Shown here piece after piece: positions 1 through 64,000 of a stretch of DNA of 64,000 nucleotides. How positions within the stretch are numbered: the stretch's first letter is position 1; each line of letters begins with the position of its first letter. Made by a program: the position numbers and the translations under genes. Source of the stretch: Escherichia coli (GTDB lineage Bacteria; Pseudomonadota; Gammaproteobacteria; Enterobacterales; Enterobacteriaceae); assembly GCF_003334355.1 (NCBI RefSeq), contig NZ_QOWP01000020.1. The stretch is one strand, 5' to 3'. Under the pieces are notes generated by a model. The model saw only the letters and a list, made by a program, of their open reading frames with translations, had not been told where the DNA came from and made no database searches.

Positions 1-1
1 G

Positions 2-619
2 GAAAAACGAGTATTTTTAGTCATCCTGTTTACCTCTTTCTCAGGGAGTTTAGTCTCCAGGATTTCCGGGGCGGTTCAGAAGGAGGGGTATCGCCTACGC
101 TTTCATACCGGCAATAAGCAACGTATTTATTCCCTTTTGCATGACGGGAGCGCCGATCTCGCTGTTACCGCATCTATGCCTGATGACCGTCTGTACGGCT
201 ATGCACATCTACTGACTGAACGCATGCTCCTTGTTCATGCTCCCGCCATGTCAGAGATCATCGGATCAGAACCTGGTGCTGAAACGCTTGCCTCATTACC
301 GCTGATTGCTTATGACGAAGAGTTGCCACTGATTAGAGCGCTCTGGGCCTCCATGTTTCAGAGAGCCCCTGAGATGCAGGCTACATTCACCATTCCGGAT
401 TTACGTATTATCCGCGACTTGGTCTGTGACGGCCACGGGTGGACAGTGCTGCCGGATTATCACTGTGACAATGACCTGAAAAGTGGTCGCCTGATTTCAG
501 TGACACCTGCAGACCTCGCTCCGACTAATCATCTTTATCTGGTCTGGAACAAAAGGACGGCTAATAACAGCCGAACCGCCTATGTTCGGGATTACATTCT
601 TAAAACGTTTCCGCGTTGA
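2..619 (+). CDS. LysR-family transcriptional regulator, C-terminal effector-binding part only (5' end is off-window)
   Basis: The frame of track ORF 137..619 stays open back to nt 2 (EKRVFLVILFTSFSGSLVSRISGAVQKEGYRLRFHTGNKQRIYSLLHDGSADLAVTAS...). The sequence looks like a LysR substrate-binding domain. No HTH is visible because the N-terminus lies upstream of the window. Confidence 0.65.
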   Translation, partial: EKRVFLVILFTSFSGSLVSRISGAVQKEGYRLRFHTGNKQRIYSLLHDGSADLAVTASMPDDRLYGYAHLLTERMLLVHAPAMSEIIGSEPGAETLASLPLIAYDEELPLIRALWASMFQRAPEMQATFTIPDLRIIRDLVCDGHGWTVLPDYHCDNDLKSGRLISVTPADLAPTNHLYLVWNKRTANNSRTAYVRDYILKTFPR

Positions 620-655
620 TGTTTGAAACGGATGATTGGCGATGCGTATCATAAG

Positions 656-694
656 TTACGTATGTCCGCTTCTGGCACAAAGCAGACGCCCACT
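656..694. repeat. Hairpin repeat copy A (core 664-687: gtccgctt-ctggcaca-aagcagac), preceded by TTAC
   Basis: Read directly from the sequence. 8-nt inverted arms with one mismatch flank an 8-nt spacer. 28/38 nt are identical to copy B at 4329-4367, in direct orientation. Confidence 0.8.
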
Positions 695-749
695 CTCACG
701 CGAATGCTTTGCCCTTGACTTGCCAACAACCGTATCGCTTGCTCCGCAA

Positions 750-2042
750 CTATGGTTTTTTATTAGAATCTTCGCCACTAAATAAATTATAATAAATTGA
801 TTTTATTAGATATCTGTCAGAATCTATATGGTCAGCACGAGTAGCATGCTCTAATGTTTCAAATGCTAGGGTTTGTGCGGCTTCAGCAAAAATTCCAGGC
901 CAACCCTTACTCAGCATCGACAGTCCTTTAAGTACCCTTATCTGAATTTCCCTCATACTGGCACCATCGCGCGCAACAGGTGAGAAAAAGTCTTCAAGTA
1001 GATCGTTATTCTGAAGTGGTGCAACATGTACAGAAGGATATTTCACTTCTATTTCATCAGATTTATTCTGCGCGTAAGCGGAAAGTATACGTACACCTCT
1101 GCCAATGACATCAATGGCGGTTCCAGGATCGTTCACTGCGGGGGAAAGGGCTCGGCAGGCTATTTCGGCCATGACGCTAAGACAAAATCGGGGGTCCTGA
1201 GCAAATGAACGTACATCCGAGACAATAATCGTCTCAAGTAAATCGGTGCTGATTGATGACTCCTGGCCCTGACTCAGGTACAAAACTGGCGTGGACGGAT
1301 GTATGAAACTGCCCGGCTGCGCCACGAGGTATACATGACGGGGATCATTGGTCAGCAGCTTGCTGAGTTTCACCATATCAACATATTCAACATAGCCAAT
1401 CTTTTTCGGATAAACTGCAACCGTTCCTTTCGGCTGTTCATTGTTCTCAAGCCATGGATATCCGCCGAGACAGGGATTTCTTGCTCTCGCAATAAATGTT
1501 TCGATGGCCGCCTGTTCTACTTTTGCCGTTGTCTCACCAACCCTCCCCAGAGAGGTCAAATGCTGTATCCAGCGAAGCAATGTGATGAGGATTAAGGCAA
1601 TGACAACCAGTGTTACAATGAATAAAATGACTCTCCCCCTTTCTCCATAAGCTCCCATATTGAGGGCAATAATCCCTACCAGACTGAAGAGAAAAGAACC
1701 GATGAAGGTGGCCAGTACATTTTGTGTGGTGACGTCTTCAACAACTAAACGAGTAGCTCTGGGAGTCACATTAGTAGTGGCTGAACCGTAGGCTGTGACC
1801 ATGATGCTCAGCGAAAATGTGGTCACTGCCAGCATACTCGATGCCAGTATGTTCAGAATGTTATCGACTGCTTCCGCACCAACCTTCACGGAAACCGACT
1901 CAGGTATCATTGATTTAAAAAGAATTGATAAAAGGGCCGTTATTATTGCGACAATTGCGAATAACGTTGCCCTGAACCATAGTTTTTTAAATGTCTGCTT
2001 CAGCATCCATTTCCAGCGTGAAATCATTCTGCATTCCCTCAT
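750..2042 (-). CDS. Integral membrane protein, DUF2254-like (4 N-terminal TM helices plus a soluble C-terminal domain)
   Basis: 430-aa ORF. Four hydrophobic helices lie in residues ~20-165, including a motif resembling DUF2254 (ATRLVVEDVTTQNVLATFIGSFLFSLVGIIAL). The coding sequence is AT-rich. An alternative start is Met6 (nt 2027). The family assignment is from memory. Confidence 0.55.
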   Translation of the reverse strand: MRECRMISRWKWMLKQTFKKLWFRATLFAIVAIITALLSILFKSMIPESVSVKVGAEAVDNILNILASSMLAVTTFSLSIMVTAYGSATTNVTPRATRLVVEDVTTQNVLATFIGSFLFSLVGIIALNMGAYGERGRVILFIVTLVVIALILITLLRWIQHLTSLGRVGETTAKVEQAAIETFIARARNPCLGGYPWLENNEQPKGTVAVYPKKIGYVEYVDMVKLSKLLTNDPRHVYLVAQPGSFIHPSTPVLYLSQGQESSISTDLLETIIVSDVRSFAQDPRFCLSVMAEIACRALSPAVNDPGTAIDVIGRGVRILSAYAQNKSDEIEVKYPSVHVAPLQNNDLLEDFFSPVARDGASMREIQIRVLKGLSMLSKGWPGIFAEAAQTLAFETLEHATRADHIDSDRYLIKSIYYNLFSGEDSNKKP

Positions 2043-2062
2043 ATTGCAGCCGGGATAAATAA

Positions 2063-2083
2063 ATGCCGCCTCTGTGGCGGCAT
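2063..2083 (-). terminator. Rho-independent terminator downstream of the BCCT transporter gene
   Basis: Stem atgccgcc/ggcggcat with a 5-nt loop. On the minus strand it is followed by tttattta. It lies in the 48-nt gap between the two minus-strand genes. Confidence 0.6.
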
Positions 2084-2090
2084 GTTGCTG

Positions 2091-4094
2091 TTAACGAACC
2101 AGATGCAGGAAGTGCAGGTGTTTTTCGTACTGGTCCAGTATGTCATTAATCAGCTGTTCCTGATTCCAGCCCATTACATCATAATTTTGGCCGCCCTCTT
2201 TGAGATAGACTTCAGCGCGATAATATCGATGTTGTTCACTCTGCTGCTCATCATTATCCAGCGCAGCGAGCGCGAAGGTCGGTGAGTTATACCCGCGAAG
2301 CCTCACTTCATATATATAATTCAGCTCGTTGCCCAAATCGACTTCAAGGCGAATACGATCCTCGGCGGCGTCACTGATGTGGCTTATCGTTCCCTGCTTG
2401 TTAAGTTCCTCCTGAACCAGCGTCATGGCGGGTTGGATAATGTCGTCCATAAAACGTTTCACAAGAGAGCGCTTCGGCAAATACGCGATATTGCGTAACC
2501 TTCTCTGCCAGGGAATTGGGTTACGTGCAGCCGTAGGAGCAATAGTCGCCATGCTAAGGCTTTCACGCTTGGTCAAATCCCGACGCAGGGCTTTTAACAG
2601 TCCGTATATGGATATTAATAAGATAACTGAGAAGGGCAATGCACTCGCTATCGTTACGGTTTGCAACGCACTCAGCCCCCCTGCGATCAGCAGGGCAATA
2701 GCAACAACGCCCATGAGCGATGCCCAGAAAATTCGCTGCCAGACGGGCGTGTTTGCCACCCCACCTGATGCCAGAGTATCCACAACCATTGCCCCCGAAT
2801 CAGCAGACGTTACAAAGAAGACGATGACCATCGCCATTGCAATGAATGACAGCACGGAAGAGAACGGGAAATGCTCCAGGAAATTAAACAGGGCAAGCGC
2901 AACATCCTGCTGAACGGTATTGGCGAGGTCAGTGGCGCCCTGGTTCATGATGAGATAGATGGCGCTGTTTCCAAACACCGTCATCCACATGAGCGTAAAG
3001 CCGGCGGGAACAAACAACACGCCAGTCACGAACTCACGAATTGTCCTGCCGCGGGAAACGCGTGCAATGAACATACCTACAAACGGCGACCATGAAAGCC
3101 ACCATCCCCAGTATAATAATGTCCAGCCCCCCAGCCAGTTGCTCGACTTGGGTTCATACGCGTAAAGGTTGAACGTTTTACTCACCAGTTCCGACAGATA
3201 ACCACCCGTATTTTCCACAAATGACTTCAGCAGAAGCACAGTGGGACCCAGGCACAAGACCAGCGCCAGGAGCAACACCGCCAGGCCCAGATTAAGCTCA
3301 GACAGGATGCGTATTCCCTTGTCCAGGCCGGACACCACCGAAATCGTCGCTAACCCCGTGATGACCACGATCAAAATGACCTGTACCGTTTCATTGATGG
3401 GCACGCCGAAAAGATGGTTCAAACCGGCATTCACCTGCAATACACCGTAACCCAGCGATGTTGCAACGCCAAAGACAGTGCCTATCACGGCGAAGATATC
3501 AACCGCGTGGCCTATAGGCCCGTAAATGCGATCGCCGATAATGGGATAGAGCGCAGAACGCAGCGTTAAAGGCAGACCGTGACGGTAACTGAAAAAGGCC
3601 AGAATCAGCGCCACGATGGCATAAATTGCCCATGCGTGCAGACCCCAGTGGAAGAACGTCAGGCGCATGGCTTCCTTCGCTGCCGCAACGGTCTCTGGAG
3701 TGCCGACAGGTGGCGAAAGATAATGCATCACAGGTTCGGCAACGCCAAAGAACATCAGGCCGATCCCCATCCCTGCCGAAAAAAGCATCGCGAACCAGGA
3801 GTGGTAGCTGAAATCAGGCTGCGCATGGTCTGGGCCCAGCTTTATATCACCGTAACGTGAGAGTCCAAGGAACGTGACGCTCAGTAAAATCAGGGCCACA
3901 GCAAGTATGTAGAACCAGCTGGCATTCGTGAAGATTTGTTGCTGAAGTAGTTTAAAATTTTTGTCGGCGACATCCGGGAATACGGCGGCAAAGGCGACAA
4001 GAAGGAAAATTAGCAAAGCAGATGTAAAGAATACCGCTTTGTTAATCTGGCTTGTAGACTTCTTTGGGGTTGTATCATTTTCACTCATAATCAT
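2091..4094 (-). CDS. BCCT-family transporter, BetT-like (choline/betaine-type osmolyte symporter) with a long cytoplasmic C-terminal domain
   Basis: The 667-aa ORF aligns by eye along its whole length with E. coli BetT (e.g. WFAMLFSAGMGIGLMFFGVAEP, RSALYPIIGDRIYGPIGHAVDIFAVIGTVFGVATSLG, GWTLLYWGWWLSWSPFVGMFIARVSRGRTIREF, C-terminal ILDQYEKHLHFLHL). It is a paralogue, not betT itself. Confidence 0.85.
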   Translation of the reverse strand: MIMSENDTTPKKSTSQINKAVFFTSALLIFLLVAFAAVFPDVADKNFKLLQQQIFTNASWFYILAVALILLSVTFLGLSRYGDIKLGPDHAQPDFSYHSWFAMLFSAGMGIGLMFFGVAEPVMHYLSPPVGTPETVAAAKEAMRLTFFHWGLHAWAIYAIVALILAFFSYRHGLPLTLRSALYPIIGDRIYGPIGHAVDIFAVIGTVFGVATSLGYGVLQVNAGLNHLFGVPINETVQVILIVVITGLATISVVSGLDKGIRILSELNLGLAVLLLALVLCLGPTVLLLKSFVENTGGYLSELVSKTFNLYAYEPKSSNWLGGWTLLYWGWWLSWSPFVGMFIARVSRGRTIREFVTGVLFVPAGFTLMWMTVFGNSAIYLIMNQGATDLANTVQQDVALALFNFLEHFPFSSVLSFIAMAMVIVFFVTSADSGAMVVDTLASGGVANTPVWQRIFWASLMGVVAIALLIAGGLSALQTVTIASALPFSVILLISIYGLLKALRRDLTKRESLSMATIAPTAARNPIPWQRRLRNIAYLPKRSLVKRFMDDIIQPAMTLVQEELNKQGTISHISDAAEDRIRLEVDLGNELNYIYEVRLRGYNSPTFALAALDNDEQQSEQHRYYRAEVYLKEGGQNYDVMGWNQEQLINDILDQYEKHLHFLHLVR

Positions 4095-4328
4095 TTATTC
4101 CATTAATTAAATCCGCACTGGATAGAAGGTACTACCTCTCACAGAGTAGCAAAGTTCAACTGGCTATGCGGGGTTAATCGGAATGCATGGTGGAATGAGT
4201 GCCGATACAAATCATCCTATATTCTAAGGAGTTTTAAGTTACTCAGCCTGCCAATTACTGGGGCATTTAATTTGTATGATCTGTATCAAAGCTGGGATAT
4301 AAGTTAAGTGAAGTATATTAGGCACGAA

Positions 4329-4367
4329 TTACCAGCGTCTGCTCTTGGCACAAAGCGGACAACCACG
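4329..4367. repeat. Hairpin repeat copy B (core 4337-4360: gtctgctc-ttggcaca-aagcggac), preceded by TTAC
   Basis: Read directly from the sequence. It has the same 8-8-8 geometry as copy A. Its left arm matches the complement of A's right arm, and the reverse also holds. Confidence 0.8.
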
Positions 4368-4428
4368 CTAGCTCTACCCTGTGCCACAAAATGTCAATTT
4401 GCATCTGAACTAATGCACTTTAATCTCG

Positions 4429-4851
4429 TCACTTCAATAAATACCGAACATCCCCCTGATAAAACGACAATATGCGCTGCATAACTTCGCTCTTCCGGCA
4501 CTCGCGACAGATTATGTTTAGGCGACTGTCGTAGCGACGTATTTCTCCGTCAGGTAATGACCAGATAAGGTCCGGATCAACCACAACCGGTTTCTTCAGC
4601 TTTGCCCTCGATAATTTTTTGCGGGCATTTTGCCAGTCTTTACGAGCCTGTTCAGACGGGAATAACCCGTAGCCAGAATTGTATACATCGCCACTGGCAA
4701 CCAGCTCTCTGGCCAGAACGCTCATCAGATATCTTGTTGCCCCAGTTTTAGCTTCCAGTTGTCGTAACGTCTCGCGCCCACTCTGGCGTACGAGTTCAAG
4801 AACCTGCCCTTTAATTTTTTCCCGCTCTTCTTGTGTAAAAACTTTTGCCAC
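4429..4851 (-). CDS. Hypothetical prophage protein (140 aa), last phage-like ORF before the cargo
   Basis: The ORF is co-directional with, and 40 nt downstream of, the replication gene. The N-terminal part looks winged-helix-like (GRETLRQLEAKTGATRYLMSVLARELV), followed by a basic central stretch. I do not recognise the family. Confidence 0.45.
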   Translation of the reverse strand: MAKVFTQEEREKIKGQVLELVRQSGRETLRQLEAKTGATRYLMSVLARELVASGDVYNSGYGLFPSEQARKDWQNARKKLSRAKLKKPVVVDPDLIWSLPDGEIRRYDSRLNIICRECRKSEVMQRILSFYQGDVRYLLK

Positions 4852-4891
4852 AAGCCCTCCTGAAAATTACCTCATGACCAGAAATTAACAC

Positions 4892-5968
4892 TTACCCCCT
4901 GAAGCCCGGCGGAATTTCGTTATCCGGTTCAGAAATATGATTCACACAACGCTGGTTGTTCGTGCCGCTTACCGGGAGCAACCAGGGGTTCTCAAAATTC
5001 CGGTCCGGTCCAAAAAACGTCGTCGCTCGCTGAACAAATTCCGTTCCCGTTTTCCCGGTAGCCGCCAAGTATCTTGCGTAACGCCTCACGCCATCCAGCA
5101 TGGCCTCTGGTGGCACCCCCTCGCGTAATCTGGCCTTCCAGGCACTGAAAGCGGATTTCTTCGGGTTTGCCCCAGCACGCAACGGGTACTCCCGCCAGAC
5201 CTGTTCGAACACATCCGGATAATCCACTCGTCCCACAGACTGCCCGGTGTTTTCCGGGACTACCCGATCGGCTTCCCGCTGAATGGCGGAATCGGCTTCA
5301 GGCTGCTGCAGTTGGTGTGATTGCTCCGCCCTTGCGGTCATCACCTGCTGCACAGCGCCCGAATCGGCTTTCAGCGCATACGCTGAATCGGCTTCCGGTG
5401 TCGTGCCTGCTGGCTGACCAAGATTGACGGTCTGAACATCCCCTGCCTGGTTCGTGGCGTTTTTTACGCCATGGACCATAGTGTTTTGATCTTCTTGATC
5501 TGTATCTTTATCTGTATCTTTATCTGTCGTGACTCGTCGTGACATGTGCGTGACATTTCGTGACGCGCCGTGACAATCGCCATTTTGTTCCCGCTTTCTT
5601 TCCCTCTCTCGCTGCGCCCTCTTGCGCTCTGCAGGAGATTTTGCGGTTTGCGAAATATTGCCGTTGTCCTCTTTAAGCACCTGGCGTTTTTCCCATCCAG
5701 TGATTAAATCACCATCAAGTACCCGCCCCTGCATCGTCTGCAAAATTGAATCAATTACCTCTTCTGTCACGTCGAGCGCACTTGCCAAATCTTCTGTCGT
5801 GACATCAATGTGACCTCGCGTGACATTTCGTGACGCGCTCACCAGGAGGTGGATATACACTGCCATCACTGTTGCAATTGGCTGTCCTGACACCCTGGCA
5901 ATTGTTCGCCACTTAGGGTCATTTGGCATGTCATGCCATAATCTGAGCCAGGCGTTAGCCATACTCAC
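4892..5968 (-). CDS. Prophage replication protein, YdaU-like (DUF1376-type, lambda O analogue)
   Basis: 358-aa ORF. Its position after the cro/cII-like genes matches the lambdoid replication module. It starts MSMANAWLRLWHDMPNDPKWR. The C-terminal segment YPDVFEQVWREYPLRAGANPKKSAFSAWKARL is typical of prophage replication proteins. The gene contains phased iterons. The family name is from memory. Confidence 0.6.
   Translation of the reverse strand: MSMANAWLRLWHDMPNDPKWRTIARVSGQPIATVMAVYIHLLVSASRNVTRGHIDVTTEDLASALDVTEEVIDSILQTMQGRVLDGDLITGWEKRQVLKEDNGNISQTAKSPAERKRAQRERERKREQNGDCHGASRNVTHMSRRVTTDKDTDKDTDQEDQNTMVHGVKNATNQAGDVQTVNLGQPAGTTPEADSAYALKADSGAVQQVMTARAEQSHQLQQPEADSAIQREADRVVPENTGQSVGRVDYPDVFEQVWREYPLRAGANPKKSAFSAWKARLREGVPPEAMLDGVRRYARYLAATGKTGTEFVQRATTFFGPDRNFENPWLLPVSGTNNQRCVNHISEPDNEIPPGFRG
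5499..5574. repeat. Putative prophage origin, part 1: AT-rich 12-bp tandem (tctgtatcttta x2.4, 5499-5527) abutting five phased CGTGAC iterons
   Basis: CGTGAC occurs at 5528, 5538, 5549, 5559 and 5569, giving spacings of 10/11/10/10 bp. All copies are in the same orientation and lie inside the replication gene. Confidence 0.6.
5793..5838. repeat. Putative prophage origin, part 2: second cluster of four phased (C)GTGAC iterons
   Basis: Copies at 5798, 5809 (tgtgac), 5819 and 5829. The 46-nt block 5793-5838 is a diverged copy of 5523-5568, exactly 270 bp away. It includes a perfect 21-nt repeat gcgtgacatttcgtgacgcgc (5548-5568 and 5818-5838). Confidence 0.6.
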
Positions 5969-6033
5969 CTCTTTTGATACCGAATCTTTTTACTCACAAA
6001 TTGCCGGAAGTGATCCGGTATGAATATTGCGCG

Positions 6034-6459
6034 TCAATGCACAGCCACAATATTTCCTGCAGGGCCACCACGATTCATCTGGTTGAAACCAGCGATCGCC
6101 ACTGCGACAAAATCATCAGCGTCTCTCACCAGTCGTTCCCGCGTCTCCACTAGTTCCCGAAAATAGGCTGAGCTATGGCTGCGCATTCGGGCCACCAGCA
6201 GAGGTGGCATTGCTTTTTCGATAGCTGGTAACAACGCCTGAATTTTTTCAACTGCATCAGGGGTGTCTTTCTCTACCCAGCGGAAAATTTTCTGGGTATT
6301 GCGAGCCAGGGCTTCCGGATGGCTGTCGTCATACAGTTCTGGGAACGTCATACCCAGTTCAAAATAAGCCCTGGTTATTTCAGCTGCCGGAACTTTTTCA
6401 CCGTCCGGATGCGCCCAGGCATTCATCGCCATGCGGATGTGTTCATGCTTGATTTTCAT
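6034..6459 (-). CDS. YdaT-family protein (CII-like regulator of Rac-type prophages)
   Basis: The 141-aa ORF shares its start (MKIKHEHI) and end (..VAVH) with K-12 YdaT as I remember it, but the interior diverges. It sits directly after the cro-like gene. Confidence 0.6.
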   Translation of the reverse strand: MKIKHEHIRMAMNAWAHPDGEKVPAAEITRAYFELGMTFPELYDDSHPEALARNTQKIFRWVEKDTPDAVEKIQALLPAIEKAMPPLLVARMRSHSSAYFRELVETRERLVRDADDFVAVAIAGFNQMNRGGPAGNIVAVH

Positions 6460-6724
6460 GAATCAAGCTCCTAGAAAGTGGTTGTGTTAACATTTTGGTA
6501 TCTTCCAGCTCGGGCCAAATATTCATCCAATCAAAAGGCCTTAGTTGCTGACGTGTAACTTCACCATTACTGGCTCGCTCAATAAGGACACATAACGATG
6601 CCCCTAACACTTGACCTTTACTCAATGCCTTTCTTAGATAACCGATGCTGGTACCACACTCGCATGCAAACATACGCTGTTCATCTGACGAAAGAGAATT
6701 GAGAAATATTCTTAATTCTTCCAT
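6443..6724 (-). CDS. Cro/YdaS-like HTH protein
   Basis: 93-aa ORF transcribed divergently from the repressor gene across the operator region. It has an HTH-like segment (ECGTSIGYLRKALSKGQ) and overlaps the ydaT-like gene by 17 nt. It differs from K-12 YdaS (from memory). Confidence 0.55.
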   Translation of the reverse strand: MEELRIFLNSLSSDEQRMFACECGTSIGYLRKALSKGQVLGASLCVLIERASNGEVTRQQLRPFDWMNIWPELEDTKMLTQPLSRSLIHENQA

Positions 6725-6752
6725 AGCTACTCCTTAGTAAACACAGCAAAGA

Positions 6753-6830
6753 ATACCCATAGGTAAACAAAAGTCAATACCCACAGGTTGTTTACCTTGC
6801 AGTAATCGCATCTATTATTTACCTATGGAC
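6753..6830. promoter_or_regulatory. Operator cluster between the cro-like and repressor genes (OR-like)
   Basis: There are three copies of a 13-14-bp palindromic motif ATACCyAyrGGTAt: atacccataggta (6753-6765), atacccacaggtt (6777-6789) and a weaker tttacctatggac (6818-6830). The weaker copy overlaps the repressor ATG at 6825. Confidence 0.6.
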
Positions 6831-7244
6831 AAATATGAATTTAGACGACAGCAACTCATCAAAATTCGTGATGAGAAATGCGATGGTAAAGCGGTTAACG
6901 TGGCCAGAAAGATCGGGCGCGAGCCTTCTTATGTATCAAGAATGTTGTACCCAGAGGGGAAAAAGGGAAAAAAACGGATCGCTGATGATATGGTGGAGAT
7001 TATCGAAGAGTCCTTTGGGTTACCCCGGGGATGGATGGATGGTATCGTTTCATCATCAACGAACACAGCCTCCAGTTATGAAACAAGGGTTCTAACGCCA
7101 CGACAACGTATTTTTTTAGATCTCTTAGACGAACTGCCAGAAAGTGAAGCGGATAACTTATTAAAAACTCTTGAAGAGAAAAAACAGTATTACAATATGA
7201 TCTACGAAGAAATCCGTAAAAAGAAAGCACAAAACGCATCATAG
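6825..7244 (+). CDS. Prophage repressor (RacR/CI-like HTH protein)
   Basis: 139-aa ORF divergent from the cro-like gene. It has an HTH (GKAVNVARKIGREPSYVSRML) and is flanked on both sides by the same operator motif. There is no Shine-Dalgarno sequence before the ATG. Confidence 0.6.
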   Translation: MDKYEFRRQQLIKIRDEKCDGKAVNVARKIGREPSYVSRMLYPEGKKGKKRIADDMVEIIEESFGLPRGWMDGIVSSSTNTASSYETRVLTPRQRIFLDLLDELPESEADNLLKTLEEKKQYYNMIYEEIRKKKAQNAS

Positions 7245-7286
7245 CTCACCAAACAACTAGTCACCAGTTAAGACACCGTAAAAAGT

Positions 7287-7324
7287 TACCCATGGGTATT
7301 TACTTTTTAAATACCTATGGGTAT
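7287..7324. promoter_or_regulatory. Second operator pair downstream of the repressor gene (OL-like)
   Basis: tacccatgggta (7287-7298, with a perfect palindrome acccatgggt) and atacctatgggtat (7311-7324). This is the same motif as at 6753-6830. Confidence 0.6.
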
Positions 7325-7498
7325 CCTTCTTTTCATACCAACCCACCCCGCCCCACAGAATGCAGGGCAATACTTCGAGTTACCAGGCAGTGGTCAGGGG
7401 TTAAGTAGCCAGCCCGAGGCGTAAGAACATGACGGCGGGATTCAAATTTTGCAGTGCAGCAGTTAGTTCCGCCACCCGGCGTTAAGGGGAGAGATAAG

Positions 7499-7633
7499 AT
7501 GGTGCATTACGAAGTAGTTCAGTATTTGATGGATTGTTGCGGTATCACTTACAACCAGGCTGTGCAGGCTTTACGCAGCAACGACTGGGATCTCTGGCAG
7601 GCAGAAGTCGCTATACGTAGCAACAAGATGTGA
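7499..7633 (+). CDS. ydaG: Rac prophage small protein YdaG (44 aa)
   Basis: Below the ORF-track cutoff. My translation is MVHYEVVQYLMDCCGITYNQAVQALRSNDWDLWQAEVAIRSNKM, which I recognise as K-12 YdaG. Confidence 0.8.
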   Translation: MVHYEVVQYLMDCCGITYNQAVQALRSNDWDLWQAEVAIRSNKM

Positions 7634-7643
7634 GATTCGCAAA

Positions 7644-7799
7644 ATGCAAAAAATCGACCTCGGCAACAACGAATCCCTGGTGTGCGGCGTGTTCCCCAAC
7701 CAGGATGGAACGTTCACTGCCATGACGTATACCAAAAGCAAAACATTTAAAACCGAAACTGGTGCGCGCCGATGGTTGGAGAAGCACACAGTAAGCTAA
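7644..7799 (+). CDS. ydaF: Rac prophage small protein YdaF (51 aa)
   Basis: Below the ORF-track cutoff. My translation is MQKIDLGNNESLVCGVFPNQDGTFTAMTYTKSKTFKTETGARRWLEKHTVS. Confidence 0.8.
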   Translation: MQKIDLGNNESLVCGVFPNQDGTFTAMTYTKSKTFKTETGARRWLEKHTVS

Positions 7800-8284
7800 C
7801 GATTAAAACGTCTACTCCTGCTGTTCCAGAATAACTTCATAAAATGGGAGTATTTTTCGGTGACGAGATAATAAGAACAGTTTGCGCTATCACTCTGATG
7901 TTGAATGATGCCCTTCCGTTCTAATTTTTTCATAACCGGGTTACGGCAAGGAGAAGTGATAATAAGATTTCCTGTTTTAAGGAAATCTTTAAATACAGCG
8001 ATTTCTTTCTCAGATAAACGAAGCAATACTCGTTGCTCTGGTAGTAATGAATAATGCTTTTGAATATGTGCTCGCAATCTTGAGAAGGAAATGGCGACCA
8101 CGAAAGAAAAGGCAAAAACGATAATCTGAAAGAGCCAAGGTATTTCAGTATAAGCATTGAATGCGACAGTAAACTCTTTCGGTATCAGCCAGAGAGTGAG
8201 ACCAAAAATGATAATCGTATACATAAGTCTTTCGAGTGGCTCGTTAGCAAAAAGTTTCAACAATGGAGTAAATACATCCAACAT
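7796..8284 (-). CDS. sieB: Superinfection exclusion protein SieB
   Basis: Track ORF 7796..8407 contains the K-12 SieB sequence from Met42 (MLDVFTPLLKLFANEPLERLMY...). This gives the known 162-aa product. Confidence 0.9.
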   Translation of the reverse strand: MLDVFTPLLKLFANEPLERLMYTIIIFGLTLWLIPKEFTVAFNAYTEIPWLFQIIVFAFSFVVAISFSRLRAHIQKHYSLLPEQRVLLRLSEKEIAVFKDFLKTGNLIITSPCRNPVMKKLERKGIIQHQSDSANCSYYLVTEKYSHFMKLFWNSRSRRFNR

Positions 8285-8725
8285 ATCAATAACTCTCAAC
8301 TGTAAGGGTATTGAAATGTTAACACAAGCTCTCGCTGTAGGGGTATAGCCGAGACCACCGAAGCCCGGAGGTGGTGAAATAAAACCGGGCACAACACGAA
8401 GGCGCATTTCCGATATCCATAAAGAGTCGGTCTTGTCTGTTAAATTTAAATGGTGGGAGTGCGCCTCCGGTTGTAAATAACGACATTGCTGTGTGTAGTC
8501 CTGGCGGCATCAGTTTTTTTCTTGAAGTTCGGCTGATGTCCGCCCTTTTTAAAGTGAATTTTGTGATGCGGTGAATGCGGCTAAGCGCACGTGGCACAGT
8601 TAAAAGTCATGTTAGTCCTTATTGGTTTGGGTGGGAAAGCCGACTGTAATTGTTAACTGGTTGCAGTCACCTGGAGGCACCAGACACCGCATCAACAAAG
8701 TTCATTTGTAAAAATGGAGATAATT

Positions 8726-8947
8726 ATGATTGCACATCACTTCGGAACTGATGAAATACCACGTCAGTGTGTGACTCCTGGCGATTATGTTCTTCATGAA
8801 GGCCGGACATATATTGCCTCGGCAAACAATATTAAAAAGCGAAAACTATATATTCGTAACCTGACCACAAAAACATTCATTACTGACCGCATGATTAAAG
8901 TCTTCCTCGGTCGTGATGGTTTACCTGTAAAGGCGGAGTCATGGTGA
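8726..8947 (+). CDS. kilR: Rac prophage FtsZ inhibitor KilR
   Basis: 73-aa product [38 protein letters not shown]... within track ORF 8714..8947. Confidence 0.9.
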
Positions 8948-9117
8948 TGACTAAGAAAATAAAATGTGCTTACCACCTTTGCAAAAAAGACGTTGAAGAA
9001 AGCAAAGCTATTGAAAGAATGCTTCACTTCATGCACGGGATTTTATCAAAAGACGAACCGAGAAAATATTGCAGTGAAGCTTGTGCCGAAAAAGACCAGA
9101 TGGCACATGAACTTTAA
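8947..9117 (+). CDS. ydaE: Rac prophage Cys4 small protein YdaE (56 aa)
   Basis: Below the ORF-track cutoff. The product is [56 protein letters not shown]. Its ATG overlaps the kilR stop (gTGATGa). Confidence 0.85.
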   Translation: MTKKIKCAYHLCKKDVEESKAIERMLHFMHGILSKDEPRKYCSEACAEKDQMAHEL

Positions 9118-9191
9118 TTAATTGACTATTCGAAACTGAATTTATGCCAGAAATGGCAGGTATTCGCTCAACCTTAATTAAGGAGAAAAAC

Positions 9192-9467
9192 ATGATTACC
9201 AATTATGAAGCCACTGTTGTAACTACCGATGACATTGTTCACGAGGTGAATCTGGAAGGAAAGCGCATTGGCTACGTAATTAAAACAGAAAATAAAGAAA
9301 CCCCATTCACTGTGGTTGATATCGATGGTCCATCAGGCAACGTAAAAACACTTGATGAAGGTGTCAAAAAAATGTGCCTGGTGCATATCGGAAAGAATCT
9401 GCCCGCAGAAAAAAAAGCCGAATTTCTGGCAACTCTAATTGCAATGAAATTAAAAGGTGAAATCTGA
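9192..9467 (+). CDS. racC: Rac prophage protein RacC
   Basis: 91-aa product MITNYEATVVTTDDIVHEVNLEGKRIGYV... A strong SD (aaggagaaaaacATG) precedes the start. It lies inside track ORF 9144..9467. Confidence 0.9.
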   Translation: MITNYEATVVTTDDIVHEVNLEGKRIGYVIKTENKETPFTVVDIDGPSGNVKTLDEGVKKMCLVHIGKNLPAEKKAEFLATLIAMKLKGEI

Positions 9468-9472
9468 AAGAA

Positions 9473-9497
9473 ATAGCCTGCGTATGGCGCAGGCTAT
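9473..9497 (+). terminator. Hairpin between racC and recE (possible attenuator or terminator; no T-run)
   Basis: 10-bp perfect stem atagcctgcg/cgcaggctat with a 5-nt loop. Confidence 0.35.
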
Positions 9498-9568
9498 GAA
9501 CAGTGTGTATCCGGCAAGATCATTCACTGAACAAAACGAATTTTAATCTGAGTTGAGGTTAAAAAACA

Positions 9569-12169
9569 ATGAGCACAAAACCACTCTTCCTGTTACGGAA
9601 AGCGAAAAAATCATCCGGTGAACCTGACGTCGTCCTGTGGGCAAGCAACGATTTTGAATCGACCTGTGCCACTCTGGACTACCTGATCGTTAAGTCAGGT
9701 AAAAAACTGAGCAGCTATTTTAAAGCTGTTGCCACGAATTTTCCTGTCGTTAATGACCTGCCCGCTGAAGGTGAGATCGATTTTACCTGGAGTGAACGCT
9801 ATCAACTCAGCAAAGACTCCATGACATGGGAACTAAAACCGGGAGCAGCACCAGACAACGCTCACTATCAAGGCAATACCAACGTCAACGGCGAAGACAT
9901 GACTGAGATTGAGGAGAATATGCTACTCCCAATTTCTGGCCAGGAACTGCCCATTCGTTGGCTTGCTCAACACGGCAGCGAAAAACCGGTAACGCACGTT
10001 TCACGCGACGGACTCCAGGCATTACACATTGCTCTGGCTGAAGAACTACCGGCTGTTACTGCCCTGGCTGTTTCCCACAAAACCAGCCTGCTCGACCCGC
10101 TGGAAATTCGCGAACTCCACAAACTGGTTCGTGACACTGACAAAGTTTTCCCTAATCCTGGTAATTCAAACCTGGGACTGATAACTGCTTTTTTCGAAGC
10201 ATACCTGAACGCTGACTACACCGATCGAGGACTGCTGACAAAAGAGTGGATGAAGGGTAATCGTGTTTCACACATCACTCGCACGGCTTCCGGTGCTAAT
10301 GCTGGCGGCGGAAACCTCACCGATCGCGGCGAAGGTTTCGTACACGATCTGACGTCACTGGCGCGCGACGTAGCCACTGGCGTACTGGCCCGTTCAATGG
10401 ATCTGGACATCTATAACCTTCATCCGGCACACGCTAAACGCATTGAGGAAATTATCGCTGAAAATAAACCGCCCTTTTCTGTTTTCCGCGACAAATTCAT
10501 CACCATGCCTGGCGGGCTGGATTATTCCCGCGCCATCGTGGTTGCGTCCGTAAAAGAAGCACCAATTGGGATCGAGGTCATCCCCGCGCACGTCACTGAA
10601 TATCTGAACAAAGTACTGACTGAAACCGATCATGCCAACCCTGATCCGGAAATCGTGGATATTGCCTGCGGTCGCTCCTCTGCCCCGATGCCGCAGCGAG
10701 TAACAGAAGAAGGAAAACAGGATGATGAAGAAAAACCGCAACCATCTGGAACAACGGCAGTTGAACAGGGAGAGGCTGAAACAATGGAACCGGACGCAAC
10801 TGAACATCATCAGGACACGCAGCCGCTGGATGCTCAGTCACAGGTAAATTCTGTTGATGCGAAATATCAGGAACTGCGGGCAGAACTCCATGAAGCCCGG
10901 AAAAACATTCCATCAAAAAATCCTGTCGATGACGATAAATTGCTTGCTGCATCACGTGGTGAATTTGTTGACGGAATTAGCGACCCGAACGATCCGAAAT
11001 GGGTAAAGGGGATCCAGACTCGCGATTGTGTGTACCAGAACCAGCCAGAAACGGAAAAAACCAGCCCAGATATGAATCAACCTGAGCCAGTAGTGCAACA
11101 GGAACCGGAAATAGCCTGCAATGCCTGCGGCCAGACTGGCGGGGATAACTGCCCTGACTGTGGTGCGGTGATGGGCGACGCAACATACCAGGAAACATTC
11201 GATGAAGAGAGTCAGGTTGAAGCTAAGGAAAATGATCCGGAGGAAATGGAAGGCGCTGAACATCCGCACAATGAGAATGCTGGCAGCGATCCGCATCGCG
11301 ATTGCAGTGATGAAACTGGCGAAGTCGCAGATCCCGTAATCGTAGAAGACATAGAGCCAGGTATTTATTACGGAATTTCGAATGAGAATTACCACGCGGG
11401 TCCCGGTATCAGTAAGTCTCAGCTCGATGACATTGCTGATACTCCGGCACTATATTTGTGGCGTAAAAATGCCCCCGTGGACACCACAAAGACAAAAACG
11501 CTCGATTTAGGAACTGCTTTCCACTGCCGGGTACTTGAACCGGAAGAATTCAGTAACCGCTTTATCGTAGCACCTGAATTTAACCGCCGTACAAACGCCG
11601 GAAAAGAAGAAGAGAAAGCGTTTCTGATGGAATGCGCAAGCACAGGAAAAACGGTTATCACTGCGGAAGAAGGCCGGGAAATTGAACTCATGTATCAAAG
11701 CGTTATGGCTTTGCCGCTGGGGCAATGGCTTGTTGAAAGCGCCGGACACGCTGAATCATCAATTTACTGGGAAGATCCTGAAACAGGAATTTTGTGTCGG
11801 TGCCGTCCGGACAAAATTATCCCTGAATTTCACTGGATCATGGACGTGAAAACTACGGCGGATATTCAACGATTCAAAACCGCTTATTACGACTACCGCT
11901 ATCACGTTCAGGATGCATTCTACAGTGACGGTTATGAAGCACAGTTTGGAGTGCAGCCAACTTTCGTTTTTCTGGTTGCCAGCACAACTATTGAATGCGG
12001 ACGTTATCCGGTTGAAATTTTCATGATGGGCGAAGAAGCAAAACTGGCAGGTCAACAGGAATATCACCGCAATCTGCGAACCCTGTCTGACTGCCTGAAT
12101 ACCGATGAATGGCCAGCTATTAAGACATTATCACTGCCCCGCTGGGCTAAGGAATATGCAAATGACTAA
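9569..12169 (+). CDS. recE: Exodeoxyribonuclease VIII RecE
   Basis: 866-aa ORF, the same length as K-12 RecE. It has an acidic central region and a C-terminal nuclease domain, and is followed by the overlapping recT. Confidence 0.95.
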
Positions 12170-12971
12170 GCAACCACCAATCGCAAAAGCCGATCTGCAA
12201 AAAACTCAGGGAAACCGTGCACCAGCAGCAGTTAAAAATAGCGACGTGATTAGTTTTATTAACCAGCCATCAATGAAAGAGCAACTGGCAGCAGCTCTTC
12301 CACGCCATATGACGGCTGAACGTATGATCCGTATCGCCACCACAGAAATTCGTAAAGTTCCGGCGTTAGGAAACTGTGACACTATGAGTTTTGTCAGTGC
12401 GATCGTACAGTGTTCACAGCTCGGACTTGAGCCAGGTAGCGCCCTCGGTCATGCATATTTACTGCCTTTTGGTAATAAAAACGAAAAGAGCGGTAAAAAG
12501 AACGTTCAGCTAATCATTGGCTATCGCGGCATGATTGATCTGGCTCGCCGTTCTGGTCAAATCGCCAGCCTGTCAGCCCGTGTTGTCCGTGAAGGTGACG
12601 AGTTTAGCTTCGAATTTGGCCTTGATGAAAAGTTAATACACCGCCCGGGAGAAAACGAAGATGCCCCGGTTACCCACGTCTATGCTGTCGCAAGACTGAA
12701 AGACGGAGGTACTCAGTTTGAAGTTATGACGCGCAAACAGATTGAGCTGGTGCGCAGCCTGAGTAAAGCTGGTAATAACGGGCCGTGGGTAACTCACTGG
12801 GAAGAAATGGCAAAGAAAACGGCTATTCGTCGCCTGTTCAAATATCTGCCCGTATCAATTGAGATCCAGCGTGCAGTATCAATGGATGAAAAGGAACCAC
12901 TGACAATCGATCCTGCAGATTCCTCTGTATTAACCGGGGAATACAGTGTAATCGATAATTCAGAGGAATAA
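12162..12971 (+). CDS. recT: Single-strand annealing recombinase RecT
   Basis: 269-aa product from [24 protein letters not shown]... The ATG overlaps the recE stop. It lies inside track ORF 12105..12971. Confidence 0.95.
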
Positions 12972-12979
12972 TTCAGCCT

Positions 12980-12998
12980 GGCGGTGTAATGCACCGCC
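12980..12998 (+). terminator. Hairpin after recT
   Basis: Stem ggcggtg/caccgcc with a 5-nt loop. A T-run (atatttttt) begins about 11 nt downstream. Confidence 0.35.
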
Positions 12999-13027
12999 AA
13001 CTTGAAATATTTTTTATGAGAAAAATT

Positions 13028-13222
13028 ATGAGATATGACAATGTTAAACCATGTCCATTTTGTGGTTGTCCATCAGTAACGGTGAAAGCCATTTCAGGAT
13101 ATTACCGAGCGAAGTGTAACGGATGCGAATCCCGAACCGGTTATGGTGGAAGTGAAAAAGAAGCACTCGAAAGATGGAATAAACGAACCACTGGAAATAA
13201 TAATGGAGGTGTTCATGTATAA
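13028..13222 (+). CDS. ralR: Restriction alleviation protein / type I toxin RalR (Lar)
   Basis: 64-aa zinc-ribbon product MRYDNVKPCPFCGCPSVTVKAISGYYRAKCNGCESRTGYGGSEKEALERWNKRTTGNNNGGVHV. Confidence 0.9.
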   Translation: MRYDNVKPCPFCGCPSVTVKAISGYYRAKCNGCESRTGYGGSEKEALERWNKRTTGNNNGGVHV

Positions 13223-13424
13223 AATTACCGCCACTATTGAAAAGGAAGGTGGCACTCCTACTAACTGGACAAGATATTCAAAATCTAAACTAACGAAATC
13301 AGAATGCGAAAAAATGCTCTCAGGTAAAAAAGAAGCAGGCGTTTCCAGAGAGCAGAAAGTAAAACTGATAAATTTTAATTGCGAGAAACTTCAGTCCTCG
13401 AGAATTGCATTGTATTCAAATTAA
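13215..13424 (+). CDS. ydaC: Rac prophage protein YdaC
   Basis: 69-aa product MYKITATIEKEGGTPTNWTRYSKSKL... It overlaps the ralR stop by 8 nt. Confidence 0.85.
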   Translation: MYKITATIEKEGGTPTNWTRYSKSKLTKSECEKMLSGKKEAGVSREQKVKLINFNCEKLQSSRIALYSN

Positions 13425-13502
13425 AACTTCATAGCTGATTATTAATAATCAACATCGGGCGTCAATTTCAGTCTAACATTGGCGCCTGCCAGAGGTGATG
13501 CG

Positions 13503-13718
13503 ATGGCACAAGTAATCTTTAATGAAGAGTGGATGGTTGAATACGGCCTGATGCTTCGCACTGGTCTGGGGGCCAGACAAATTGAAGCATACCGCCAGAA
13601 CTGTTGGGTGGAGGGCTTCCACTTCAAACGAGTATCTCCTTTAGGTAAGCCAGACAGCAAACGAGGGATTATCTGGTACAACTATCCAAAGATAAATCAG
13701 TTTATCAAAGACTCATGA
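13503..13718 (+). CDS. xisR: Rac prophage excisionase XisR (YdaQ)
   Basis: 71-aa product [35 protein letters not shown]..., immediately upstream of intR. Confidence 0.85.
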
Positions 13719-13719
13719 T

Positions 13720-14955
13720 ATGTCTAAATTACCAACAGGTGTCGAGATTAGAGGTAGATACATTCGCATCTGGTTCATGTTTCGAGGAAAACGATGTCGG
13801 GAAACATTAAAAGGCTGGGAGATTACAAACAGTAATATTAAAAAGGCCGGAAATTTAAGAGCGCTGATAGTTCATGAAATAAACTCCGGTGAATTTGAGT
13901 ATTTAAGACGTTTTCCCCAGTCCAGCACTGGGGCAAAAATGGTGACAACGAGAGTCATAAAAACGTTCGGAGAGCTTTGTGATATCTGGACAAAAATTAA
14001 AGAGACAGAGTTAACAACAAACACAATGAAGAAAACGAAATCACAATTAAAAACACTCAGAATAATAATTTGTGAAAGTACCCCGATATCACATATTCGT
14101 TATAGCGATATCTTAAACTACCGGAATGAACTGCTGCATGGAGAAACGCTTTACCTGGATAATCCAAGATCCAACAAAAAAGGAAGAACCGTGCGCACAG
14201 TTGATAACTATATCGCCCTGCTCTGTTCGCTGTTGCGTTTTGCGTATCAGTCGGGATTTATATCAACCAAACCATTTGAAGGAGTAAAAAAATTACAGCG
14301 AAACAGAATAAAGCCTGATCCGTTATCTAAAACAGAATTCAATGCATTAATGGAAAGTGAAAAAGGACAGAGCCAGAACTTGTGGAAATTTGCCGTTTAC
14401 TCAGGACTTCGTCACGGGGAACTGGCAGCTCTGGCGTGGGAGGATGTGGATCTCGAAAAGGGAATAGTGAATGTCAGAAGAAACCTGACGATACTTGATA
14501 TGTTCGGTCCCCCAAAAACAAATGCCGGGATCCGAACAGTAACACTACTGCAGCCTGCTCTTGAAGCACTGAAGGAGCAATACAAACTGACCGGGCATCA
14601 TCGCAAAAGCGAAATCACCTTTTATCATCGGGAGTACGGCAGAACCGAAAAGCAAAAACTGCATTTTGTTTTCATGCCCAGGGTGTGTAACGGAAAACAA
14701 AAACCTTATTACTCGGTAAGCAGTTTGGGGGCAAGGTGGAATGCAGCAGTAAAACGTGCTGGTATTCGCCGCCGTAATCCGTACCATACGCGGCATACTT
14801 TTGCCTGCTGGCTGTTGACGGCAGGAGCGAACCCGGCATTTATAGCCAGCCAAATGGGGCATGAAACTGCGCAGATGGTGTATGAAATTTACGGTATGTG
14901 GATTGATGACATGAACGACGAACAGATAGCCATGTTGAATGCGCGGTTATCGTAG
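13720..14955 (+). CDS. intR: Rac prophage tyrosine integrase IntR
   Basis: 411-aa ORF with the C-terminal catalytic region (..NPYHTRHTFACWLLTAGANPAFIASQMGHETAQMVYEIY). It lies next to the ttcA junction. Confidence 0.95.
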   Translation: MSKLPTGVEIRGRYIRIWFMFRGKRCRETLKGWEITNSNIKKAGNLRALIVHEINSGEFEYLRRFPQSSTGAKMVTTRVIKTFGELCDIWTKIKETELTTNTMKKTKSQLKTLRIIICESTPISHIRYSDILNYRNELLHGETLYLDNPRSNKKGRTVRTVDNYIALLCSLLRFAYQSGFISTKPFEGVKKLQRNRIKPDPLSKTEFNALMESEKGQSQNLWKFAVYSGLRHGELAALAWEDVDLEKGIVNVRRNLTILDMFGPPKTNAGIRTVTLLQPALEALKEQYKLTGHHRKSEITFYHREYGRTEKQKLHFVFMPRVCNGKQKPYYSVSSLGARWNAAVKRAGIRRRNPYHTRHTFACWLLTAGANPAFIASQMGHETAQMVYEIYGMWIDDMNDEQIAMLNARLS

Positions 14956-15006
14956 TTGCAAAGTTTGCCCCCAATTTGCCCCATTTAGTACCAGAGAACT
15001 GAAATA

Positions 15007-15942
15007 ATGCAAGAAAATCAACAAATTACAAAGAAAGAACAATACAACCTGAACAAATTACAAAAACGTCTGCGTCGTAACGTGGGCGAAGCCATTGCTG
15101 ACTTCAATATGATTGAAGAAGGCGATCGCATCATGGTTTGCCTCTCCGGGGGTAAAGACAGCTATACCATGCTGGAGATTCTGCGCAATTTGCAGCAAAG
15201 CGCGCCAATCAATTTTTCGCTGGTGGCTGTTAACCTCGATCAAAAGCAACCGGGCTTCCCGGAACACGTTCTGCCCGAGTATCTTGAAAAGCTGGGCGTT
15301 GAGTACAAGATTGTTGAAGAGAATACTTACGGTATCGTGAAAGAGAAGATTCCAGAGGGCAAAACCACTTGCTCACTGTGTTCTCGCCTTCGTCGCGGTA
15401 TCCTTTATCGTACCGCAACGGAACTGGGGGCGACGAAGATCGCGTTGGGTCACCATCGTGACGATATCCTGCAAACGTTGTTCTTAAATATGTTCTACGG
15501 CGGTAAGATGAAAGGTATGCCTCCGAAACTGATGAGCGATGATGGCAAACATATCGTTATTCGTCCGCTGGCCTACTGCCGCGAGAAAGATATTCAGCGA
15601 TTTGCCGATGCAAAAGCGTTCCCGATTATTCCGTGCAACCTGTGCGGTTCACAGCCTAACCTGCAACGTCAGGTGATTGCTGACATGTTGCGTGACTGGG
15701 ATAAACGTTATCCAGGGCGTATCGAGACGATGTTCAGCGCGATGCAGAATGTGGTGCCGTCGCATCTGTGCGATACCAACCTGTTCGATTTCAAAGGCAT
15801 CACCCACGGTTCTGAAGTGGTTAACGGGGGTGATCTGGCGTTTGATCGCGAAGAGATCCCACTACAACCGGCGGGCTGGCAGCCAGAAGAAGATGAAAAT
15901 CAGTTGGATGAGTTACGGCTGAATGTGGTTGAAGTGAAATAA
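15007..15942 (+). CDS. ttcA: tRNA 2-thiocytidine(32) synthetase TtcA
   Basis: 311-aa ORF with the PP-loop SGGKDS and Cys motifs. It matches K-12 TtcA. In Rac lysogens the 5' end is supplied by the prophage. Confidence 0.95.
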
Positions 15943-15952
15943 CCAGGATAGC

Positions 15953-15976
15953 GCCCGATGCGCAAGCGTATCGGGC
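15953..15976 (+). terminator. Hairpin after ttcA
   Basis: Stem gcccgat/atcgggc with a 10-nt loop, 11 nt after the stop codon. Confidence 0.4.
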
Positions 15977-15989
15977 TACTCTTATGGAG

Positions 15990-16022
15990 GCCGGATAAGA
16001 CGCGGCCAGCGTCGCATCCGGC
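15990..16022. repeat. REP (palindromic unit) element
   Basis: gccggataagacgcggccagcgtcgcatccggc matches the E. coli REP consensus. It lies between convergent ttcA and dbpA. Confidence 0.8.
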
Positions 16023-16070
16023 AATCCCGAATAAGATGTTTACTCTTGCACCCGGCAATTCAACATTTCA

Positions 16071-17444
16071 TTATTTTAATAACCGCACCCGGCACGTTTT
16101 TCCTTTAATCTTCCCGCCCTGTAACTGTTTCCATGCTTTATGAGCAACAGCCTGACGGACCGCGACATAGACATGCGCCGGATGCACGGCGATTTTGCCA
16201 ATATCTGCGCCATCAAGCCCGATATCTCCTGTCAGTGCACCTAATACATCACCCGGGCGCATTTTGGCTTTTTTCCCGCCATCGATACACAACGTTGCCA
16301 TTTCTGCTTCCAGCGTCGCAATGGAACTATTAGCTGGCGGCGTTTGCCAGTTAAGTTTTATCTGCAACATGTCAGAAATGATATTGGCCCGCTGTGCTTC
16401 TTCCGGAGCACAGAAACTGATCGCCAGACCGCTATTTCCTGCACGAGCTGTACGACCGATGCGATGTACATGAACTTCAGGGTCCCACGCCAGCTCAAAG
16501 TTCACCACCAGCTCAAGCGATTTAATATCCAGACCACGCGCAGCAACATCAGTCGCGACCAGTACACGGGCGCTACCGTTAGCAAAACGTACCAGGGTCT
16601 GATCGCGATCGCGTTGCTCCAAATCGCCGTGTAATGACAATGCACTTTGCCCTACTTCATTCAGCGCGTCGCAGACAGCCTGGCAATCTTTTTTGGTATT
16701 GCAAAACACCACGCAAGAGGATGGCTGATGCAAGCTTAATAACCGTTGCAACAGAGGAATTTTGCCTTTGCTGGATGTCTCATAAAATTGTTGTTCAATG
16801 GGTGGCAAAGCATCTGTTGAGTCAATTTCAATCGCCAAAGGATCGCGTTGCACTCGTCCGCTGATTGCAGCGATGGCTTCCGGCCAGGTTGCCGAAAACA
16901 GAAGCGTCTGTCGAGATGCAGGCGCAAAACGGATGACATCATCAATGGCATCGCTAAATCCCATATCCAGCATGCGGTCGGCCTCATCCATCACCAGCGT
17001 ATTCAACGCATCCAGTGATACCGTGCCTTTTTGCAGGTGATCCAGCAAACGCCCCGGCGTTGCCACGATAATATGCGGCGCATGTTGCAACGAATCACGC
17101 TGCATACCGAACGGTTGACCACCGCACAACGTCAAAATTTTGGTATTTGGCAGAAAACGCGCCAGCCGACGCAATTCACCTGCCACCTGATCCGCCAGTT
17201 CACGCGTAGGACACAGCACTAAAGCCTGGGTTTGAAATAGCGACGCATCAATTTGCTGTAACAAGCCGAGGCCAAAAGCCGCCGTTTTGCCGCTGCCGGT
17301 TTTCGCCTGCACGCGAACATCTTTTCCGGCAAGGATCGCCGGAAGCGCGGCGGCCTGCACCGGCGTCATGGTTAAATAACCCAACTCATTAAGGTTCGTG
17401 AGTTGGGCGGGAGGCAAAACATTCAGGGTAGAAAAAGCGGTCAC
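16071..17444 (-). CDS. dbpA: ATP-dependent RNA helicase DbpA (DEAD-box)
   Basis: 457-aa ORF with the motifs AKTGSGKT, DEAD, SAT and HRIGRTAR. Confidence 0.95.
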   Translation of the reverse strand: MTAFSTLNVLPPAQLTNLNELGYLTMTPVQAAALPAILAGKDVRVQAKTGSGKTAAFGLGLLQQIDASLFQTQALVLCPTRELADQVAGELRRLARFLPNTKILTLCGGQPFGMQRDSLQHAPHIIVATPGRLLDHLQKGTVSLDALNTLVMDEADRMLDMGFSDAIDDVIRFAPASRQTLLFSATWPEAIAAISGRVQRDPLAIEIDSTDALPPIEQQFYETSSKGKIPLLQRLLSLHQPSSCVVFCNTKKDCQAVCDALNEVGQSALSLHGDLEQRDRDQTLVRFANGSARVLVATDVAARGLDIKSLELVVNFELAWDPEVHVHRIGRTARAGNSGLAISFCAPEEAQRANIISDMLQIKLNWQTPPANSSIATLEAEMATLCIDGGKKAKMRPGDVLGALTGDIGLDGADIGKIAVHPAHVYVAVRQAVAHKAWKQLQGGKIKGKTCRVRLLK

Positions 17445-17473
17445 AATCTATTCTCGTGGTCATCGACGCAAAG

Positions 17474-17647
17474 TTAGCAGGCGCGTATCCTCGCAGATCT
17501 ACGCTCACGATGCGACAATTTAATCGGTTCTTCATCGGGTGGTGGGTCAGGCATGGGTTGCGGGCGAGGGATCGGATCGGGCACTGGAACAGGATCGCCA
17601 GGAATCGGTTCAGGGACAGGAATTTGCAAATAAATAAGTGTCGTCAT
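17474..17647 (-). CDS. Small proline-rich protein (57 aa), immediately upstream of dbpA
   Basis: Below the ORF-track cutoff. A good SD precedes the start (gagggaaatATG). The product is MTTLIYLQIPVPEPIPGDPVPVPDPIPRPQPMPDPPPDEEPIKLSHRERRSARIRAC. The stop is 29 nt before the dbpA ATG. This may correspond to a K-12 small-protein annotation, but I am not sure which one. Confidence 0.5.
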   Translation of the reverse strand: MTTLIYLQIPVPEPIPGDPVPVPDPIPRPQPMPDPPPDEEPIKLSHRERRSARIRAC

Positions 17648-17704
17648 ATTTCCCTCTGGTCATTGGGTGGACTCTTAAAGGGTAGACGCTGATAAATAAC
17701 AGGC

Positions 17705-17826
17705 AAAAAAAAGCCGACTCATCAAAGTCGGCGTCGTACGAATCAATTGTGCTATGCAGTAATTCAAAAAAGGAAGTAAGACAATATGGAGCGCAACGCC
17801 CATCGCTTGACGTTGCATTCACCTGC
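17705..17826 (-). ncRNA. fnrS: FNR-activated small RNA FnrS
   Basis: The reverse complement reads GCAGGTGAATGCAACGTCAAGCGATGGGCGTTGCGCTCCATATTGTCTTACTTCC...GCCGACTTTGATGAGTCGGCTTTTTTTT. I recognise this as the 122-nt FnrS including its terminator. Confidence 0.9.
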
Positions 17827-17861
17827 AAGAGAGATATTGCCCTGAATGGGTAGAGAGTTTA

Positions 17862-17875
17862 TTGACTTCGCTCAA
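17862..17875. promoter_or_regulatory. FNR box of the fnrS promoter
   Basis: ttgacttcgctcaa fits TTGAT-N4-ATCAA. It is centred about 42 bp upstream of the FnrS 5' end, which is class II spacing. Confidence 0.75.
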
Positions 17876-17921
17876 ACTTTGCGGCGTTTTTGTATACAGA
17901 CAGCCGGAAAAATTGCTTTTG

Positions 17922-18926
<1,005 letters not shown>

Positions 18927-19159
18927 TTATTTTGTAGTCTAGCCTTCTGGCCCTGTTACGCAACATCTCATCACCCCATTACCCTGAAATGATTAATAAA
19001 ATTCTGTCTAAATTGAATACAAAAAGCAAAATGCTTTTCCGTATACAAACCGTGTGAAGTGTTAAATAGCGTCTATCATTATCAGAATTATCTGATCATA
19101 TGACGTGGCTTTTTTGCGATCGGATAGCAACAAAAATTGATAAAAATAACGGGATCTCA

Positions 19160-20392
19160 ATGATTACGCACAACTTCAATACCCTGGACTTACTCACCAG
19201 TCCTGTCTGGATCGTTTCGCCCTTTGAGGAACAGTTAATTTATGCCAATAGCGCGGCGAAACTGTTGATGCAAGACCTCACGTTTAGTCAGCTACGAACC
19301 GGACCCTATTCCGTCTCCTCACAAAAAGAACTGCCGAAATACCTCTCCGATCTGCAAAACCAACACGATATTATCGAAATCCTCACTGTTCAGCGTAAAG
19401 AAGAGGAAACAGCATTGAGCTGTCGGCTTGTTTTGCGAAAGCTGACAGAAACAGAACCGGTGATTATTTTCGAAGGTATCGAAGCGCCGGCAACGCTGGG
19501 TTTAAAAGCCAGTCGCTCGGCAAATTATCAGCGCAAAAAACAAGGTTTTTATGCGCGCTTTTTTCTGACTAACTCTGCACCAATGTTGTTGATTGACCCG
19601 TCACGAGATGGACAAATCGTCGATGCTAACCTCGCCGCGCTCAATTTCTATGGTTATAACCATGAAACGATGTGCCAGAAACATACCTGGGAAATAAATA
19701 TGCTCGGGCGTCGCGTCATGCCTATCATGCATGAAATCTCGCATTTACCCGGTGGTCATAAACCTTTGAATTTTGTTCATAAACTGGCGGATGGTTCGAC
19801 TGGTCATGTGCAGACCTATGCCGGACCGATTGAAATTTATGGCGACAAGCTCATGTTATGTATTGTGCATGATATTACTGAGCAAAAACGGCTGGAGGAG
19901 CAGCTGGAACATGCTGCTCACCATGACGCGATGACCGGATTACTGAATCGGCGACAGTTTTATCACATTACGGAACCAGGCCAAATGCAGCATCTCGCCA
20001 TCGCTCAGGATTACAGCTTGTTGCTCATCGACACCGATCGTTTTAAACACATTAACGATCTCTATGGGCATTCTAAAGGTGATGAGGTGTTATGCGCCCT
20101 CGCCCGCACCCTCGAAAGTTGCGCTCGCAAAGGCGATTTGGTGTTTCGTTGGGGAGGCGAAGAGTTTGTCTTATTGCTACCAAGAACCCCACTGGATACC
20201 GCGCTTTCGCTGGCTGAAACTATCCGCGTAAGCGTGGCAAAAGTGAGTATTTCGGGCTTACCACGCTTTACCGTCAGCATTGGTGTGGCGCATCACGAAG
20301 GAAATGAAAGCATCGATGAACTGTTTAAACGCGTTGATGATGCTTTGTATCGGGCGAAAAATGATGGACGCAACCGCGTGCTGGCGGCATAA
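19160..20392 (+). CDS. dgcM: Diguanylate cyclase DgcM (YdaM), PAS-PAS-GGDEF
   Basis: 410-aa product from MITHNFNTLDLLTSPVWIVSPF... with the GGEEF active site. It lies inside track ORF 19100..20392. Confidence 0.9.
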   Translation: MITHNFNTLDLLTSPVWIVSPFEEQLIYANSAAKLLMQDLTFSQLRTGPYSVSSQKELPKYLSDLQNQHDIIEILTVQRKEEETALSCRLVLRKLTETEPVIIFEGIEAPATLGLKASRSANYQRKKQGFYARFFLTNSAPMLLIDPSRDGQIVDANLAALNFYGYNHETMCQKHTWEINMLGRRVMPIMHEISHLPGGHKPLNFVHKLADGSTGHVQTYAGPIEIYGDKLMLCIVHDITEQKRLEEQLEHAAHHDAMTGLLNRRQFYHITEPGQMQHLAIAQDYSLLLIDTDRFKHINDLYGHSKGDEVLCALARTLESCARKGDLVFRWGGEEFVLLLPRTPLDTALSLAETIRVSVAKVSISGLPRFTVSIGVAHHEGNESIDELFKRVDDALYRAKNDGRNRVLAA

Positions 20393-20412
20393 GCCGCGGA
20401 TGCGTCTCGAGA

Positions 20413-20976
20413 TCAACGACTGCGCTTAGCGTGGCGCTCCCAGTTTTCTTGCTTCGCCTGCGCCGTTTTACGTAGTGCGACGTAACACGCCCCGCTGCCG
20501 CCATGATGCGGTAGCGCGGTGCAATATGCCTGAACATCATCAAATTCGGTCAGCCAGCGCGCCACATAGCTGCGGACAATATTGGCATGCGATTTATCAT
20601 CCCGCCCTTTACCATGAATAATCAGCACGTTACGCAAACCATCCGCCAGGGCTTGTTGAATAAAACTGAACACCATTTTGCGGCACTCTTCCACCGGCTG
20701 GCGCAAAAGATTCAGGCTCGCCTGTTGCGGATATTTACCACTGCGCAGCTTATCCAGCACCCCATGTTGCAACCCTTCCCGCCGAAACTCCAGCGGCTGA
20801 CTTAGTGGGATGATGTCGAGAAATCCGGTGGTGAGGAAATTATCAAGCTGCAGCGTGTCGATACGCTGCGGCGCACGTTGGTTACGCGTTGGATGCCAGT
20901 GGACATCGGTAGCACGTTTCAGCGGCTGGACATCTTCCATGGCGTCAAGAAACAGCGATTTGTCGTCAAGGTTCAT
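20413..20976 (-). CDS. smrA: Smr-domain DNA endonuclease SmrA (YdaL)
   Basis: 187-aa ORF with a C-terminal Smr domain (LIIHGKGRD...). Confidence 0.9.
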   Translation of the reverse strand: MNLDDKSLFLDAMEDVQPLKRATDVHWHPTRNQRAPQRIDTLQLDNFLTTGFLDIIPLSQPLEFRREGLQHGVLDKLRSGKYPQQASLNLLRQPVEECRKMVFSFIQQALADGLRNVLIIHGKGRDDKSHANIVRSYVARWLTEFDDVQAYCTALPHHGGSGACYVALRKTAQAKQENWERHAKRSR

Positions 20977-21203
20977 GTTACATCCTCCCGCAATTAAGAG
21001 CGCGATATGATAACCAGACCGGGTCGGTCCAACAACGTATTACCCAAATTTCCAGTAATAAGTTCCAAATATTGCCGATATTTTAAGCAAAATACTTATG
21101 CATGATTATTCATTCACGATATTAATAATGTAACTTATATTTTCGTGAAATCTGTCACTGAAGAAAATTGGCAACTAAAGGTTAAAACCGTTATAACACA
21201 GTC

Positions 21204-21297
21204 ACCGGCGCAGAGGAGACAATGCCGGATTTAAGACGCGGATGCACTGCTGTGTGTACTGTAGAGTCTGGCGGATGTCGACAGACTCTATTTTTTT
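21204..21297 (+). ncRNA. mcaS: Small RNA McaS (IsrA)
   Basis: ACCGGCGCAGAGGAGACAATGCCGGATTTAAGACGCGGATGCACTGCTGTGTGTACTGTAGAGTCTGGCGGATGTCGACAGACTCTATTTTTTT is recognised as McaS. The terminator hairpin and T-run are present. It lies in the smrA-abgR gap. Confidence 0.9.
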
Positions 21298-21305
21298 ATG
21301 CAGTT

Positions 21306-22214
21306 TTAACTTTGCAGATAGCCGCATTCTCGCCGGAATTGCGTGATTAATGACGCGGTCAGTGGTGTCTGGCGACTATCACGCCGCTGAATCAAATAAT
21401 AGGCCGCTTTCGGTAAAATTTCGCTAACCGGCAACATCACCAGCCCCTGTCCGTGCAAGGGATCGCAGCCCATTTCTTCAGGCAGTATGCTGAGAAAATC
21501 GCTTTTTGCCACCAGACTGATACAGGCTGAGAACGTCTCGCAGACTACACCGACCTGTGGCGTTTGCGCCTGATCGTCAAGCAATTCACTCAACTGTTTG
21601 TAGTAACTGCCGTGTGGCGTCGGCATTGTCCAGCTGTAATCCAGTAACTGTTTGATCGAACGGGCACCAATGGCGGGGTGTCCCGGGCGGCAAAAGATCG
21701 CGAATTGCTTTTCCAGTAATTTCTCAAAAGTAAATTCGTGGTCGTACGGTCCCTGATAATAGGTATTGATGGTGAAATCCAATTCTCCCTGACGCAATTC
21801 ATTAATCATCGACACCAGTTGCCCTTCCATAATGCGTACTTTTACCTGCGGATGCTGCTGATGAAAACGAGATATGACAGCTGGCATCAGACTGCGGGAA
21901 ATACTGGCCCCCATGCCGATATTAATCTGCCCTGCCAGTTGCCCTTGTCGTTGGCGAATATCCTCTTGGGCTGCGCGCAGCTCTTCAAGAATAAGACTGG
22001 CGTGCTGATAAAAACTTTCACCGGCATCAGTTAACGTCACGCCTTTACTACGGCGAAAAAAGAGTTGCGCCGCTAACCCTTCTTCCAGCTCCTGAATAGA
22101 TTTACTCAGTGCCGGTTGCGACATATTCAACATTCGGCTCGCTCCGCGAATGCTGCCCTGACGAGCCACTTCAACAAAAGCCCGAATTTGATGAATTTTT
22201 ACCTGAAAAGCCAT
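21306..22214 (-). CDS. abgR: LysR-family regulator AbgR
   Basis: 302-aa ORF with an N-terminal LysR HTH, divergent from abgA. Confidence 0.9.
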   Translation of the reverse strand: MAFQVKIHQIRAFVEVARQGSIRGASRMLNMSQPALSKSIQELEEGLAAQLFFRRSKGVTLTDAGESFYQHASLILEELRAAQEDIRQRQGQLAGQINIGMGASISRSLMPAVISRFHQQHPQVKVRIMEGQLVSMINELRQGELDFTINTYYQGPYDHEFTFEKLLEKQFAIFCRPGHPAIGARSIKQLLDYSWTMPTPHGSYYKQLSELLDDQAQTPQVGVVCETFSACISLVAKSDFLSILPEEMGCDPLHGQGLVMLPVSEILPKAAYYLIQRRDSRQTPLTASLITQFRRECGYLQS

Positions 22215-22389
22215 GACGCCACCGATAACCGTTATTTATCAGACCAAAGAAACTGGCATCTACTTTAATGCAGATGATTGTGTCAGGGTAATTTATGAAC
22301 GGTTAAAACTGTGAAAAATCAGTTAGTGATAAGTAAAAACTATCGCTACGTGAACCGGGTCACACTTTTTACTGATGACGGGAAAGGTT

Positions 22390-23700
22390 ATGGAGTCTTT
22401 GAATCAATTTGTTAATTCGCTTGCCCCAAAATTATCGCACTGGCGACGTGATTTTCATCACTATGCAGAGTCTGGCTGGGTGGAATTCCGCACTGCCACC
22501 CTTGTTGCGGAAGAATTGCAGCAGCTCGGCTATTCACTGGCGCTGGGCCGCGAAGTAGTTAATGAAAGTAGCCGGATGGGACTACCTGATGAACTCACTC
22601 TACAACGCGAATTCGAGCGCGCTCGTCAACAGGGTGCGCTAGCACAATGGATTGCGGTTTTTGAAGGTGGTTTCACGGGTATCGTCGCCACCCTGGATAC
22701 CGGTCGCCCCGGTCCGGTGATGGCTTTCCGTGTCGATATGGACGCGCTGGATCTCAGTGAAGAGCAGGATGTCAGCCATCGCCCCTACCGCGACGGTTTT
22801 GCGTCATGTAACGCCGGAATGATGCATGCCTGTGGTCATGATGGACATACCGCCATTGGGCTTGGGCTGGCGCATACCCTTAAACAATTCGAGTCCGGAC
22901 TACATGGCGTCATCAAACTGATTTTTCAGCCTGCAGAGGAAGGTACGCGTGGCGCGCGGGCGATGGTCGATGCAGGTGTCGTAGATGATGTTGATTATTT
23001 TACTGCCGTGCACATTGGCACTGGCGTACCTGCGGGCACCGTGGTGTGCGGCAGTGATAATTTTATGGCAACCACCAAATTTGACGCGCACTTCACCGGT
23101 ACCGCCGCTCACGCAGGCGCAAAACCAGAAGACGGTCACAATGCCTTGTTGGCGGCAGCACAAGCCACTCTTGCACTGCATGCAATCGCCCCGCACAGCG
23201 AAGGAGCTTCCAGAGTAAACGTGGGCGTTATGCAGGCAGGAAGCGGTCGTAACGTTGTTCCTGCCTCGGCGTTGCTGAAAGTGGAAACACGCGGGGCCAG
23301 CGACGTCATTAATCAATATGTTTTTGACCGTGCACAACAAGCGATTCAGGGCGCAGCAACCATGTATGGTGTCGGCGTTGAAACTCGTCTGATGGGTGCA
23401 GCTACCGCCAGTTCTCCTTCGCCGCAATGGGTCGCATGGTTGCAAAGTCAGGCGGCTCAGGTCGCGGGGGTCAATCAGGCCATTGAACGTGTTGAAGCGC
23501 CTGCGGGTTCCGAAGATGCCACATTAATGATGGCCCGCGTGCAGCAACATCAAGGGCAAGCCTCCTACGTGGTGTTTGGCACACAGCTGGCGGCAGGTCA
23601 TCACAACGAAAAATTCGATTTTGACGAGCAGGTTCTCGCTATTGCCGTCGAAACGCTGGCGCGCACCGCGCTCAATTTTCCCTGGACGCGAGGTATCTGA
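22390..23700 (+). CDS. abgA: p-Aminobenzoyl-glutamate hydrolase subunit A (M20 peptidase)
   Basis: 436-aa product from MESLNQFVNSLAPKLSHWRRDFHHYAESGW..., inside track ORF 22375..23700. Confidence 0.9.
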   Translation: MESLNQFVNSLAPKLSHWRRDFHHYAESGWVEFRTATLVAEELQQLGYSLALGREVVNESSRMGLPDELTLQREFERARQQGALAQWIAVFEGGFTGIVATLDTGRPGPVMAFRVDMDALDLSEEQDVSHRPYRDGFASCNAGMMHACGHDGHTAIGLGLAHTLKQFESGLHGVIKLIFQPAEEGTRGARAMVDAGVVDDVDYFTAVHIGTGVPAGTVVCGSDNFMATTKFDAHFTGTAAHAGAKPEDGHNALLAAAQATLALHAIAPHSEGASRVNVGVMQAGSGRNVVPASALLKVETRGASDVINQYVFDRAQQAIQGAATMYGVGVETRLMGAATASSPSPQWVAWLQSQAAQVAGVNQAIERVEAPAGSEDATLMMARVQQHQGQASYVVFGTQLAAGHHNEKFDFDEQVLAIAVETLARTALNFPWTRGI

Positions 23701-25145
23701 TGCAGGAAATCTATCGTTTTATCGACGATGCGATTGAAGCCGATCGCCAACGTTATACCGATATTGCCGATCAAATCTGGGATCATCCAGAAACACGTTT
23801 TGAAGAGTTCTGGTCAGCGGAGCATCTGGCTTCGGCGCTGGAATCTGCAGGCTTCACCGTTACCCGCAACGTAGGCAATATCCCAAATGCCTTTATTGCT
23901 TCGTTTGGTCAAGGCAAACCGGTTATCGCCCTGCTGGGAGAATATGACGCCCTGGCAGGTTTAAGTCAGCAAGCTGGTTGCGCGCAACCTATATCCGCGA
24001 CGCCCGGTGAAAATGGTCACGGTTGCGGACACAATTTGCTGGGAACCGCCGCCTTTGCCGCTGCAATAGCCGTCAAGAAATGGCTGGAACAATATGGGCA
24101 AGGCGGCACAGTGCGCTTTTATGGTTGTCCTGGCGAAGAAGGCGGCTCGGGTAAAACGTTCATGGTCCGCGAGGGGGTATTTGATGATGTGGATGCGGCA
24201 CTCACCTGGCACCCGGAAGCCTTTGCCGGCATGTTCAATACCCGCACGCTGGCAAACATTCAGGCATCATGGCGCTTTAAAGGGATCGCAGCACATGCCG
24301 CGAATTCCCCTCATTTGGGACGCAGCGCCCTTGATGCCGTAACGTTGATGACCACTGGCACCAACTTCCTCAACGAACATATTATTGAAAAAGCGCGCGT
24401 ACACTATGCCATCACAAATAGCGGCGGGATCTCACCCAACGTGGTCCAGGCGCAGGCAGAAGTGCTTTATCTTATCCGCGCCCCCGAAATGACCGACGTG
24501 CAGCATATTTATGATCGGGTCGCCAAAATCGCCGAAGGTGCGGCATTGATGACCGAAACCACGGTTGAATGCCGCTTCGACAAAGCCTGTTCCAGTTATC
24601 TCCCGAATCGCACCTTAGAAAATGCCATGTACCGAGCCCTATCCCATTTTGGTACCCCGGAATGGAACTCCGAAGAACTGGCTTTTGCGAAACAAATTCA
24701 GGCTACGCTCACCTCCAACGATCGGCAAAACAGTCTGAATAATATCGCCGCAACCGGTGGCGAAAACGGCAAGGTTTTTGCACTACGTCATCGTGAAACG
24801 GTACTGGCGAATGAAGTCGCTCCATATGCCGCCACCGATAACGTGCTTGCAGCATCGACAGATGTCGGCGACGTCAGTTGGAAACTGCCTGTTGCCCAGT
24901 GTTTCAGCCCCTGTTTTGCCGTCGGTACACCGCTACATACGTGGCAACTGGTTAGCCAGGGGCGAACATCTATTGCTCATAAAGGAATGCTGCTCGCGGC
25001 GAAAACTATGGCTGCAACCACAGTCAATCTCTTCATTGATTCAGGGCTATTGCAAGAATGCCAACAAGAGCATCAGCAAGTTACGGACACGCAACCGTAT
25101 CACTGCCCTATCCCGAAAAACGTGACACCGTCACCTTTAAAATAA
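23700..25145 (+). CDS. abgB: p-Aminobenzoyl-glutamate hydrolase subunit B
   Basis: 481-aa ORF. Its ATG overlaps the abgA stop. Confidence 0.9.
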   Translation: MQEIYRFIDDAIEADRQRYTDIADQIWDHPETRFEEFWSAEHLASALESAGFTVTRNVGNIPNAFIASFGQGKPVIALLGEYDALAGLSQQAGCAQPISATPGENGHGCGHNLLGTAAFAAAIAVKKWLEQYGQGGTVRFYGCPGEEGGSGKTFMVREGVFDDVDAALTWHPEAFAGMFNTRTLANIQASWRFKGIAAHAANSPHLGRSALDAVTLMTTGTNFLNEHIIEKARVHYAITNSGGISPNVVQAQAEVLYLIRAPEMTDVQHIYDRVAKIAEGAALMTETTVECRFDKACSSYLPNRTLENAMYRALSHFGTPEWNSEELAFAKQIQATLTSNDRQNSLNNIAATGGENGKVFALRHRETVLANEVAPYAATDNVLAASTDVGDVSWKLPVAQCFSPCFAVGTPLHTWQLVSQGRTSIAHKGMLLAAKTMAATTVNLFIDSGLLQECQQEHQQVTDTQPYHCPIPKNVTPSPLK

Positions 25146-25178
25146 CAACAACGCAAACACAACAACCGAGGAATGTCC

Positions 25179-26705
25179 ATGAGTATGTCATCCATACCGT
25201 CATCCTCCCAATCCGGGAAGCTCTATGGCTGGGTCGAAAGAATTGGTAACAAGGTTCCCCATCCTTTTTTGCTCTTTATCTATTTGATTATCGTACTCAT
25301 GGTGACGACGGCAATTTTGTCGGCCTTTGGCGTCAGTGCGAAAAACCCGACCGATGGTACGCCGGTCGTGGTGAAAAACCTGCTCAGTGTGGAAGGATTA
25401 CACTGGTTTTTACCCAATGTTATTAAAAACTTTAGCGGTTTTGCCCCACTTGGCGCGATCCTGGCGCTGGTTTTAGGTGCCGGTCTGGCGGAGCGCGTCG
25501 GCTTACTGCCAGCGCTAATGGTTAAAATGGCATCGCATGTTAATGCCCGCTACGCCAGTTATATGGTGCTGTTTATTGCTTTTTTCAGCCACATTTCTTC
25601 CGATGCGGCGTTAGTGATCATGCCACCGATGGGTGCGCTGATTTTTCTGGCGGTGGGCAGACATCCAGTTGCAGGTTTACTGGCCGCCATTGCAGGCGTA
25701 GGTTGCGGCTTTACGGCTAATTTACTGATTGTCACAACCGACGTGTTGCTGTCGGGGATCAGCACGGAAGCGGCGGCTGCGTTCAATCCGCAAATGCACG
25801 TCAGTGTAATTGATAACTGGTATTTTATGGCCAGCTCCGTAGTCGTACTGACGATTGTTGGCGGCCTGATAACCGACAAAATCATCGAACCACGGTTAGG
25901 TCAATGGCAGGGAAACAGCGATGAGAAACTGCAGACATTGACCGAAAGTCAGCGTTTTGGTTTACGCATAGCAGGTGTCGTATCGCTACTTTTTATTGCT
26001 GCGATTGCGCTGATGGTGATCCCGGAAAACGGGATATTGCGCGATCCGATTAATCACACCGTGATGCCATCACCCTTTATTAAAGGTATCGTGCCACTGA
26101 TCATTCTTTTTTTCTTTGTGGTCTCGCTGGCTTATGGCATCGCTACTCGCACAATTCGACGTCAGGCGGATTTACCGCATTTAATGATTGAACCGATGAA
26201 AGAGATGGCGGGATTTATCGTGATGGTTTTTCCCCTCGCCCAGTTTGTCGCCATGTTTAACTGGAGCAACATGGGGAAATTCATCGCCGTGGGGCTGACC
26301 GATATACTGGAAAGTTCAGGGCTTAGCGGCATCCCGGCGTTTGTCGGTCTGGCGTTGCTTTCCTCTTTCTTATGCATGTTTATCGCCAGCGGTTCCGCAA
26401 TCTGGTCGATTCTGGCCCCCATTTTCGTACCAATGTTTATGCTACTTGGCTTTCACCCGGCATTTGCGCAAATCCTCTTTCGTATTGCCGACTCATCCGT
26501 ATTGCCTTTAGCGCCAGTATCTCCTTTTGTTCCACTGTTTCTTGGATTCCTGCAACGCTACAAACCAGACGCGAAACTGGGTACTTACTATTCGTTAGTC
26601 TTGCCCTATCCACTTATCTTTTTGGTGGTATGGCTGCTGATGTTGCTGGCGTGGTATCTTGTCGGTCTGCCGATAGGTCCGGGTATTTACCCACGTTTGT
26701 CTTAA
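25179..26705 (+). CDS. abgT: p-Aminobenzoyl-glutamate transporter AbgT
   Basis: A polytopic membrane ORF of 510 aa in the track. The K-12 product is 508 aa, so I place the start at the third Met. Confidence 0.9.
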
Positions 26706-26715
26706 GAGAGAACGG

Positions 26716-27231
26716 ATGCTGAGATTACTTGAAGAAAAAATTGCCACGCCACTGGGTCCACTGTGGGTGATTTGCGATGAGCAATTTCGCCTGCGGGCGG
26801 TTGAATGGGAAGAGTACAGCGAACGCATGGTGCAGCTGCTGGACATCCATTATCGCAAAGAAGGCTATGAGCGCATTTCTGCCACCAATCCAGGCGGTTT
26901 AAGCGACAAGCTTCGTGAATATTTTGCCGGTAATCTTAGCATTATTGATACGCTTCCCACTGCTACGGGGGGGACGCCATTTCAGCGCGAAGTCTGGAAA
27001 ACACTACGCACTATCCCCTGCGGGCAGGTAATGCATTACGGCCAACTGGCTGAGCAATTGGGCCGTCCTGGCGCGGCGCGTGCCGTTGGTGCGGCAAACG
27101 GATCGAATCCCATCAGCATCGTCGTACCTTGCCATCGGGTTATTGGCCGAAACGGCACCATGACCGGATATGCAGGCGGAGTTCAGCGAAAAGAGTGGTT
27201 ATTGCGCCATGAAGGTTATCTTTTGCTGTAA
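26716..27231 (+). CDS. ogt: O6-alkylguanine-DNA methyltransferase Ogt
   Basis: 171-aa ORF with the active site PCHRV. Confidence 0.95.
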
Positions 27232-27392
27232 ACATTAAACAATTTGTGCCAGCTTGTTCACACTTTTATGTAAAGTTACCCTTAGCAACTTAAGGGTTTT
27301 CAAATAGATAGACATATATTTACATCTAATATCGGAATTCTCTGCTGTTAAGGTTTGCTTAGGCTTACTTGCTCCCTAAAAAGATGTTAAAA

Positions 27393-27406
27393 TTGACAAA
27401 TATCAA
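27393..27406. promoter_or_regulatory. FNR box in the fnr promoter (autoregulation)
   Basis: ttgacaaatatcaa fits TTGAT-N4-ATCAA. It lies 20 bp upstream of the fnr ATG. Confidence 0.7.
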
Positions 27407-27425
27407 TTACGGCTTGAGCAGACCT

Positions 27426-28178
27426 ATGATCCCGGAAAAGCGAATTATACGGCGCATTCAGTCTGGCGGTTGTGCTATCCATTGCCAGGATTGCAGCATC
27501 AGCCAGCTTTGCATCCCGTTCACACTCAACGAACATGAGCTTGATCAGCTTGATAATATCATTGAGCGGAAGAAGCCTATTCAGAAAGGCCAGACGCTGT
27601 TTAAGGCTGGTGATGAACTTAAATCGCTTTATGCCATCCGCTCCGGTACGATTAAAAGTTATACCATCACTGAGCAAGGCGACGAGCAAATCACTGGTTT
27701 CCATTTAGCAGGCGACCTGGTGGGATTTGACGCCATCGGCAGCGGCCATCACCCGAGCTTCGCGCAGGCGCTGGAAACCTCGATGGTATGTGAAATCCCG
27801 TTCGAAACGCTGGACGATTTGTCCGGTAAAATGCCGAATCTGCGTCAGCAGATGATGCGTCTGATGAGCGGTGAAATCAAAGGCGATCAGGACATGATCC
27901 TGCTGTTGTCGAAGAAAAATGCCGAGGAACGTCTGGCTGCATTCATCTACAACCTGTCCCGTCGTTTTGCCCAACGCGGCTTCTCCCCTCGTGAATTCCG
28001 CCTGACGATGACTCGTGGCGATATCGGTAACTATCTGGGCCTGACGGTAGAAACCATCAGCCGTCTGCTGGGTCGCTTCCAGAAAAGCGGCATGCTGGCA
28101 GTCAAAGGTAAATACATCACCATCGAAAATAACGATGCGCTGGCCCAGCTTGCTGGTCATACGCGTAACGTTGCCTGA
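27426..28178 (+). CDS. fnr: Anaerobic global regulator FNR
   Basis: 250-aa product [32 protein letters not shown]... with the N-terminal Cys cluster. Confidence 0.97.
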
Positions 28179-28329
28179 TTTTTCCGCATAACTCACTATC
28201 CTTCTGTCATATCATTAAATTTTTCTGATTTATTGATCTGGCAGAAGGTTCATCACTGTTTCATTCACCAGATATGGGTTAATCTTTTAATTACAAACTG
28301 CGTTGACAGTTGTTGTAAGGAGACCCTGT

Positions 28330-29280
28330 ATGGCTATGTATCAGAACATGCTCGTTGTTATCGATCCTAACCAGGACGACCAACCAGCATTGCGGCGAGC
28401 TGTTTATTTACATCAACGGATTGGTGGCAAAATTAAAGCCTTTTTGCCGATCTATGACTTCTCATACGAAATGACCACCCTGCTCTCCCCGGACGAACGT
28501 ACCGCTATGCGTCAGGGCGTCATCAGCCAGCGTACAGCCTGGATCCACGAGCAGGCAAAATATTATCTCAATGCTGGCGTTCCCATTGAAATTAAAGTGG
28601 TCTGGCATAACCGTCCTTTCGAAGCCATCATTCAGGAAGTGATCAGCGGCGGGCACGATTTGGTGCTAAAAATGGCGCACCAACATGACCGTCTGGAAGC
28701 GGTGATTTTTACGCCAACGGACTGGCATCTGTTACGCAAATGCCCAAGCCCGGTGTGGATGGTGAAAGACCAGCCGTGGCCGGAAGGAGGTAAGGCGCTG
28801 GTGGCGGTGAATCTCGCCAGTGAAGAGCCGTATCATAATGCGCTCAATGAAAAACTGGTCAAAGAGACGATCGAACTGGCAGAACAAGTCAACCATACCG
28901 AAGTTCATCTGGTTGGCGCTTACCCAGTAACGCCAATTAATATCGCGATTGAACTGCCGGAATTTGATCCGAGCGTTTATAACGATGCCATTCGTGGGCA
29001 ACATTTGCTGGCAATGAAAGCCCTGCGGCAGAAATTCGGCATTAATGAAAACATGACGCACGTAGAAAAAGGTCTGCCAGAAGAGGTGATTCCTGATTTG
29101 GCGGAGCACTTACAGGCGGGGATTGTGGTTCTGGGCACGGTAGGACGCACCGGTATTTCAGCAGCATTCCTCGGCAACACGGCGGAACAGGTGATTGATC
29201 ATCTTCGCTGCGACCTGCTGGTCATTAAACCTGACCAGTATCAGACACCCGTTGAACTGGATGACGAAGAAGACGATTAA
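28330..29280 (+). CDS. uspE: Universal stress protein E (tandem Usp domains)
   Basis: 316-aa product from [25 protein letters not shown]... Confidence 0.95.
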
Positions 29281-29300
29281 CGACTCTTCAATAACTGACA

Positions 29301-29327
29301 AGGCCCGAGTTATCGGGCCTATTTTTT
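29301..29327 (+). terminator. uspE rho-independent terminator
   Basis: Stem aggcccga/tcgggcct with loop gtta, followed by attttttt. Confidence 0.8.
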
Positions 29328-29329
29328 AC

Positions 29330-29587
29330 TTACTGCTCTTCGCCGCCAAGGAAATAAATTCCCAACGGGATTGCCAGCAACACAGTAAAGACCAGGCTAT
29401 AAACAAAAATCATCGATGACTGAATCACATACATTGATGTCGTCCACTCAGACAGCGGAATATTGTACTGTTCTATAACGCCGCCGATGGTCGCGCGAGT
29501 CACAACCGACGCCGCAATAATGAAAACCGCCAACAAACCAAAGAGAAATTTCTTCCCTTTCGCTGACTTCAGTTTCGCCATAATCAT
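29330..29587 (-). CDS. ynaJ: Small inner-membrane protein YnaJ
   Basis: 85-aa ORF with two predicted TM helices. Confidence 0.85.
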   Translation of the reverse strand: MIMAKLKSAKGKKFLFGLLAVFIIAASVVTRATIGGVIEQYNIPLSEWTTSMYVIQSSMIFVYSLVFTVLLAIPLGIYFLGGEEQ

Positions 29588-29830
29588 GATGTAATCCTTG
29601 TGCAGACAAATTTCTTGTTACCTAAACGTAACAATACCATGACATTTCACCGTTGTCTGCTCTGAAAACCTCACCTCTTAGCTGGATTTACAATCAACGC
29701 ATTGATTAGTTAGCTAATGTTGCTACTTCCTTCCCTGACTATTGATGATCTGAATGAATTGTCGCGGTAAAATAGCCCCGCCAGGGGTTTCCGGCATGAC
29801 GACAATTATCTGGAGGAGCCTGATAAAACA

Positions 29831-30862
29831 ATGATCGCTGAACTGTTTACAAATAATGCGCTTAATCTGGTCATTATTTTCGGTAGCTGCGCAGCATTGA
29901 TTCTGATGAGCTTTTGGTTTCGCCGTGGAAATCGTAAAAGAAAAGGATTTTTATTCCATGCGGTGCAATTTTTAATCTACACCATAATTATCAGTGCTGT
30001 TGGTAGCATTATTAATTATGTTATAGAAAACTATAAACTCAAATTTATCACTCCAGGCGTTATCGATTTTATCTGTACGTCCCTGATTGCGGTTATTCTG
30101 ACGATTAAGCTATTTCTGCTGATTAATCAGTTTGAAAAACAGCAGATTAAAAAAGGTCGCGATATCACCAGTGCGCGGATTATGTCGCGTATCATCAAAA
30201 TCACCATTATTGTGGTGCTTGTTCTGCTTTATGGCGAACATTTCGGCATGAGCCTTTCTGGCTTGCTGACCTTTGGTGGTATTGGTGGTCTGGCTGTCGG
30301 TATGGCCGGTAAAGATATTCTGAGTAACTTCTTTTCCGGGATTATGCTCTATTTCGACCGTCCTTTCAGTATTGGCGACTGGATCCGTTCACCGGACAGA
30401 AATATCGAAGGTACAGTAGCGGAAATTGGCTGGCGAATTACCAAAATTACGACCTTTGATAATCGTCCATTGTACGTACCGAACTCGCTGTTTTCGTCGA
30501 TCAGCGTAGAAAACCCAGGACGAATGACCAACCGCCGCATTACCACGACCATTGGTTTACGTTATGAGGATGCGGCAAAAGTGGGCGTTATTGTCGAAGC
30601 TGTACGTGAGATGCTGAAAAATCACCCGGCCATCGACCAGCGACAAACCTTACTGGTTTATTTCAACCAGTTTGCTGACTCTTCATTGAATATTATGGTT
30701 TATTGCTTTACCAAAACCACGGTATGGGCTGAATGGCTTGCTGCACAGCAAGACGTTTATTTGAAGATTATCGATATTGTACAGTCACACGGCGCGGACT
30801 TTGCCTTCCCCAGCCAGACGCTGTATATGGATAACATTACACCGCCGGAACAGGGTCGCTAA
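29831..30862 (+). CDS. ynaI: MscS-family mechanosensitive channel YnaI
   Basis: 343-aa ORF with N-terminal TM helices and an MscS core ([38 protein letters not shown]). Confidence 0.95.
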
Positions 30863-30872
30863 ATCAGACATC

Positions 30873-30902
30873 ACTGGCGTTATGCACAAGGGTAACGCCA
30901 GT
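30873..30902. terminator. Hairpin between convergent ynaI and mppA
   Basis: 10-bp perfect stem actggcgtta/taacgccagt with a 10-nt loop. Confidence 0.5.
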
Positions 30903-30912
30903 TCCCATCACA

Positions 30913-32526
30913 TCAATGCTTCACAATATACATAGTCCGACTGTACGCCACATCTTCAGGATTATTAATGGGATAACCTTTCAGCCACGGCTTGATTAAT
31001 CGTCCATTGGTATATTGATAAATTGGTGCAATCGGTGCTTGCTCCATGAGGATTTTTTCTGCCGCGTTGTAATCGGCATTACGCGCTTTAACGGTATTTT
31101 CCGTCGATGCCTGGGCCAGAACTTTGTCATATGCCGGATTGTTAAAGCGTGAAATATTTCCTGAATGCGTTGACGTTAATAATGTCAGGAAAGTGGAGGG
31201 TTCATTATAATCCCCCACCCACGAGGCGCGGATAACATCAAAATTGCCGGTGTTACGGCTATCGATATAGGTTTTCCATTCCTGATTTTGCAATTTAACA
31301 TCTACGCCAAGGTTCTTTTTCCACATCGATGCTACAGCAATCGCAATTTTTTGATGGTTTTCTGAAGTGTTATACAAAAGCGTCAGCTTCAGCGGTTTTT
31401 GCGGACCATAACCAGCTGCGCTCAACAAAGTTTTTGCCTGCGCATTCAGTTCTTCCTGACTCATTTGTTCAAACGGCGAAGGTTCCGGCGTAAATCCCGC
31501 GGTAACATCTGGTGTAAAATGCCACGCTGGCTTTTCGCCCGTCCCTAATACTTTTTCGGTCATCAGGCGGCGATCTATCGTCATACTTAATGCCAGACGA
31601 ACGCGCTGATCTGCCGTCGGCCCTTTTTGCGTGTTAAACGCATAATAATAGGTCCCGAGCTGCGGCGGCGTATAAACCTGCCCCGGAATATCCTTCAACA
31701 GCTTCTGATACATATTTTTCGGGAAGGATTCGGTGATATCAATATCCCCCGCGAGGTAACGCTTAGTGGCTGCGGATTCCTGATTAATTGGCAGGAAGGT
31801 CACTTTTTGCAGTACCGTTTTGGCGTTATCCCAATAATGGGTATTCGGTACCACGACCAGTTTTTCATTGACTACGCGCTCTTTAAGAACATAAGCGCCA
31901 TTGCCGATCAGATTTCCGGGTTTCGTCCACTCTTTACCGCTTTCTACGTTGGCTTTTTGCACCGGGAAGAAGGCAAAGTTAGCGGTTAAATTCACAAACC
32001 ACGGCAACGGTTTATCAAGCTGAATTTTCAAAGTATGGGCATCAACTGCGGTGACGCCAAGCTGGTCAGGCGTAGCTTTACCATCAATAATCGCCTGTGC
32101 GTTGTTGATTCCCGCCAGCGCGGCAAACCATGCAAATGGCGACAATGTTTTTGGGTCCACCAGACGTTGCCAGCTGTAGACAAAATCTTGCGCCGTTACC
32201 GGTGTGCCATCCGCCCATTTTGCGTTATCGCGCAGGGTAAAAGTCCAGATACGGTTGTCATTACTTTTCCACTGAGTCGCAACGCCGGGGACAATCTCCC
32301 CTTTTTCGTTCTGATTCACCAGACCTTCAAACAGATCGCGAATGACCTGAATCTCTGGCAGGCCCACGGCTTTAGCGGGATCCAGCGACGCAGGCTCATC
32401 TTTAATGTGGCGCACCAGCTCCTGCTTCTCTGCCAGTACTGTGCCGCTCGGAACTTCTGCAGCATACGAAAGAGAAATGCTGCTGACCAACAGCGCACAA
32501 CACGTGACTGAAACAGAGTGCTTCAT
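30913..32526 (-). CDS. mppA: Periplasmic murein tripeptide-binding protein MppA
   Basis: 537-aa product from MKHSVSVTCCALLVSSISLSYAAEVPSG... It is an OppA paralogue. Confidence 0.95.
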   Translation of the reverse strand: MKHSVSVTCCALLVSSISLSYAAEVPSGTVLAEKQELVRHIKDEPASLDPAKAVGLPEIQVIRDLFEGLVNQNEKGEIVPGVATQWKSNDNRIWTFTLRDNAKWADGTPVTAQDFVYSWQRLVDPKTLSPFAWFAALAGINNAQAIIDGKATPDQLGVTAVDAHTLKIQLDKPLPWFVNLTANFAFFPVQKANVESGKEWTKPGNLIGNGAYVLKERVVNEKLVVVPNTHYWDNAKTVLQKVTFLPINQESAATKRYLAGDIDITESFPKNMYQKLLKDIPGQVYTPPQLGTYYYAFNTQKGPTADQRVRLALSMTIDRRLMTEKVLGTGEKPAWHFTPDVTAGFTPEPSPFEQMSQEELNAQAKTLLSAAGYGPQKPLKLTLLYNTSENHQKIAIAVASMWKKNLGVDVKLQNQEWKTYIDSRNTGNFDVIRASWVGDYNEPSTFLTLLTSTHSGNISRFNNPAYDKVLAQASTENTVKARNADYNAAEKILMEQAPIAPIYQYTNGRLIKPWLKGYPINNPEDVAYSRTMYIVKH

Positions 32527-32583
32527 AAGTTTCCCTCTAACCGACATTAAAATTGATGCGTAATTATTTGTTTCGCCTTAAAG

Positions 32584-32620
32584 AAATGCAAACAACTTCC
32601 ATCAAAAAAGTGACAAAGGA
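32584..32620. repeat. 37-bp direct repeat, copy 1 (upstream of mppA)
   Basis: aaatgcaaacaacttccatcaaaaaagtgacaaagga. 32/37 nt are identical to 35030-35066. Confidence 0.8.
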
Positions 32621-32862
32621 AGCATCAAATGTTTTAAGTATCAATATATCAAATCAGATTTAGTGTAAATAATAGTCTCCAAAATGCGGTAAAGCACATA
32701 GAACTCCGAACACTACGTTCGGGCTTCGCACGTTCAAACCCGTTTTCGGTATCATAATCAGCATCTGTCGCCATTGTACGAAGAATAAAAAATGACCAAA
32801 ACGTTGAAAGGAACTGAGAATACGTTAAGAGAAGAATTAAATTAATGTATCAGCAAGTAGTG

Positions 32863-33762
32863 CTAAACAGCACCTTTATACTTCAGCCTATCTATAAATA
32901 ATGAGAATGCCGAGCCAGCATGTCGACGGTGTGGATAGTACAGGTGATAACCGGGTAAATCTGGTGTGAATTTATCCAAAACACGTATCAGTTTTTTTTC
33001 TTTAATAGCCCGCTCAACCTGATCATAAGGTAGATACGCCAATCCATGCCCATCAATTGCAGCATCAATGATCAGGTCTATCGTATTCAGTAAAAGCTGA
33101 CCTTCCATGCGAACACGAACTTCACGTCCACCGCGTATTAATCTCCAGCGATTTGCTGTACCCGATGTGGGAAGATACAAATTAATTGCCTGATGATCTA
33201 TTAATTGTGACACTGACGTTGGAACACTTCGGCGAGAAAAATAATCCGGTGAGCCAACAATAGCCATTGGTATATCTGGCCCGATTCGAATGGCGATCAT
33301 ATCTTTATCCATCTCCCCACCCAGACGGACGCCTGCATCAAAACGTTCAGAAACGACATCGGTCAAACCATAATCAATGGTGAGCTGAATATCAATTTCA
33401 GGATGCGATTTCAGGAATGTGCGCATTGCTGGTAACAATATCGTTTTTGCTGCATGTTCTACAGTAGTAATACGTATTGTCCCGGATGGGCGGTTCTGCA
33501 GATCGCTCAGGGATGCCATGGCTGAATCTATGTCATGCAACATAGGGCCAAGAACAGACAAAAGATGCTCGCCCGCTTCAGTTGGAACAACGCTGCGCGT
33601 GGTTCGCGTCAGAAGCCGCAATCCCAATCGTTCTTCTATACGACGCACTATCTGGCTTAAAGCTGACTGCGCCATGCTCAGGCGGGCTGCTGCACGAGTG
33701 AAGCTACGCTCCTCTGCAACGACGACAAACGCCATCAGATCAGCGATTTCTTCACGCTTCAT
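32863..33762 (-). CDS. pgrR: LysR-family regulator PgrR (YcjZ)
   Basis: 299-aa ORF with a LysR HTH, divergent from ycjY. Confidence 0.9.
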   Translation of the reverse strand: MKREEIADLMAFVVVAEERSFTRAAARLSMAQSALSQIVRRIEERLGLRLLTRTTRSVVPTEAGEHLLSVLGPMLHDIDSAMASLSDLQNRPSGTIRITTVEHAAKTILLPAMRTFLKSHPEIDIQLTIDYGLTDVVSERFDAGVRLGGEMDKDMIAIRIGPDIPMAIVGSPDYFSRRSVPTSVSQLIDHQAINLYLPTSGTANRWRLIRGGREVRVRMEGQLLLNTIDLIIDAAIDGHGLAYLPYDQVERAIKEKKLIRVLDKFTPDLPGYHLYYPHRRHAGSAFSLFIDRLKYKGAV

Positions 33763-33899
33763 TCAGTATCTCCATGCAATCTATTAATCATTTAAATGAT
33801 AGGTCTAATCATGATTTTGGGTCTAATCAACTTAATGATCAATATCTATAGTGATATCACCAACCGTTAAAACGAACCGACAACTCCATGAGGAACGGA

Positions 33900-34820
33900 A
33901 TGATGAATAATAAAGTCAGCTTCACTAACAGCAATAATCCAACCATCTCTTTGTCTGCAGTGATCTATTTCCCTCCAAAATTTGATGAAACCCGTCAGTA
34001 TCAGGCAATTGTGTTATCTCACCCAGGTGGGGGCGTTAAAGAACAAACGGCCGGAACCTATGCCAAAAAACTGGCGGAAAAGGGATTTGTCACTATTGCT
34101 TATGACGCATCTTATCAAGGTGAAAGTGGCGGCGAGCCGCGTCAGTTAGAAAACCCATACATTCGTACTGAAGACATCAGTGCCGTGATTGATTACCTGA
34201 CAACGCTTTCTTATGTCGACAATACCCGAATTGGTGCGATGGGAATTTGTGCCGGTGCAGGATATACAGCCAATGCTGCAATTCAGGATCGCCGCATCAA
34301 GGCCATCGGTACCGTTAGTGCGGTCAATATTGGTTCGATATTCCGTAATGGTTGGGAAAACAATGTGAAATCTATTGATGCCCTGCCATACGTTGAAGCG
34401 GGTTCAAACGCCAGAACCAGCGATATTAGCAGCGGAGAATACGCCATTATGCCACTGGCACCAATGAAGGAGTCCGATGCGCCGAACGAAGAACTGCGTC
34501 AGGCCTGGGAGTATTACCACACCCCTCGCGCGCAGTATCCAACAGCACCGGGTTACGCTACTTTGCGCAGCCTTAACCAGATTATTACCTATGATGCTTA
34601 CCATATGGCGGAAGTGTACCTGACTCAGCCGACGCAGATTGTGGCGGGCAGCCAGGCAGGGAGCAAATGGATGAGTGACGACCTGTACGATCGAGCATCA
34701 AGCCAGGATAAACGCTATCACATTGTTGAAGGCGCAAACCATATGGATCTTTATGACGGCAAAGCCTATGTGGCTGAAGCAATTTCAGTATTAGCTCCGT
34801 TCTTTGAGGAAACTCTGTAA
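33900..34820 (+). CDS. ycjY: Predicted alpha/beta hydrolase YcjY
   Basis: The track ORF is 310 aa. The K-12 product is 306 aa (start MMNNKVSF...). Confidence 0.85.
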   Translation: MMNNKVSFTNSNNPTISLSAVIYFPPKFDETRQYQAIVLSHPGGGVKEQTAGTYAKKLAEKGFVTIAYDASYQGESGGEPRQLENPYIRTEDISAVIDYLTTLSYVDNTRIGAMGICAGAGYTANAAIQDRRIKAIGTVSAVNIGSIFRNGWENNVKSIDALPYVEAGSNARTSDISSGEYAIMPLAPMKESDAPNEELRQAWEYYHTPRAQYPTAPGYATLRSLNQIITYDAYHMAEVYLTQPTQIVAGSQAGSKWMSDDLYDRASSQDKRYHIVEGANHMDLYDGKAYVAEAISVLAPFFEETL

Positions 34821-34890
34821 TGAAACATATTCAAATCCGCAATAGTGATATGGCCTGGCATATTGCTGCCAATAATCTGGGATAATTTTC

Positions 34891-35073
34891 ATGAAAAATG
34901 TACTGATTCTTGGTGCTGGCGGTCAGATAGCCCGCCATGTGATTAATCAACTGGCAGATAAGCAAACCATTAAACAAACTTTATTTGCCCGTCAGCCAGC
35001 AAAAATCCACAAACCCTATCCAACTAATAAAATGCAAACAACTTCCGGCAAAAAAGTGATACAAGATCGATGA
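34891..35073 (+). pseudogene. ymjC: Truncated NAD(P)-binding (Rossmann) gene remnant, ymjC-like
   Basis: The 60-aa ORF starts with a classical dinucleotide-binding motif (MKNVLILGAGGQIARHV) but ends after 60 codons. The divergence point coincides with the 37-bp repeat. Confidence 0.6.
35030..35066. repeat. 37-bp direct repeat, copy 2 (upstream of mpaA, inside the ymjC remnant)
   Basis: aaatgcaaacaacttccggcaaaaaagtgatacaaga. See copy 1. Confidence 0.8.
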
Positions 35074-35154
35074 CATAGCGTTGAAGAAAAGGATTTGATA
35101 ATCCGCAAAATTTGCACAACACTGCCTGTAATACTTCCTGAACCAGAGACGATC

Positions 35155-35857
35155 ATGACCGTAACCCGCCCACGCGCCGAACGCGGCGCATTTCCGCCCG
35201 GAACAGAACATTACGGACGTTCATTATTGGGCGCGCCGTTAATCTGGTTTCCTGCCCCTGCAGCCAGCCGCGAAAGTGGTTTGATTCTGGCTGGCACTCA
35301 CGGTGATGAAAACTCTTCGGTCGTCACGCTCTCCTGTGCTCTGCGGACGTTGACACCTTCTTTGCGCCGTCATCATGTGGTGCTGTGTGTGAATCCTGAC
35401 GGCTGCCAGTTGGGGTTACGGGCCAATGCTAATGGTGTGGATTTAAACAGAAACTTTCCGGCGGCGAACTGGAAGGAAGGTGAAACCGTTTATCGCTGGA
35501 ACAGCGCCGCTGAAGAACGCGATGTCGTATTACTGACAGGTGACAAACCTGGCTCCGAACCTGAAACCCAGGCGCTGTGCCAGCTTATACACCGCATTCA
35601 ACCTGCCTGGGTGGTCTCATTCCACGATCCACTGGCCTGTATTGAAGATCCCAGACACAGCGAATTAGGCGAATGGCTGGCTCAGGCGTTTGAATTGCCT
35701 CTGGTAACCAGCGTCGGTTATGAAACGCCTGGCTCTTTCGGCAGTTGGTGTGCAGATCTGAACTTGCATTGCATCACCGCAGAGTTTCCGCCCATCTCCT
35801 CCGACGAAGCCAGCGAAAAATATCTCTTTGCGATGGCAAACTTGCTGCGCTGGCATC

Positions 35858-35883
<26 letters not shown>
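35155..35883 (+). CDS. mpaA: Murein tripeptide amidase MpaA
   Basis: 242-aa product from MTVTRPRAERGAFPPGTEHYGRSLLGAPLIWFPAP... Confidence 0.9.
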
Positions 35884-36833
<950 letters not shown>

Positions 36834-36941
36834 TGTTGTCGCGGTGGTCTGCGGATTAAGCGCAAATAGCGTTTGCTGTGTTATTGACAGTTAGCATAAA
36901 CTAGGTGTGACGTTAACTATATGTAAACAGGAAAGATAATC

Positions 36942-37448
36942 ATGTCACAAACCGTTCATTTCCAGGGCAACCCGGTTACAGTCGCCAATTCCATCCCGCA
37001 GGCGGGTAGCAAAGCGCAGACTTTTACTCTCGTGGCAAAAGATCTGTCTGACGTCACCCTCGGTCAGTTTGCGGGTAAACGCAAAGTGCTGAACATTTTC
37101 CCGAGTATTGATACCGGTGTTTGCGCCGCATCAGTACGTAAGTTTAACCAACTGGCAACCGAGATCGACAACACCGTTGTGCTGTGTATCTCTGCCGATC
37201 TGCCGTTCGCCCAGTCTCGTTTCTGCGGCGCAGAAGGTCTGAACAACGTTATCACCCTCTCCACTTTCCGTAACGCTGAATTTCTGCAAGCCTACGGTGT
37301 GGCAATTGCTGATGGCCCACTGAAAGGTCTGGCAGCGCGTGCCGTTGTGGTTATTGACGAAAATGACAATGTGATTTTCAGCCAGCTGGTGGATGAAATC
37401 ACCACCGAGCCGGATTACGAAGCAGCTCTGGCTGTACTGAAAGCATAA
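36942..37448 (+). CDS. tpx: Thiol peroxidase Tpx
   Basis: 168-aa ORF matching E. coli Tpx ([36 protein letters not shown]...). Confidence 0.97.
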
Positions 37449-37451
37449 TTT

Positions 37452-37486
37452 AATATGCCTGATGGTGTTGCACCATCAGGCATATT
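37452..37486. terminator. Bidirectional terminator between tpx and tyrR
   Basis: 16-bp perfect stem aatatgcctgatggtg/caccatcaggcatatt with a 3-nt loop. Confidence 0.8.
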
Positions 37487-37491
37487 CGCGC

Positions 37492-39033
37492 TTACTCTTC
37501 GTTCTTCTTCTGACTCAGACCATATTCCCGCAACTTATTGGCAATCGCGGTATGTGAAACGCCGAGACGTTTTGCCAGTTTGCGCGTGCTGGGATAATTG
37601 CGATAAAGCTGGGTTAATACCGAGCGTTCAAAACGGCTGGTGATTTCGTCCAGCGAACCTTCCATCGCATCTTCGCCCACGGCTACCGTTGCGGCGTCAT
37701 AATCCGGCAACAAAATATCCTGTGGACGCAGCTCATAACCGTCCAGTTGTGTCAGTGCGCGATAGATAGCGTTCTTTAACTGCCGCACATTTCCCGGCCA
37801 CGCATAACGCGTAAGTACAGTATTCAGGTCAGCGGCCAGTTTCGGACGCGGCACGCCCTGCTCGTCGGCAAAGCGGGCGACGAACAGCTCAGTTAACGGC
37901 ATGATGTCCTGCGGACAGTCACGTAGCGGTGGCAGATTGAGCGTCAACACGTTCAGACGATAATAGAGATCTTCACGGAACATGCCTTTTTGCACCAGTT
38001 CGACCAGATTCTTCTGCGTAGCGCAAATCACCCGCACATCGACATGCACCTCATGGTCTTCGCCAACCCGACGGAAAGTGCCATCATTAAGGAAACGCAG
38101 TAATTTCGCCTGCATCCGTGGTGACATTTCCCCTATTTCATCCAACAGCACCGAACCACCGTTCGCCTGCTCAAAGAATCCTTTCTTCCCTTCCGGAGCA
38201 TGACCAAACAGTTCACTCTCGACCGCATCTTCCGGTATAGACGCACAGTTCAGCGCCAGGTAAGGTTTGCCCGCTCTGGGGCTTGCCTGATGGCAGGCGT
38301 AGGCAAAGAGATCTTTACCTGTACCTGTGTCACCCGTAATCAGCAGCGGCGCGCTTAGCATCGCCAGTTTCTGCGCCTGTTCGACAACATGCTTCATTTT
38401 CGGGCTGACGGCGACAATTTGACTGAAGGCGCTGACGTCCTGGGCGGCGACATTTTGCAACTGGCGGCCCATACGAATCGTTGATCGCAACATCACCACC
38501 GCACCGGTCAGGACGTGTTGATCATTTTCATCCTGAAGATAAACAGGCGTAATCTCCATCAGGAAATTCTGCCCATTAATAACGACATGCTCGTTATGCG
38601 AATCTTGCGGTTCGCTTTCCAGCCAACGTAAAAAATTAAAGCCGTTAATCAATTGTGCGGCGGTATGGTTGCGCAGGCGATCCAATTTTTGCCCAAAAAG
38701 CTGACAGCTCGCCGGGTTCGCCATATCCACTTTGCTTTTCATATCGACAGAGAGCACAGGTTCAGGCAACGCCTCCAGTAACGCGCTCAACGCCAGATGC
38801 TCACGTTCGGAAGGCATCCACGGGACAGTACGCACATCGGTAACACCCGCAATACGGCGTATTTCGGCCATCAGACTGCTGAAACTCTCAAACTCCAGTT
38901 CAGCAAAATTGAGGTAGATTCGCCCAATGGGATCAATCTCAATACCGCGTAAATCAATGCCTCTTAGCACGAGTAGATCGAGTAATTCGCGGGTCAGACC
39001 GAGTCGGTCTTCACAAAAGACTTCCAGACGCAT
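37492..39033 (-). CDS. tyrR: Aromatic amino acid regulator TyrR
   Basis: 513-aa product from MRLEVFCEDRLGLTRELLDLLVLRGIDLRG... It has a sigma54-interaction-type AAA+ domain and a C-terminal HTH. Confidence 0.97.
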   Translation of the reverse strand: MRLEVFCEDRLGLTRELLDLLVLRGIDLRGIEIDPIGRIYLNFAELEFESFSSLMAEIRRIAGVTDVRTVPWMPSEREHLALSALLEALPEPVLSVDMKSKVDMANPASCQLFGQKLDRLRNHTAAQLINGFNFLRWLESEPQDSHNEHVVINGQNFLMEITPVYLQDENDQHVLTGAVVMLRSTIRMGRQLQNVAAQDVSAFSQIVAVSPKMKHVVEQAQKLAMLSAPLLITGDTGTGKDLFAYACHQASPRAGKPYLALNCASIPEDAVESELFGHAPEGKKGFFEQANGGSVLLDEIGEMSPRMQAKLLRFLNDGTFRRVGEDHEVHVDVRVICATQKNLVELVQKGMFREDLYYRLNVLTLNLPPLRDCPQDIMPLTELFVARFADEQGVPRPKLAADLNTVLTRYAWPGNVRQLKNAIYRALTQLDGYELRPQDILLPDYDAATVAVGEDAMEGSLDEITSRFERSVLTQLYRNYPSTRKLAKRLGVSHTAIANKLREYGLSQKKNEE

Positions 39034-39103
39034 GGGAACCTTCACCTGAAAAAAGAACAATTAATATGATGATATGACACTATTTGGATAGCAGGAAGGT
39101 TTC

Positions 39104-39121
39104 TGTCAACAATCATTGACA
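39104..39121. promoter_or_regulatory. TyrR box upstream of tyrR
   Basis: tgtcaacaatcattgaca fits TGTAAA-N6-TTTACA symmetry. Confidence 0.7.
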
Positions 39122-39180
39122 CAAAGACGGAAAAACGGGCACTTCGGCGTAAAGATATCCGGTCAGCACCCGATATTGCA

Positions 39181-40242
39181 TTATTTTTCGCTGGGCGTTT
39201 TGCCTTTTTGCAGCGTTTCTTTCACCTGACCGATAAGCTGACGACGGAAATCCCCGAGGCGAGGTTTGTCATCGTCAATCCACGGCAGCGGGCGGCAAAG
39301 CTCCATAGCTTTAATCCCGAGTCGTGCCGTCAGAAGTCCTGCACCAATCCCCTGAGCTGCGCGGGTAGACAAACGAGCAGCGAGATCTTGCGACATCCAG
39401 TCCATCCCCACTTCGCGCACCAGTTCGCTGGCTCCGGCAAAAGCGATATTCAGCAATACCAGCTTAAACAGACGCAAACGGCTGTAATACCCCAGTTCAA
39501 TGCCATACAGCGTGGCGATGCGATTAATTAAACGCAGATTGCGCCAGGCGATAAACGCCATATCGACCAACGCCAGCGGGCTGACCGCAATCATCAACGT
39601 TGATTCCGCCGCCGAACGGCTGATTTCGCGCCGCGCCTGGGCATCTAAAACTGGCTGGACCAAATGCGCATACAGGCTGACCACTTCACGGTCGTTTTGC
39701 GTTTCATGGATTGAGGCATACCAGCGTTGCAGCGCCGGATGCGACTGATCAATACCCGCCTGCTGCGCCAGTTTTTCGCAAAATGCGCGGCCTTTGCCCG
39801 TGCCGTGGCTATGCAATAAATCACGCGCTTCGTCGCGTTCATGGGCGCGCTGTCGCAAGCGCCATAAGCGCCGCCACTCTGTTACCACAGAACCTACGCC
39901 AGCGCCGATAATCAATGCCCCAGCGGCACATCCACCCAGCGCCACCCAGTCCTGGGTTTGCCAGGCATTCATTGTCCACTGTACACCCTGCCCGACAACG
40001 CTTGCGCCAAACAGAGCCAGCCCGCCCATCACCATTTTGCGCCACAGGCTGCGTTTCGGACGTAACGCTGCGTCCATTACCGCTTCGACTTGCCCCTCTT
40101 CTTCCTGCGCTTCGTCGAGCGTGGCCGGGGCAAAATTTTGCGCCTGATTTTCGTCAAAGGTCTGCTGCGCCCTGAATTTAGGATTCTGATCGACCTCCAG
40201 AGGACCGTCGAAATCAATACGTGGTTTTAACGGTTCGGTCAT
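39181..40242 (-). CDS. ycjF: Inner-membrane protein YcjF (UPF0283)
   Basis: 353-aa ORF overlapping the ycjX stop. Confidence 0.9.
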
Positions 40243-41636
40243 CGCAATTTATCTCCTATTAAAAATTCCAGCGCAGCATCAAGACGAATATGCGGTAGTG
40301 GTTTGTCGACATCCATCACCTGCGGACGAAATGCCTCAAACTGGAAGCCTTGCTTATCCCAGAACGCCTGACCAGGCAAACGTGCGGGAACTTCGCCAGG
40401 ATAAACAGTGAGCGGTGCGCCATCGCTAAGTCGATTACCACGCAGCGCCGGGATTTTCTCACCGTTAACATCAATAATGCCGCTGGTGGTCGCCTGAACT
40501 GACGCCAGCCCCAGGCAGTCCATGCTGATCCCTTCGAACGCCGCATTTTGCCAGGCATCCTGAATCAGTTGTTGCAGTAATGAAACCATATTAGCGTGCT
40601 GATCGATGGTCACATGGTCCGCTTTAGTGGCAGCAAACAATAGCTTATCGATAACCGGCGAAAACAAACGCCGGAACAGGGTACGCTGCCCGTAGTGAAA
40701 ACTTTGCATCAGCTGCGTCAGTGCCAGACGCATATCATTAAATGCCTGTGGCCCACTGTTGAGAGGTTGCAGGCAATCCACCAGCACAATCTGGCGGTCA
40801 AAGCGCAGAAAATGATTCTTATAGAACCCCTTCACCACCTTCTCGCAGTAATAATTAAAGCGCTCGCGCAGCATTCCGGCATTGGTATGCTTATCGGCCT
40901 GCGCCAGTTTGGACTCGCCCCAGGTATCGACATCCGGCCACGGGAAGAATTGCAGCGCGGGCGCACCTGCCATATCTCCCGGCAAGACAAAGCGCCCAGG
41001 CTGAATAAAGTGCAGCCCCTGCTGTTTACAGTGGTGGAGATAATCGGTCCACGCGGCGGCAATGTCCGCCAGCCGGTTTTCGTCGGCAGGCGCTAGCGGG
41101 TCCAGCCCTTCGCTCATCATTCGCCATTTCGCCGACCATTCTCCGCGCTGACCATTGAGTAAGCCCGTCATCTGGCGCGACCAGCTTAAATAGTCCTGCG
41201 CCAGCATCGGCAGGTCGAGCAACCATTCGCCGGGATAATCCACAATTTCCAGATACAGCGTGGAGGTATCCTTAAAGTGGCGTAGCAGCGAATCATTCGA
41301 TTTAAAACGTAGCGCCAGGCGGATTTCACTGACGCCGCGCGTTGGCGTTGGCCAGGCGGGTGGATCGCCATATAACTGCGCCAGCCCTTCGTCATAGGTG
41401 AAGCGCGGAATGCCAAAGTCACGCTGGGGAATGCGTTTCACGCCCAGCAGGCGCTCTTCACGCACCGCACTTAACAGCGGCAAACGTGCTCCGGCGTGAA
41501 TATTAAGCAATTGATTAACCATCGCGGTGATAAACGCTGTTTTGCCGCTGCGGCTAAGTCCGGTTACAGCGAGGCGCAGATGTCTGTCGACACCCCGATT
41601 CACCAGCGCATTGAGTTCATTTTTAAGTCGCTTCAT
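40239..41636 (-). CDS. ycjX: P-loop NTPase YcjX
   Basis: 465-aa ORF with Walker A GLSRSGKT. Confidence 0.9.
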
Positions 41637-41791
41637 TGCTGTCCTGTGCTGCTCTGAAGACCAGAAAAAAAATCATTCGTAAGGATATGAATGTGGGGGC
41701 CAGGCCATTGATTATCAACTGCCCGTGTTGTCATCGACCGGCGAACTCCATAAGATGTGCAGCATTCACGTTCGGACGGAGTTCCTGACCT

Positions 41792-42790
41792 ATGTCCCCT
41801 ACTATTTATGATATTGCCAGGGTTGCAGGCGTATCAAAATCCACCGTATCACGCGTGCTGAATAAGCAAACTAATATCTCCCCGGAAGCGCGCGAAAAAG
41901 TGTTACGGGCCATTGAAGAATTACAGTATCAGCCAAACAAGCTGGCCCGCGCACTGACCTCTTCGGGTTTTGATGCCATTATGGTGATTTCTACCCGTTC
42001 GACCAAAACTACGGCGGGTAATCCGTTTTTCTCTGAAGTTTTGCATGCCATCACCGCCAAAGCTGAAGAAGAAGGTTTCGACGTGATATTACAAACGTCG
42101 CACAATCCGGCAGAAGATCTGCAAAAATGCGAAAGCAAAATTAAGCAGAAAATGATTAAAGGCATTATTATGCTCAGTTCGCCAGCGGATGAGTCATTTT
42201 TTGCCCAACTCGATAAATATGATATTCCGGTGGTGGTGATTGGCAAAGTTGAAGGTCAATATGCCCATGTTTATTCTGTCGATACCGATAATTTTGGCGA
42301 CAGCATTGCGTTGACCGATGCATTAATTGAAAGTGGGCATCAAAATATTGCCTGCCTGCATGCTCCGCTTGATGTCCATGTTTCGGTTGATCGCGTTAAT
42401 GGTTATAAGCAGAGCCTGGCTGCGCATAATATTGCAGTGCGTGATGAATGGATTGTTGATGGCGGTTATACCCATGAAATTGCATTAAAAGCAGCACGGC
42501 AATTATTAAGCCAGTCACCGTTGCCTGAGGCGGTGTTTGCCACTGACAGCCTGAAATTAATGAGCATTTATCGTGCGGCAGCAGAGAAAAATATTGCTAT
42601 TCCGCAGCAGTTAGCGGTGGTGGGTTATAGCAATGAAACGCTGTCATTTATTTTAACGCCTGCACCGGGCGGCATCGATGTTCCGACGCAGGAGTTAGGT
42701 CAACAAAGCTGCGAGTTATTATTCAGCTTAATTTCTGGAAAACCGTCACCACAGAATATTACCGTTGCCACGCATATGACGCTGAAATAA
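41792..42790 (+). CDS. ycjW: LacI-family regulator YcjW
   Basis: 332-aa ORF with the N-terminal [24 protein letters not shown]. Confidence 0.9.
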
Positions 42791-42804
42791 ATACCAGCTA
42801 CCTT

Positions 42805-42887
42805 GCCTGAATGCCAGATGCGATGCTAGCGCATCTTATCCGGCCTACATTTATAGATCGGATAAAGTACTCGCGCCGCATCCGGCA
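42805..42887. repeat. Two REP units (BIME-like) between ycjW and ompG
   Basis: The units are gcctgaatgccagatgcgatgctagcgcatcttatccggcctac and cggataaagtactcgcgccgcatccggca. Confidence 0.75.
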
Positions 42888-42900
42888 ATTTAGCCCATTA

Positions 42901-43806
42901 TCAGAACGAGTAATTTACGCCGACACCTGCATAATGGAATTTATCACTGTCGCCTTCGTCGTGATCCTGCCACTCAAACGCGTATTCCAGCGAAACGGAA
43001 AGTCCGTTCTGGAAATCATAACCGTAAAATAAACCTACACGGTTAAAATCATGGCCTTCACGTTCAATATCATCCTGCCAGTCCCAGTTACTCCAGCGAT
43101 CCAGCCCAATGCGCGTATACGGCGTCACCGAGTGGTTGCCGAGCGTCAGCGGCAAATAGGCGCGAATTTCTTGCGTGGAAAACTCACCGTTATTGCGGCT
43201 GTCGTCCATATTGAAGCCGCGCTCGAGATAATAGTTCACTCGCAAGGCAACCGTTTCGTTGAAGGTATATTGCAGACCTGTTTCCGTTTCGACACGGGTA
43301 TCAGCGTAACCGGTAGTGTTCAGATCGTTGGCAAATTTATACATCGACAACCAACCGTTGAAACGTAAATCGTCAGTCAGTTTCACATCCCAGTCTGGCG
43401 CGATTTTCCAGCGCTGCATATTCGCCGTGTCTTTACCCGGTTCATCAACGTAGTGATAACCATAATTACGGAAACCGCCGGTCAGGCCGAAACTGAAATC
43501 ATCGTTTTCGAGGAACTGATAATGCACCTCCAGCTCCGGGCGATCAAACCACGTTCCACGTTTACCCGCGCTATAATCTACCGGCCCTTCCTGATAATAG
43601 GCCAGAGCAATTCTCCACGGCCCGTTGGCGGCATTAAAATAGACTGAAGGCTCCGCCAGCCCATCCATATCTTCGCCATAACCCTCGACGTTTTCTATTT
43701 CGTACATCGCGCCGATATTAAAGTGCCAGTCGTTCCTTTCCTCGGCCTGTGCGCAGGCCATTCCCGCACACATCACCAGTGCGGTACAGGGTAATAACTT
43801 TTTCAT
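42901..43806 (-). CDS. ompG: Outer-membrane porin OmpG
   Basis: 301-aa ORF with a signal peptide and a C-terminal ..GVGVNYSF beta-barrel signature. Confidence 0.95.
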   Translation of the reverse strand: MKKLLPCTALVMCAGMACAQAEERNDWHFNIGAMYEIENVEGYGEDMDGLAEPSVYFNAANGPWRIALAYYQEGPVDYSAGKRGTWFDRPELEVHYQFLENDDFSFGLTGGFRNYGYHYVDEPGKDTANMQRWKIAPDWDVKLTDDLRFNGWLSMYKFANDLNTTGYADTRVETETGLQYTFNETVALRVNYYLERGFNMDDSRNNGEFSTQEIRAYLPLTLGNHSVTPYTRIGLDRWSNWDWQDDIEREGHDFNRVGLFYGYDFQNGLSVSLEYAFEWQDHDEGDSDKFHYAGVGVNYSF

Positions 43807-43850
43807 TATTGTTCCTTGTATTATCCTGGGGGAATGTCTTCCCCCTGTAT

Positions 43851-44933
43851 TTAGCGAATTGCTATTTCCGTTTCTGCATCAAAGAAATGACATTTCGTCA
43901 TATCAAAATGAATAGTGATATTTTCTCCTGCATGATAATCATTTAACGCACCAGCACGGACCACTAACTCGTGCCCCCCAACCGTGGTGTAGAGCATAAA
44001 TTCCGCACCGGTTAATTCTGCCACGCTAATTTTGGCGGAAATGTTATTTTCCTCTTGCGCGTCCGGATGAATATCTTCCGGTCGTATTCCCATCACGATG
44101 GGCTTATGCAAACTTTCCTGTGTTTTCAGAACCGCTAATTTCTCTTCGGGAATGGTTAATTTAAGCGTTTCCGTAACGAATTTATCGCCATCGATCGTGC
44201 CGCGAATAAAATTCATCGCTGGTGATCCAATAAATCCGGAAACAAACATATTCGCGGGTTGGTTATAAACGGTTTTCGGCGCACCTACTTGCTGAACAAT
44301 CCCGTCTTTCATAATCACAATCCGCGTCGCCATGGTCATCGCTTCGGTCTGATCGTGGGTCACGTAGATCATGGTGGTGTTCAGTTTCTGATGCAGCTTG
44401 CTGATCTCTGCGCGCATTTGCACGCGCAGCTTGGCATCAAGGTTAGAGAGCGGTTCATCCATTAAAAACACGCCCGCTTCGCGTACAATCGCCCGCCCAA
44501 GCGCCACTCGCTGACGTTGCCCGCCGGAAAGCGCCCCCGGCTTACGTTTCAGGTACTCACGCAGGCCGAGAATTTGCGCCGCCCAGTTCACCCGCTCATC
44601 AATCACCTCTTTGGCGATTTTTTGCATCTTCAGACCAAACGCCATGTTGTCGTAAACCGTCATATGCGGATACAACGCGTAGTTCTGGAACACCATCGCT
44701 ATATTGCGTGCTTTGGCTGGAACGTCATTCATTCGTTTGCCGTCGATCAACAGATCGCCGCCGCTGATCTCCTCAAGCCCGGCAATCATGCGCAGGGTGG
44801 TCGACTTACCGCAGCCCGACGGGCCGACAAACACGATGAACTCTTTATCGGCAATTTCCAGGTTGAAGTCCTTCACCACATGCACCTGGTTATCGTAGAT
44901 TTTTTGAATATGTTGTAACGAAAGCTGAGCCAT
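43851..44933 (-). CDS. ycjV: ABC transporter ATP-binding protein YcjV (MalK-like), intact
   Basis: 360-aa uninterrupted ORF with Walker A GPSGCGKST, the LSGGQ signature and Walker B. Confidence 0.9.
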   Translation of the reverse strand: MAQLSLQHIQKIYDNQVHVVKDFNLEIADKEFIVFVGPSGCGKSTTLRMIAGLEEISGGDLLIDGKRMNDVPAKARNIAMVFQNYALYPHMTVYDNMAFGLKMQKIAKEVIDERVNWAAQILGLREYLKRKPGALSGGQRQRVALGRAIVREAGVFLMDEPLSNLDAKLRVQMRAEISKLHQKLNTTMIYVTHDQTEAMTMATRIVIMKDGIVQQVGAPKTVYNQPANMFVSGFIGSPAMNFIRGTIDGDKFVTETLKLTIPEEKLAVLKTQESLHKPIVMGIRPEDIHPDAQEENNISAKISVAELTGAEFMLYTTVGGHELVVRAGALNDYHAGENITIHFDMTKCHFFDAETEIAIR

Positions 44934-44946
44934 GTTGATTCCTTTG

Positions 44947-45606
44947 CTATACGTTTTGCCAGAAGGCCGATAACCGCGGCCAGGTGAGTGATTCCGTTGA
45001 AGGCAACAGTAATTGCGCCCCGGTTAAGCCCGCGCCGATCCCCACCGAGCGCATACCGCTGGCGTTAATGGCGTCAATGCCCGCCTGCGCATCTTCAATG
45101 CCGATACATGCCTGCGGCGGCACGCCCAGCCCTGCACAGGCGGCGAGAAAGATTTCCGGGTCCGGTTTCGAGTTTTTAAGTTGGGAAGCATCCGCGCAGA
45201 AGGTGAAAAACTCGCGCAGCTCCAGCGCCGCTAAAATCGTCGGCGCATTCAGGGAGACAGAAGCCAGCCCAACCGAGATCTGCTGTGCACGGAGATCTGC
45301 CAGCAAAGAGCGAATGCCGGGTAGAACAGCGTTGACCGTCAACTCGCGTAGTGAGTGGACATAGAGCAGATTTTTGCGATACGCCAGTTGCGCCCTCTCC
45401 TGCGAGTTAAAGTCGCCCTCTTTGCCCCCGTGTTGCAGAATGCGCCGCAGAGACTCATCGCGGCTGATCCCTTTTAGGGATTCGTTAAACTGCGCATCAA
45501 TGCTGATGCCAATTTCAGCGGCAATCTGCTGCCACGCCTGGAAATGCAGATGCGCGGTATCGGTGATTACACCATCCAGATCGAAAATTACCCCTTGCAG
45601 TTTCAT
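44947..45606 (-). CDS. ycjU: Beta-phosphoglucomutase YcjU
   Basis: 219-aa HAD-family ORF (DLDGVITDT). Confidence 0.9.
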
Positions 45607-47870
45607 TCATCCTCCTGATGTTTGGTAGCGGTCCCATTGAAGGGCAAAATAAAATCACCCAAACAGAAAACAGATTCTTCAGCCACGGTTATAAGCTGAC
45701 CGTTCAAACGCAGTGAAACGGGCGCAGAAGTTCGAATCGCAATACGCTGCGCGTCAAGAGTGACCTGTAATTCGCAGCCCTGCCAGAACAGAGGGAAAGA
45801 CAACTGTTGCCACTGCTCAGGTAACGCCGGATTGAGATGCAATTCACCGTCACGCACGCTCACCCCGGCAAAACCCTGAATCGCCCCCAGCCAGATAGCG
45901 CCAGTTGCGGCAGCATGGATACCATCATCACAACTATGCGGATCAGCACCAAGATCGATTTCAGTCCCCTCGCGCCAGAACTGATAACTTTGGGTCAGCA
46001 GGCCACAGCGTGCGGCAACAATGCCGTGGATTGCTTTACTTAATGACGAGTCGTGAATAGTGCGCGGTTCATAAAATTGCAGATTGGCAAGACACGATGC
46101 CGCTGAGAACTGCTCCGGCAGCATGTAATTGAGCATCACCACATCAGCTTGTTTGAGGATCTGCATCTCGTTCACTTCTGCGCGTGAATAATCCAGCAGT
46201 ATGGTTTGCTTCCCCGCCGCCGCTTTGTATTTCGCCAGATTAATCGCCGGCTTAGCCATAAACGAATCATCCTGCGGCAAAACGCCGTCGGGCTGAATTT
46301 CTGGCATCCATAGCTCTTTGAGGAACATTTCGGCGCGATGGATAAACGCATCGTCGCTACAGCCGAACTGGCGGGCAATATTCAGCGCCTGTTGAACGTT
46401 GTAGCGGGCCATATAGCTGGTGTATGCATTATTATTGACATGTTCGGTATATTCGTCTGGCCCAATAACATCATGAATTTCCAGACGATCGTTAACTCTT
46501 ACCGCGCGGCTAATCCAGAACTTTGCCGTCTCCAGAAGTAGCGCCATGCCTTCATGCGCAATGAAACTTTCATCCCCCGTGGTCTGCCAGTATTGAATAA
46601 CCGCCCAGGCGATATCGGCCACCAGATGATGTTCCGCCTGCGCCGAGGCCACTTTTTGCCGCAGCCCGGTGCGAATGTTAATGGCGGCAAATTCCGGCGT
46701 CTCTTCTTCGCCGCTGCGCGCGCTTTCCCACGGAAATAGCGCGCCCTGCCAGCCGTTGCGTCGCGCTTTCTCCTGCGCGCCTGGCAAGTTGTGCCAGCGA
46801 TAACGCAGTAAACTTCGGGCAACCGTCGGATCGCTAAACAGATGAAACGGTAACAAAAATACTTCTGTATCCCAGAAAACGTGGCCTTTGTAGCCTTCGC
46901 CGGTTAAGCCTTTTGCCGCAATGCTGCTGCGCTCGTCGTGGGCAGGCGTCATGATGCGCAGATGATAAAGCGCATAATCTAACGCTTGCTGATCGTGCGC
47001 TTCGCCGCCATTTACCGTGATACGACGTTTCTGCCACCATTGACGCCAGTTTTCTGTTGATGCTGCAAGAAGTTGGTCGTAACTCTGCTGCGCGCACATT
47101 TCAAGCTGGCGAAGCGACGCGCTGCCCCACTCGTCTAAAGCAGCTTGCCTGTCATCCCGCCAGTCGATCCACACCAGTTTTTGCAACGTCATTGTCTCGC
47201 CTGCATGAAGCTGCGCACTGGTATGTTGCAGTAAACGGCGCTCTTTGGCGGTATAGCATTGCTGCACATCACCGCTCACCTTACAGCAACAGCTGATGGC
47301 CACATCACTGCGTCCATCCTGGGTGGTGTAGCTCCCCTGCATCAGATGCTGACCAAACACCCGCACCTGGGTTTCGTCGAGATGTTGGCGACCGTGATTG
47401 GTTTGCGTGGCGTCAATGCCTGTTGAAATCAGCACTGACGCGTCGGCGTCCAGTGGCGTAATAGTGATTTCCAGCGCAATGAGCGGCAGTTGGTCTGCCG
47501 AAACAAAGCGACGGCTGGCGATGGTGTAACCTGAGCCGTTGCTGGTACGCCAGACAACATTGCGGCGTAATTCGCCACTGGCAAAGTCAAGCTCACGCTG
47601 CCAGGCTTCGTGGGATAACGAGAAAACCTCACCATTTATGGCAATCTCCATCCCCACGACATCAGGCAGGTTCACCAGTTCGTTGATTTCACCTTTTCCC
47701 GCCCGATGATACAGCCCCGCCAGATACATCCCTCGCGTCTGGCGCGTGTAATCTTCTTCATGGCTGGCGCGAAGCCCAAGATAGCCGTTCCCCTGCGCCA
47801 TCAGCGATGCATACTTGTTCAGGGTATGCTGGCTGAAATGGGGTTCTGATAACGTTACTGGCCTGGTCAT
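45603..47870 (-). CDS. ycjT: GH65 kojibiose phosphorylase YcjT
   Basis: 755-aa ORF. Confidence 0.9.
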
Positions 47871-48922
47871 AATTCCACACGCGTCCCTGTTTCTGCGGAT
47901 TGATACAACGCCGCCACCAGTTGCTGGATGATGTACCCCTGCTCGGCGTCGGCTATCATCACGGGCTTGCCCTGTACGTGATTGATAAAGGCTTCCATGC
48001 TGCGCAAATGGCGGTTGTCGTCTGCCATTTCCCGTTGCATCAGCGTCATTAATTCACCGTTGTTATCGGTGTAGATATGTGCTGGAAACAGCGTCGCACC
48101 AGCTTTATCACCACAAAAGCTGACGTTCATAATCGACTGTTCGCGGATGTTGAGTGCAAATGACGTTTCCAGCCACAGAATGCCGCCGTTATGAAATTCA
48201 ATGGTGCCAAACAGCGAATCTTCGACGCTGTAAGTTGCCGGATCCCACTCACCAAATTGACCACAGCTCTTTTGCGTGCCGATCTTTTGAAAGCTATGCG
48301 CATTCACGCTTTTCACCGCCGGAAAGCCCAGCACATACATCGCAGCATCCAGCATATGAATGCCGATGTCGATCAGCGGGCCACCACCCTGCAGTTCTTT
48401 ATTGGTAAAGACACCCCAGCCGGGAACGCCGCAGCGACGCAGGGCGCGGGCGGTGGTAACGTAAATCTCTCCCAAAACGCCGTTGGTCACCTGTTCACGC
48501 AGCTGTTGCGTATCGAGCGCAAAACGATGGTGAAAGTCGTAGGCCAGCACCTTGCCCAGTTTGCGCGCGGTATCGCACATTTCCCGCGCCTGTTCTGGCG
48601 TCATGGCGGGCGGTTTTTCGCACATCACATGGCAGCCCGCTTCCAGTGCCATCAGGGTATGTTCGTAATGAAAACGGTTAGGTGAGCAGACGCTAACCAC
48701 ATCAGGTTTCACCGCCAGCAGCATGGCCTGCGGATCGTCCCACACGGATGCATTCCCGTATTTTTCTGCCAGCGCCTGCGCCTGGGAAAGGCGGCTGTCA
48801 CAGACAGCCACCAGTTCCAGATCGTTGCGGGTGCAGTAGTACGAAGCATGAACCTTATCCGCCACCTGGCCTGCGCCTATTATCGCGACCCGCAGCGGAG
48901 AGCTTGTCATTGCACTTTTCAC
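47867..48922 (-). CDS. ycjS: Gfo/Idh/MocA-type oxidoreductase YcjS
   Basis: 351-aa ORF with the Rossmann N-terminus VAIIGAGQVA. Confidence 0.9.
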   Translation of the reverse strand: MKSAMTSSPLRVAIIGAGQVADKVHASYYCTRNDLELVAVCDSRLSQAQALAEKYGNASVWDDPQAMLLAVKPDVVSVCSPNRFHYEHTLMALEAGCHVMCEKPPAMTPEQAREMCDTARKLGKVLAYDFHHRFALDTQQLREQVTNGVLGEIYVTTARALRRCGVPGWGVFTNKELQGGGPLIDIGIHMLDAAMYVLGFPAVKSVNAHSFQKIGTQKSCGQFGEWDPATYSVEDSLFGTIEFHNGGILWLETSFALNIREQSIMNVSFCGDKAGATLFPAHIYTDNNGELMTLMQREMADDNRHLRSMEAFINHVQGKPVMIADAEQGYIIQQLVAALYQSAETGTRVEL

Positions 48923-48931
48923 AAAGACCTC

Positions 48932-49720
48932 TTAGCAGGTACGCAACCAGGCCAACGAATCACGGTACGCCTGGGCAGGATCTTCCGCCCGGATACGCCC
49001 TTCGTACACTACATAGCCCTGATAGTTATCCGCGCGCAGCTGTTCAAACAGCGCGTGGAAATCCAGGGTGCCGCTGCCCGGCTGGTAGCGATGGTTATCC
49101 GCAATATGCACATGACCGAGCAGGTCGCGGTTGTCATGCAGCGCCTGCGCCAGGTTATCTTCTTCGATATTCATGTGATAGAAATCGCCGATAATCTGTA
49201 CATGTTTAAGATCGTTTTCGACGATGTAACGGCGGGCATCGGCGAGGGTGTTGATCATATGATCCTGATAGCGGTTTAACGGTTCGAGATACACCACGGT
49301 TCCGGTACGCGCGGCGACCTGTTCCAGTACGCGCAGGGAATCACTCACCATTTTGCGGTCGCCGTCCAGGCTACGCGGCGAGGTCATCGGCGGTAAGCGG
49401 AAGGTAAACATGCCCCACGCAGCCGGAACGACGATGCCTTTACCGCCCACTTCTGCCAGCGCTTCGAGAATGCGCTCGATCTGCTTTAAGCCATTAAGAC
49501 GACGCTCTTCGATAAAGTCGCCAATCCATCCGTCATAGCCACCGCAGGCGGTGGTCACCGGTAAACCGGTTTCTTTGATCGCCGCTTTGACTTCTTCGAT
49601 GTTGTTAACCAGCAGTTTGCCGTCAATCTCAAAACCATCGAAGTCCATCTCTTTGATATAACGAAATTTCTCCAGAATGTTTTCCGGAAAGAACGCCTGA
49701 TTCTGTGTGCCGATTTTCAT
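48932..49720 (-). CDS. ycjR: Sugar epimerase/isomerase (TIM-barrel) YcjR
   Basis: 262-aa product from MKIGTQNQAFFPENILEKF... The track ORF has 3 extra N-terminal codons. Confidence 0.88.
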   Translation of the reverse strand: MKIGTQNQAFFPENILEKFRYIKEMDFDGFEIDGKLLVNNIEEVKAAIKETGLPVTTACGGYDGWIGDFIEERRLNGLKQIERILEALAEVGGKGIVVPAAWGMFTFRLPPMTSPRSLDGDRKMVSDSLRVLEQVAARTGTVVYLEPLNRYQDHMINTLADARRYIVENDLKHVQIIGDFYHMNIEEDNLAQALHDNRDLLGHVHIADNHRYQPGSGTLDFHALFEQLRADNYQGYVVYEGRIRAEDPAQAYRDSLAWLRTC

Positions 49721-49738
49721 TTTTTTCATTCCTTTGAA

Positions 49739-50791
49739 TTAAAACGTAACGCCCATTTTGATGCTCTGTTCCGGATGCTGGTCGACATACTGCATATAGC
49801 TTTCCGGGCTATTGGCAAAGGTCACCACCGGGTCGATTAAATCTTCGCAATTGAGATAACCGTTCATCAGCAGTTCCCAACAGGTTTCTTCAATACGCTT
49901 GCGGCTCCAGCGCGGATAATCCGGGTTCGGTTCGCTGCACGCGCGAGAGAAGACAATTTTGGCGTTATTGAAATGCGCTTCGCGTCCGAGGTTAAAACCT
50001 TCGGCAAACGGCTTGGCAAACGCGACATAGGAGATGGTGCCGCCATAAGCCAGACCGCGGAGCGCCGATTGCAGCGCGTCGGCGTAGCCGCTGGTTTCGA
50101 TAATCACATCGGCACCCTGCTTGCCGGTCAGCGTTTTGATCTCTTTACCTACATCAGTGCCGATGGGGTTAAGGCAGAAATCCGCGCCGTGGCGACGGGC
50201 AATATCACAGCGATGGGCGATAGGATCGACGCCAATCACCACAGAAGCGCCAGCGCGTTTAGCCAGTTGGATGGCAATTTGACCGATTGCGCCAAGCCCT
50301 ACCACCACCACAAAATCCCCTACGCGCACGTTGGCATCGCGCACGCCGCTCATGGCAAACTGCGCCGGGTCGTAGCAGACGGCGTTTTTCCAGGAGCTGC
50401 CTTGCGGCATTTTGCGCAGCTTGTAGTTATTCACTGCGTTAATGATGACCGTCTCGGAGAGCGGGCCGTAGCCGCATACGCTGTCGCCCACCGCGTAGTC
50501 GGTAACGTCGCTGCCGCACTCGATAATGTCGCCAACCACCATGTTGCCAAGCTGGAATTTGCCAAACTCAATGCCGCGCGGCGCATCTGCCGGACGCGGA
50601 GTGAACATCTGCCATTCGCCGTTAAAGTCTTCATCAATAAACGGGCTGGCGGCGCGGAAGTCGACCACTTCCGTTCCGTGTTTCGGTGCGCCGAAACGCA
50701 CGCGGATCTTCACTTCATTAGCTAAAATCGCCCGATCTTCATACTCAACCAGCGCAGCAACACGCGGTGCTGTGGCTACTAACTTTTTCAT
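49739..50791 (-). CDS. ycjQ: Zn-dependent dehydrogenase YcjQ
   Basis: 350-aa MDR-family ORF. Confidence 0.9.
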   Translation of the reverse strand: MKKLVATAPRVAALVEYEDRAILANEVKIRVRFGAPKHGTEVVDFRAASPFIDEDFNGEWQMFTPRPADAPRGIEFGKFQLGNMVVGDIIECGSDVTDYAVGDSVCGYGPLSETVIINAVNNYKLRKMPQGSSWKNAVCYDPAQFAMSGVRDANVRVGDFVVVVGLGAIGQIAIQLAKRAGASVVIGVDPIAHRCDIARRHGADFCLNPIGTDVGKEIKTLTGKQGADVIIETSGYADALQSALRGLAYGGTISYVAFAKPFAEGFNLGREAHFNNAKIVFSRACSEPNPDYPRWSRKRIEETCWELLMNGYLNCEDLIDPVVTFANSPESYMQYVDQHPEQSIKMGVTF

Positions 50792-50821
50792 TTAAAACTC
50801 CTTGTAAAGAAACTGGCCGCT

Positions 50822-51664
50822 TTAGCCCTTCACGCCACCGGCGGTCAAACCACTCTTAATAAAACGTTCCGAAAGCGCATACATAATCACCACCGGCAAT
50901 GCGGTCACCAGTGAGGCCGCCATCATCCGTCCCCAGATGTAATCTGGCGTACTGAACAGCGCGTTCAGGCCCACCGGTAAGGTGAAATTGCTGGCGCTGG
51001 AGAGGAAAATCGACGCAAACAGATAGTCGTTCCACGCCACCATAAAGCAGTAGACGAACACGGATATCAGCCCGGACATCGCCAACGGCACGGTGATGCG
51101 GAAGATAATTTGCAGACGGTTGAGGCCATCCATCATCGCCGCTTCTTCGATCTCATCGGGGATGGTGTCGAAGTAGCTTTTCAGCATAAACACGGCGGTG
51201 GGCAGAGTTTGCGTCACCATGGTGATGATCAGCGCCATCTCAGTGTCGTAAATGCCAAGCGCGGTGATGATTTTGAAAAGCGGCACCACCAGCAAAATGC
51301 CAGAGAACATATACACCGTGTAAAAGCTGGCGTTGATGGTCATCCGACCTTTAAAGCGCAGGCGGGAAAGCGCGTAAGCCCCAAGAATGCCGAGGAATAC
51401 CGCCACCACGGATGAAACCACAGACACCACCAGACTGTTACGGAAGTAGTCGACAAACGGGAAAATCATCGGGTTAAAAATGTCGACGTAATGCTCCAGC
51501 GTCCACTGCTGCGGCAGCAGCGTAGGATGCAGTGAGATCGCCTCTTTCGCGCCCTTGAACGAGGTCATCAGCATCACAAAAAATGGAAACAGCGTGATGA
51601 TGAGAAACAGCGCCAGCCCGCAGTAAAAACCGATGCGACTGAGTGTGCGTTTATTTGTTGCCAT
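50822..51664 (-). CDS. ycjP: ABC sugar transporter permease YcjP
   Basis: 280-aa polytopic ORF (MalG-like). Confidence 0.9.
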   Translation of the reverse strand: MATNKRTLSRIGFYCGLALFLIITLFPFFVMLMTSFKGAKEAISLHPTLLPQQWTLEHYVDIFNPMIFPFVDYFRNSLVVSVVSSVVAVFLGILGAYALSRLRFKGRMTINASFYTVYMFSGILLVVPLFKIITALGIYDTEMALIITMVTQTLPTAVFMLKSYFDTIPDEIEEAAMMDGLNRLQIIFRITVPLAMSGLISVFVYCFMVAWNDYLFASIFLSSASNFTLPVGLNALFSTPDYIWGRMMAASLVTALPVVIMYALSERFIKSGLTAGGVKG

Positions 51665-52532
51665 TGAGGTTCACCCGTTTCCTGGTCAGCAGAATGACAG
51701 CGAAAATAATGATGAAGAGCACCACCGAGATCGCCGCCGCTTTTCCTAAATCATTAAAGGCAAAGGCGGTTTTGTAGAGATATACACCGAGAATATCGAC
51801 CTTGGTCGTCAGCAAATAAACATCCGCGAACATGTAGAACATCCAGATGGTGCGCAGTGTCACCACCGTCGCCAGGACCGGCATAATTGCGGGCAGCGTG
51901 ACGATACGAAACCGTTGCCAGGCATTAGCGCCATCCATCTCTGCCGCTTCGTACAGCGATTTGTCGATGGTCTGCAAAATCGCCAGAAACGAGATAAAGG
52001 CATACGGGAAGTAGCGCCAGATGGCGAACAGCACCACCAGCACAAAGCTACTGCCCGGATTATCGAACCACAGCGGTGCCTGCTCATAGAGATGCAGAAG
52101 ATCGACGCCGAGGTAGTTAACAATGCCGTAGCCGTTGTTGAACATGTATTTCCAGGCGAACACCAGCGAAATGGACGGCGTTACGTAGGAGAGGATCACC
52201 AGCGAACGCGCGGTTTTGCGCAGGCGGAACTCGCGGTTGAAAAACATCGCCACCGCCAGCCCGAGCACGGTGCTGCCCGCCACCACCAGCGCGGTATACC
52301 AGACCGTCATCCACAGCGAATGCCAGAAGCCGGGATCGGAGAGGATACGCACATAGTTGCTCACCCCAACAAACGTTGACTCGATGTTGGGATTGAGCGG
52401 CAGACGTAAAAAACTGATTTCGATATTCGACACCATCGGCCACGCCACCAGACCGCCCAGCAGTAATAAGCTGGGCGCGAGAAGCAGCAGCGCAAAGGGC
52501 ATATCGGAACGACCTGAAAAAAGTCTGTTCAT
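51651..52532 (-). CDS. ycjO: ABC sugar transporter permease YcjO
   Basis: 293-aa polytopic ORF (MalF-like). Confidence 0.9.
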   Translation of the reverse strand: MNRLFSGRSDMPFALLLLAPSLLLLGGLVAWPMVSNIEISFLRLPLNPNIESTFVGVSNYVRILSDPGFWHSLWMTVWYTALVVAGSTVLGLAVAMFFNREFRLRKTARSLVILSYVTPSISLVFAWKYMFNNGYGIVNYLGVDLLHLYEQAPLWFDNPGSSFVLVVLFAIWRYFPYAFISFLAILQTIDKSLYEAAEMDGANAWQRFRIVTLPAIMPVLATVVTLRTIWMFYMFADVYLLTTKVDILGVYLYKTAFAFNDLGKAAAISVVLFIIIFAVILLTRKRVNLNGNK

Positions 52533-52552
52533 TGCGGATTCCTGTCCTGGGT

Positions 52553-53845
52553 TTAGTGCTGTTCGATCAGTTCATCCAGTTTTTTCTGGCTCGCTTGCAG
52601 CGTAGTAGAGAGATCGGCTTTACCCACGGTGACGTTATGCACCATTGAACTCACCACGCCAGAACCCGTCACATCACCCATGCGGGTAAAGTTTTTATCC
52701 CCTACTGCGCCAAAAACCTGAATATTTGGCAGTTCACCGATTAGCTGATTCGGTAGTTCACCCAGCGCCTTAATAACGTCGTTGTCTTTCCAGGTGGCGG
52801 TAGTCACCACCGCTTTATTCACCGGCAGCGCAGCACCTGGCGACATCATCACCCAGTCGGCAATGTTGTCTGCCTGCTCCATAAAGGTGACAAATTTTTC
52901 TGCTGCTTCCGTCTCTTCGGTCTTTTGCCCGGCGGTAATGGTCAGCGAGGTCAACATGCCGTAGACCGCAGAGTTTTTCTCGGTTGGCACCACGAAACCG
53001 ACGTTTTTCGGGTCGCCTTCTTTAATCACAGCCGGAAGGATATAGGTGGAGTAAATCGCCATCGGCGCGGTGCCGTTCATAAAGGCGTCTTTCACTTCCA
53101 TGATGTCGTTAGAACCCGGCATAGTGTTGGCAGCAAGGTCGCGGTAATAGGTCAGTGCCTGCATCATCTCTGGTGTATCAAGGGTGATTTTGCCTTCGGC
53201 GTTAAAGACGTTAGCCTGGTTGGATAACGCAAACTGGGAGAAGGATTGTTCCGTCAACACGCTTTCTGCTGTAGGCAGCGCAATGCCGTATTTTTTATTC
53301 GCCGGGTCATTCAGTTTCTGTGCAACGTCCAGCAGCTGTTGCCAGTTTTTCGGCTCCTCAAGCCCCGCTTTTGCCAGCACATCTTTGCGATACCAGATAC
53401 CGCCAATCCAGGCGCTGACAGGAACACCGGTCCATGCGCTACCATCTTCGGTACGCACAATACGCAGTACGCCATCGTAAAACGCGCCTTCACCAACGTT
53501 GCTGATGACTGTGGCAACCGCTTTGCGATCGATAAGCTGCTCTTTGTCCATCACTTTGGCGTAGTCATGGCTGGTTTCGATCACTTCCGGCAGCGAACCG
53601 CTACGTGAAAGAGTAATGACTTTAGTGTTATAGGCATCTTCTTCCACGGGCACTTGCTTAACGGTGATGCCAGGGTTTTCTTTTTCAAAACGGGCAATCA
53701 ATTTACTGATAACGGCCTGGCGCTCCTGCTCCACCGAAGAATGCATAAATTCGATGGATACATTCGTTTTATTTTCTTCTTTACAGCCTGAAATCAGGGC
53801 GCATGAAACCAGTGCTGATAACAGCACGATTTTTGATTTAATCAT
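52553..53845 (-). CDS. ycjN: Periplasmic sugar-binding lipoprotein YcjN
   Basis: 430-aa ORF with the lipobox LISGC. Confidence 0.9.
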   Translation of the reverse strand: MIKSKIVLLSALVSCALISGCKEENKTNVSIEFMHSSVEQERQAVISKLIARFEKENPGITVKQVPVEEDAYNTKVITLSRSGSLPEVIETSHDYAKVMDKEQLIDRKAVATVISNVGEGAFYDGVLRIVRTEDGSAWTGVPVSAWIGGIWYRKDVLAKAGLEEPKNWQQLLDVAQKLNDPANKKYGIALPTAESVLTEQSFSQFALSNQANVFNAEGKITLDTPEMMQALTYYRDLAANTMPGSNDIMEVKDAFMNGTAPMAIYSTYILPAVIKEGDPKNVGFVVPTEKNSAVYGMLTSLTITAGQKTEETEAAEKFVTFMEQADNIADWVMMSPGAALPVNKAVVTTATWKDNDVIKALGELPNQLIGELPNIQVFGAVGDKNFTRMGDVTGSGVVSSMVHNVTVGKADLSTTLQASQKKLDELIEQH

Positions 53846-53858
53846 GAGATGTTCCTTT

Positions 53859-55538
53859 TTATTTAATCCACATAACCTGCCAGGGGCGCAGCGTTATTTC
53901 ATTACCCAATATATCAACTTCACTAATCAGATCCCGACCATGCAGATTAGTAATATTTACATGCTGAATATTTTTACTGACATTAAACAATCCAGTCAGA
54001 CAATTACCATCAGCGTTACTTCTTTGAATACGCATTACGGATGAATTAATCGTATCAATGGTAAAATTATTATCCGGATGAAACTCGTTATGGCTGCGAC
54101 GAAGTGTAATTAAACGCGACAACTCATGATATACCGCATGCCTTAATGTAGCTTCATCGTTCAGTTCTCGGGTTATCTCTTTACTGTGATATTTTTTACG
54201 GTTAATCGCACGGTTATATCCGAGTTTTTCGACACCTGCGTAATCATTACGCGAGCCAAGAATACTTTGAATATATATCGCTGGCACACCGGGGAAACTT
54301 AACAAAATCGCATGGGCAAGGATAAACCTGGCGCAACGTTCTTCATCGCTACTCTCACGGCGGCTTAACGCATCCATATAGGTCACATTTATTTCATACG
54401 GACTGCGTGTACCGTCGGGATTATTTTTCCAGTTTACTAATGCACCTTCCTGCTGTAACGCCTCGACCAGCTCTAATATTTCGCTTTCAGGCAACAAGCC
54501 CCGTAGCGGGTTTAGCCCGATGCCATCGTGAGAGGCGAGGAAGTTAAACCAGGTGGTGTTGCTGGAAGGTAGTGTCAGGTTTTGCGCCCACGCACAAAGC
54601 GCCTCAACGTTCTGTTTTTGCACCGCATGCAGCACCAGTGGCGGCAGCGAGAACTGGTACACCATATGTGCTTCGTCATCGCCTGCGCCAAAGTAAGCAA
54701 TGTTGTCTTTATGCGGAACATTGGTCTCGGTAATGATCACTGTACCTGGCGCAACGTTATCAATAATCGACCGTAACAGTTTGATAATCAGATGTGTTTT
54801 TTCCAGATGGATGCAGCTTGTTCCCGGCTCTTTCCACATAAAGCCAACGGCATCCAGGCGGACATACTCAGCACCTTTCGCAAAGTAACAGAGTAAAACA
54901 TCCACCATCGCCAGCAACACTTCAGGGCTACGGTAATTCAGGTCAATTTGATCGTCACTAAAGGTGGTCCATAAATGGCGCGTTGAATGATCGCGCATCT
55001 GGAATGGCGTTAATAACGGTAACGCACGCGGGCGAGTGACGGCGCTGAGATCGGTTTGCGGGTCAACGGCAATAAAAAAATCTTCAAAACCTGGATGCTG
55101 TTGTAAATAGTTTTTAAACCATTCACTTTTTGCCGACATATGGTTGCAGACAAAATCAAACATTAAATGACTGCATTCACCGAGTTGCTGAATATCCTGC
55201 CACTCCCCCGCTTCACTGGCGACCTGATGATAATCAATTACCGAAAAGCCATCATCAGATGACCATGGATAAAACGGCAACAAATGAACATGTGAAAAAA
55301 TGCTTTGCAGCCATTGATGGTAAAACTGATTAAATGTGGGTAATGGTTTTAAATCATTGCTGTGAAATTGATCGGCATAGGTAATTAACACGACATCACT
55401 TTCATCCCAGTGTTTTTTACGTCGCTGTGTAATTAATCGTTTCGCACTCTCAAGACGCGTTACAAGTTTCTGTAAATGAGTTGCGGTAAATGTTCCACCG
55501 TAGATTTCGTCCAGGTAATCCGTAATTTTCTGTTTCAT
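53859..55538 (-). CDS. ycjM: GH13 glucosylglycerate/sucrose-type phosphorylase YcjM
   Basis: 559-aa product from MKQKITDYLDEIYGGTFTATHLQKL... Confidence 0.9.
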   Translation of the reverse strand: MKQKITDYLDEIYGGTFTATHLQKLVTRLESAKRLITQRRKKHWDESDVVLITYADQFHSNDLKPLPTFNQFYHQWLQSIFSHVHLLPFYPWSSDDGFSVIDYHQVASEAGEWQDIQQLGECSHLMFDFVCNHMSAKSEWFKNYLQQHPGFEDFFIAVDPQTDLSAVTRPRALPLLTPFQMRDHSTRHLWTTFSDDQIDLNYRSPEVLLAMVDVLLCYFAKGAEYVRLDAVGFMWKEPGTSCIHLEKTHLIIKLLRSIIDNVAPGTVIITETNVPHKDNIAYFGAGDDEAHMVYQFSLPPLVLHAVQKQNVEALCAWAQNLTLPSSNTTWFNFLASHDGIGLNPLRGLLPESEILELVEALQQEGALVNWKNNPDGTRSPYEINVTYMDALSRRESSDEERCARFILAHAILLSFPGVPAIYIQSILGSRNDYAGVEKLGYNRAINRKKYHSKEITRELNDEATLRHAVYHELSRLITLRRSHNEFHPDNNFTIDTINSSVMRIQRSNADGNCLTGLFNVSKNIQHVNITNLHGRDLISEVDILGNEITLRPWQVMWIK

Positions 55539-55709
55539 GTTGCCTTTCCGTGGTAGCGGTCCCATGAAACGAGAGACTACTCCGCAGAAAATAAACTGTC
55601 AATTGAGCACAAGGGTTTTAGTCACGCAGGAAATCATTTTTTACCAGGGAAAAAGCGTATTTGTGAGCTGACGCAAATAATCTATGGGGATGTAAATAAG
55701 GTGTGACAG

Positions 55710-55734
55710 AAAAAAAAACGGCGCATAAGCGCCG
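55710..55734 (-). terminator. psp operon terminator
   Basis: Stem cggcgc/gcgccg with loop ataa. A run of nine T follows on the minus strand. It lies 17 nt after the pspE stop. Confidence 0.8.
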
Positions 55735-55750
55735 CTCATGGTGAATTCTT

Positions 55751-56065
55751 TTAACCTTTGACCTTCGGCATTGCGATGTCTTTCAGGCCACCGGCGTTCT
55801 CAACGTGGGTATATCCCATCTCGCTAAGGATCTCTTTTGCTTGCCCTGACTGGCGTCCGGCATTGCAATACACTTTCACGGTGTCGTTTTTATCCGGAAC
55901 GGCGGTGGCAATGCGCTCTTTCACTTCCTTCAGGGGAATATTGATGGCCCCCTGAACGTGCTCTTGCTGATACTGCTCTGGAACACGAACATCGATCCAG
56001 TGTTCAGCGGCGAAAACGGGCAGTGAAAACACCAGTGCCAGAGCAAGTAAGCCTTTTTTAAACAT
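55751..56065 (-). CDS. pspE: Periplasmic rhodanese PspE
   Basis: 104-aa ORF with a signal peptide and the active-site motif CNAGRQS. Confidence 0.95.
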   Translation of the reverse strand: MFKKGLLALALVFSLPVFAAEHWIDVRVPEQYQQEHVQGAINIPLKEVKERIATAVPDKNDTVKVYCNAGRQSGQAKEILSEMGYTHVENAGGLKDIAMPKVKG

Positions 56066-56139
56066 GTAAGCGTCCTTCTATGGATGAAAATTGCCATCCA
56101 TTATACGCCTGAGATTTAACAATTTTTGCGAAACTCCCC

Positions 56140-56361
56140 TCACCTTTTATAACGCTGTGCCAGTTTATTAGTAGCCCGACTTAACAGCGGTTCCAGCGCC
56201 ACAGCCAGCAACATTTTCAGCGGTCGGCGAGCAACTGATTTTATCGCCCAGCCCGCCACACCCGCCGGGCCATAGCGCAGTGCGGTAAGAAGTACCAGCT
56301 TGCCTGCTAATTTGAAACCAGGCTTTACCTTTTGCCCGGCCTGTTGCCAGCGAGTATTCAT
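56140..56361 (-). CDS. pspD: Phage shock protein D
   Basis: 73-aa product [25 protein letters not shown]... Confidence 0.9.
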
Positions 56362-56369
56362 AACTTTCC

Positions 56370-56729
56370 TCACAGTTGACGGAAACGGCTACGTAACGTG
56401 AAAGTATCGGAAGTGACATAACGTTCCATCTCGCGTAAACGCGTTTCACTTGCCGCCAGTTCACGGTCGACTTCATCCAGCAATTCGCTGCTGGAAGGTA
56501 GCTGCTCACCAAAGGCCATGTTGTCCGGCATTGGATCAAGCGCAAATGACAAAATGATGTAAGCAACCAGGGTAAACAGCGCCAGACCGAAGAAAATCGA
56601 CAGCACCACCAGGATACGCACCAGTTTTACCGGTACATCAAAATAGTTGGCAATCCCGGCGCAGACGCCGCGGACCATGCCCTGCTGTGGAATACGCCAT
56701 AATTTTTTATTGAGATTAATGCCCGCCAT
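56370..56729 (-). CDS. pspC: Phage shock protein C
   Basis: 119-aa ORF. Confidence 0.95.
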
Positions 56730-56953
56730 TAGCGATCCCTCCAGTTCGGATGTTCTGCATCAAGAATAGATTCCAGCGCCTGAATACGTTCGCGCATCCG
56801 TTTTGCTTCATCAGCCAGTTGCGCTAATCGCTGCTGCTCACTTTGCGACAATTCACTGCGACCAGAACGATTGCTGTAATGCAGCCATAACCAGATCGGT
56901 AAAACAAACAGCACAAAAATGGTTAACGGAATAGCCAGAAATAACGCGCTCAT
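56729..56953 (-). CDS. pspB: Phage shock protein B
   Basis: 74-aa ORF. Its stop overlaps the pspC start. Confidence 0.95.
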   Translation of the reverse strand: MSALFLAIPLTIFVLFVLPIWLWLHYSNRSGRSELSQSEQQRLAQLADEAKRMRERIQALESILDAEHPNWRDR

Positions 56954-57006
56954 AAGTACTCCTTAGACGATGAGCGGCGGCGCGTTCGGACGCCGCCTGG
57001 ATGTTA

Positions 57007-57747
<741 letters not shown>

Positions 57748-57841
57748 TTATCTTTTTGATTTATAAAGATCTGATTGAAGAATCAACAGCAACATGCCAG
57801 GATGAGTTAGCGAATTACACTAACAAGTGGCGAATTTCATC

Positions 57842-58819
57842 ATGGCAGAATACAAAGATAATTTACTTGGTGAGGCGAACAGCTTTCTCGAAGTGCTGGA
57901 ACAGGTTTCGCATCTCGCACCGCTGGACAAACCGGTGCTCATCATCGGCGAACGCGGCACCGGTAAAGAGCTGATTGCCAGCCGCCTGCATTATCTCTCC
58001 TCCCGTTGGCAAGGGCCGTTTATTTCCCTTAACTGCGCGGCGTTAAATGAAAATCTGCTGGATTCCGAACTGTTTGGTCACGAAGCGGGGGCGTTTACCG
58101 GTGCGCAAAAACGTCATCCAGGGAGATTTGAACGTGCCGACGGCGGTACGCTATTTCTTGATGAACTCGCTACGGCACCGATGATGGTGCAGGAGAAATT
58201 ATTGCGCGTGATTGAGTACGGTGAACTGGAGCGCGTTGGCGGCAGCCAGCCATTGCAGGTGAATGTGCGGTTGGTATGCGCGACGAATGCCGATCTCCCG
58301 GCGATGGTCAATGAAGGCACTTTTCGCGCTGACCTGCTCGACCGACTGGCTTTTGATGTTGTACAACTGCCACCACTGCGCGAGCGCGAAAGCGACATAA
58401 TGTTGATGGCAGAACACTTTGCCATCCAGATGTGTCGGGAAATCAAGCTGCCTCTGTTCCCGGGGTTTACGGAGCGCGCCAGAGAAACATTGCTGAATTA
58501 TCGTTGGCCGGGAAATATTCGTGAATTGAAAAACGTGGTGGAACGTTCAGTGTATCGCCACGGCACCAGCGATTATCCGCTTGATGACATCATTATTGAT
58601 CCCTTTAAACGGCGTCCGCCTGAAGACGCTATCGCCGTTTCAGAAACCACCTCGCTTCCAACACTGCCGCTGGATTTACGTGAGTTTCAGATGCAGCAGG
58701 AAAAAGAGTTGCTGCAACTCAGTTTGCAACAAGGGAAATATAACCAGAAGCGCGCGGCTGAATTACTGGGGTTAACTTATCATCAGTTCCGCGCGTTGTT
58801 GAAAAAGCACCAGATTTAG
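57842..58819 (+). CDS. pspF: sigma54 enhancer-binding activator PspF
   Basis: 325-aa product from MAEYKDNLLGEANSFLEVLEQVSHLAPLDKPVLIIGERGTGKE..., including GAFTGA. Confidence 0.95.
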   Translation: MAEYKDNLLGEANSFLEVLEQVSHLAPLDKPVLIIGERGTGKELIASRLHYLSSRWQGPFISLNCAALNENLLDSELFGHEAGAFTGAQKRHPGRFERADGGTLFLDELATAPMMVQEKLLRVIEYGELERVGGSQPLQVNVRLVCATNADLPAMVNEGTFRADLLDRLAFDVVQLPPLRERESDIMLMAEHFAIQMCREIKLPLFPGFTERARETLLNYRWPGNIRELKNVVERSVYRHGTSDYPLDDIIIDPFKRRPPEDAIAVSETTSLPTLPLDLREFQMQQEKELLQLSLQQGKYNQKRAAELLGLTYHQFRALLKKHQI

Positions 58820-58840
58820 CGAAGTTGAGCAATACAACTT

Positions 58841-58917
58841 GCCGGATGCGGCGTGAATGCTTTATTCGGCATACATAATCAATACGTCGTTTGCAGGCCT
58901 GATAAGCGCAGCGCATC
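58841..58917. repeat. Two REP units between pspF and puuE
   Basis: The units are gccggatgcggcgtgaatgctttattcggcatac and tgcaggcctgataagcgcagcgcatca. Confidence 0.75.
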
Positions 58918-58938
58918 ATACATTATTGCGTTGGGCTA

Positions 58939-60204
58939 TTAATCGCTCAGCGCATCCTGCAAAATTTTCATTGCCGCATCGAATTGCGCATCCGGGATGG
59001 TCAGCGGATACAGGAAGCGAATCACGTTGCCGTATGCGCCACAGGTCAGCAGGAGCAGCCCCTGCGCCAGCGCGCGTTGCTGGATTTTCTGTGCAATCGC
59101 CGCTGACGGCTCGCCCGTTTGCGGATCGTTAAACTCTACCGCAATCATCGACCCCAGGCCGCGTACCGCAGCAATGGCCGGAACGCTTTCTTTGGCATCA
59201 ATCAACGTGTTTTTGAGACGCTGGCCCAGTTGATTCGCGCGTTCGCAGAGTGATTCTTTGTCGATAATATTGAGCACCGCGTGCGCGGCAGCCACCGCCA
59301 GCGGGTTACCGGCGTAGGTGCCGCCAAGCCCGCCCGGCGCGGGTGCGTCCATAATATTCGCGTTACCGACCACGCCCGAAAGCGGCATCCCGCCCGCGAG
59401 GCTTTTCGCCATCGTCATTAAATCCGGCTTATCGGCGTAATGATCCATGGCAAACAGCTTACCGGTACGCGCAAAGCCGCTTTGCACTTCATCAGCAATC
59501 ATCACAATACCGTGCTCGTCGCACAGGCGGCGAATAGCGGCAACCAGCTCTTTTGGCGCAACGTTGAAACCGCCCTCGCCCTGCACCGGTTCGAAAATAA
59601 TCGCCGCCACCTGCTTCGCTTCGATGTCTGATTTAAACAAGCGTTCGATGGCGTCGAGGGAGTCCTGTGTTGAAATGCCGTGTAAATCTGACGGATAAGG
59701 TACGTGATACACCGAACCAGGGAACGGGCCGAAGCCGATTTTGTACGGCGCAACTTTTCCGGTCAGCGCCATGGTCATATACGTACGACCGTGAAAGCCG
59801 CCGCTAAACGCAATCACGCCAGGGCGTCCGGTATGGGCGCGAGCAATTTTCACCGCGTTTTCCACCGCTTCCGCACCGGTGGTGAAGAACGCGGTTTTGG
59901 CCTGCCCGCTCACCGGGGCAAGGGCGTTGATTTTCTCCGCCAGGGTGACGTAGCTTTCATACGGCACAATCTGATACGCGGTGTGGGTAAACTGTTGCAG
60001 TTGCTGCTCCACCGCCGCGACCAGATCAGGGTGGCGATGTCCGGTATTCAGCACCGCAATGCCTGCGGCGAAATCGATGTACTCGTTGCCCTCAACATCC
60101 TTCAGCGTGGCGTTTTCAGCCGACTGGGCGAAGAAGTTACACATCACGCCAACCCCGCGCGGAGTGGCAGAAAGACGACGCTGATGGAATTCATTGTTGC
60201 TCAT
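58939..60204 (-). CDS. puuE: 4-Aminobutyrate aminotransferase PuuE
   Basis: 421-aa class-III aminotransferase ORF. Confidence 0.95.
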   Translation of the reverse strand: MSNNEFHQRRLSATPRGVGVMCNFFAQSAENATLKDVEGNEYIDFAAGIAVLNTGHRHPDLVAAVEQQLQQFTHTAYQIVPYESYVTLAEKINALAPVSGQAKTAFFTTGAEAVENAVKIARAHTGRPGVIAFSGGFHGRTYMTMALTGKVAPYKIGFGPFPGSVYHVPYPSDLHGISTQDSLDAIERLFKSDIEAKQVAAIIFEPVQGEGGFNVAPKELVAAIRRLCDEHGIVMIADEVQSGFARTGKLFAMDHYADKPDLMTMAKSLAGGMPLSGVVGNANIMDAPAPGGLGGTYAGNPLAVAAAHAVLNIIDKESLCERANQLGQRLKNTLIDAKESVPAIAAVRGLGSMIAVEFNDPQTGEPSAAIAQKIQQRALAQGLLLLTCGAYGNVIRFLYPLTIPDAQFDAAMKILQDALSD

Positions 60205-60241
60205 GTTTCACACCTTTTGACTCTTCACGGTTAATCGGAAA

Positions 60242-61522
60242 TTAAACGCCCAGACGATCGCGCAGGCTGTAATACGCCGCGCCCATCGCGGTAAACGGCA
60301 CACGCAGCGTGCGCCCGCCGGGGAACGGGTAATGCGGCAGATTGGCGAAGGCATCGAAACGTTCGGCGTCGCCGCGCAGCAGTTCGGCAATCAAACGTCC
60401 GGCTAGATGAGTACAGGTCACGCCGTGGCCGCTGTAGCCCTGCATGTAATAGATGTTGGTATCGAGGCGACCAAACTGCGGCATACGCGACAGGGTCAGC
60501 AGGAAGTTGCCCGTCCAGCGGTAATCAATTTTCACGCCCTTCAGCTGCGGGAAGGTTTTCAGCAGTTTCGGCACCACAAGGCGCTCAACGTCATCCGGGT
60601 CGCGCGCGCCGTAGACCACGCCGCCGCCGTACAGCAGGCGGTTGTCGGCGGTAAGACGGTAGTAATCAAGCAGATAGTTACAGTCTTCCACACAGTAGTT
60701 TTTCGGGATCAGCGAACGGGCTAAATCTTCCGACAGCCGTTCGGTGGTGATCACCTGCGTGCCGCACGGCATGCTGCGTTTCGCCAGTTCCGGCTCTACT
60801 TTATCGCCCAGATACGCATTCCCGGCGACAATCACATACTTCGCCGTCACCTGACCTTTGGCAGTTCGCACAACGGCTGGCGTGGTGTGCTGGATCTGCG
60901 TCACGGCAGAAAGTTCATACACGCGCCCGCCGTTGAGGCGGATGGCGTCCGCTTCGCCAATGGCGAGGTTTAGCGGATGAATATGCCCACCGCTGTGATC
61001 CAGCAGCGCACCAGTGTAGCGATCGCTGGCGACCTCGCGGCGAATAGCGTTGGCGTCCAGCAGCTCCAGCTGATTATTGCCGTAGCGTTCCCAGTTCTCT
61101 TTCTGCTCTTCGAGTGTGGCGAGTTGTTTATCATTCATCGCCACAAACAGACCGCCGGGACGATAGTCGCAGTCAATCTGATAACGTTTGATACGTTCGC
61201 GGATGATCTCGCCACCCTCGAACATCATGCTGCCGAGCATACGGGCGGTGTCCATGCCGTAGTTTTTTTCGATCACGTCGATGTCGCGGCTGTAGGAGTT
61301 CACAAGCTGCCCGCCATTGCGTCCGCTTGCGCCGAAGCCGATGCGTGAGGCTTCAAGAACCACCACGTCAAAGCCCGCTTCCGCCAGATGCAGCGCGGAA
61401 GAGAGCCCGGTATAGCCGCCGCCGACCACGCAAACGTCGCAGGAAATCGACTCATTCAGCGTGTCGAATGGCGCGTATTTATTCGCACTGGCGGCGTAGT
61501 AACTGCTGGTATGTTCGGTCAT
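60242..61522 (-). CDS. puuB: Gamma-glutamylputrescine oxidase PuuB
   Basis: 426-aa FAD oxidoreductase ORF (VVGGGYTG). Confidence 0.95.
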   Translation of the reverse strand: MTEHTSSYYAASANKYAPFDTLNESISCDVCVVGGGYTGLSSALHLAEAGFDVVVLEASRIGFGASGRNGGQLVNSYSRDIDVIEKNYGMDTARMLGSMMFEGGEIIRERIKRYQIDCDYRPGGLFVAMNDKQLATLEEQKENWERYGNNQLELLDANAIRREVASDRYTGALLDHSGGHIHPLNLAIGEADAIRLNGGRVYELSAVTQIQHTTPAVVRTAKGQVTAKYVIVAGNAYLGDKVEPELAKRSMPCGTQVITTERLSEDLARSLIPKNYCVEDCNYLLDYYRLTADNRLLYGGGVVYGARDPDDVERLVVPKLLKTFPQLKGVKIDYRWTGNFLLTLSRMPQFGRLDTNIYYMQGYSGHGVTCTHLAGRLIAELLRGDAERFDAFANLPHYPFPGGRTLRVPFTAMGAAYYSLRDRLGV

Positions 61523-61523
61523 T

Positions 61524-63011
61524 TCAGGCCTCCAGGCTTATCCAGATGGTTTTCAGTTCGGTGAATTTTTCAAGGGCATGCAGGGATTTGTCGCGACCGT
61601 TGCCGCTCTGCTTATAGCCGCCAAACGGCACGGTCATATCGCCGTCGTTGTAGTTATTGACGAAGACGGAACCAGCCTTCAGGCGGCGGCTCATGCGGTG
61701 CGCGCGGGAGAGGTCGCGCGTCCATACCGCCGCGCCAAGGCCGTACTGGCTGTCGTTGGCAAGCTGTAGCGCCTGTTCTTCTGATGTGAAACGCGTGACC
61801 ACCAGCACCGGACCGAAAATCTCTTCGCGGCTTAAGGACGCATTCGGGTCTACATCCACAAAGATGGTCGGGCCGATGGCGGCAGCCAGCTCAGCGTTAC
61901 GACCATCCAGCAGCAGTTGCCCTTTGCTTTCGCCTTCCCGAATAAAGCTATGGACCGAGTCGGCGTGGGCGCAGTCGATTAAGGTGCCCATGGTGGTTGC
62001 GGGATCAAGTGGATGGCCCGGCTGCCAGTTTTGCGCCTACTGTTTTAACAGGGCTAAGAATTCATCGGCGATGCTCTCTTCCAGCAACAAACGCGTTCCG
62101 GCGATGCACACCTGGCCCTGGTTGTAGAAGATGCCTGCGGCGGTGGCGCTTGCCGCTTTTTACAGATCCGGACAATCGGCGAAAACGAGGTTGGCGCTTT
62201 TGCCGCCCGCTTCCAGCCAGACGCGTTTCATGTTGCTGTCGCCCGCATCTTTCAGCAGCTGTTTCCCGGTACGGGTTGAACCGGTAAAGGCAATGGCGTC
62301 GATATCGTTATGACGCGACAGCGCCTGCCCCGCTTCATGACCAAAACCCGTCACCACGTTCAACACACCATCCGGCAAGCCTGCTTCTTTCGCCAGCCCC
62401 GCGAGACGAATCGCACTGAGCGGTGATTTTTCAGACGGTTTTAGAATCACGCTGTTTCCCGCCGCCAGCGCCGGGCCGAGTTTCCAGCAAGTCAGCAACA
62501 GCGGGAAGTTCCACGGCACGATGGCGGCAATCACGCCGACCGGTTCACGCACGATCATCGCCAGCTCATGGCTACTGGTGGTCGCCACTTCGCCATACAC
62601 TTTGTCGATCGCTTCGGCGTACCAGCGAATGGCGCGCGCCGCGCCGGGAATATCATCACGCAGACTGTGACGAATCGGTTTGCCGGTGTCGAGAGTTTCC
62701 AGCAGTGCCAGCTCTTCGGCGTGGGCTTCCATTAAATCGGCGAGTTTATTCAGTACCGCTTTACGTTTAGCCGGAGAAGAGAGTGACCAGTCGCCGCGTT
62801 CAAATACGCCGCGTGCTGCGCTCACCGCACGGTCGATATCGACGCTCTTGCCGCGGGCAATTTTCGCCAGCGGTGCCTGGGTGACCGGATCAACGGTTTC
62901 AAAGGTTTCATTTTCCGCCGCAGCAGTATATTCACCGTTAATAAATAAGCGGTTTTCAATGGCGAGACTTAACGCTTTATCCTGCCAGTAAGCCAGATGA
63001 TGAAAATTCAT
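61524..63011 (-). pseudogene. puuC: Gamma-glutamyl-gamma-aminobutyraldehyde dehydrogenase gene puuC with two in-frame stops (TAA codon 284, TAG codon 325)
   Basis: Track ORFs 62160..63107 and 61524..61991 lie in one frame of a 496-codon gene that starts at MNFHHLAYWQDKAL (63011). The minus strand reads ..ADCPDL-TAA-KAASATAAGIFYNQGQVCIAGTRLLLEESIADEFLALLKQ-TAG-AQNWQPGHPLDPATTMGTLID.. The stops are at 62160-62162 and 62037-62039, and there is no frameshift. Confidence 0.85.
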
Positions 63012-63111
63012 TATGACTCCTGTTTCACGTCTATCAGATATATGCAGTTTGTGAACGTCAGGGCGCAGAGATCCCCGGGCCGTATGCCCGTTTATTTCTG
63101 GCGACATTCTT

Positions 63112-63240
63112 TATATACACTTCATCCTTCAAGCCGCCTCTGCCTTGGCTGCGTTCGCTCCCCCGAATCACTTACCTGAGTAAGCTCATCGGGATTCGCT
63201 CACTTGCCGCCTTGATGCAACTTGAATGATTTTGTGTATA
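63112..63240. repeat. ERIC (IRU) element between puuC and puuR
   Basis: An imperfect ~127-bp palindrome. It contains cttcatccttcaagccgcctctgccttggctgcgttcgctcccccgaatcacttacctgagtaagctcatcgggattcgctcac, which matches the ERIC consensus on the complementary strand. Confidence 0.75.
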
Positions 63241-63285
63241 GATTGCCGGGCGCATTGCGCTTACCCGGCTTACAGAACAAAAAGA

Positions 63286-63843
63286 TTAAAACGTGGTGGG
63301 CGTATGGGCGCTGATAATTCGGCAAATACCTGCCGACGTATTACTGAAACTGTGCGGGATGCCGGTATTAATGGCATAACTTTGCCCCGCGACGAGGTGG
63401 TAATCCTGACCATTAATCGTCAGAACAATTTCACCTTCCAGTACTGTGCCTATTTCCTCACCCTGATGCTTAATTCTTTCCCCAGTGGTTGTGCCCGGCT
63501 GGTACGTTTCAAAGATCATCGCCAGCGTGCGATTCGGGTTACCGTTATGAACCAGCTTCATTGACACACCCTGACTGCCCATCTCAATTAAGTCGTCCTG
63601 ATTAATGACGACCTGCGGCTCATCAGGTTTTTCCGGCTCGGAAAAGAATTCCGAGAGTGACAGACCATACACCTTCAGCAGCTTTTGCAGCGTACTGATG
63701 GCAGGGCTGACTTTATCTTGTTCTATCGTACTGATAGCACTGTGAGTCAGCCCGGAGAGTTCGGCGGCACGACGTTGTGAAAGCCCCTGCTGCTGGCGGA
63801 TTTCCGACAAGCGTTTTCCTGGCGCCAGTCCCTCATCACTCAT
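63286..63843 (-). CDS. puuR: Putrescine-utilisation repressor PuuR (HTH + cupin)
   Basis: 185-aa ORF. Confidence 0.95.
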   Translation of the reverse strand: MSDEGLAPGKRLSEIRQQQGLSQRRAAELSGLTHSAISTIEQDKVSPAISTLQKLLKVYGLSLSEFFSEPEKPDEPQVVINQDDLIEMGSQGVSMKLVHNGNPNRTLAMIFETYQPGTTTGERIKHQGEEIGTVLEGEIVLTINGQDYHLVAGQSYAINTGIPHSFSNTSAGICRIISAHTPTTF

Positions 63844-63869
63844 ATTTGCATTTCCTTAAACTGTAGTGG

Positions 63870-64000
63870 TCAGAGTCGCTGTTTTTCAGCGATATGGTGC
63901 TGACAAGCGGTGATAAAGCCCTCGAACAATATACGCGAAAGCGCGTACTCGCTACTGTTCCATTCCGGGTGCCACTGTACGCCCAGCGCAAAAGGATGAT
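63870..64000 (-). CDS. puuD: Gamma-glutamyl-GABA hydrolase PuuD, 3' end only (continues beyond the window)
   Basis: The minus strand ends ..FITACQHHIAEKQRL-TGA with the stop at 63870-63872. It is absent from the ORF track because the window truncates it. Confidence 0.8.
   Translation of the reverse strand, partial: HPFALGVQWHPEWNSSEYALSRILFEGFITACQHHIAEKQRL

Follow-up and report, generated by a model that had tools for sequence, protein, structure and literature searches.

The repeat pair between mppA and mpaA

What does a 37-bp direct repeat on either side of pgrR, ycjY and ymjC' record in the E. coli chromosome: the insertion of foreign DNA between mppA and mpaA, or a regulatory box shared by these two genes? 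Both readings had been put forward in an initial annotation of the locus. We addressed the question in a 64-kb window (the whole stretch of E. coli DNA analysed), in which the native genes either side of the presumed insertion site are mppA, encoding a murein tripeptide binding protein, to the left (30913..32526, minus strand; ORF list, RefSeq annotation of the identical locus, tblastn) and mpaA, encoding a murein tripeptide amidase, to the right (35155..35883, plus strand; ORF list and the same RefSeq annotation).

Sequence reading and a repeat search confirmed the geometry first described. Copy 1 (AAATGCAAACAACTTCCATCAAAAAAGTGACAAAGGA; 32584-32620, plus strand) and copy 2 (AAATGCAAACAACTTCCGGCAAAAAAGTGATACAAGA; 35030-35066, plus strand) are direct repeats with 32/37 identical positions and starts 2446 nt apart. 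Upstream of mppA (minus strand, ATG at 32526), copy 1 occupies nt 58-94 and aligns with the single box of genomes in which the site is empty. Upstream of mpaA (ATG at 35155), copy 2 occupies nt 89-125 and has the same sequence as the one box of Escherichia sp. MOD1-EC7003. Homology to full-length ymjC stops at 35028/35029, directly ahead of copy 2, as had also been noticed. The heptamer ttatttg, previously taken as the remains of a longer, decayed homology, did not hold up in that role; its second occurrence (34980-34986) falls within the ymjC coding sequence, ~710 nt from copy 2 in strains with an intact ymjC, and it is therefore a chance heptamer. The length of the duplication is 30-49 nt (30 nt is the minimum defensible and ~49 nt the maximum). 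The final 7 nt of the 37-bp box match at just 4-5 of 7 positions between the copies, and in full-length alleles a gapped 10/13 match runs leftward from copy 2.

The 30-nt core of the repeat, AAATGCAAACAACTTCCNNCAAAAAAGTGA, occurred exactly twice in the 64-kb window with three mismatches tolerated, with no occurrences expected (100 shuffles). The box was found in 5419 of 5426 complete E. coli genomes, at a median of two and a maximum of four places per genome, and is thus neither a sequence of many unrelated loci nor one that lacks conservation within E. coli, the two circumstances against which the initial annotation had set its reading. No Rfam family was found at the box. A dispersed intergenic repeat family (REP/BIME, ERIC) was ruled out by the two places per genome and the lack of a match to a curated family. 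That the similarity of the copies reflects chance, or membership of the box in some REP- or ERIC-like family, draws on the A-rich sequence and nothing further, and given the shuffling result, the genome counts, the Rfam result and an exact collinearity with the empty site, we consider it next to impossible.

Empty sites in related species

The comparison set comprised 80 species loci retrieved with MpaA, with E. albertii, E. fergusonii and S. enterica/S. bongori not among them. In 72 of these 80 loci, all from other Enterobacteriaceae, mppA lies next to mpaA in divergent orientation, and ~180-205 nt separate the two genes. The species with adjacent genes include E. ruysiae, E. whittamii, two further Escherichia lineages, Citrobacter, Enterobacter, Leclercia and Kluyvera. 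The pgrR-ycjY-ymjC block was located between the two genes in none of the 72 species, which represent more than 15 genera. A box-like sequence was detected at the empty site of the closer relatives only, and every time as a single copy.

Four other Escherichia lineages have a 182-bp spacer with one box, and the single box was seen in loci L005, L007, L009 and L010 as well as in empty-site E. coli. The native left flank in the window (32527..32583), 57 nt of ancestral mppA-mpaA spacer, aligns collinearly with the spacers of L005, L007 and L009, which hold a single copy, and the native right flank (35067..35154), a further 88 nt of ancestral spacer, is recognized by the same collinearity and by conservation in the 72 species. 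Left flank (57 nt), box (37 nt) and right flank (88 nt) add up to 182 nt, exactly the spacer length of L005, L007 and L009, and this identifies the repeat as a target-site duplication on the two sides of inserted DNA. Between copies 1 and 2 there are 4-5 differences in 37 positions, compared to 0-7 between the copies and the single boxes of Escherichia and 7-11 between the copies and those of Citrobacter. The duplication is young, its copies being closer to each other than to the Citrobacter boxes.

Recombination between the copies within E. coli

A one-piece empty site was detected in 173 of the 5426 complete E. coli genomes, a count of genomes and not of independent events. The empty site of strain CP131_Sichuan was identical to the window at 1001 of 1001 positions after a simulated crossover at box positions 20-30. 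The ancestral type of left flank was present in only 18 genomes. These genomes indicate that the repeats recombine and that the whole block is occasionally deleted precisely, restoring the single-copy spacer; some of the GG-type empty sites could stem from allele import and not from excision.

The dinucleotide 'AT' of copy 1 is also present in copy 2 of 60 block-bearing genomes, an apparent gene conversion that carried sequence from copy 1 to copy 2. These 60 genomes weaken the chimeric box (AT...TACAAGA) as proof of a crossover point, and it was dropped as such in favour of the 1001/1001 match. The longest stretches in which the two copies agree without interruption measure 17 and 11 nt. In its likeness to short-repeat deletion and conversion in bacterial chromosomes, the locus loses the DNA between 37-bp imperfect repeats 2.4-4 kb apart; this is the expected behaviour of such repeats, observed here among natural strains and not under assay conditions.

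Together, the single-copy empty sites in 72 species, the exact sum of 57 + 37 + 88 = 182 nt and the natural excision products bear out the first of the two proposals, and we conclude that the repeats are very probably the scar of an old insertion whose copies have since recombined. In the ancestor of E. coli, mppA and mpaA would have stood back to back around a 182-bp divergent promoter region with one 37-bp box. Foreign DNA of ~4 kb, with pgrR, genes for two alpha/beta hydrolases and one for an NmrA-type SDR, would then have entered the spacer, with 37 bp now on either side.

Gene content and stepwise decay of the block

The inserted foreign block in the window (32621..35029) is a reduced, K-12-type form of 2409 nt, delimited by its absence in the 72 species, its G+C content and a related cassette on Klebsiella plasmids. 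The fullest form of the insert in E. coli measures 3971 nt (L002). Its G+C content is 44.6-44.7% compared to 49.8% for the window. At the left of the block, the LysR-type regulator gene pgrR (ycjZ; 32863..33762, minus strand) was identified from the ORF list, the RefSeq annotation and the Pfam domains HTH_1 and LysR_substrate in its homologues; PgrR homologues in Klebsiella, Raoultella and Kluyvera are 87-89% identical. A divergent spacer (33763..33899) separates pgrR from the alpha/beta hydrolase gene ycjY (33900..34820, plus strand; ORF list, RefSeq annotation).

Two gene remnants follow on the plus strand. The first, ymjD (34820..34885), retains the initial ~19 codons of a gene for a second alpha/beta hydrolase. 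L002-type strains have this gene intact; here an internal deletion of ~0.9 kb left only the remnant. The second, ymjC' (34891..35028), is what remains of an NmrA-type SDR gene, namely the 46 codons at its start out of 212 in the intact form (L001/L002-type strains). A K-12-type deletion of 665 nt, with its junction at 35026..35029 (AAT/AATA microhomology), took the 3' part of ymjC, a terminator-like hairpin and the remaining tail of the insert, and its endpoint lies 0-5 nt from copy 2. The insert decayed stepwise, with the second hydrolase gene reduced to ymjD and ymjC cut short in the K-12 type by the second deletion. Presence or absence of ymjC or of the block in pan-genome or GWAS work (e.g., PMC9602453) reflects these deletions and not independent gain.

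Relatives and origin of the block

A four-gene cassette encoding a LysR regulator, two hydrolases and an SDR occurs on Klebsiella plasmids with 79% nucleotide identity to the insert, and relatives of the cassette occur in other chromosomal contexts too. The right tail of the E. coli insert matches the cassette as far as the start codon of the next gene and then breaks. The E. coli block represents one piece of a larger accessory cassette. Searches of a plasmid collection and a protein database for a close donor returned relatives at only ~79% DNA and ~88% protein identity. These relationships point to a horizontal arrival of pgrR, a gene named for peptidoglycan recycling, within a hydrolase/oxidoreductase cassette.

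The same data bear on the converse history, in which the block would be ancestral at this site in Enterobacteriaceae and the single-copy state would have arisen by repeated deletion between the repeats. Deletion through the repeats does happen within E. coli. This history is nevertheless extremely improbable, as the block is missing from this site in all 72 species, which span more than 15 genera, the two copies are far more alike than the orthologous boxes of different genera, the G+C content of the block is lower, and its relatives are found in unrelated contexts and on plasmids.

Mechanism of insertion

The insert contains no transposase or other mobility gene, its genes being those for the LysR regulator, the two alpha/beta hydrolases and the SDR. 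No terminal inverted repeats were found at its ends, and no integrase remnant was found within it; tblastn with a recombinase associated with the cassette elsewhere gave no match better than E = 4. The 241-nt left end and the 165-183-nt right tail of the insert have no homology to the native site, and a longer hidden duplication was rejected on these grounds. Target duplications made by transposases measure 2-14 bp and flank terminal inverted repeats. The locus shares with transposons and IS elements the doubling of the target sequence around the insert, and differs from them in the 37-bp length of the duplication and in having neither inverted repeats nor a transposase.

Integrative islands and prophages offer a closer parallel. 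As at their attL and attR sites, direct repeats surround acquired DNA, the empty site has a single copy, and precise excision restores that single site. The repeats could accordingly be the attL and attR of a tyrosine-recombinase islet whose integrase gene was deleted later, an origin suggested by the flanking direct repeats, tens of bp long as is typical of att sites around an islet, and by the cassette itself, which adjoins a 200-aa tyrosine recombinase in Kluyvera and Salmonella and in Kluyvera L096 has 23-nt direct repeats on both sides. The Kluyvera repeats are, however, unrelated to the box and the 23-mer is absent from the window, 5 of 6 other contexts had no long direct repeats flanking the cassette, and no attP-like box (37-mer, up to 13 mismatches) was found beside the cassette in the 8 other contexts sampled. 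Neither an integrase nor any trace of such a gene is present in any form of the E. coli block. At its right-hand junction the insert runs into the next cassette gene instead of stopping at an element boundary, and the target is neither a tRNA gene nor the 3' end of a gene. The natural excision products also fit homologous exchange at varying points of the repeat and not at a fixed core. On this evidence, we regard a lost integrase as an unlikely source of the repeats.

An insert with neither integrase, transposase nor inverted repeats, flanked by a box unique in the genome, fits an 'insertion with long target duplication' (ILTD). This class was described by the Kobayashi group for restriction-modification (R-M) genes (Furuta et al., 2010, PMC2853133), with an original report in H. 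pylori (ref. 37 within PMC2853133). The likeness covers an insert below 20 kb (3971 nt at its fullest) with deviating G+C content and no mobility gene, two direct repeats that both align with one single-copy sequence of the empty-site genome, and a repeat sequence unique to the locus (median of two places per genome). A duplication of more than 30 bp also characterizes ILTD, which the 37 bp found here exceed narrowly, 30 bp being the minimum defensible. Published ILTD repeats are 46-47 bp long and 44/46 to 47/47 identical (PMC2853133), compared to 37 bp with 32-33/37 identical positions at this locus. The cargo differs as well, being a metabolic LysR/hydrolase/SDR cassette with no R-M genes; the presence of both R and M genes was a screening rule of the earlier study and not a mechanistic requirement (PMC2853133). 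As the block carries no R-M genes, the restriction-attack role proposed for ILTD cannot apply. The locus therefore resembles ILTD in structure and stands outside the cargo type that defines the class.

Two further differences concern age and host. The event studied here is old and nearly fixed in E. coli, compared to the strain polymorphisms of ILTD, and it took place in E. coli, a host without natural competence as usually understood. ILTD has been documented so far mainly for R-M genes of naturally competent bacteria. For the mechanism of the insertion, we infer a recombinase-free event in which two illegitimate joins were made at target positions 37 bp apart, an account whose chances we judge to be even.

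Conserved elements and candidate promoters in the spacer

The left flank holds a conserved block, GTAATTATTTGTTTCG, with positions 83-100% conserved in the 72 species. Within the box, AAATGCAAA is 83-100% conserved and a TGA is 100% conserved across the same species. The conserved blocks of the right flank, GAAA..ATTTGATAA and TTTTGCACAACACTGC, are kept even where other rearrangements struck the spacer, and are presumed to form the core promoter/operator of mpaA. A consensus scan returned a candidate sigma-70 promoter of mppA, TTTGCA-18-AATAAT (32563..32592, minus strand), with the putative -35 hexamer in the left end of copy 1 and both hexamers within blocks conserved across the 72 species. 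A sigma-54 reading of the conserved TTTGCACAACACTGCC block, made by eye, was dropped because its GG-GC spacing is one nucleotide short. A search for an mppA promoter, a transcription start site or this duplication found nothing among the papers covered.

The box carries conserved elements of the promoter region, and both genes were thereby left with upstream sequences of their own after the insertion. Copy 1 retains the mppA-proximal conserved element and copy 2 the mpaA-proximal one. The 94 nt kept upstream of mppA, including the conserved -35/-10-like pair, and the 125 nt kept upstream of mpaA would amount to functional retention at both genes.

PgrR and the question of a shared operator

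The second proposal of the initial annotation, a cis-regulatory box common to mppA and mpaA, fared less well. It stands in so far as the duplicated segment contains two phylogenetically conserved elements from the promoter region between the divergent genes of the ancestor, and falls short where PgrR is concerned. In PMC5934670, the genomic-SELEX targets of PgrR at this locus are placed in the ycjY/ycjZ spacer and neither upstream of mppA nor upstream of mpaA. That spacer, between pgrR and ycjY within the insert, is distinct from the box, and the box was rejected as a PgrR operator since the published list names the ycjY/ycjZ spacer only (PMC5934670).

More broadly, both copies could have been kept as an operator through which one regulator, PgrR or another, co-regulates mppA and mpaA. 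The conservation of the two box elements across 72 species is compatible with such a role, as is the lack of any difference between copy 2 and the single MOD1-EC7003 box, and PMC5934670 reports PgrR control of ycjY-ymjDC-mpaA. Descent by duplication, however, fully accounts for the similarity of the copies, the SELEX list is without the upstream regions of mppA and mpaA (PMC5934670), and the ancestral state was a single box serving a divergent pair. The initial annotation did not mention that mppA and mpaA diverge, by which the box takes opposite orientations at the two genes. Moreover, all copies 1 carry T31C at an 83%-conserved position and copy 1 varies at five more, which looks like relaxed constraint on the half distal to mppA. 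A shared operator is accordingly a quite improbable reason for the presence of two copies, and the insertion scar remains our reading of the pair.

Regulatory consequences and significance

RpoD promoters have been given for ycjY-ymjDC and for pgrR (PMC3946193). Loss of the terminator-like hairpin is consistent with read-through into mpaA from the PgrR-controlled ycjY promoter, and this read-through, a consequence of position, is the simplest account of PgrR control over mpaA. On the more far-reaching view set out below, the insertion put mpaA downstream of a newly gained, PgrR-controlled operon, PgrR itself would be a recent horizontal import, and the ~3% of E. coli from which the block has been excised would be natural revertants of the rewiring. 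An insertion also explains an oddity of the K-12 map, in which the functionally coupled murein-tripeptide genes mppA and mpaA are split by an unrelated regulator/hydrolase block and the pseudogenes ymjD and ymjC'.

The locus is a well-documented case of a known kind of event, and it extends ILTD as a structural class to non-R-M cargo in E. coli. The more far-reaching view, which we offer tentatively and hold to be possible rather than probable, is that an ILTD-type recombinase-free pathway also moves ordinary metabolic and regulatory cassettes in Enterobacteriaceae, that the 37-bp duplication made the insertion tolerable here by leaving both promoters intact, and that the link between PgrR and mpaA is an accident of landing. 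The locus presents a natural series that runs from the empty site through the full insert and two stepwise deletions to precise excision, and this series can serve to study the tolerance of insertions into divergent promoters, the wiring of acquired regulators and recombination between 37-bp repeats in wild E. coli.

Repeat Pair Between mppA and mpaA

In this E. coli K-12-like chromosome segment, mppA (30913-32526, minus strand) and mpaA (35155-35883, plus strand) are transcribed divergently, with pgrR (32863-33762, minus strand), ycjY (33900-34820, plus strand) and, between ycjY and mpaA, fragments of ymjD and ymjC (ymjC') lying in the interval. A repeat search ranked first among the region's direct repeats a 37-bp box at 32584-32620 (copy 1) and 35030-35066 (copy 2), spaced 2446 nt apart with 32 of 37 positions matching; because the two genes diverge, the repeat faces opposite ways relative to them. 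Its 30-nt core occurred exactly twice in the 64 kb with three mismatches allowed, and in none of 100 shuffles. Among 5426 complete E. coli genomes, 5419 contained the 37-mer, with a median of two and a maximum of four sites each, and it is therefore locus-specific and conserved; neither a spread over many unrelated loci nor a lack of conservation in E. coli, the outcomes that the initial annotation had set against its own proposal, was seen.

Empty Sites in Other Species

An MpaA query was used to fetch 80 loci of other species, onto which six proteins of the region were mapped. mppA and mpaA were immediate divergent neighbours in 72 species, with a spacer of ~180-205 nt; these include E. ruysiae, E. 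whittamii and two more Escherichia lineages, together with many Citrobacter, Enterobacter, Leclercia, Lelliottia, Kluyvera, Trabulsiella and others, and none of the 72 carried pgrR, ycjY or ymjC at the mppA-mpaA site. The spacer was exactly 182 nt with one box in these four Escherichia lineages. In the window, the native left flank (57 nt), one box (37 nt) and the native right flank (88 nt) likewise add up to 182, the two arrangements are collinear on both sides, and homology to the empty site runs out where copy 1 ends on its right and restarts where copy 2 begins on its left. As read from the sequence, this pattern is the signature of an insertion with 37 bp of target duplicated, and the initial annotation was right in its first reading, a scar left by insertion of the pgrR-ycjY-ymjC block. 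Mismatches number 4-5 between the two copies, 0-7 against the Escherichia single copies and 7-11 against the Citrobacter boxes, so the duplication is specific to Escherichia and is not ancient. Estimates of its length range from 30 to 49 nt; over the final 7 nt of the box there are matches at 4-5 of 7 positions, or at 6 of 7 against the E. ruysiae form, and a gapped 10/13 match extends leftward from copy 2 in intact alleles.

Source of the Block and Mode of Insertion

The block has a G+C content of 44.6-44.7% compared to 49.8% for the window. Klebsiella plasmids carry the same four genes in the same order, at ~79% nucleotide identity and in different surroundings, and a six-gene cluster (the four genes plus an adh_short SDR and an OYE flavin reductase) was found in Raoultella, Kluyvera and Salmonella chromosomes. 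Homology of the E. coli insert's right tail reaches the start codon of the fifth cluster gene and breaks there, which marks the insert as a fragment cut from the larger cluster and not a defined element. No integrase or transposase genes and no integrase remnant were found in the insert, no terminal inverted repeats at its ends, and no box-like sequence beside the related cassette in eight other contexts.

The locus has the structure described for insertion with long target duplication, namely repeats >30 bp that align to a single-copy target and are unique in the genome, an insert <20 kb and no mobility genes (Furuta et al., 2010, PMC2853133). Repeats in the published cases measure 46-47 bp (PMC2853133), and the sole difference from that class lies in the cargo, which in this case is something other than a restriction-modification system. 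We infer as the likeliest mechanism that a linear fragment would have been joined illegitimately twice, the joins being staggered by 37 bp on the target. The main rival, integration by a tyrosine recombinase that was later lost, could draw on the 200-aa tyrosine recombinase that adjoins the cassette in Salmonella and Kluyvera and on the 23-nt repeats that bracket it in one Kluyvera locus, but the 23-nt repeats show no relation to the box and do not occur in the window, and we consider this route improbable.

The Kluyvera cryocrescens repeat (GTCTGCTCTGAGCGAGGAGCGGA; L096, 4278-4300, 8642-8664 and 9094-9116) is direct and brackets cassette and recombinase together. Polymorphic-toxin immunity genes (Imm63, DUF3916) also neighbour the LysR/hydrolase/SDR cassette in Kluyvera and Salmonella, and three Kluyvera contexts (L096, L094, L098) appear shuffled relative to each other. 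Similar short direct-orientation sequences were observed at the insert ends, AGCATCAAATG on the left (32621-32631) and GCACATCAATGA on the right (4783-4795 in L001, an E. coli locus with full-length ymjC); the likeness may be chance or a trace of fragment cutting or circularisation.

Decay, Excision and Apparent Gene Conversion in E. coli

Three insert forms were found among E. coli strains. The fullest (L002, a subset of sampled strains) has 3971 nt between the boxes, with pgrR followed by ycjY, a second alpha/beta hydrolase gene and a 212-codon NmrA-type SDR gene (ymjC). In the L001-type, ~0.9 kb is gone inside the second hydrolase gene and a 21-codon ymjD remains. In the K-12-type a further deletion of 665 nt, with AAT/AATA microhomology at its junction, starts at ymjC codon 47 and comes to within 0-5 nt of copy 2; the ymjC frame had been noted to degenerate exactly at copy 2, which is borne out and is explained by where this deletion ends. 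The deletion also took an 11-pair terminator-like hairpin just 3' of ymjC (L001 4650-4674), a loss that fits the published ycjY-ymjDC-mpaA operon (PMC5934670; PMC3946193).

The annotated small ORF ymjD (34820-34885) is the first ~19 codons of the second hydrolase gene, fused near its stop by the ~0.9 kb deletion; L002-type strains have the whole gene (310 aa). The 665-nt deletion junction and the first bases of copy 2 together create a promoter-like TCCACA-16-TAAAAT (35006-35033, plus strand) upstream of mpaA. The end of this deletion coincides, to within 0-5 nt, with the insert/target junction.

A query spanning the empty site found mppA and mpaA adjacent in one piece in 173 of the 5426 genomes, four of which were examined. 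CP131_Sichuan agreed at 1001/1001 positions with a simulated excision of the block from the window, the crossover lying at box positions 20-30, and other strains showed 13-44 differences from that simulated product. The empty sites of GF4-3 and 2014C-3075 lie in different backgrounds and are flanked by E. coli-type sequence, and that of Z0117EC0005 has an ancestral-type left flank, present in only 18 genomes. Secondary excision, in at least three backgrounds, therefore accounts for most of the empty sites (about 155), and a minority look like never-inserted or imported alleles.

A copy-1-specific AT at box positions 18-19 (all outgroups have GG there, as does copy 1 of Escherichia sp. E1V33) was joined to a copy-2-type right end in 99 genomes; 60 of these retain the block with AT in copy 2, which we read as gene conversion with copy 1 as donor and copy 2 as recipient, and the other ~39 are empty sites. 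The E1V33 locus (L008) is itself E. ruysiae-like on the mppA side and in copy 1 (5370-5470; TTTCTCCTTGAAG, AAATGCAAAT, GG) and E. coli-like in copy 2 (7877-7913) and its K-12-type truncated ymjC, a mosaic that suggests a recombination breakpoint inside the locus.

Regulatory Content of the Box and Flanks

When the 72 single-copy spacers were aligned, the left flank showed one conserved block, GTAATTATTTGTTTCG, and the right flank two, GAAA..ATTTGATAA and TTTTGCACAACACTGC. Within the box, the block at positions 1-15, AAATGCAAA..CTT, is 83-100% conserved, and the one at positions 28-31, TGAT, 100/100/100/83%. Read on the mppA strand, GTAATTATTTGTTTCG and AAATGCAAA..CTT together form TTTGCA-18-AATAAT, a plausible candidate mppA promoter with its -35 inside copy 1; a literature search found no transcription start data. 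After the duplication, mppA thus retains 94 nt and mpaA 125 nt of native upstream sequence. All copy 1 sequences have T31C within the conserved TGAT and five more positions vary, and copy 2 is invariant among the strains examined except for the AT variant, a pattern that points to a loss of constraint on that half of copy 1 which is now distal to mpaA.

The second reading of the repeat, a shared cis-regulatory box for mppA and mpaA, possibly bound by PgrR (the LysR-type regulator encoded by the block), was not supported in that form. In the published PgrR SELEX list the ycjY/ycjZ spacer is named, but neither of the regions upstream of mppA and mpaA (PMC5934670), so the designation "PgrR box" is unsupported. 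An imperfect dyad, ATTTGTTTC-N8-GAAATGCAAA, lies in the mppA promoter region (32568-32594); both arms are conserved in the 72 species, the right arm alone is inside the duplicated box, and the dyad may be the operator of some native regulator.

Other Rearrangements of the Spacer

Type strains of Salmonella enterica subsp. arizonae and diarizonae (L024 5449-7677 and the matching part of L027) carry a different islet in the mppA-mpaA spacer, three genes (Pfam CDtoxinA, Exo_endo_phos, CDtoxinA; ~41% G+C) making up a cdtA-cdtB-cdtC cytolethal distending toxin operon. The islet has taken the place of the spacer's mppA-proximal half, with its right boundary in or near the box region and without flanking duplication. 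A third independent rearrangement was observed in Scandinavium spp. and Citrobacter sp. OP27 (L071, L079, L082; ~7880-8000), where mppA is missing within 8 kb, an ORF of >1586 aa (GH94/cyclic-glucan-synthase-like) ends ~120 nt upstream of mpaA, and two mpaA-proximal conserved blocks alone survive. The spacer appears to be a recurrent rearrangement site at which the mpaA-proximal conserved blocks are always spared. Secondary IS-associated disruptions were seen in Shigella flexneri SFBU1023 (L006; mppA and copy 1 missing, pgrR truncated at residue 145, the second hydrolase split by ~1.4 kb) and in E. coli RCAD0514 (IS1 copies within the region).

Significance of the Locus

The repeat pair is a genuine and well-resolved insertion scar at which recombination continues. 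The kind of event is known and this clean example is new, the searchable literature having yielded no prior description. Both PgrR and its connection with mpaA stem from the insertion of horizontally acquired DNA into a divergent promoter, the locus offers a natural series from insertion through decay to excision, and long-target-duplication insertions are extended to non-restriction-modification cargo in E. coli.

Follow-up and report, generated by a model that had tools for sequence, protein, structure and literature searches.

The window analysed here is a stretch of 64,000 nucleotides of Escherichia coli DNA (contig NZ_QOWP01000020.1, assembly GCF_003334355.1) that ends inside the puu gene cluster. 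The gene order at the locus is puuD-puuR-puuC-puuB-puuE, adjoining pspF, and all five puu genes lie on the minus strand. The puuC gene, for gamma-glutamyl-gamma-aminobutyraldehyde dehydrogenase, occupies positions 61524 to 63011 (495 codons followed by the natural TGA stop) and is a pseudogene. The sequence-only reading had described two in-frame stops in it, a TAA at codon 284 and a TAG at codon 325, with no frameshift, and this is what translation from 63011 to 61524 gives; the two lesions, at 62160-62162 and 62037-62039, are called Q284* and Q325* below. Downstream lie puuB (60242 to 61522), which is open and carries a window-specific missense change (K150N, position 61073), and puuE (58939 to 60204), also open. 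Upstream, the gene of the repressor PuuR (63286 to 63843) is open and unchanged, and only the last 43 codons of puuD (63870 to 64000) are present before the gene runs off the window. The flanking genes had been described as intact; this is correct for puuB, puuE and puuR, while for puuD the window can only speak for the 3' end, and it is the full-length copies in two assemblies 100% identical to the window (contigs L010 and L012) that prove to be intact.

Compared with its best intact match, the allele of strains ATCC 8739 and MLI023K1 (protein WP_001009112.1), the puuC gene of the window differs at just 2 of 1488 nucleotides. In both cases a glutamine codon has had its initial C replaced by T, giving CAA>TAA at codon 284 and CAG>TAG at codon 325. 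The sequence-only reading had supposed as much, taking the K-12 protein to read LQQAAS and KQQAQ, which it does. Neither translation nor the alignment to the ATCC 8739 allele revealed any indel or frameshift in the gene. The 40 codons separating the two stops, including the QGQVCIAG segment already noted as preserved, are identical to those of the intact ATCC 8739 allele. K-12 itself is more distant, with 27 nucleotide and 6 amino acid differences, the two stops included. One of the residues suspected to depart from K-12, Lys285, indeed does so (K-12 reads LQQAAS), but it is not a new change: it is a standing polymorphism, found in intact puuC alleles too.

The position of the gene is that expected for puuC, in the puuDRCBE operon beside puuA and puuP and colinear with PSS-12, ATCC 8739, MLI023K1 and K-12. 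Its products are another matter. In the NCBIfam equivalog model NF007352 (PuuC, cutoff 850 bits) the intact ancestral allele scores 1112 bits, whereas the two fragments left in the window, of 283 and 155 amino acids, score 629 and 337 bits; neither is a full-length match above the cutoff, and the stops at 284 and 325 leave no unbroken frame with both the catalytic Glu and the catalytic Cys. Judged from sequence, the locus is puuC by descent and its predicted products are not PuuC proteins. Compared with PuuC of K-12 (AldH, b1300), which sits at the same locus in the same order (puuP-puuA / puuD-puuR-puuC-puuB-puuE next to pspF), the frame of the window is closed twice, at codons 284 and 325, and the region of Cys302 is left untranslated.

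The older stop falls between the two catalytic motifs. Upstream of it is the Glu267 motif LEAGGKS (62196-62216), and between the stops is the catalytic-cysteine motif QGQVCIAG with Cys302 (62097 to 62120), placed by alignment to the solved aldehyde dehydrogenase structures 5iuu (KauB) and 4lih; on general knowledge of the aldehyde dehydrogenases, we take Cys302 and Glu267 to be the catalytic residues of this PuuC as well. PuuC can be aligned from end to end with solved aldehyde dehydrogenases, and the 283-residue product stops before Cys302 and is deprived of the C-terminal 212 residues. The truncated enzyme is thus predicted to be inactive. The lesion may also be felt further down the operon. 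The natural stop of puuC and the start of puuB are joined as TGA-a-ATG (61520 to 61526), with a GGAGG a few bases upstream within puuC, and about 637 nt between Q284* and the puuB start are now untranslated. Because of this junction and this untranslated stretch, translational coupling to puuB and puuE is probably reduced, and transcription may be as well, via Rho polarity.

The possibility that one or both stops are base-calling or assembly errors deserves consideration, as some public assemblies of the operon are laden with errors (e.g. L024, CP178317.1, in which the aligned part has 30 indel or nonsense events). We nevertheless hold it to be highly improbable: (i), both stops are found in two separately made assemblies, GCA_014464935.1 (L009/L010) and Logan ERR4578542 (L012/L025), each matching the window at 100% identity along 30.7 kb, and the L012 contig of the latter was seen in 5 samples; (ii), Q284* is also present in the complete genome of strain PSS-12, and it co-segregates with 10 other SNPs on the branch common to that strain and the window; (iii), there is not a single indel between the window and PSS-12 over 49.7 kb. 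The proteins that are specific to the window, YcjW (T230I, R312S) and PuuB (K150N), were likewise recovered from 7 public contigs each. Since independent assemblies carry both stops at 100% identity to the window, the stops, as far as sequences can tell, are real and not assembly errors. Re-sequencing, which the sequence-only reading thought might restore CAA and CAG, is unlikely to do so: the same bases stand in the independent assemblies.

The closest complete genome is that of PSS-12 (NZ_AP027697.1), isolated from human faeces in Ecuador. Positions 14327 to 64000 of the window are colinear with it, with 21 mismatches and no gaps over 49.7 kb. RefSeq labels its puuC (locus AABK13_RS04295) "internal stop", and the reason is Q284*, on the same haplotype; codon 325 is still CAG. 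When every difference was polarised using MLI023K1 and ATCC 8739, the SNPs yielded the tree ((window, PSS-12), MLI023K1), ATCC 8739. Over the 49.7 kb, the branch common to the window and PSS-12 carries 11 SNPs including Q284*, the window's own branch 9 SNPs including Q325*, and the PSS-12 branch 12 SNPs. A survey of puuC alleles in related strains had been recommended to check the lesions and was run on 5426 complete E. coli genomes with probes of 55 nt, designed so that no 28-nt megablast seed could avoid the mutated base. Q284* was found in one of the 5426 genomes, PSS-12, and Q325* in none of them. Beyond the complete genomes, Q284* is common to the window, PSS-12 and the Logan assemblies L011, L013 and L016, and the 283-amino-acid N-terminal product that marks it occurs on 17 public contigs, including four assemblies of the PSS-12 sub-clade. 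Both lesions are derived with respect to intact orthologues (4363 complete genomes have a match over at least 80% of puuC), and both are inherited in a phylogenetically coherent manner, Q325* being nested within Q284* across independent assemblies. Q284* is older than Q325* because PSS-12 shares Q284* only, Q325* being specific to the window branch. The two stops were therefore sequential, not simultaneous. As the frame already ended 41 codons upstream, Q325* would have been invisible to selection, and the second stop was presumably neutral.

The data very probably describe an ordinary and recent pseudogene, formed in two steps in an E. coli clade that circulates in nature and in which several genes of this dispensable pathway are decaying. 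We propose that a spontaneous C>T mutation converted Gln284 from CAA to TAA in the common ancestor of the window strain and the PSS-12-like strains. The resulting product of 283 residues would be devoid of Cys302 and of the C-terminal half of the aldehyde dehydrogenase fold, and the oxidation of gamma-glutamyl-gamma-aminobutyraldehyde by PuuC would be lost. From then on, the sequence 3' of codon 284 would be untranslated and free of selection, such that a later C>T change on the window's own branch, turning Gln325 from CAG to TAG, would have no added effect. The other Puu genes are decaying in parallel, by a frameshift in puuA in the assemblies identical to the window, a frameshift in puuD in the sister clade, and missense changes only in puuB, puuE and puuP. 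The lineage can tolerate the loss of puuC, since E. coli is able to do without the Puu pathway and has a second transaminase route to GABA.

Evidence for this wider decay comes from both sister clades. In contigs L010 and L012, 100% identical to the window where they overlap it, puuA, which lies outside the window and encodes the first enzyme of the pathway, has suffered a 1-bp deletion at codon 70 (AAA>AA). In four assemblies of the PSS-12 sub-clade, puuD is disrupted by a deletion in a G run (G7>G6) at codon 163; this sub-clade also carries puuB I84T, puuE C228Y and further private missense changes in puuB, puuE and puuP. PSS-12 and the window clade thus share Q284* and differ in what followed, the former being without Q325* and having the puuD frameshift, puuB I84T and puuE C228Y, the latter the puuA frameshift and puuB K150N. 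The sequence-only reading had named additional disruptive changes as the sign of ordinary pseudogene decay, and such changes are present at the level of the pathway, in puuA and in puuD of the sister clade. Its view that the neighbours of puuC were spared is incomplete: besides the puuA deletion, ycjG acquired a new amber stop on the window-specific branch (Q103*, CAG>TAG, 36515-36517). The remaining SNPs of this branch comprise four missense, one synonymous and two intergenic changes.

Are these changes more than expected? Since Q284*, the puu genes have accumulated 12 non-synonymous or disruptive changes against 1 synonymous change. However, the flanking non-puu genes show a ratio of 5:0 non-synonymous to synonymous over the same period, and the SNP density is about 1.6e-3 per site in both sets, so that no puu-specific excess of substitutions was found relative to the flanking genes. 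Because ratio and density are the same in the flanks, the high proportion of non-synonymous changes appears to belong to these young branches and not to the puu genes in particular. Frameshifts and stops are more concentrated, with 4 in about 8 kb of puu genes versus 1 in the remaining coding sequence of about 41 kb; this comparison was made post hoc, and the finding under study contributes to it by ascertainment.

A similar argument applies to puuC alone. From the local SNP density, 0.27-0.36 substitutions are expected in its 1488 nt on each of the three branches (0.27 on the window-specific branch, from 9 SNPs per 49.7 kb), and one was observed on the common branch and one on the window branch. 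The gene has 16 CAA or CAG and 9 TGG codons that are prone to nonsense mutation, and under the observed spectrum, in which 21 of the 32 lineage-specific SNPs (66%) are G:C>A:T, the probability that a substitution in puuC is nonsense is 0.035. A second stop in a dead gene of 1.5 kb is thus roughly a 1% event per pseudogene. An E. coli genome typically harbours in the order of a hundred or more pseudogenes, and therefore about one gene with a double hit is expected per genome; on the scale of a genome, chance can readily supply a further stop in a gene that is already dead. The double stop had been considered unusual for neutral decay. This is not supported, as the stops are sequential and one puuC substitution per branch fits the local SNP density. 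The window branch is somewhat rich in nonsense changes, with 2 of its 7 coding SNPs (puuC Q325* and ycjG Q103*) where about 0.25 is expected (P of at least two, about 0.02). This excess is weak evidence of anything unusual, ycjG alone being a live gene.

Each of the three nonsense changes of the window turned a CAA or CAG codon into a stop by C>T, and this shared signature, together with the proportion of G:C>A:T changes among the lineage SNPs, could suggest that the stops were induced or engineered, by chemical mutagenesis, a mutator phase or cytosine base editing of the CRISPR-STOP type. A bias towards G:C>A:T is nevertheless the normal spontaneous bias of E. coli, and the spectrum also contains transversions and A:T>G:C changes. 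The two puuC stops occupy separate, nested branches of a natural phylogeny, with members such as a strain from human faeces in Ecuador and the sources of several unrelated sequencing runs; the stop sites also fall outside Dcm CCWGG contexts. Deliberate or induced mutation is, in our opinion, very improbable. The same contexts (ctgCaaa, cagCagg and agaCagc, none within CCWGG) led us to reject a 5-methylcytosine hotspot as the source of the three nonsense sites. In the lacI work of Coulondre and Miller, amber hotspots reportedly coincided with Dcm sites (CAG in CCAGG), through deamination of 5-methylcytosine. The two situations are alike in that the stop is made from a glutamine codon by C>T at its first base; they differ in that the three sites of the window are outside CCWGG, and the mechanism is inapplicable here.

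One could also imagine readthrough of the stops, with a glutamine-inserting amber suppressor of the supE kind, for instance, so that the cell would continue to make full-length PuuC. Both of the younger stops, in puuC (Q325*) and in ycjG (Q103*), are CAG>TAG, and such a suppressor would restore the wild-type residue at each. But the first stop is a TAA followed by A and not an amber codon, and TAA followed by A is a strong terminator, which amber suppressors do not read. Selenocysteine recoding in E. coli uses UGA, while the stops of puuC are UAA and UAG. Moreover, the stops are derived and limited to one small clade plus one recurrence (described below), the other alleles examined having glutamine, so that the conservation of an in-frame stop among orthologues that would speak for recoding is not observed. 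No tRNA gene was found in the window, and no Rfam element in the puu region. Suppression or recoding is scarcely credible.

A more substantial alternative to simple decay is that positive selection in a gut-associated clade favoured the loss of puuC first and of other puu genes afterwards, for instance because a higher level of putrescine in the cell leads to more biofilm and adhesion. Under such a scenario the puuA hit would halt the production of a reactive aldehyde that a PuuC-null cell cannot oxidise, and the second puuC stop would still be a neutral passenger. Several observations could be accommodated by it. The same CAA>TAA change is found on a second, unrelated haplotype, in the assembly L014 (SRR13347155), which could hint at selection or at a hotspot for the first hit. 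This assembly differs from the window clade at 183 sites, and from NCTC9113 by that base alone in 12,852 bp. The simplest reading of these haplotypes is that Q284* probably arose there independently. Transfer on a recombination tract of less than 1.6 kb would be a less simple explanation, given that the locus is otherwise the same as in NCTC9113. Each sister clade has gained a different second knockout of the pathway, the puuA frameshift or the puuD frameshift. Other independent lesions of puuC exist in public assemblies: a look-up of the 155-amino-acid C-terminal fragment returned a delC at codon 339 (GCA_045903955.1) and E312* (in a metagenome scaffold); the metagenome loci L023 and L027-L031, and L024, were left out as clean independent lesions because gaps in the scaffolds or assemblies rich in errors may account for them. 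About 19% of complete genomes are without the entire cluster, and deletion of puuC in MG1655 is accompanied by a gain in biofilm and adhesion (bioRxiv 10.1101/2024.06.03.596356).

Against selection, the SNP density of about 1.6e-3 per site and the excess of non-synonymous changes are the same in the puu genes and in their flanks, leaving no puu signal beyond the frameshifts. Q284* is a rare allele, seen once in the 5426 complete genomes, and among hundreds of thousands of assemblies chance alone should produce a repeated C>T at one of the roughly 34 G:C sites that can yield a stop. In addition, PuuD acts downstream of PuuC, and its loss would bring no detoxification benefit. Adaptive loss is therefore an unlikely account of the locus. 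Its strongest form, in which the Puu pathway of a commensal clade is undergoing a positively selected shutdown that began twice independently with Q284* and continued with a knockout of puuA or puuD, seems to us quite doubtful. If it were true, adaptive loss of function would strike puuC repeatedly in gut E. coli (e.g. with accumulating putrescine promoting adhesion and biofilm), and the double stop would be a footprint of the time during which puuC has been off.

During the look-up of the 283-amino-acid product, four contigs (L017-L020) were seen to end exactly at codon 283/284, and a look-up by exact product selects any contig ending there. An insertion sequence hotspot and C/T heterogeneity within the samples were considered; no foreign sequence stands at the ends of these four contigs, which read the wild-type CA where it is visible.

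Neutral two-step decay of puuC is in keeping with how often the pathway is lost in the species. A puuC match is absent from 1054 of the 5426 complete E. coli genomes, and the whole puuPADRCBE cluster is missing from about 19% of them. In these cluster-less genomes the match ends just past pspF; in strain Rb-50, for instance, pspF directly abuts ymjA-sapA. The outcome is the same in such strains and in the window clade, namely no Puu pathway, but in the former the cluster is cleanly missing, while in the latter all the genes are still there and decay is recent and point-wise. A second route of putrescine degradation, via YgjG/YdcW, has been described (PMC11998418; PMC9397018).

Loss of Puu genes in E. 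coli lineages is already published, and the nearest RefSeq genome already marks puuC as a pseudogene. Lineages of E. coli, S. boydii and S. sonnei are reported in which the absence or pseudogenisation of Puu genes has become fixed; deletion of puuC in MG1655 led to more biofilm and better adhesion, and selection on Puu loss has been argued (bioRxiv 10.1101/2024.06.03.596356). The cases of that study, which include the pandemic wave 4 of V. parahaemolyticus along with E. coli, S. boydii and S. sonnei, resemble the present one in that the same pathway loses its function in one clade, although the species as a whole retains it, and puuC is the key blocked step. They differ in being mostly deletions and lineage-wide absences for which selection is argued, whereas the window shows point nonsense changes in a small clade, where a signal of selection was not found. 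The puuC gene of the window is thus a clean and datable case of stepwise decay in a dispensable pathway, one small data point on the repeated loss of Puu in enteric bacteria, and carries little weight beyond annotation. For annotation the implications are direct: the strain is predicted to be unable to degrade putrescine by the glutamylated route, its puuC should carry the label of a pseudogene, and the open reading frames of 283 and 155 amino acids should not be called separate aldehyde dehydrogenases.

In assemblies that match the window, the puu cluster carries a further lesion beyond the window's end. A 1-bp deletion in codon 70 of puuA (AAA>AA; position 3958 of the reference locus L002) shifts the frame in L010 and L012, taken from the assemblies GCA_014464935.1 and ERR4578542; the site falls past position 64000, where the window stops, and both carriers are 100% identical to the window in the overlap. 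The frameshift thus adds a second break to the pathway, at its first enzyme. About 19% of the complete E. coli genomes lack the puuPADRCBE cluster altogether, and we suspect that these cluster-less genomes belong to phylogroup B2. In one of them, Rb-50 (L033, 8820-9245), pspF adjoins ymjA-sapA, and all that separates them is a small gene remnant.

The older puuC stop, Q284*, is not confined to the lineage of the window and its closest complete genome, PSS-12. The same CAA>TAA change occurs at position 6850 of L014 (SRR13347155), on a haplotype unrelated to the window clade: across 12,852 bp, L014 differs from L032 (NCTC9113) by a single base, which is Q284* itself. Either the mutation has recurred, or it was brought in on a recombination tract of very short length. 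The contigs of four other assemblies (L017-L020) end exactly at this codon (locus position 6849/6851, puuC codon 283/284), and no foreign sequence was found when these ends were checked for it. The ends may reflect a selection effect of the look-up, which searched for the exact 283-aa N-terminal product, or a break of the assembly graph at a variable site. Two of the four also carry puuA nonsense mutations, E412* in L018 and W347* in L019. Across the aligned puuR, puuC, puuB and puuE stretch of a genome labelled 'complete' (L024; CP178317.1, GCA_047199205.1), indel or nonsense events number 30, which looks like a long-read assembly rich in errors rather than biology.

Lineage-specific SNPs were collected from window positions 14327-64000. 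The ratio of non-synonymous to synonymous changes is 4:6 on the shared branch, which is the older one, against 6:1 for the window's own branch and 7:3 for that of PSS-12, and 66% of the lineage-specific SNPs are G:C>A:T. These branch ratios, together with the spectrum, are the usual pattern for recent mutations still unpurged. One change specific to the window clade is an amber stop (Q103*, CAG>TAG, 36515-36517) in ycjG, the L-Ala-D/L-Glu epimerase gene (35858-36823, minus strand); the gene is intact in PSS-12, MLI023K1 and ATCC 8739, and it is not among the genes called in L009, an assembly identical to the window. Two of the nine window-specific SNPs, at 42480 and 42725, are missense changes (T230I and R312S) in the LacI-type regulator gene ycjW (41792-42790, plus strand), where about 0.18 SNPs are expected in 999 nt (P for at least two, about 0.014). 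The two substitutions may change how the ycjM-V/ompG sugar operon is regulated. In pspD, a gene of 73 codons, each sister clade has independently gained a missense change, A64T in the window (56172) and G20A in PSS-12.

An Rfam search gave no match in the puu region of the window; elsewhere Rfam places the sRNAs FnrS (17709-17826) and McaS (21204-21299) where they are expected. The antitoxin sRNA RalA (13221-13399) lies in a Rac-type prophage region (1-14326) that holds recE, recT, sieB, ydaT and other genes between 4200 and 13100. PSS-12 lacks the prophage stretch at the corresponding site, which is ridden with insertion sequences (IS421, IS1203, IS1 and IS5).
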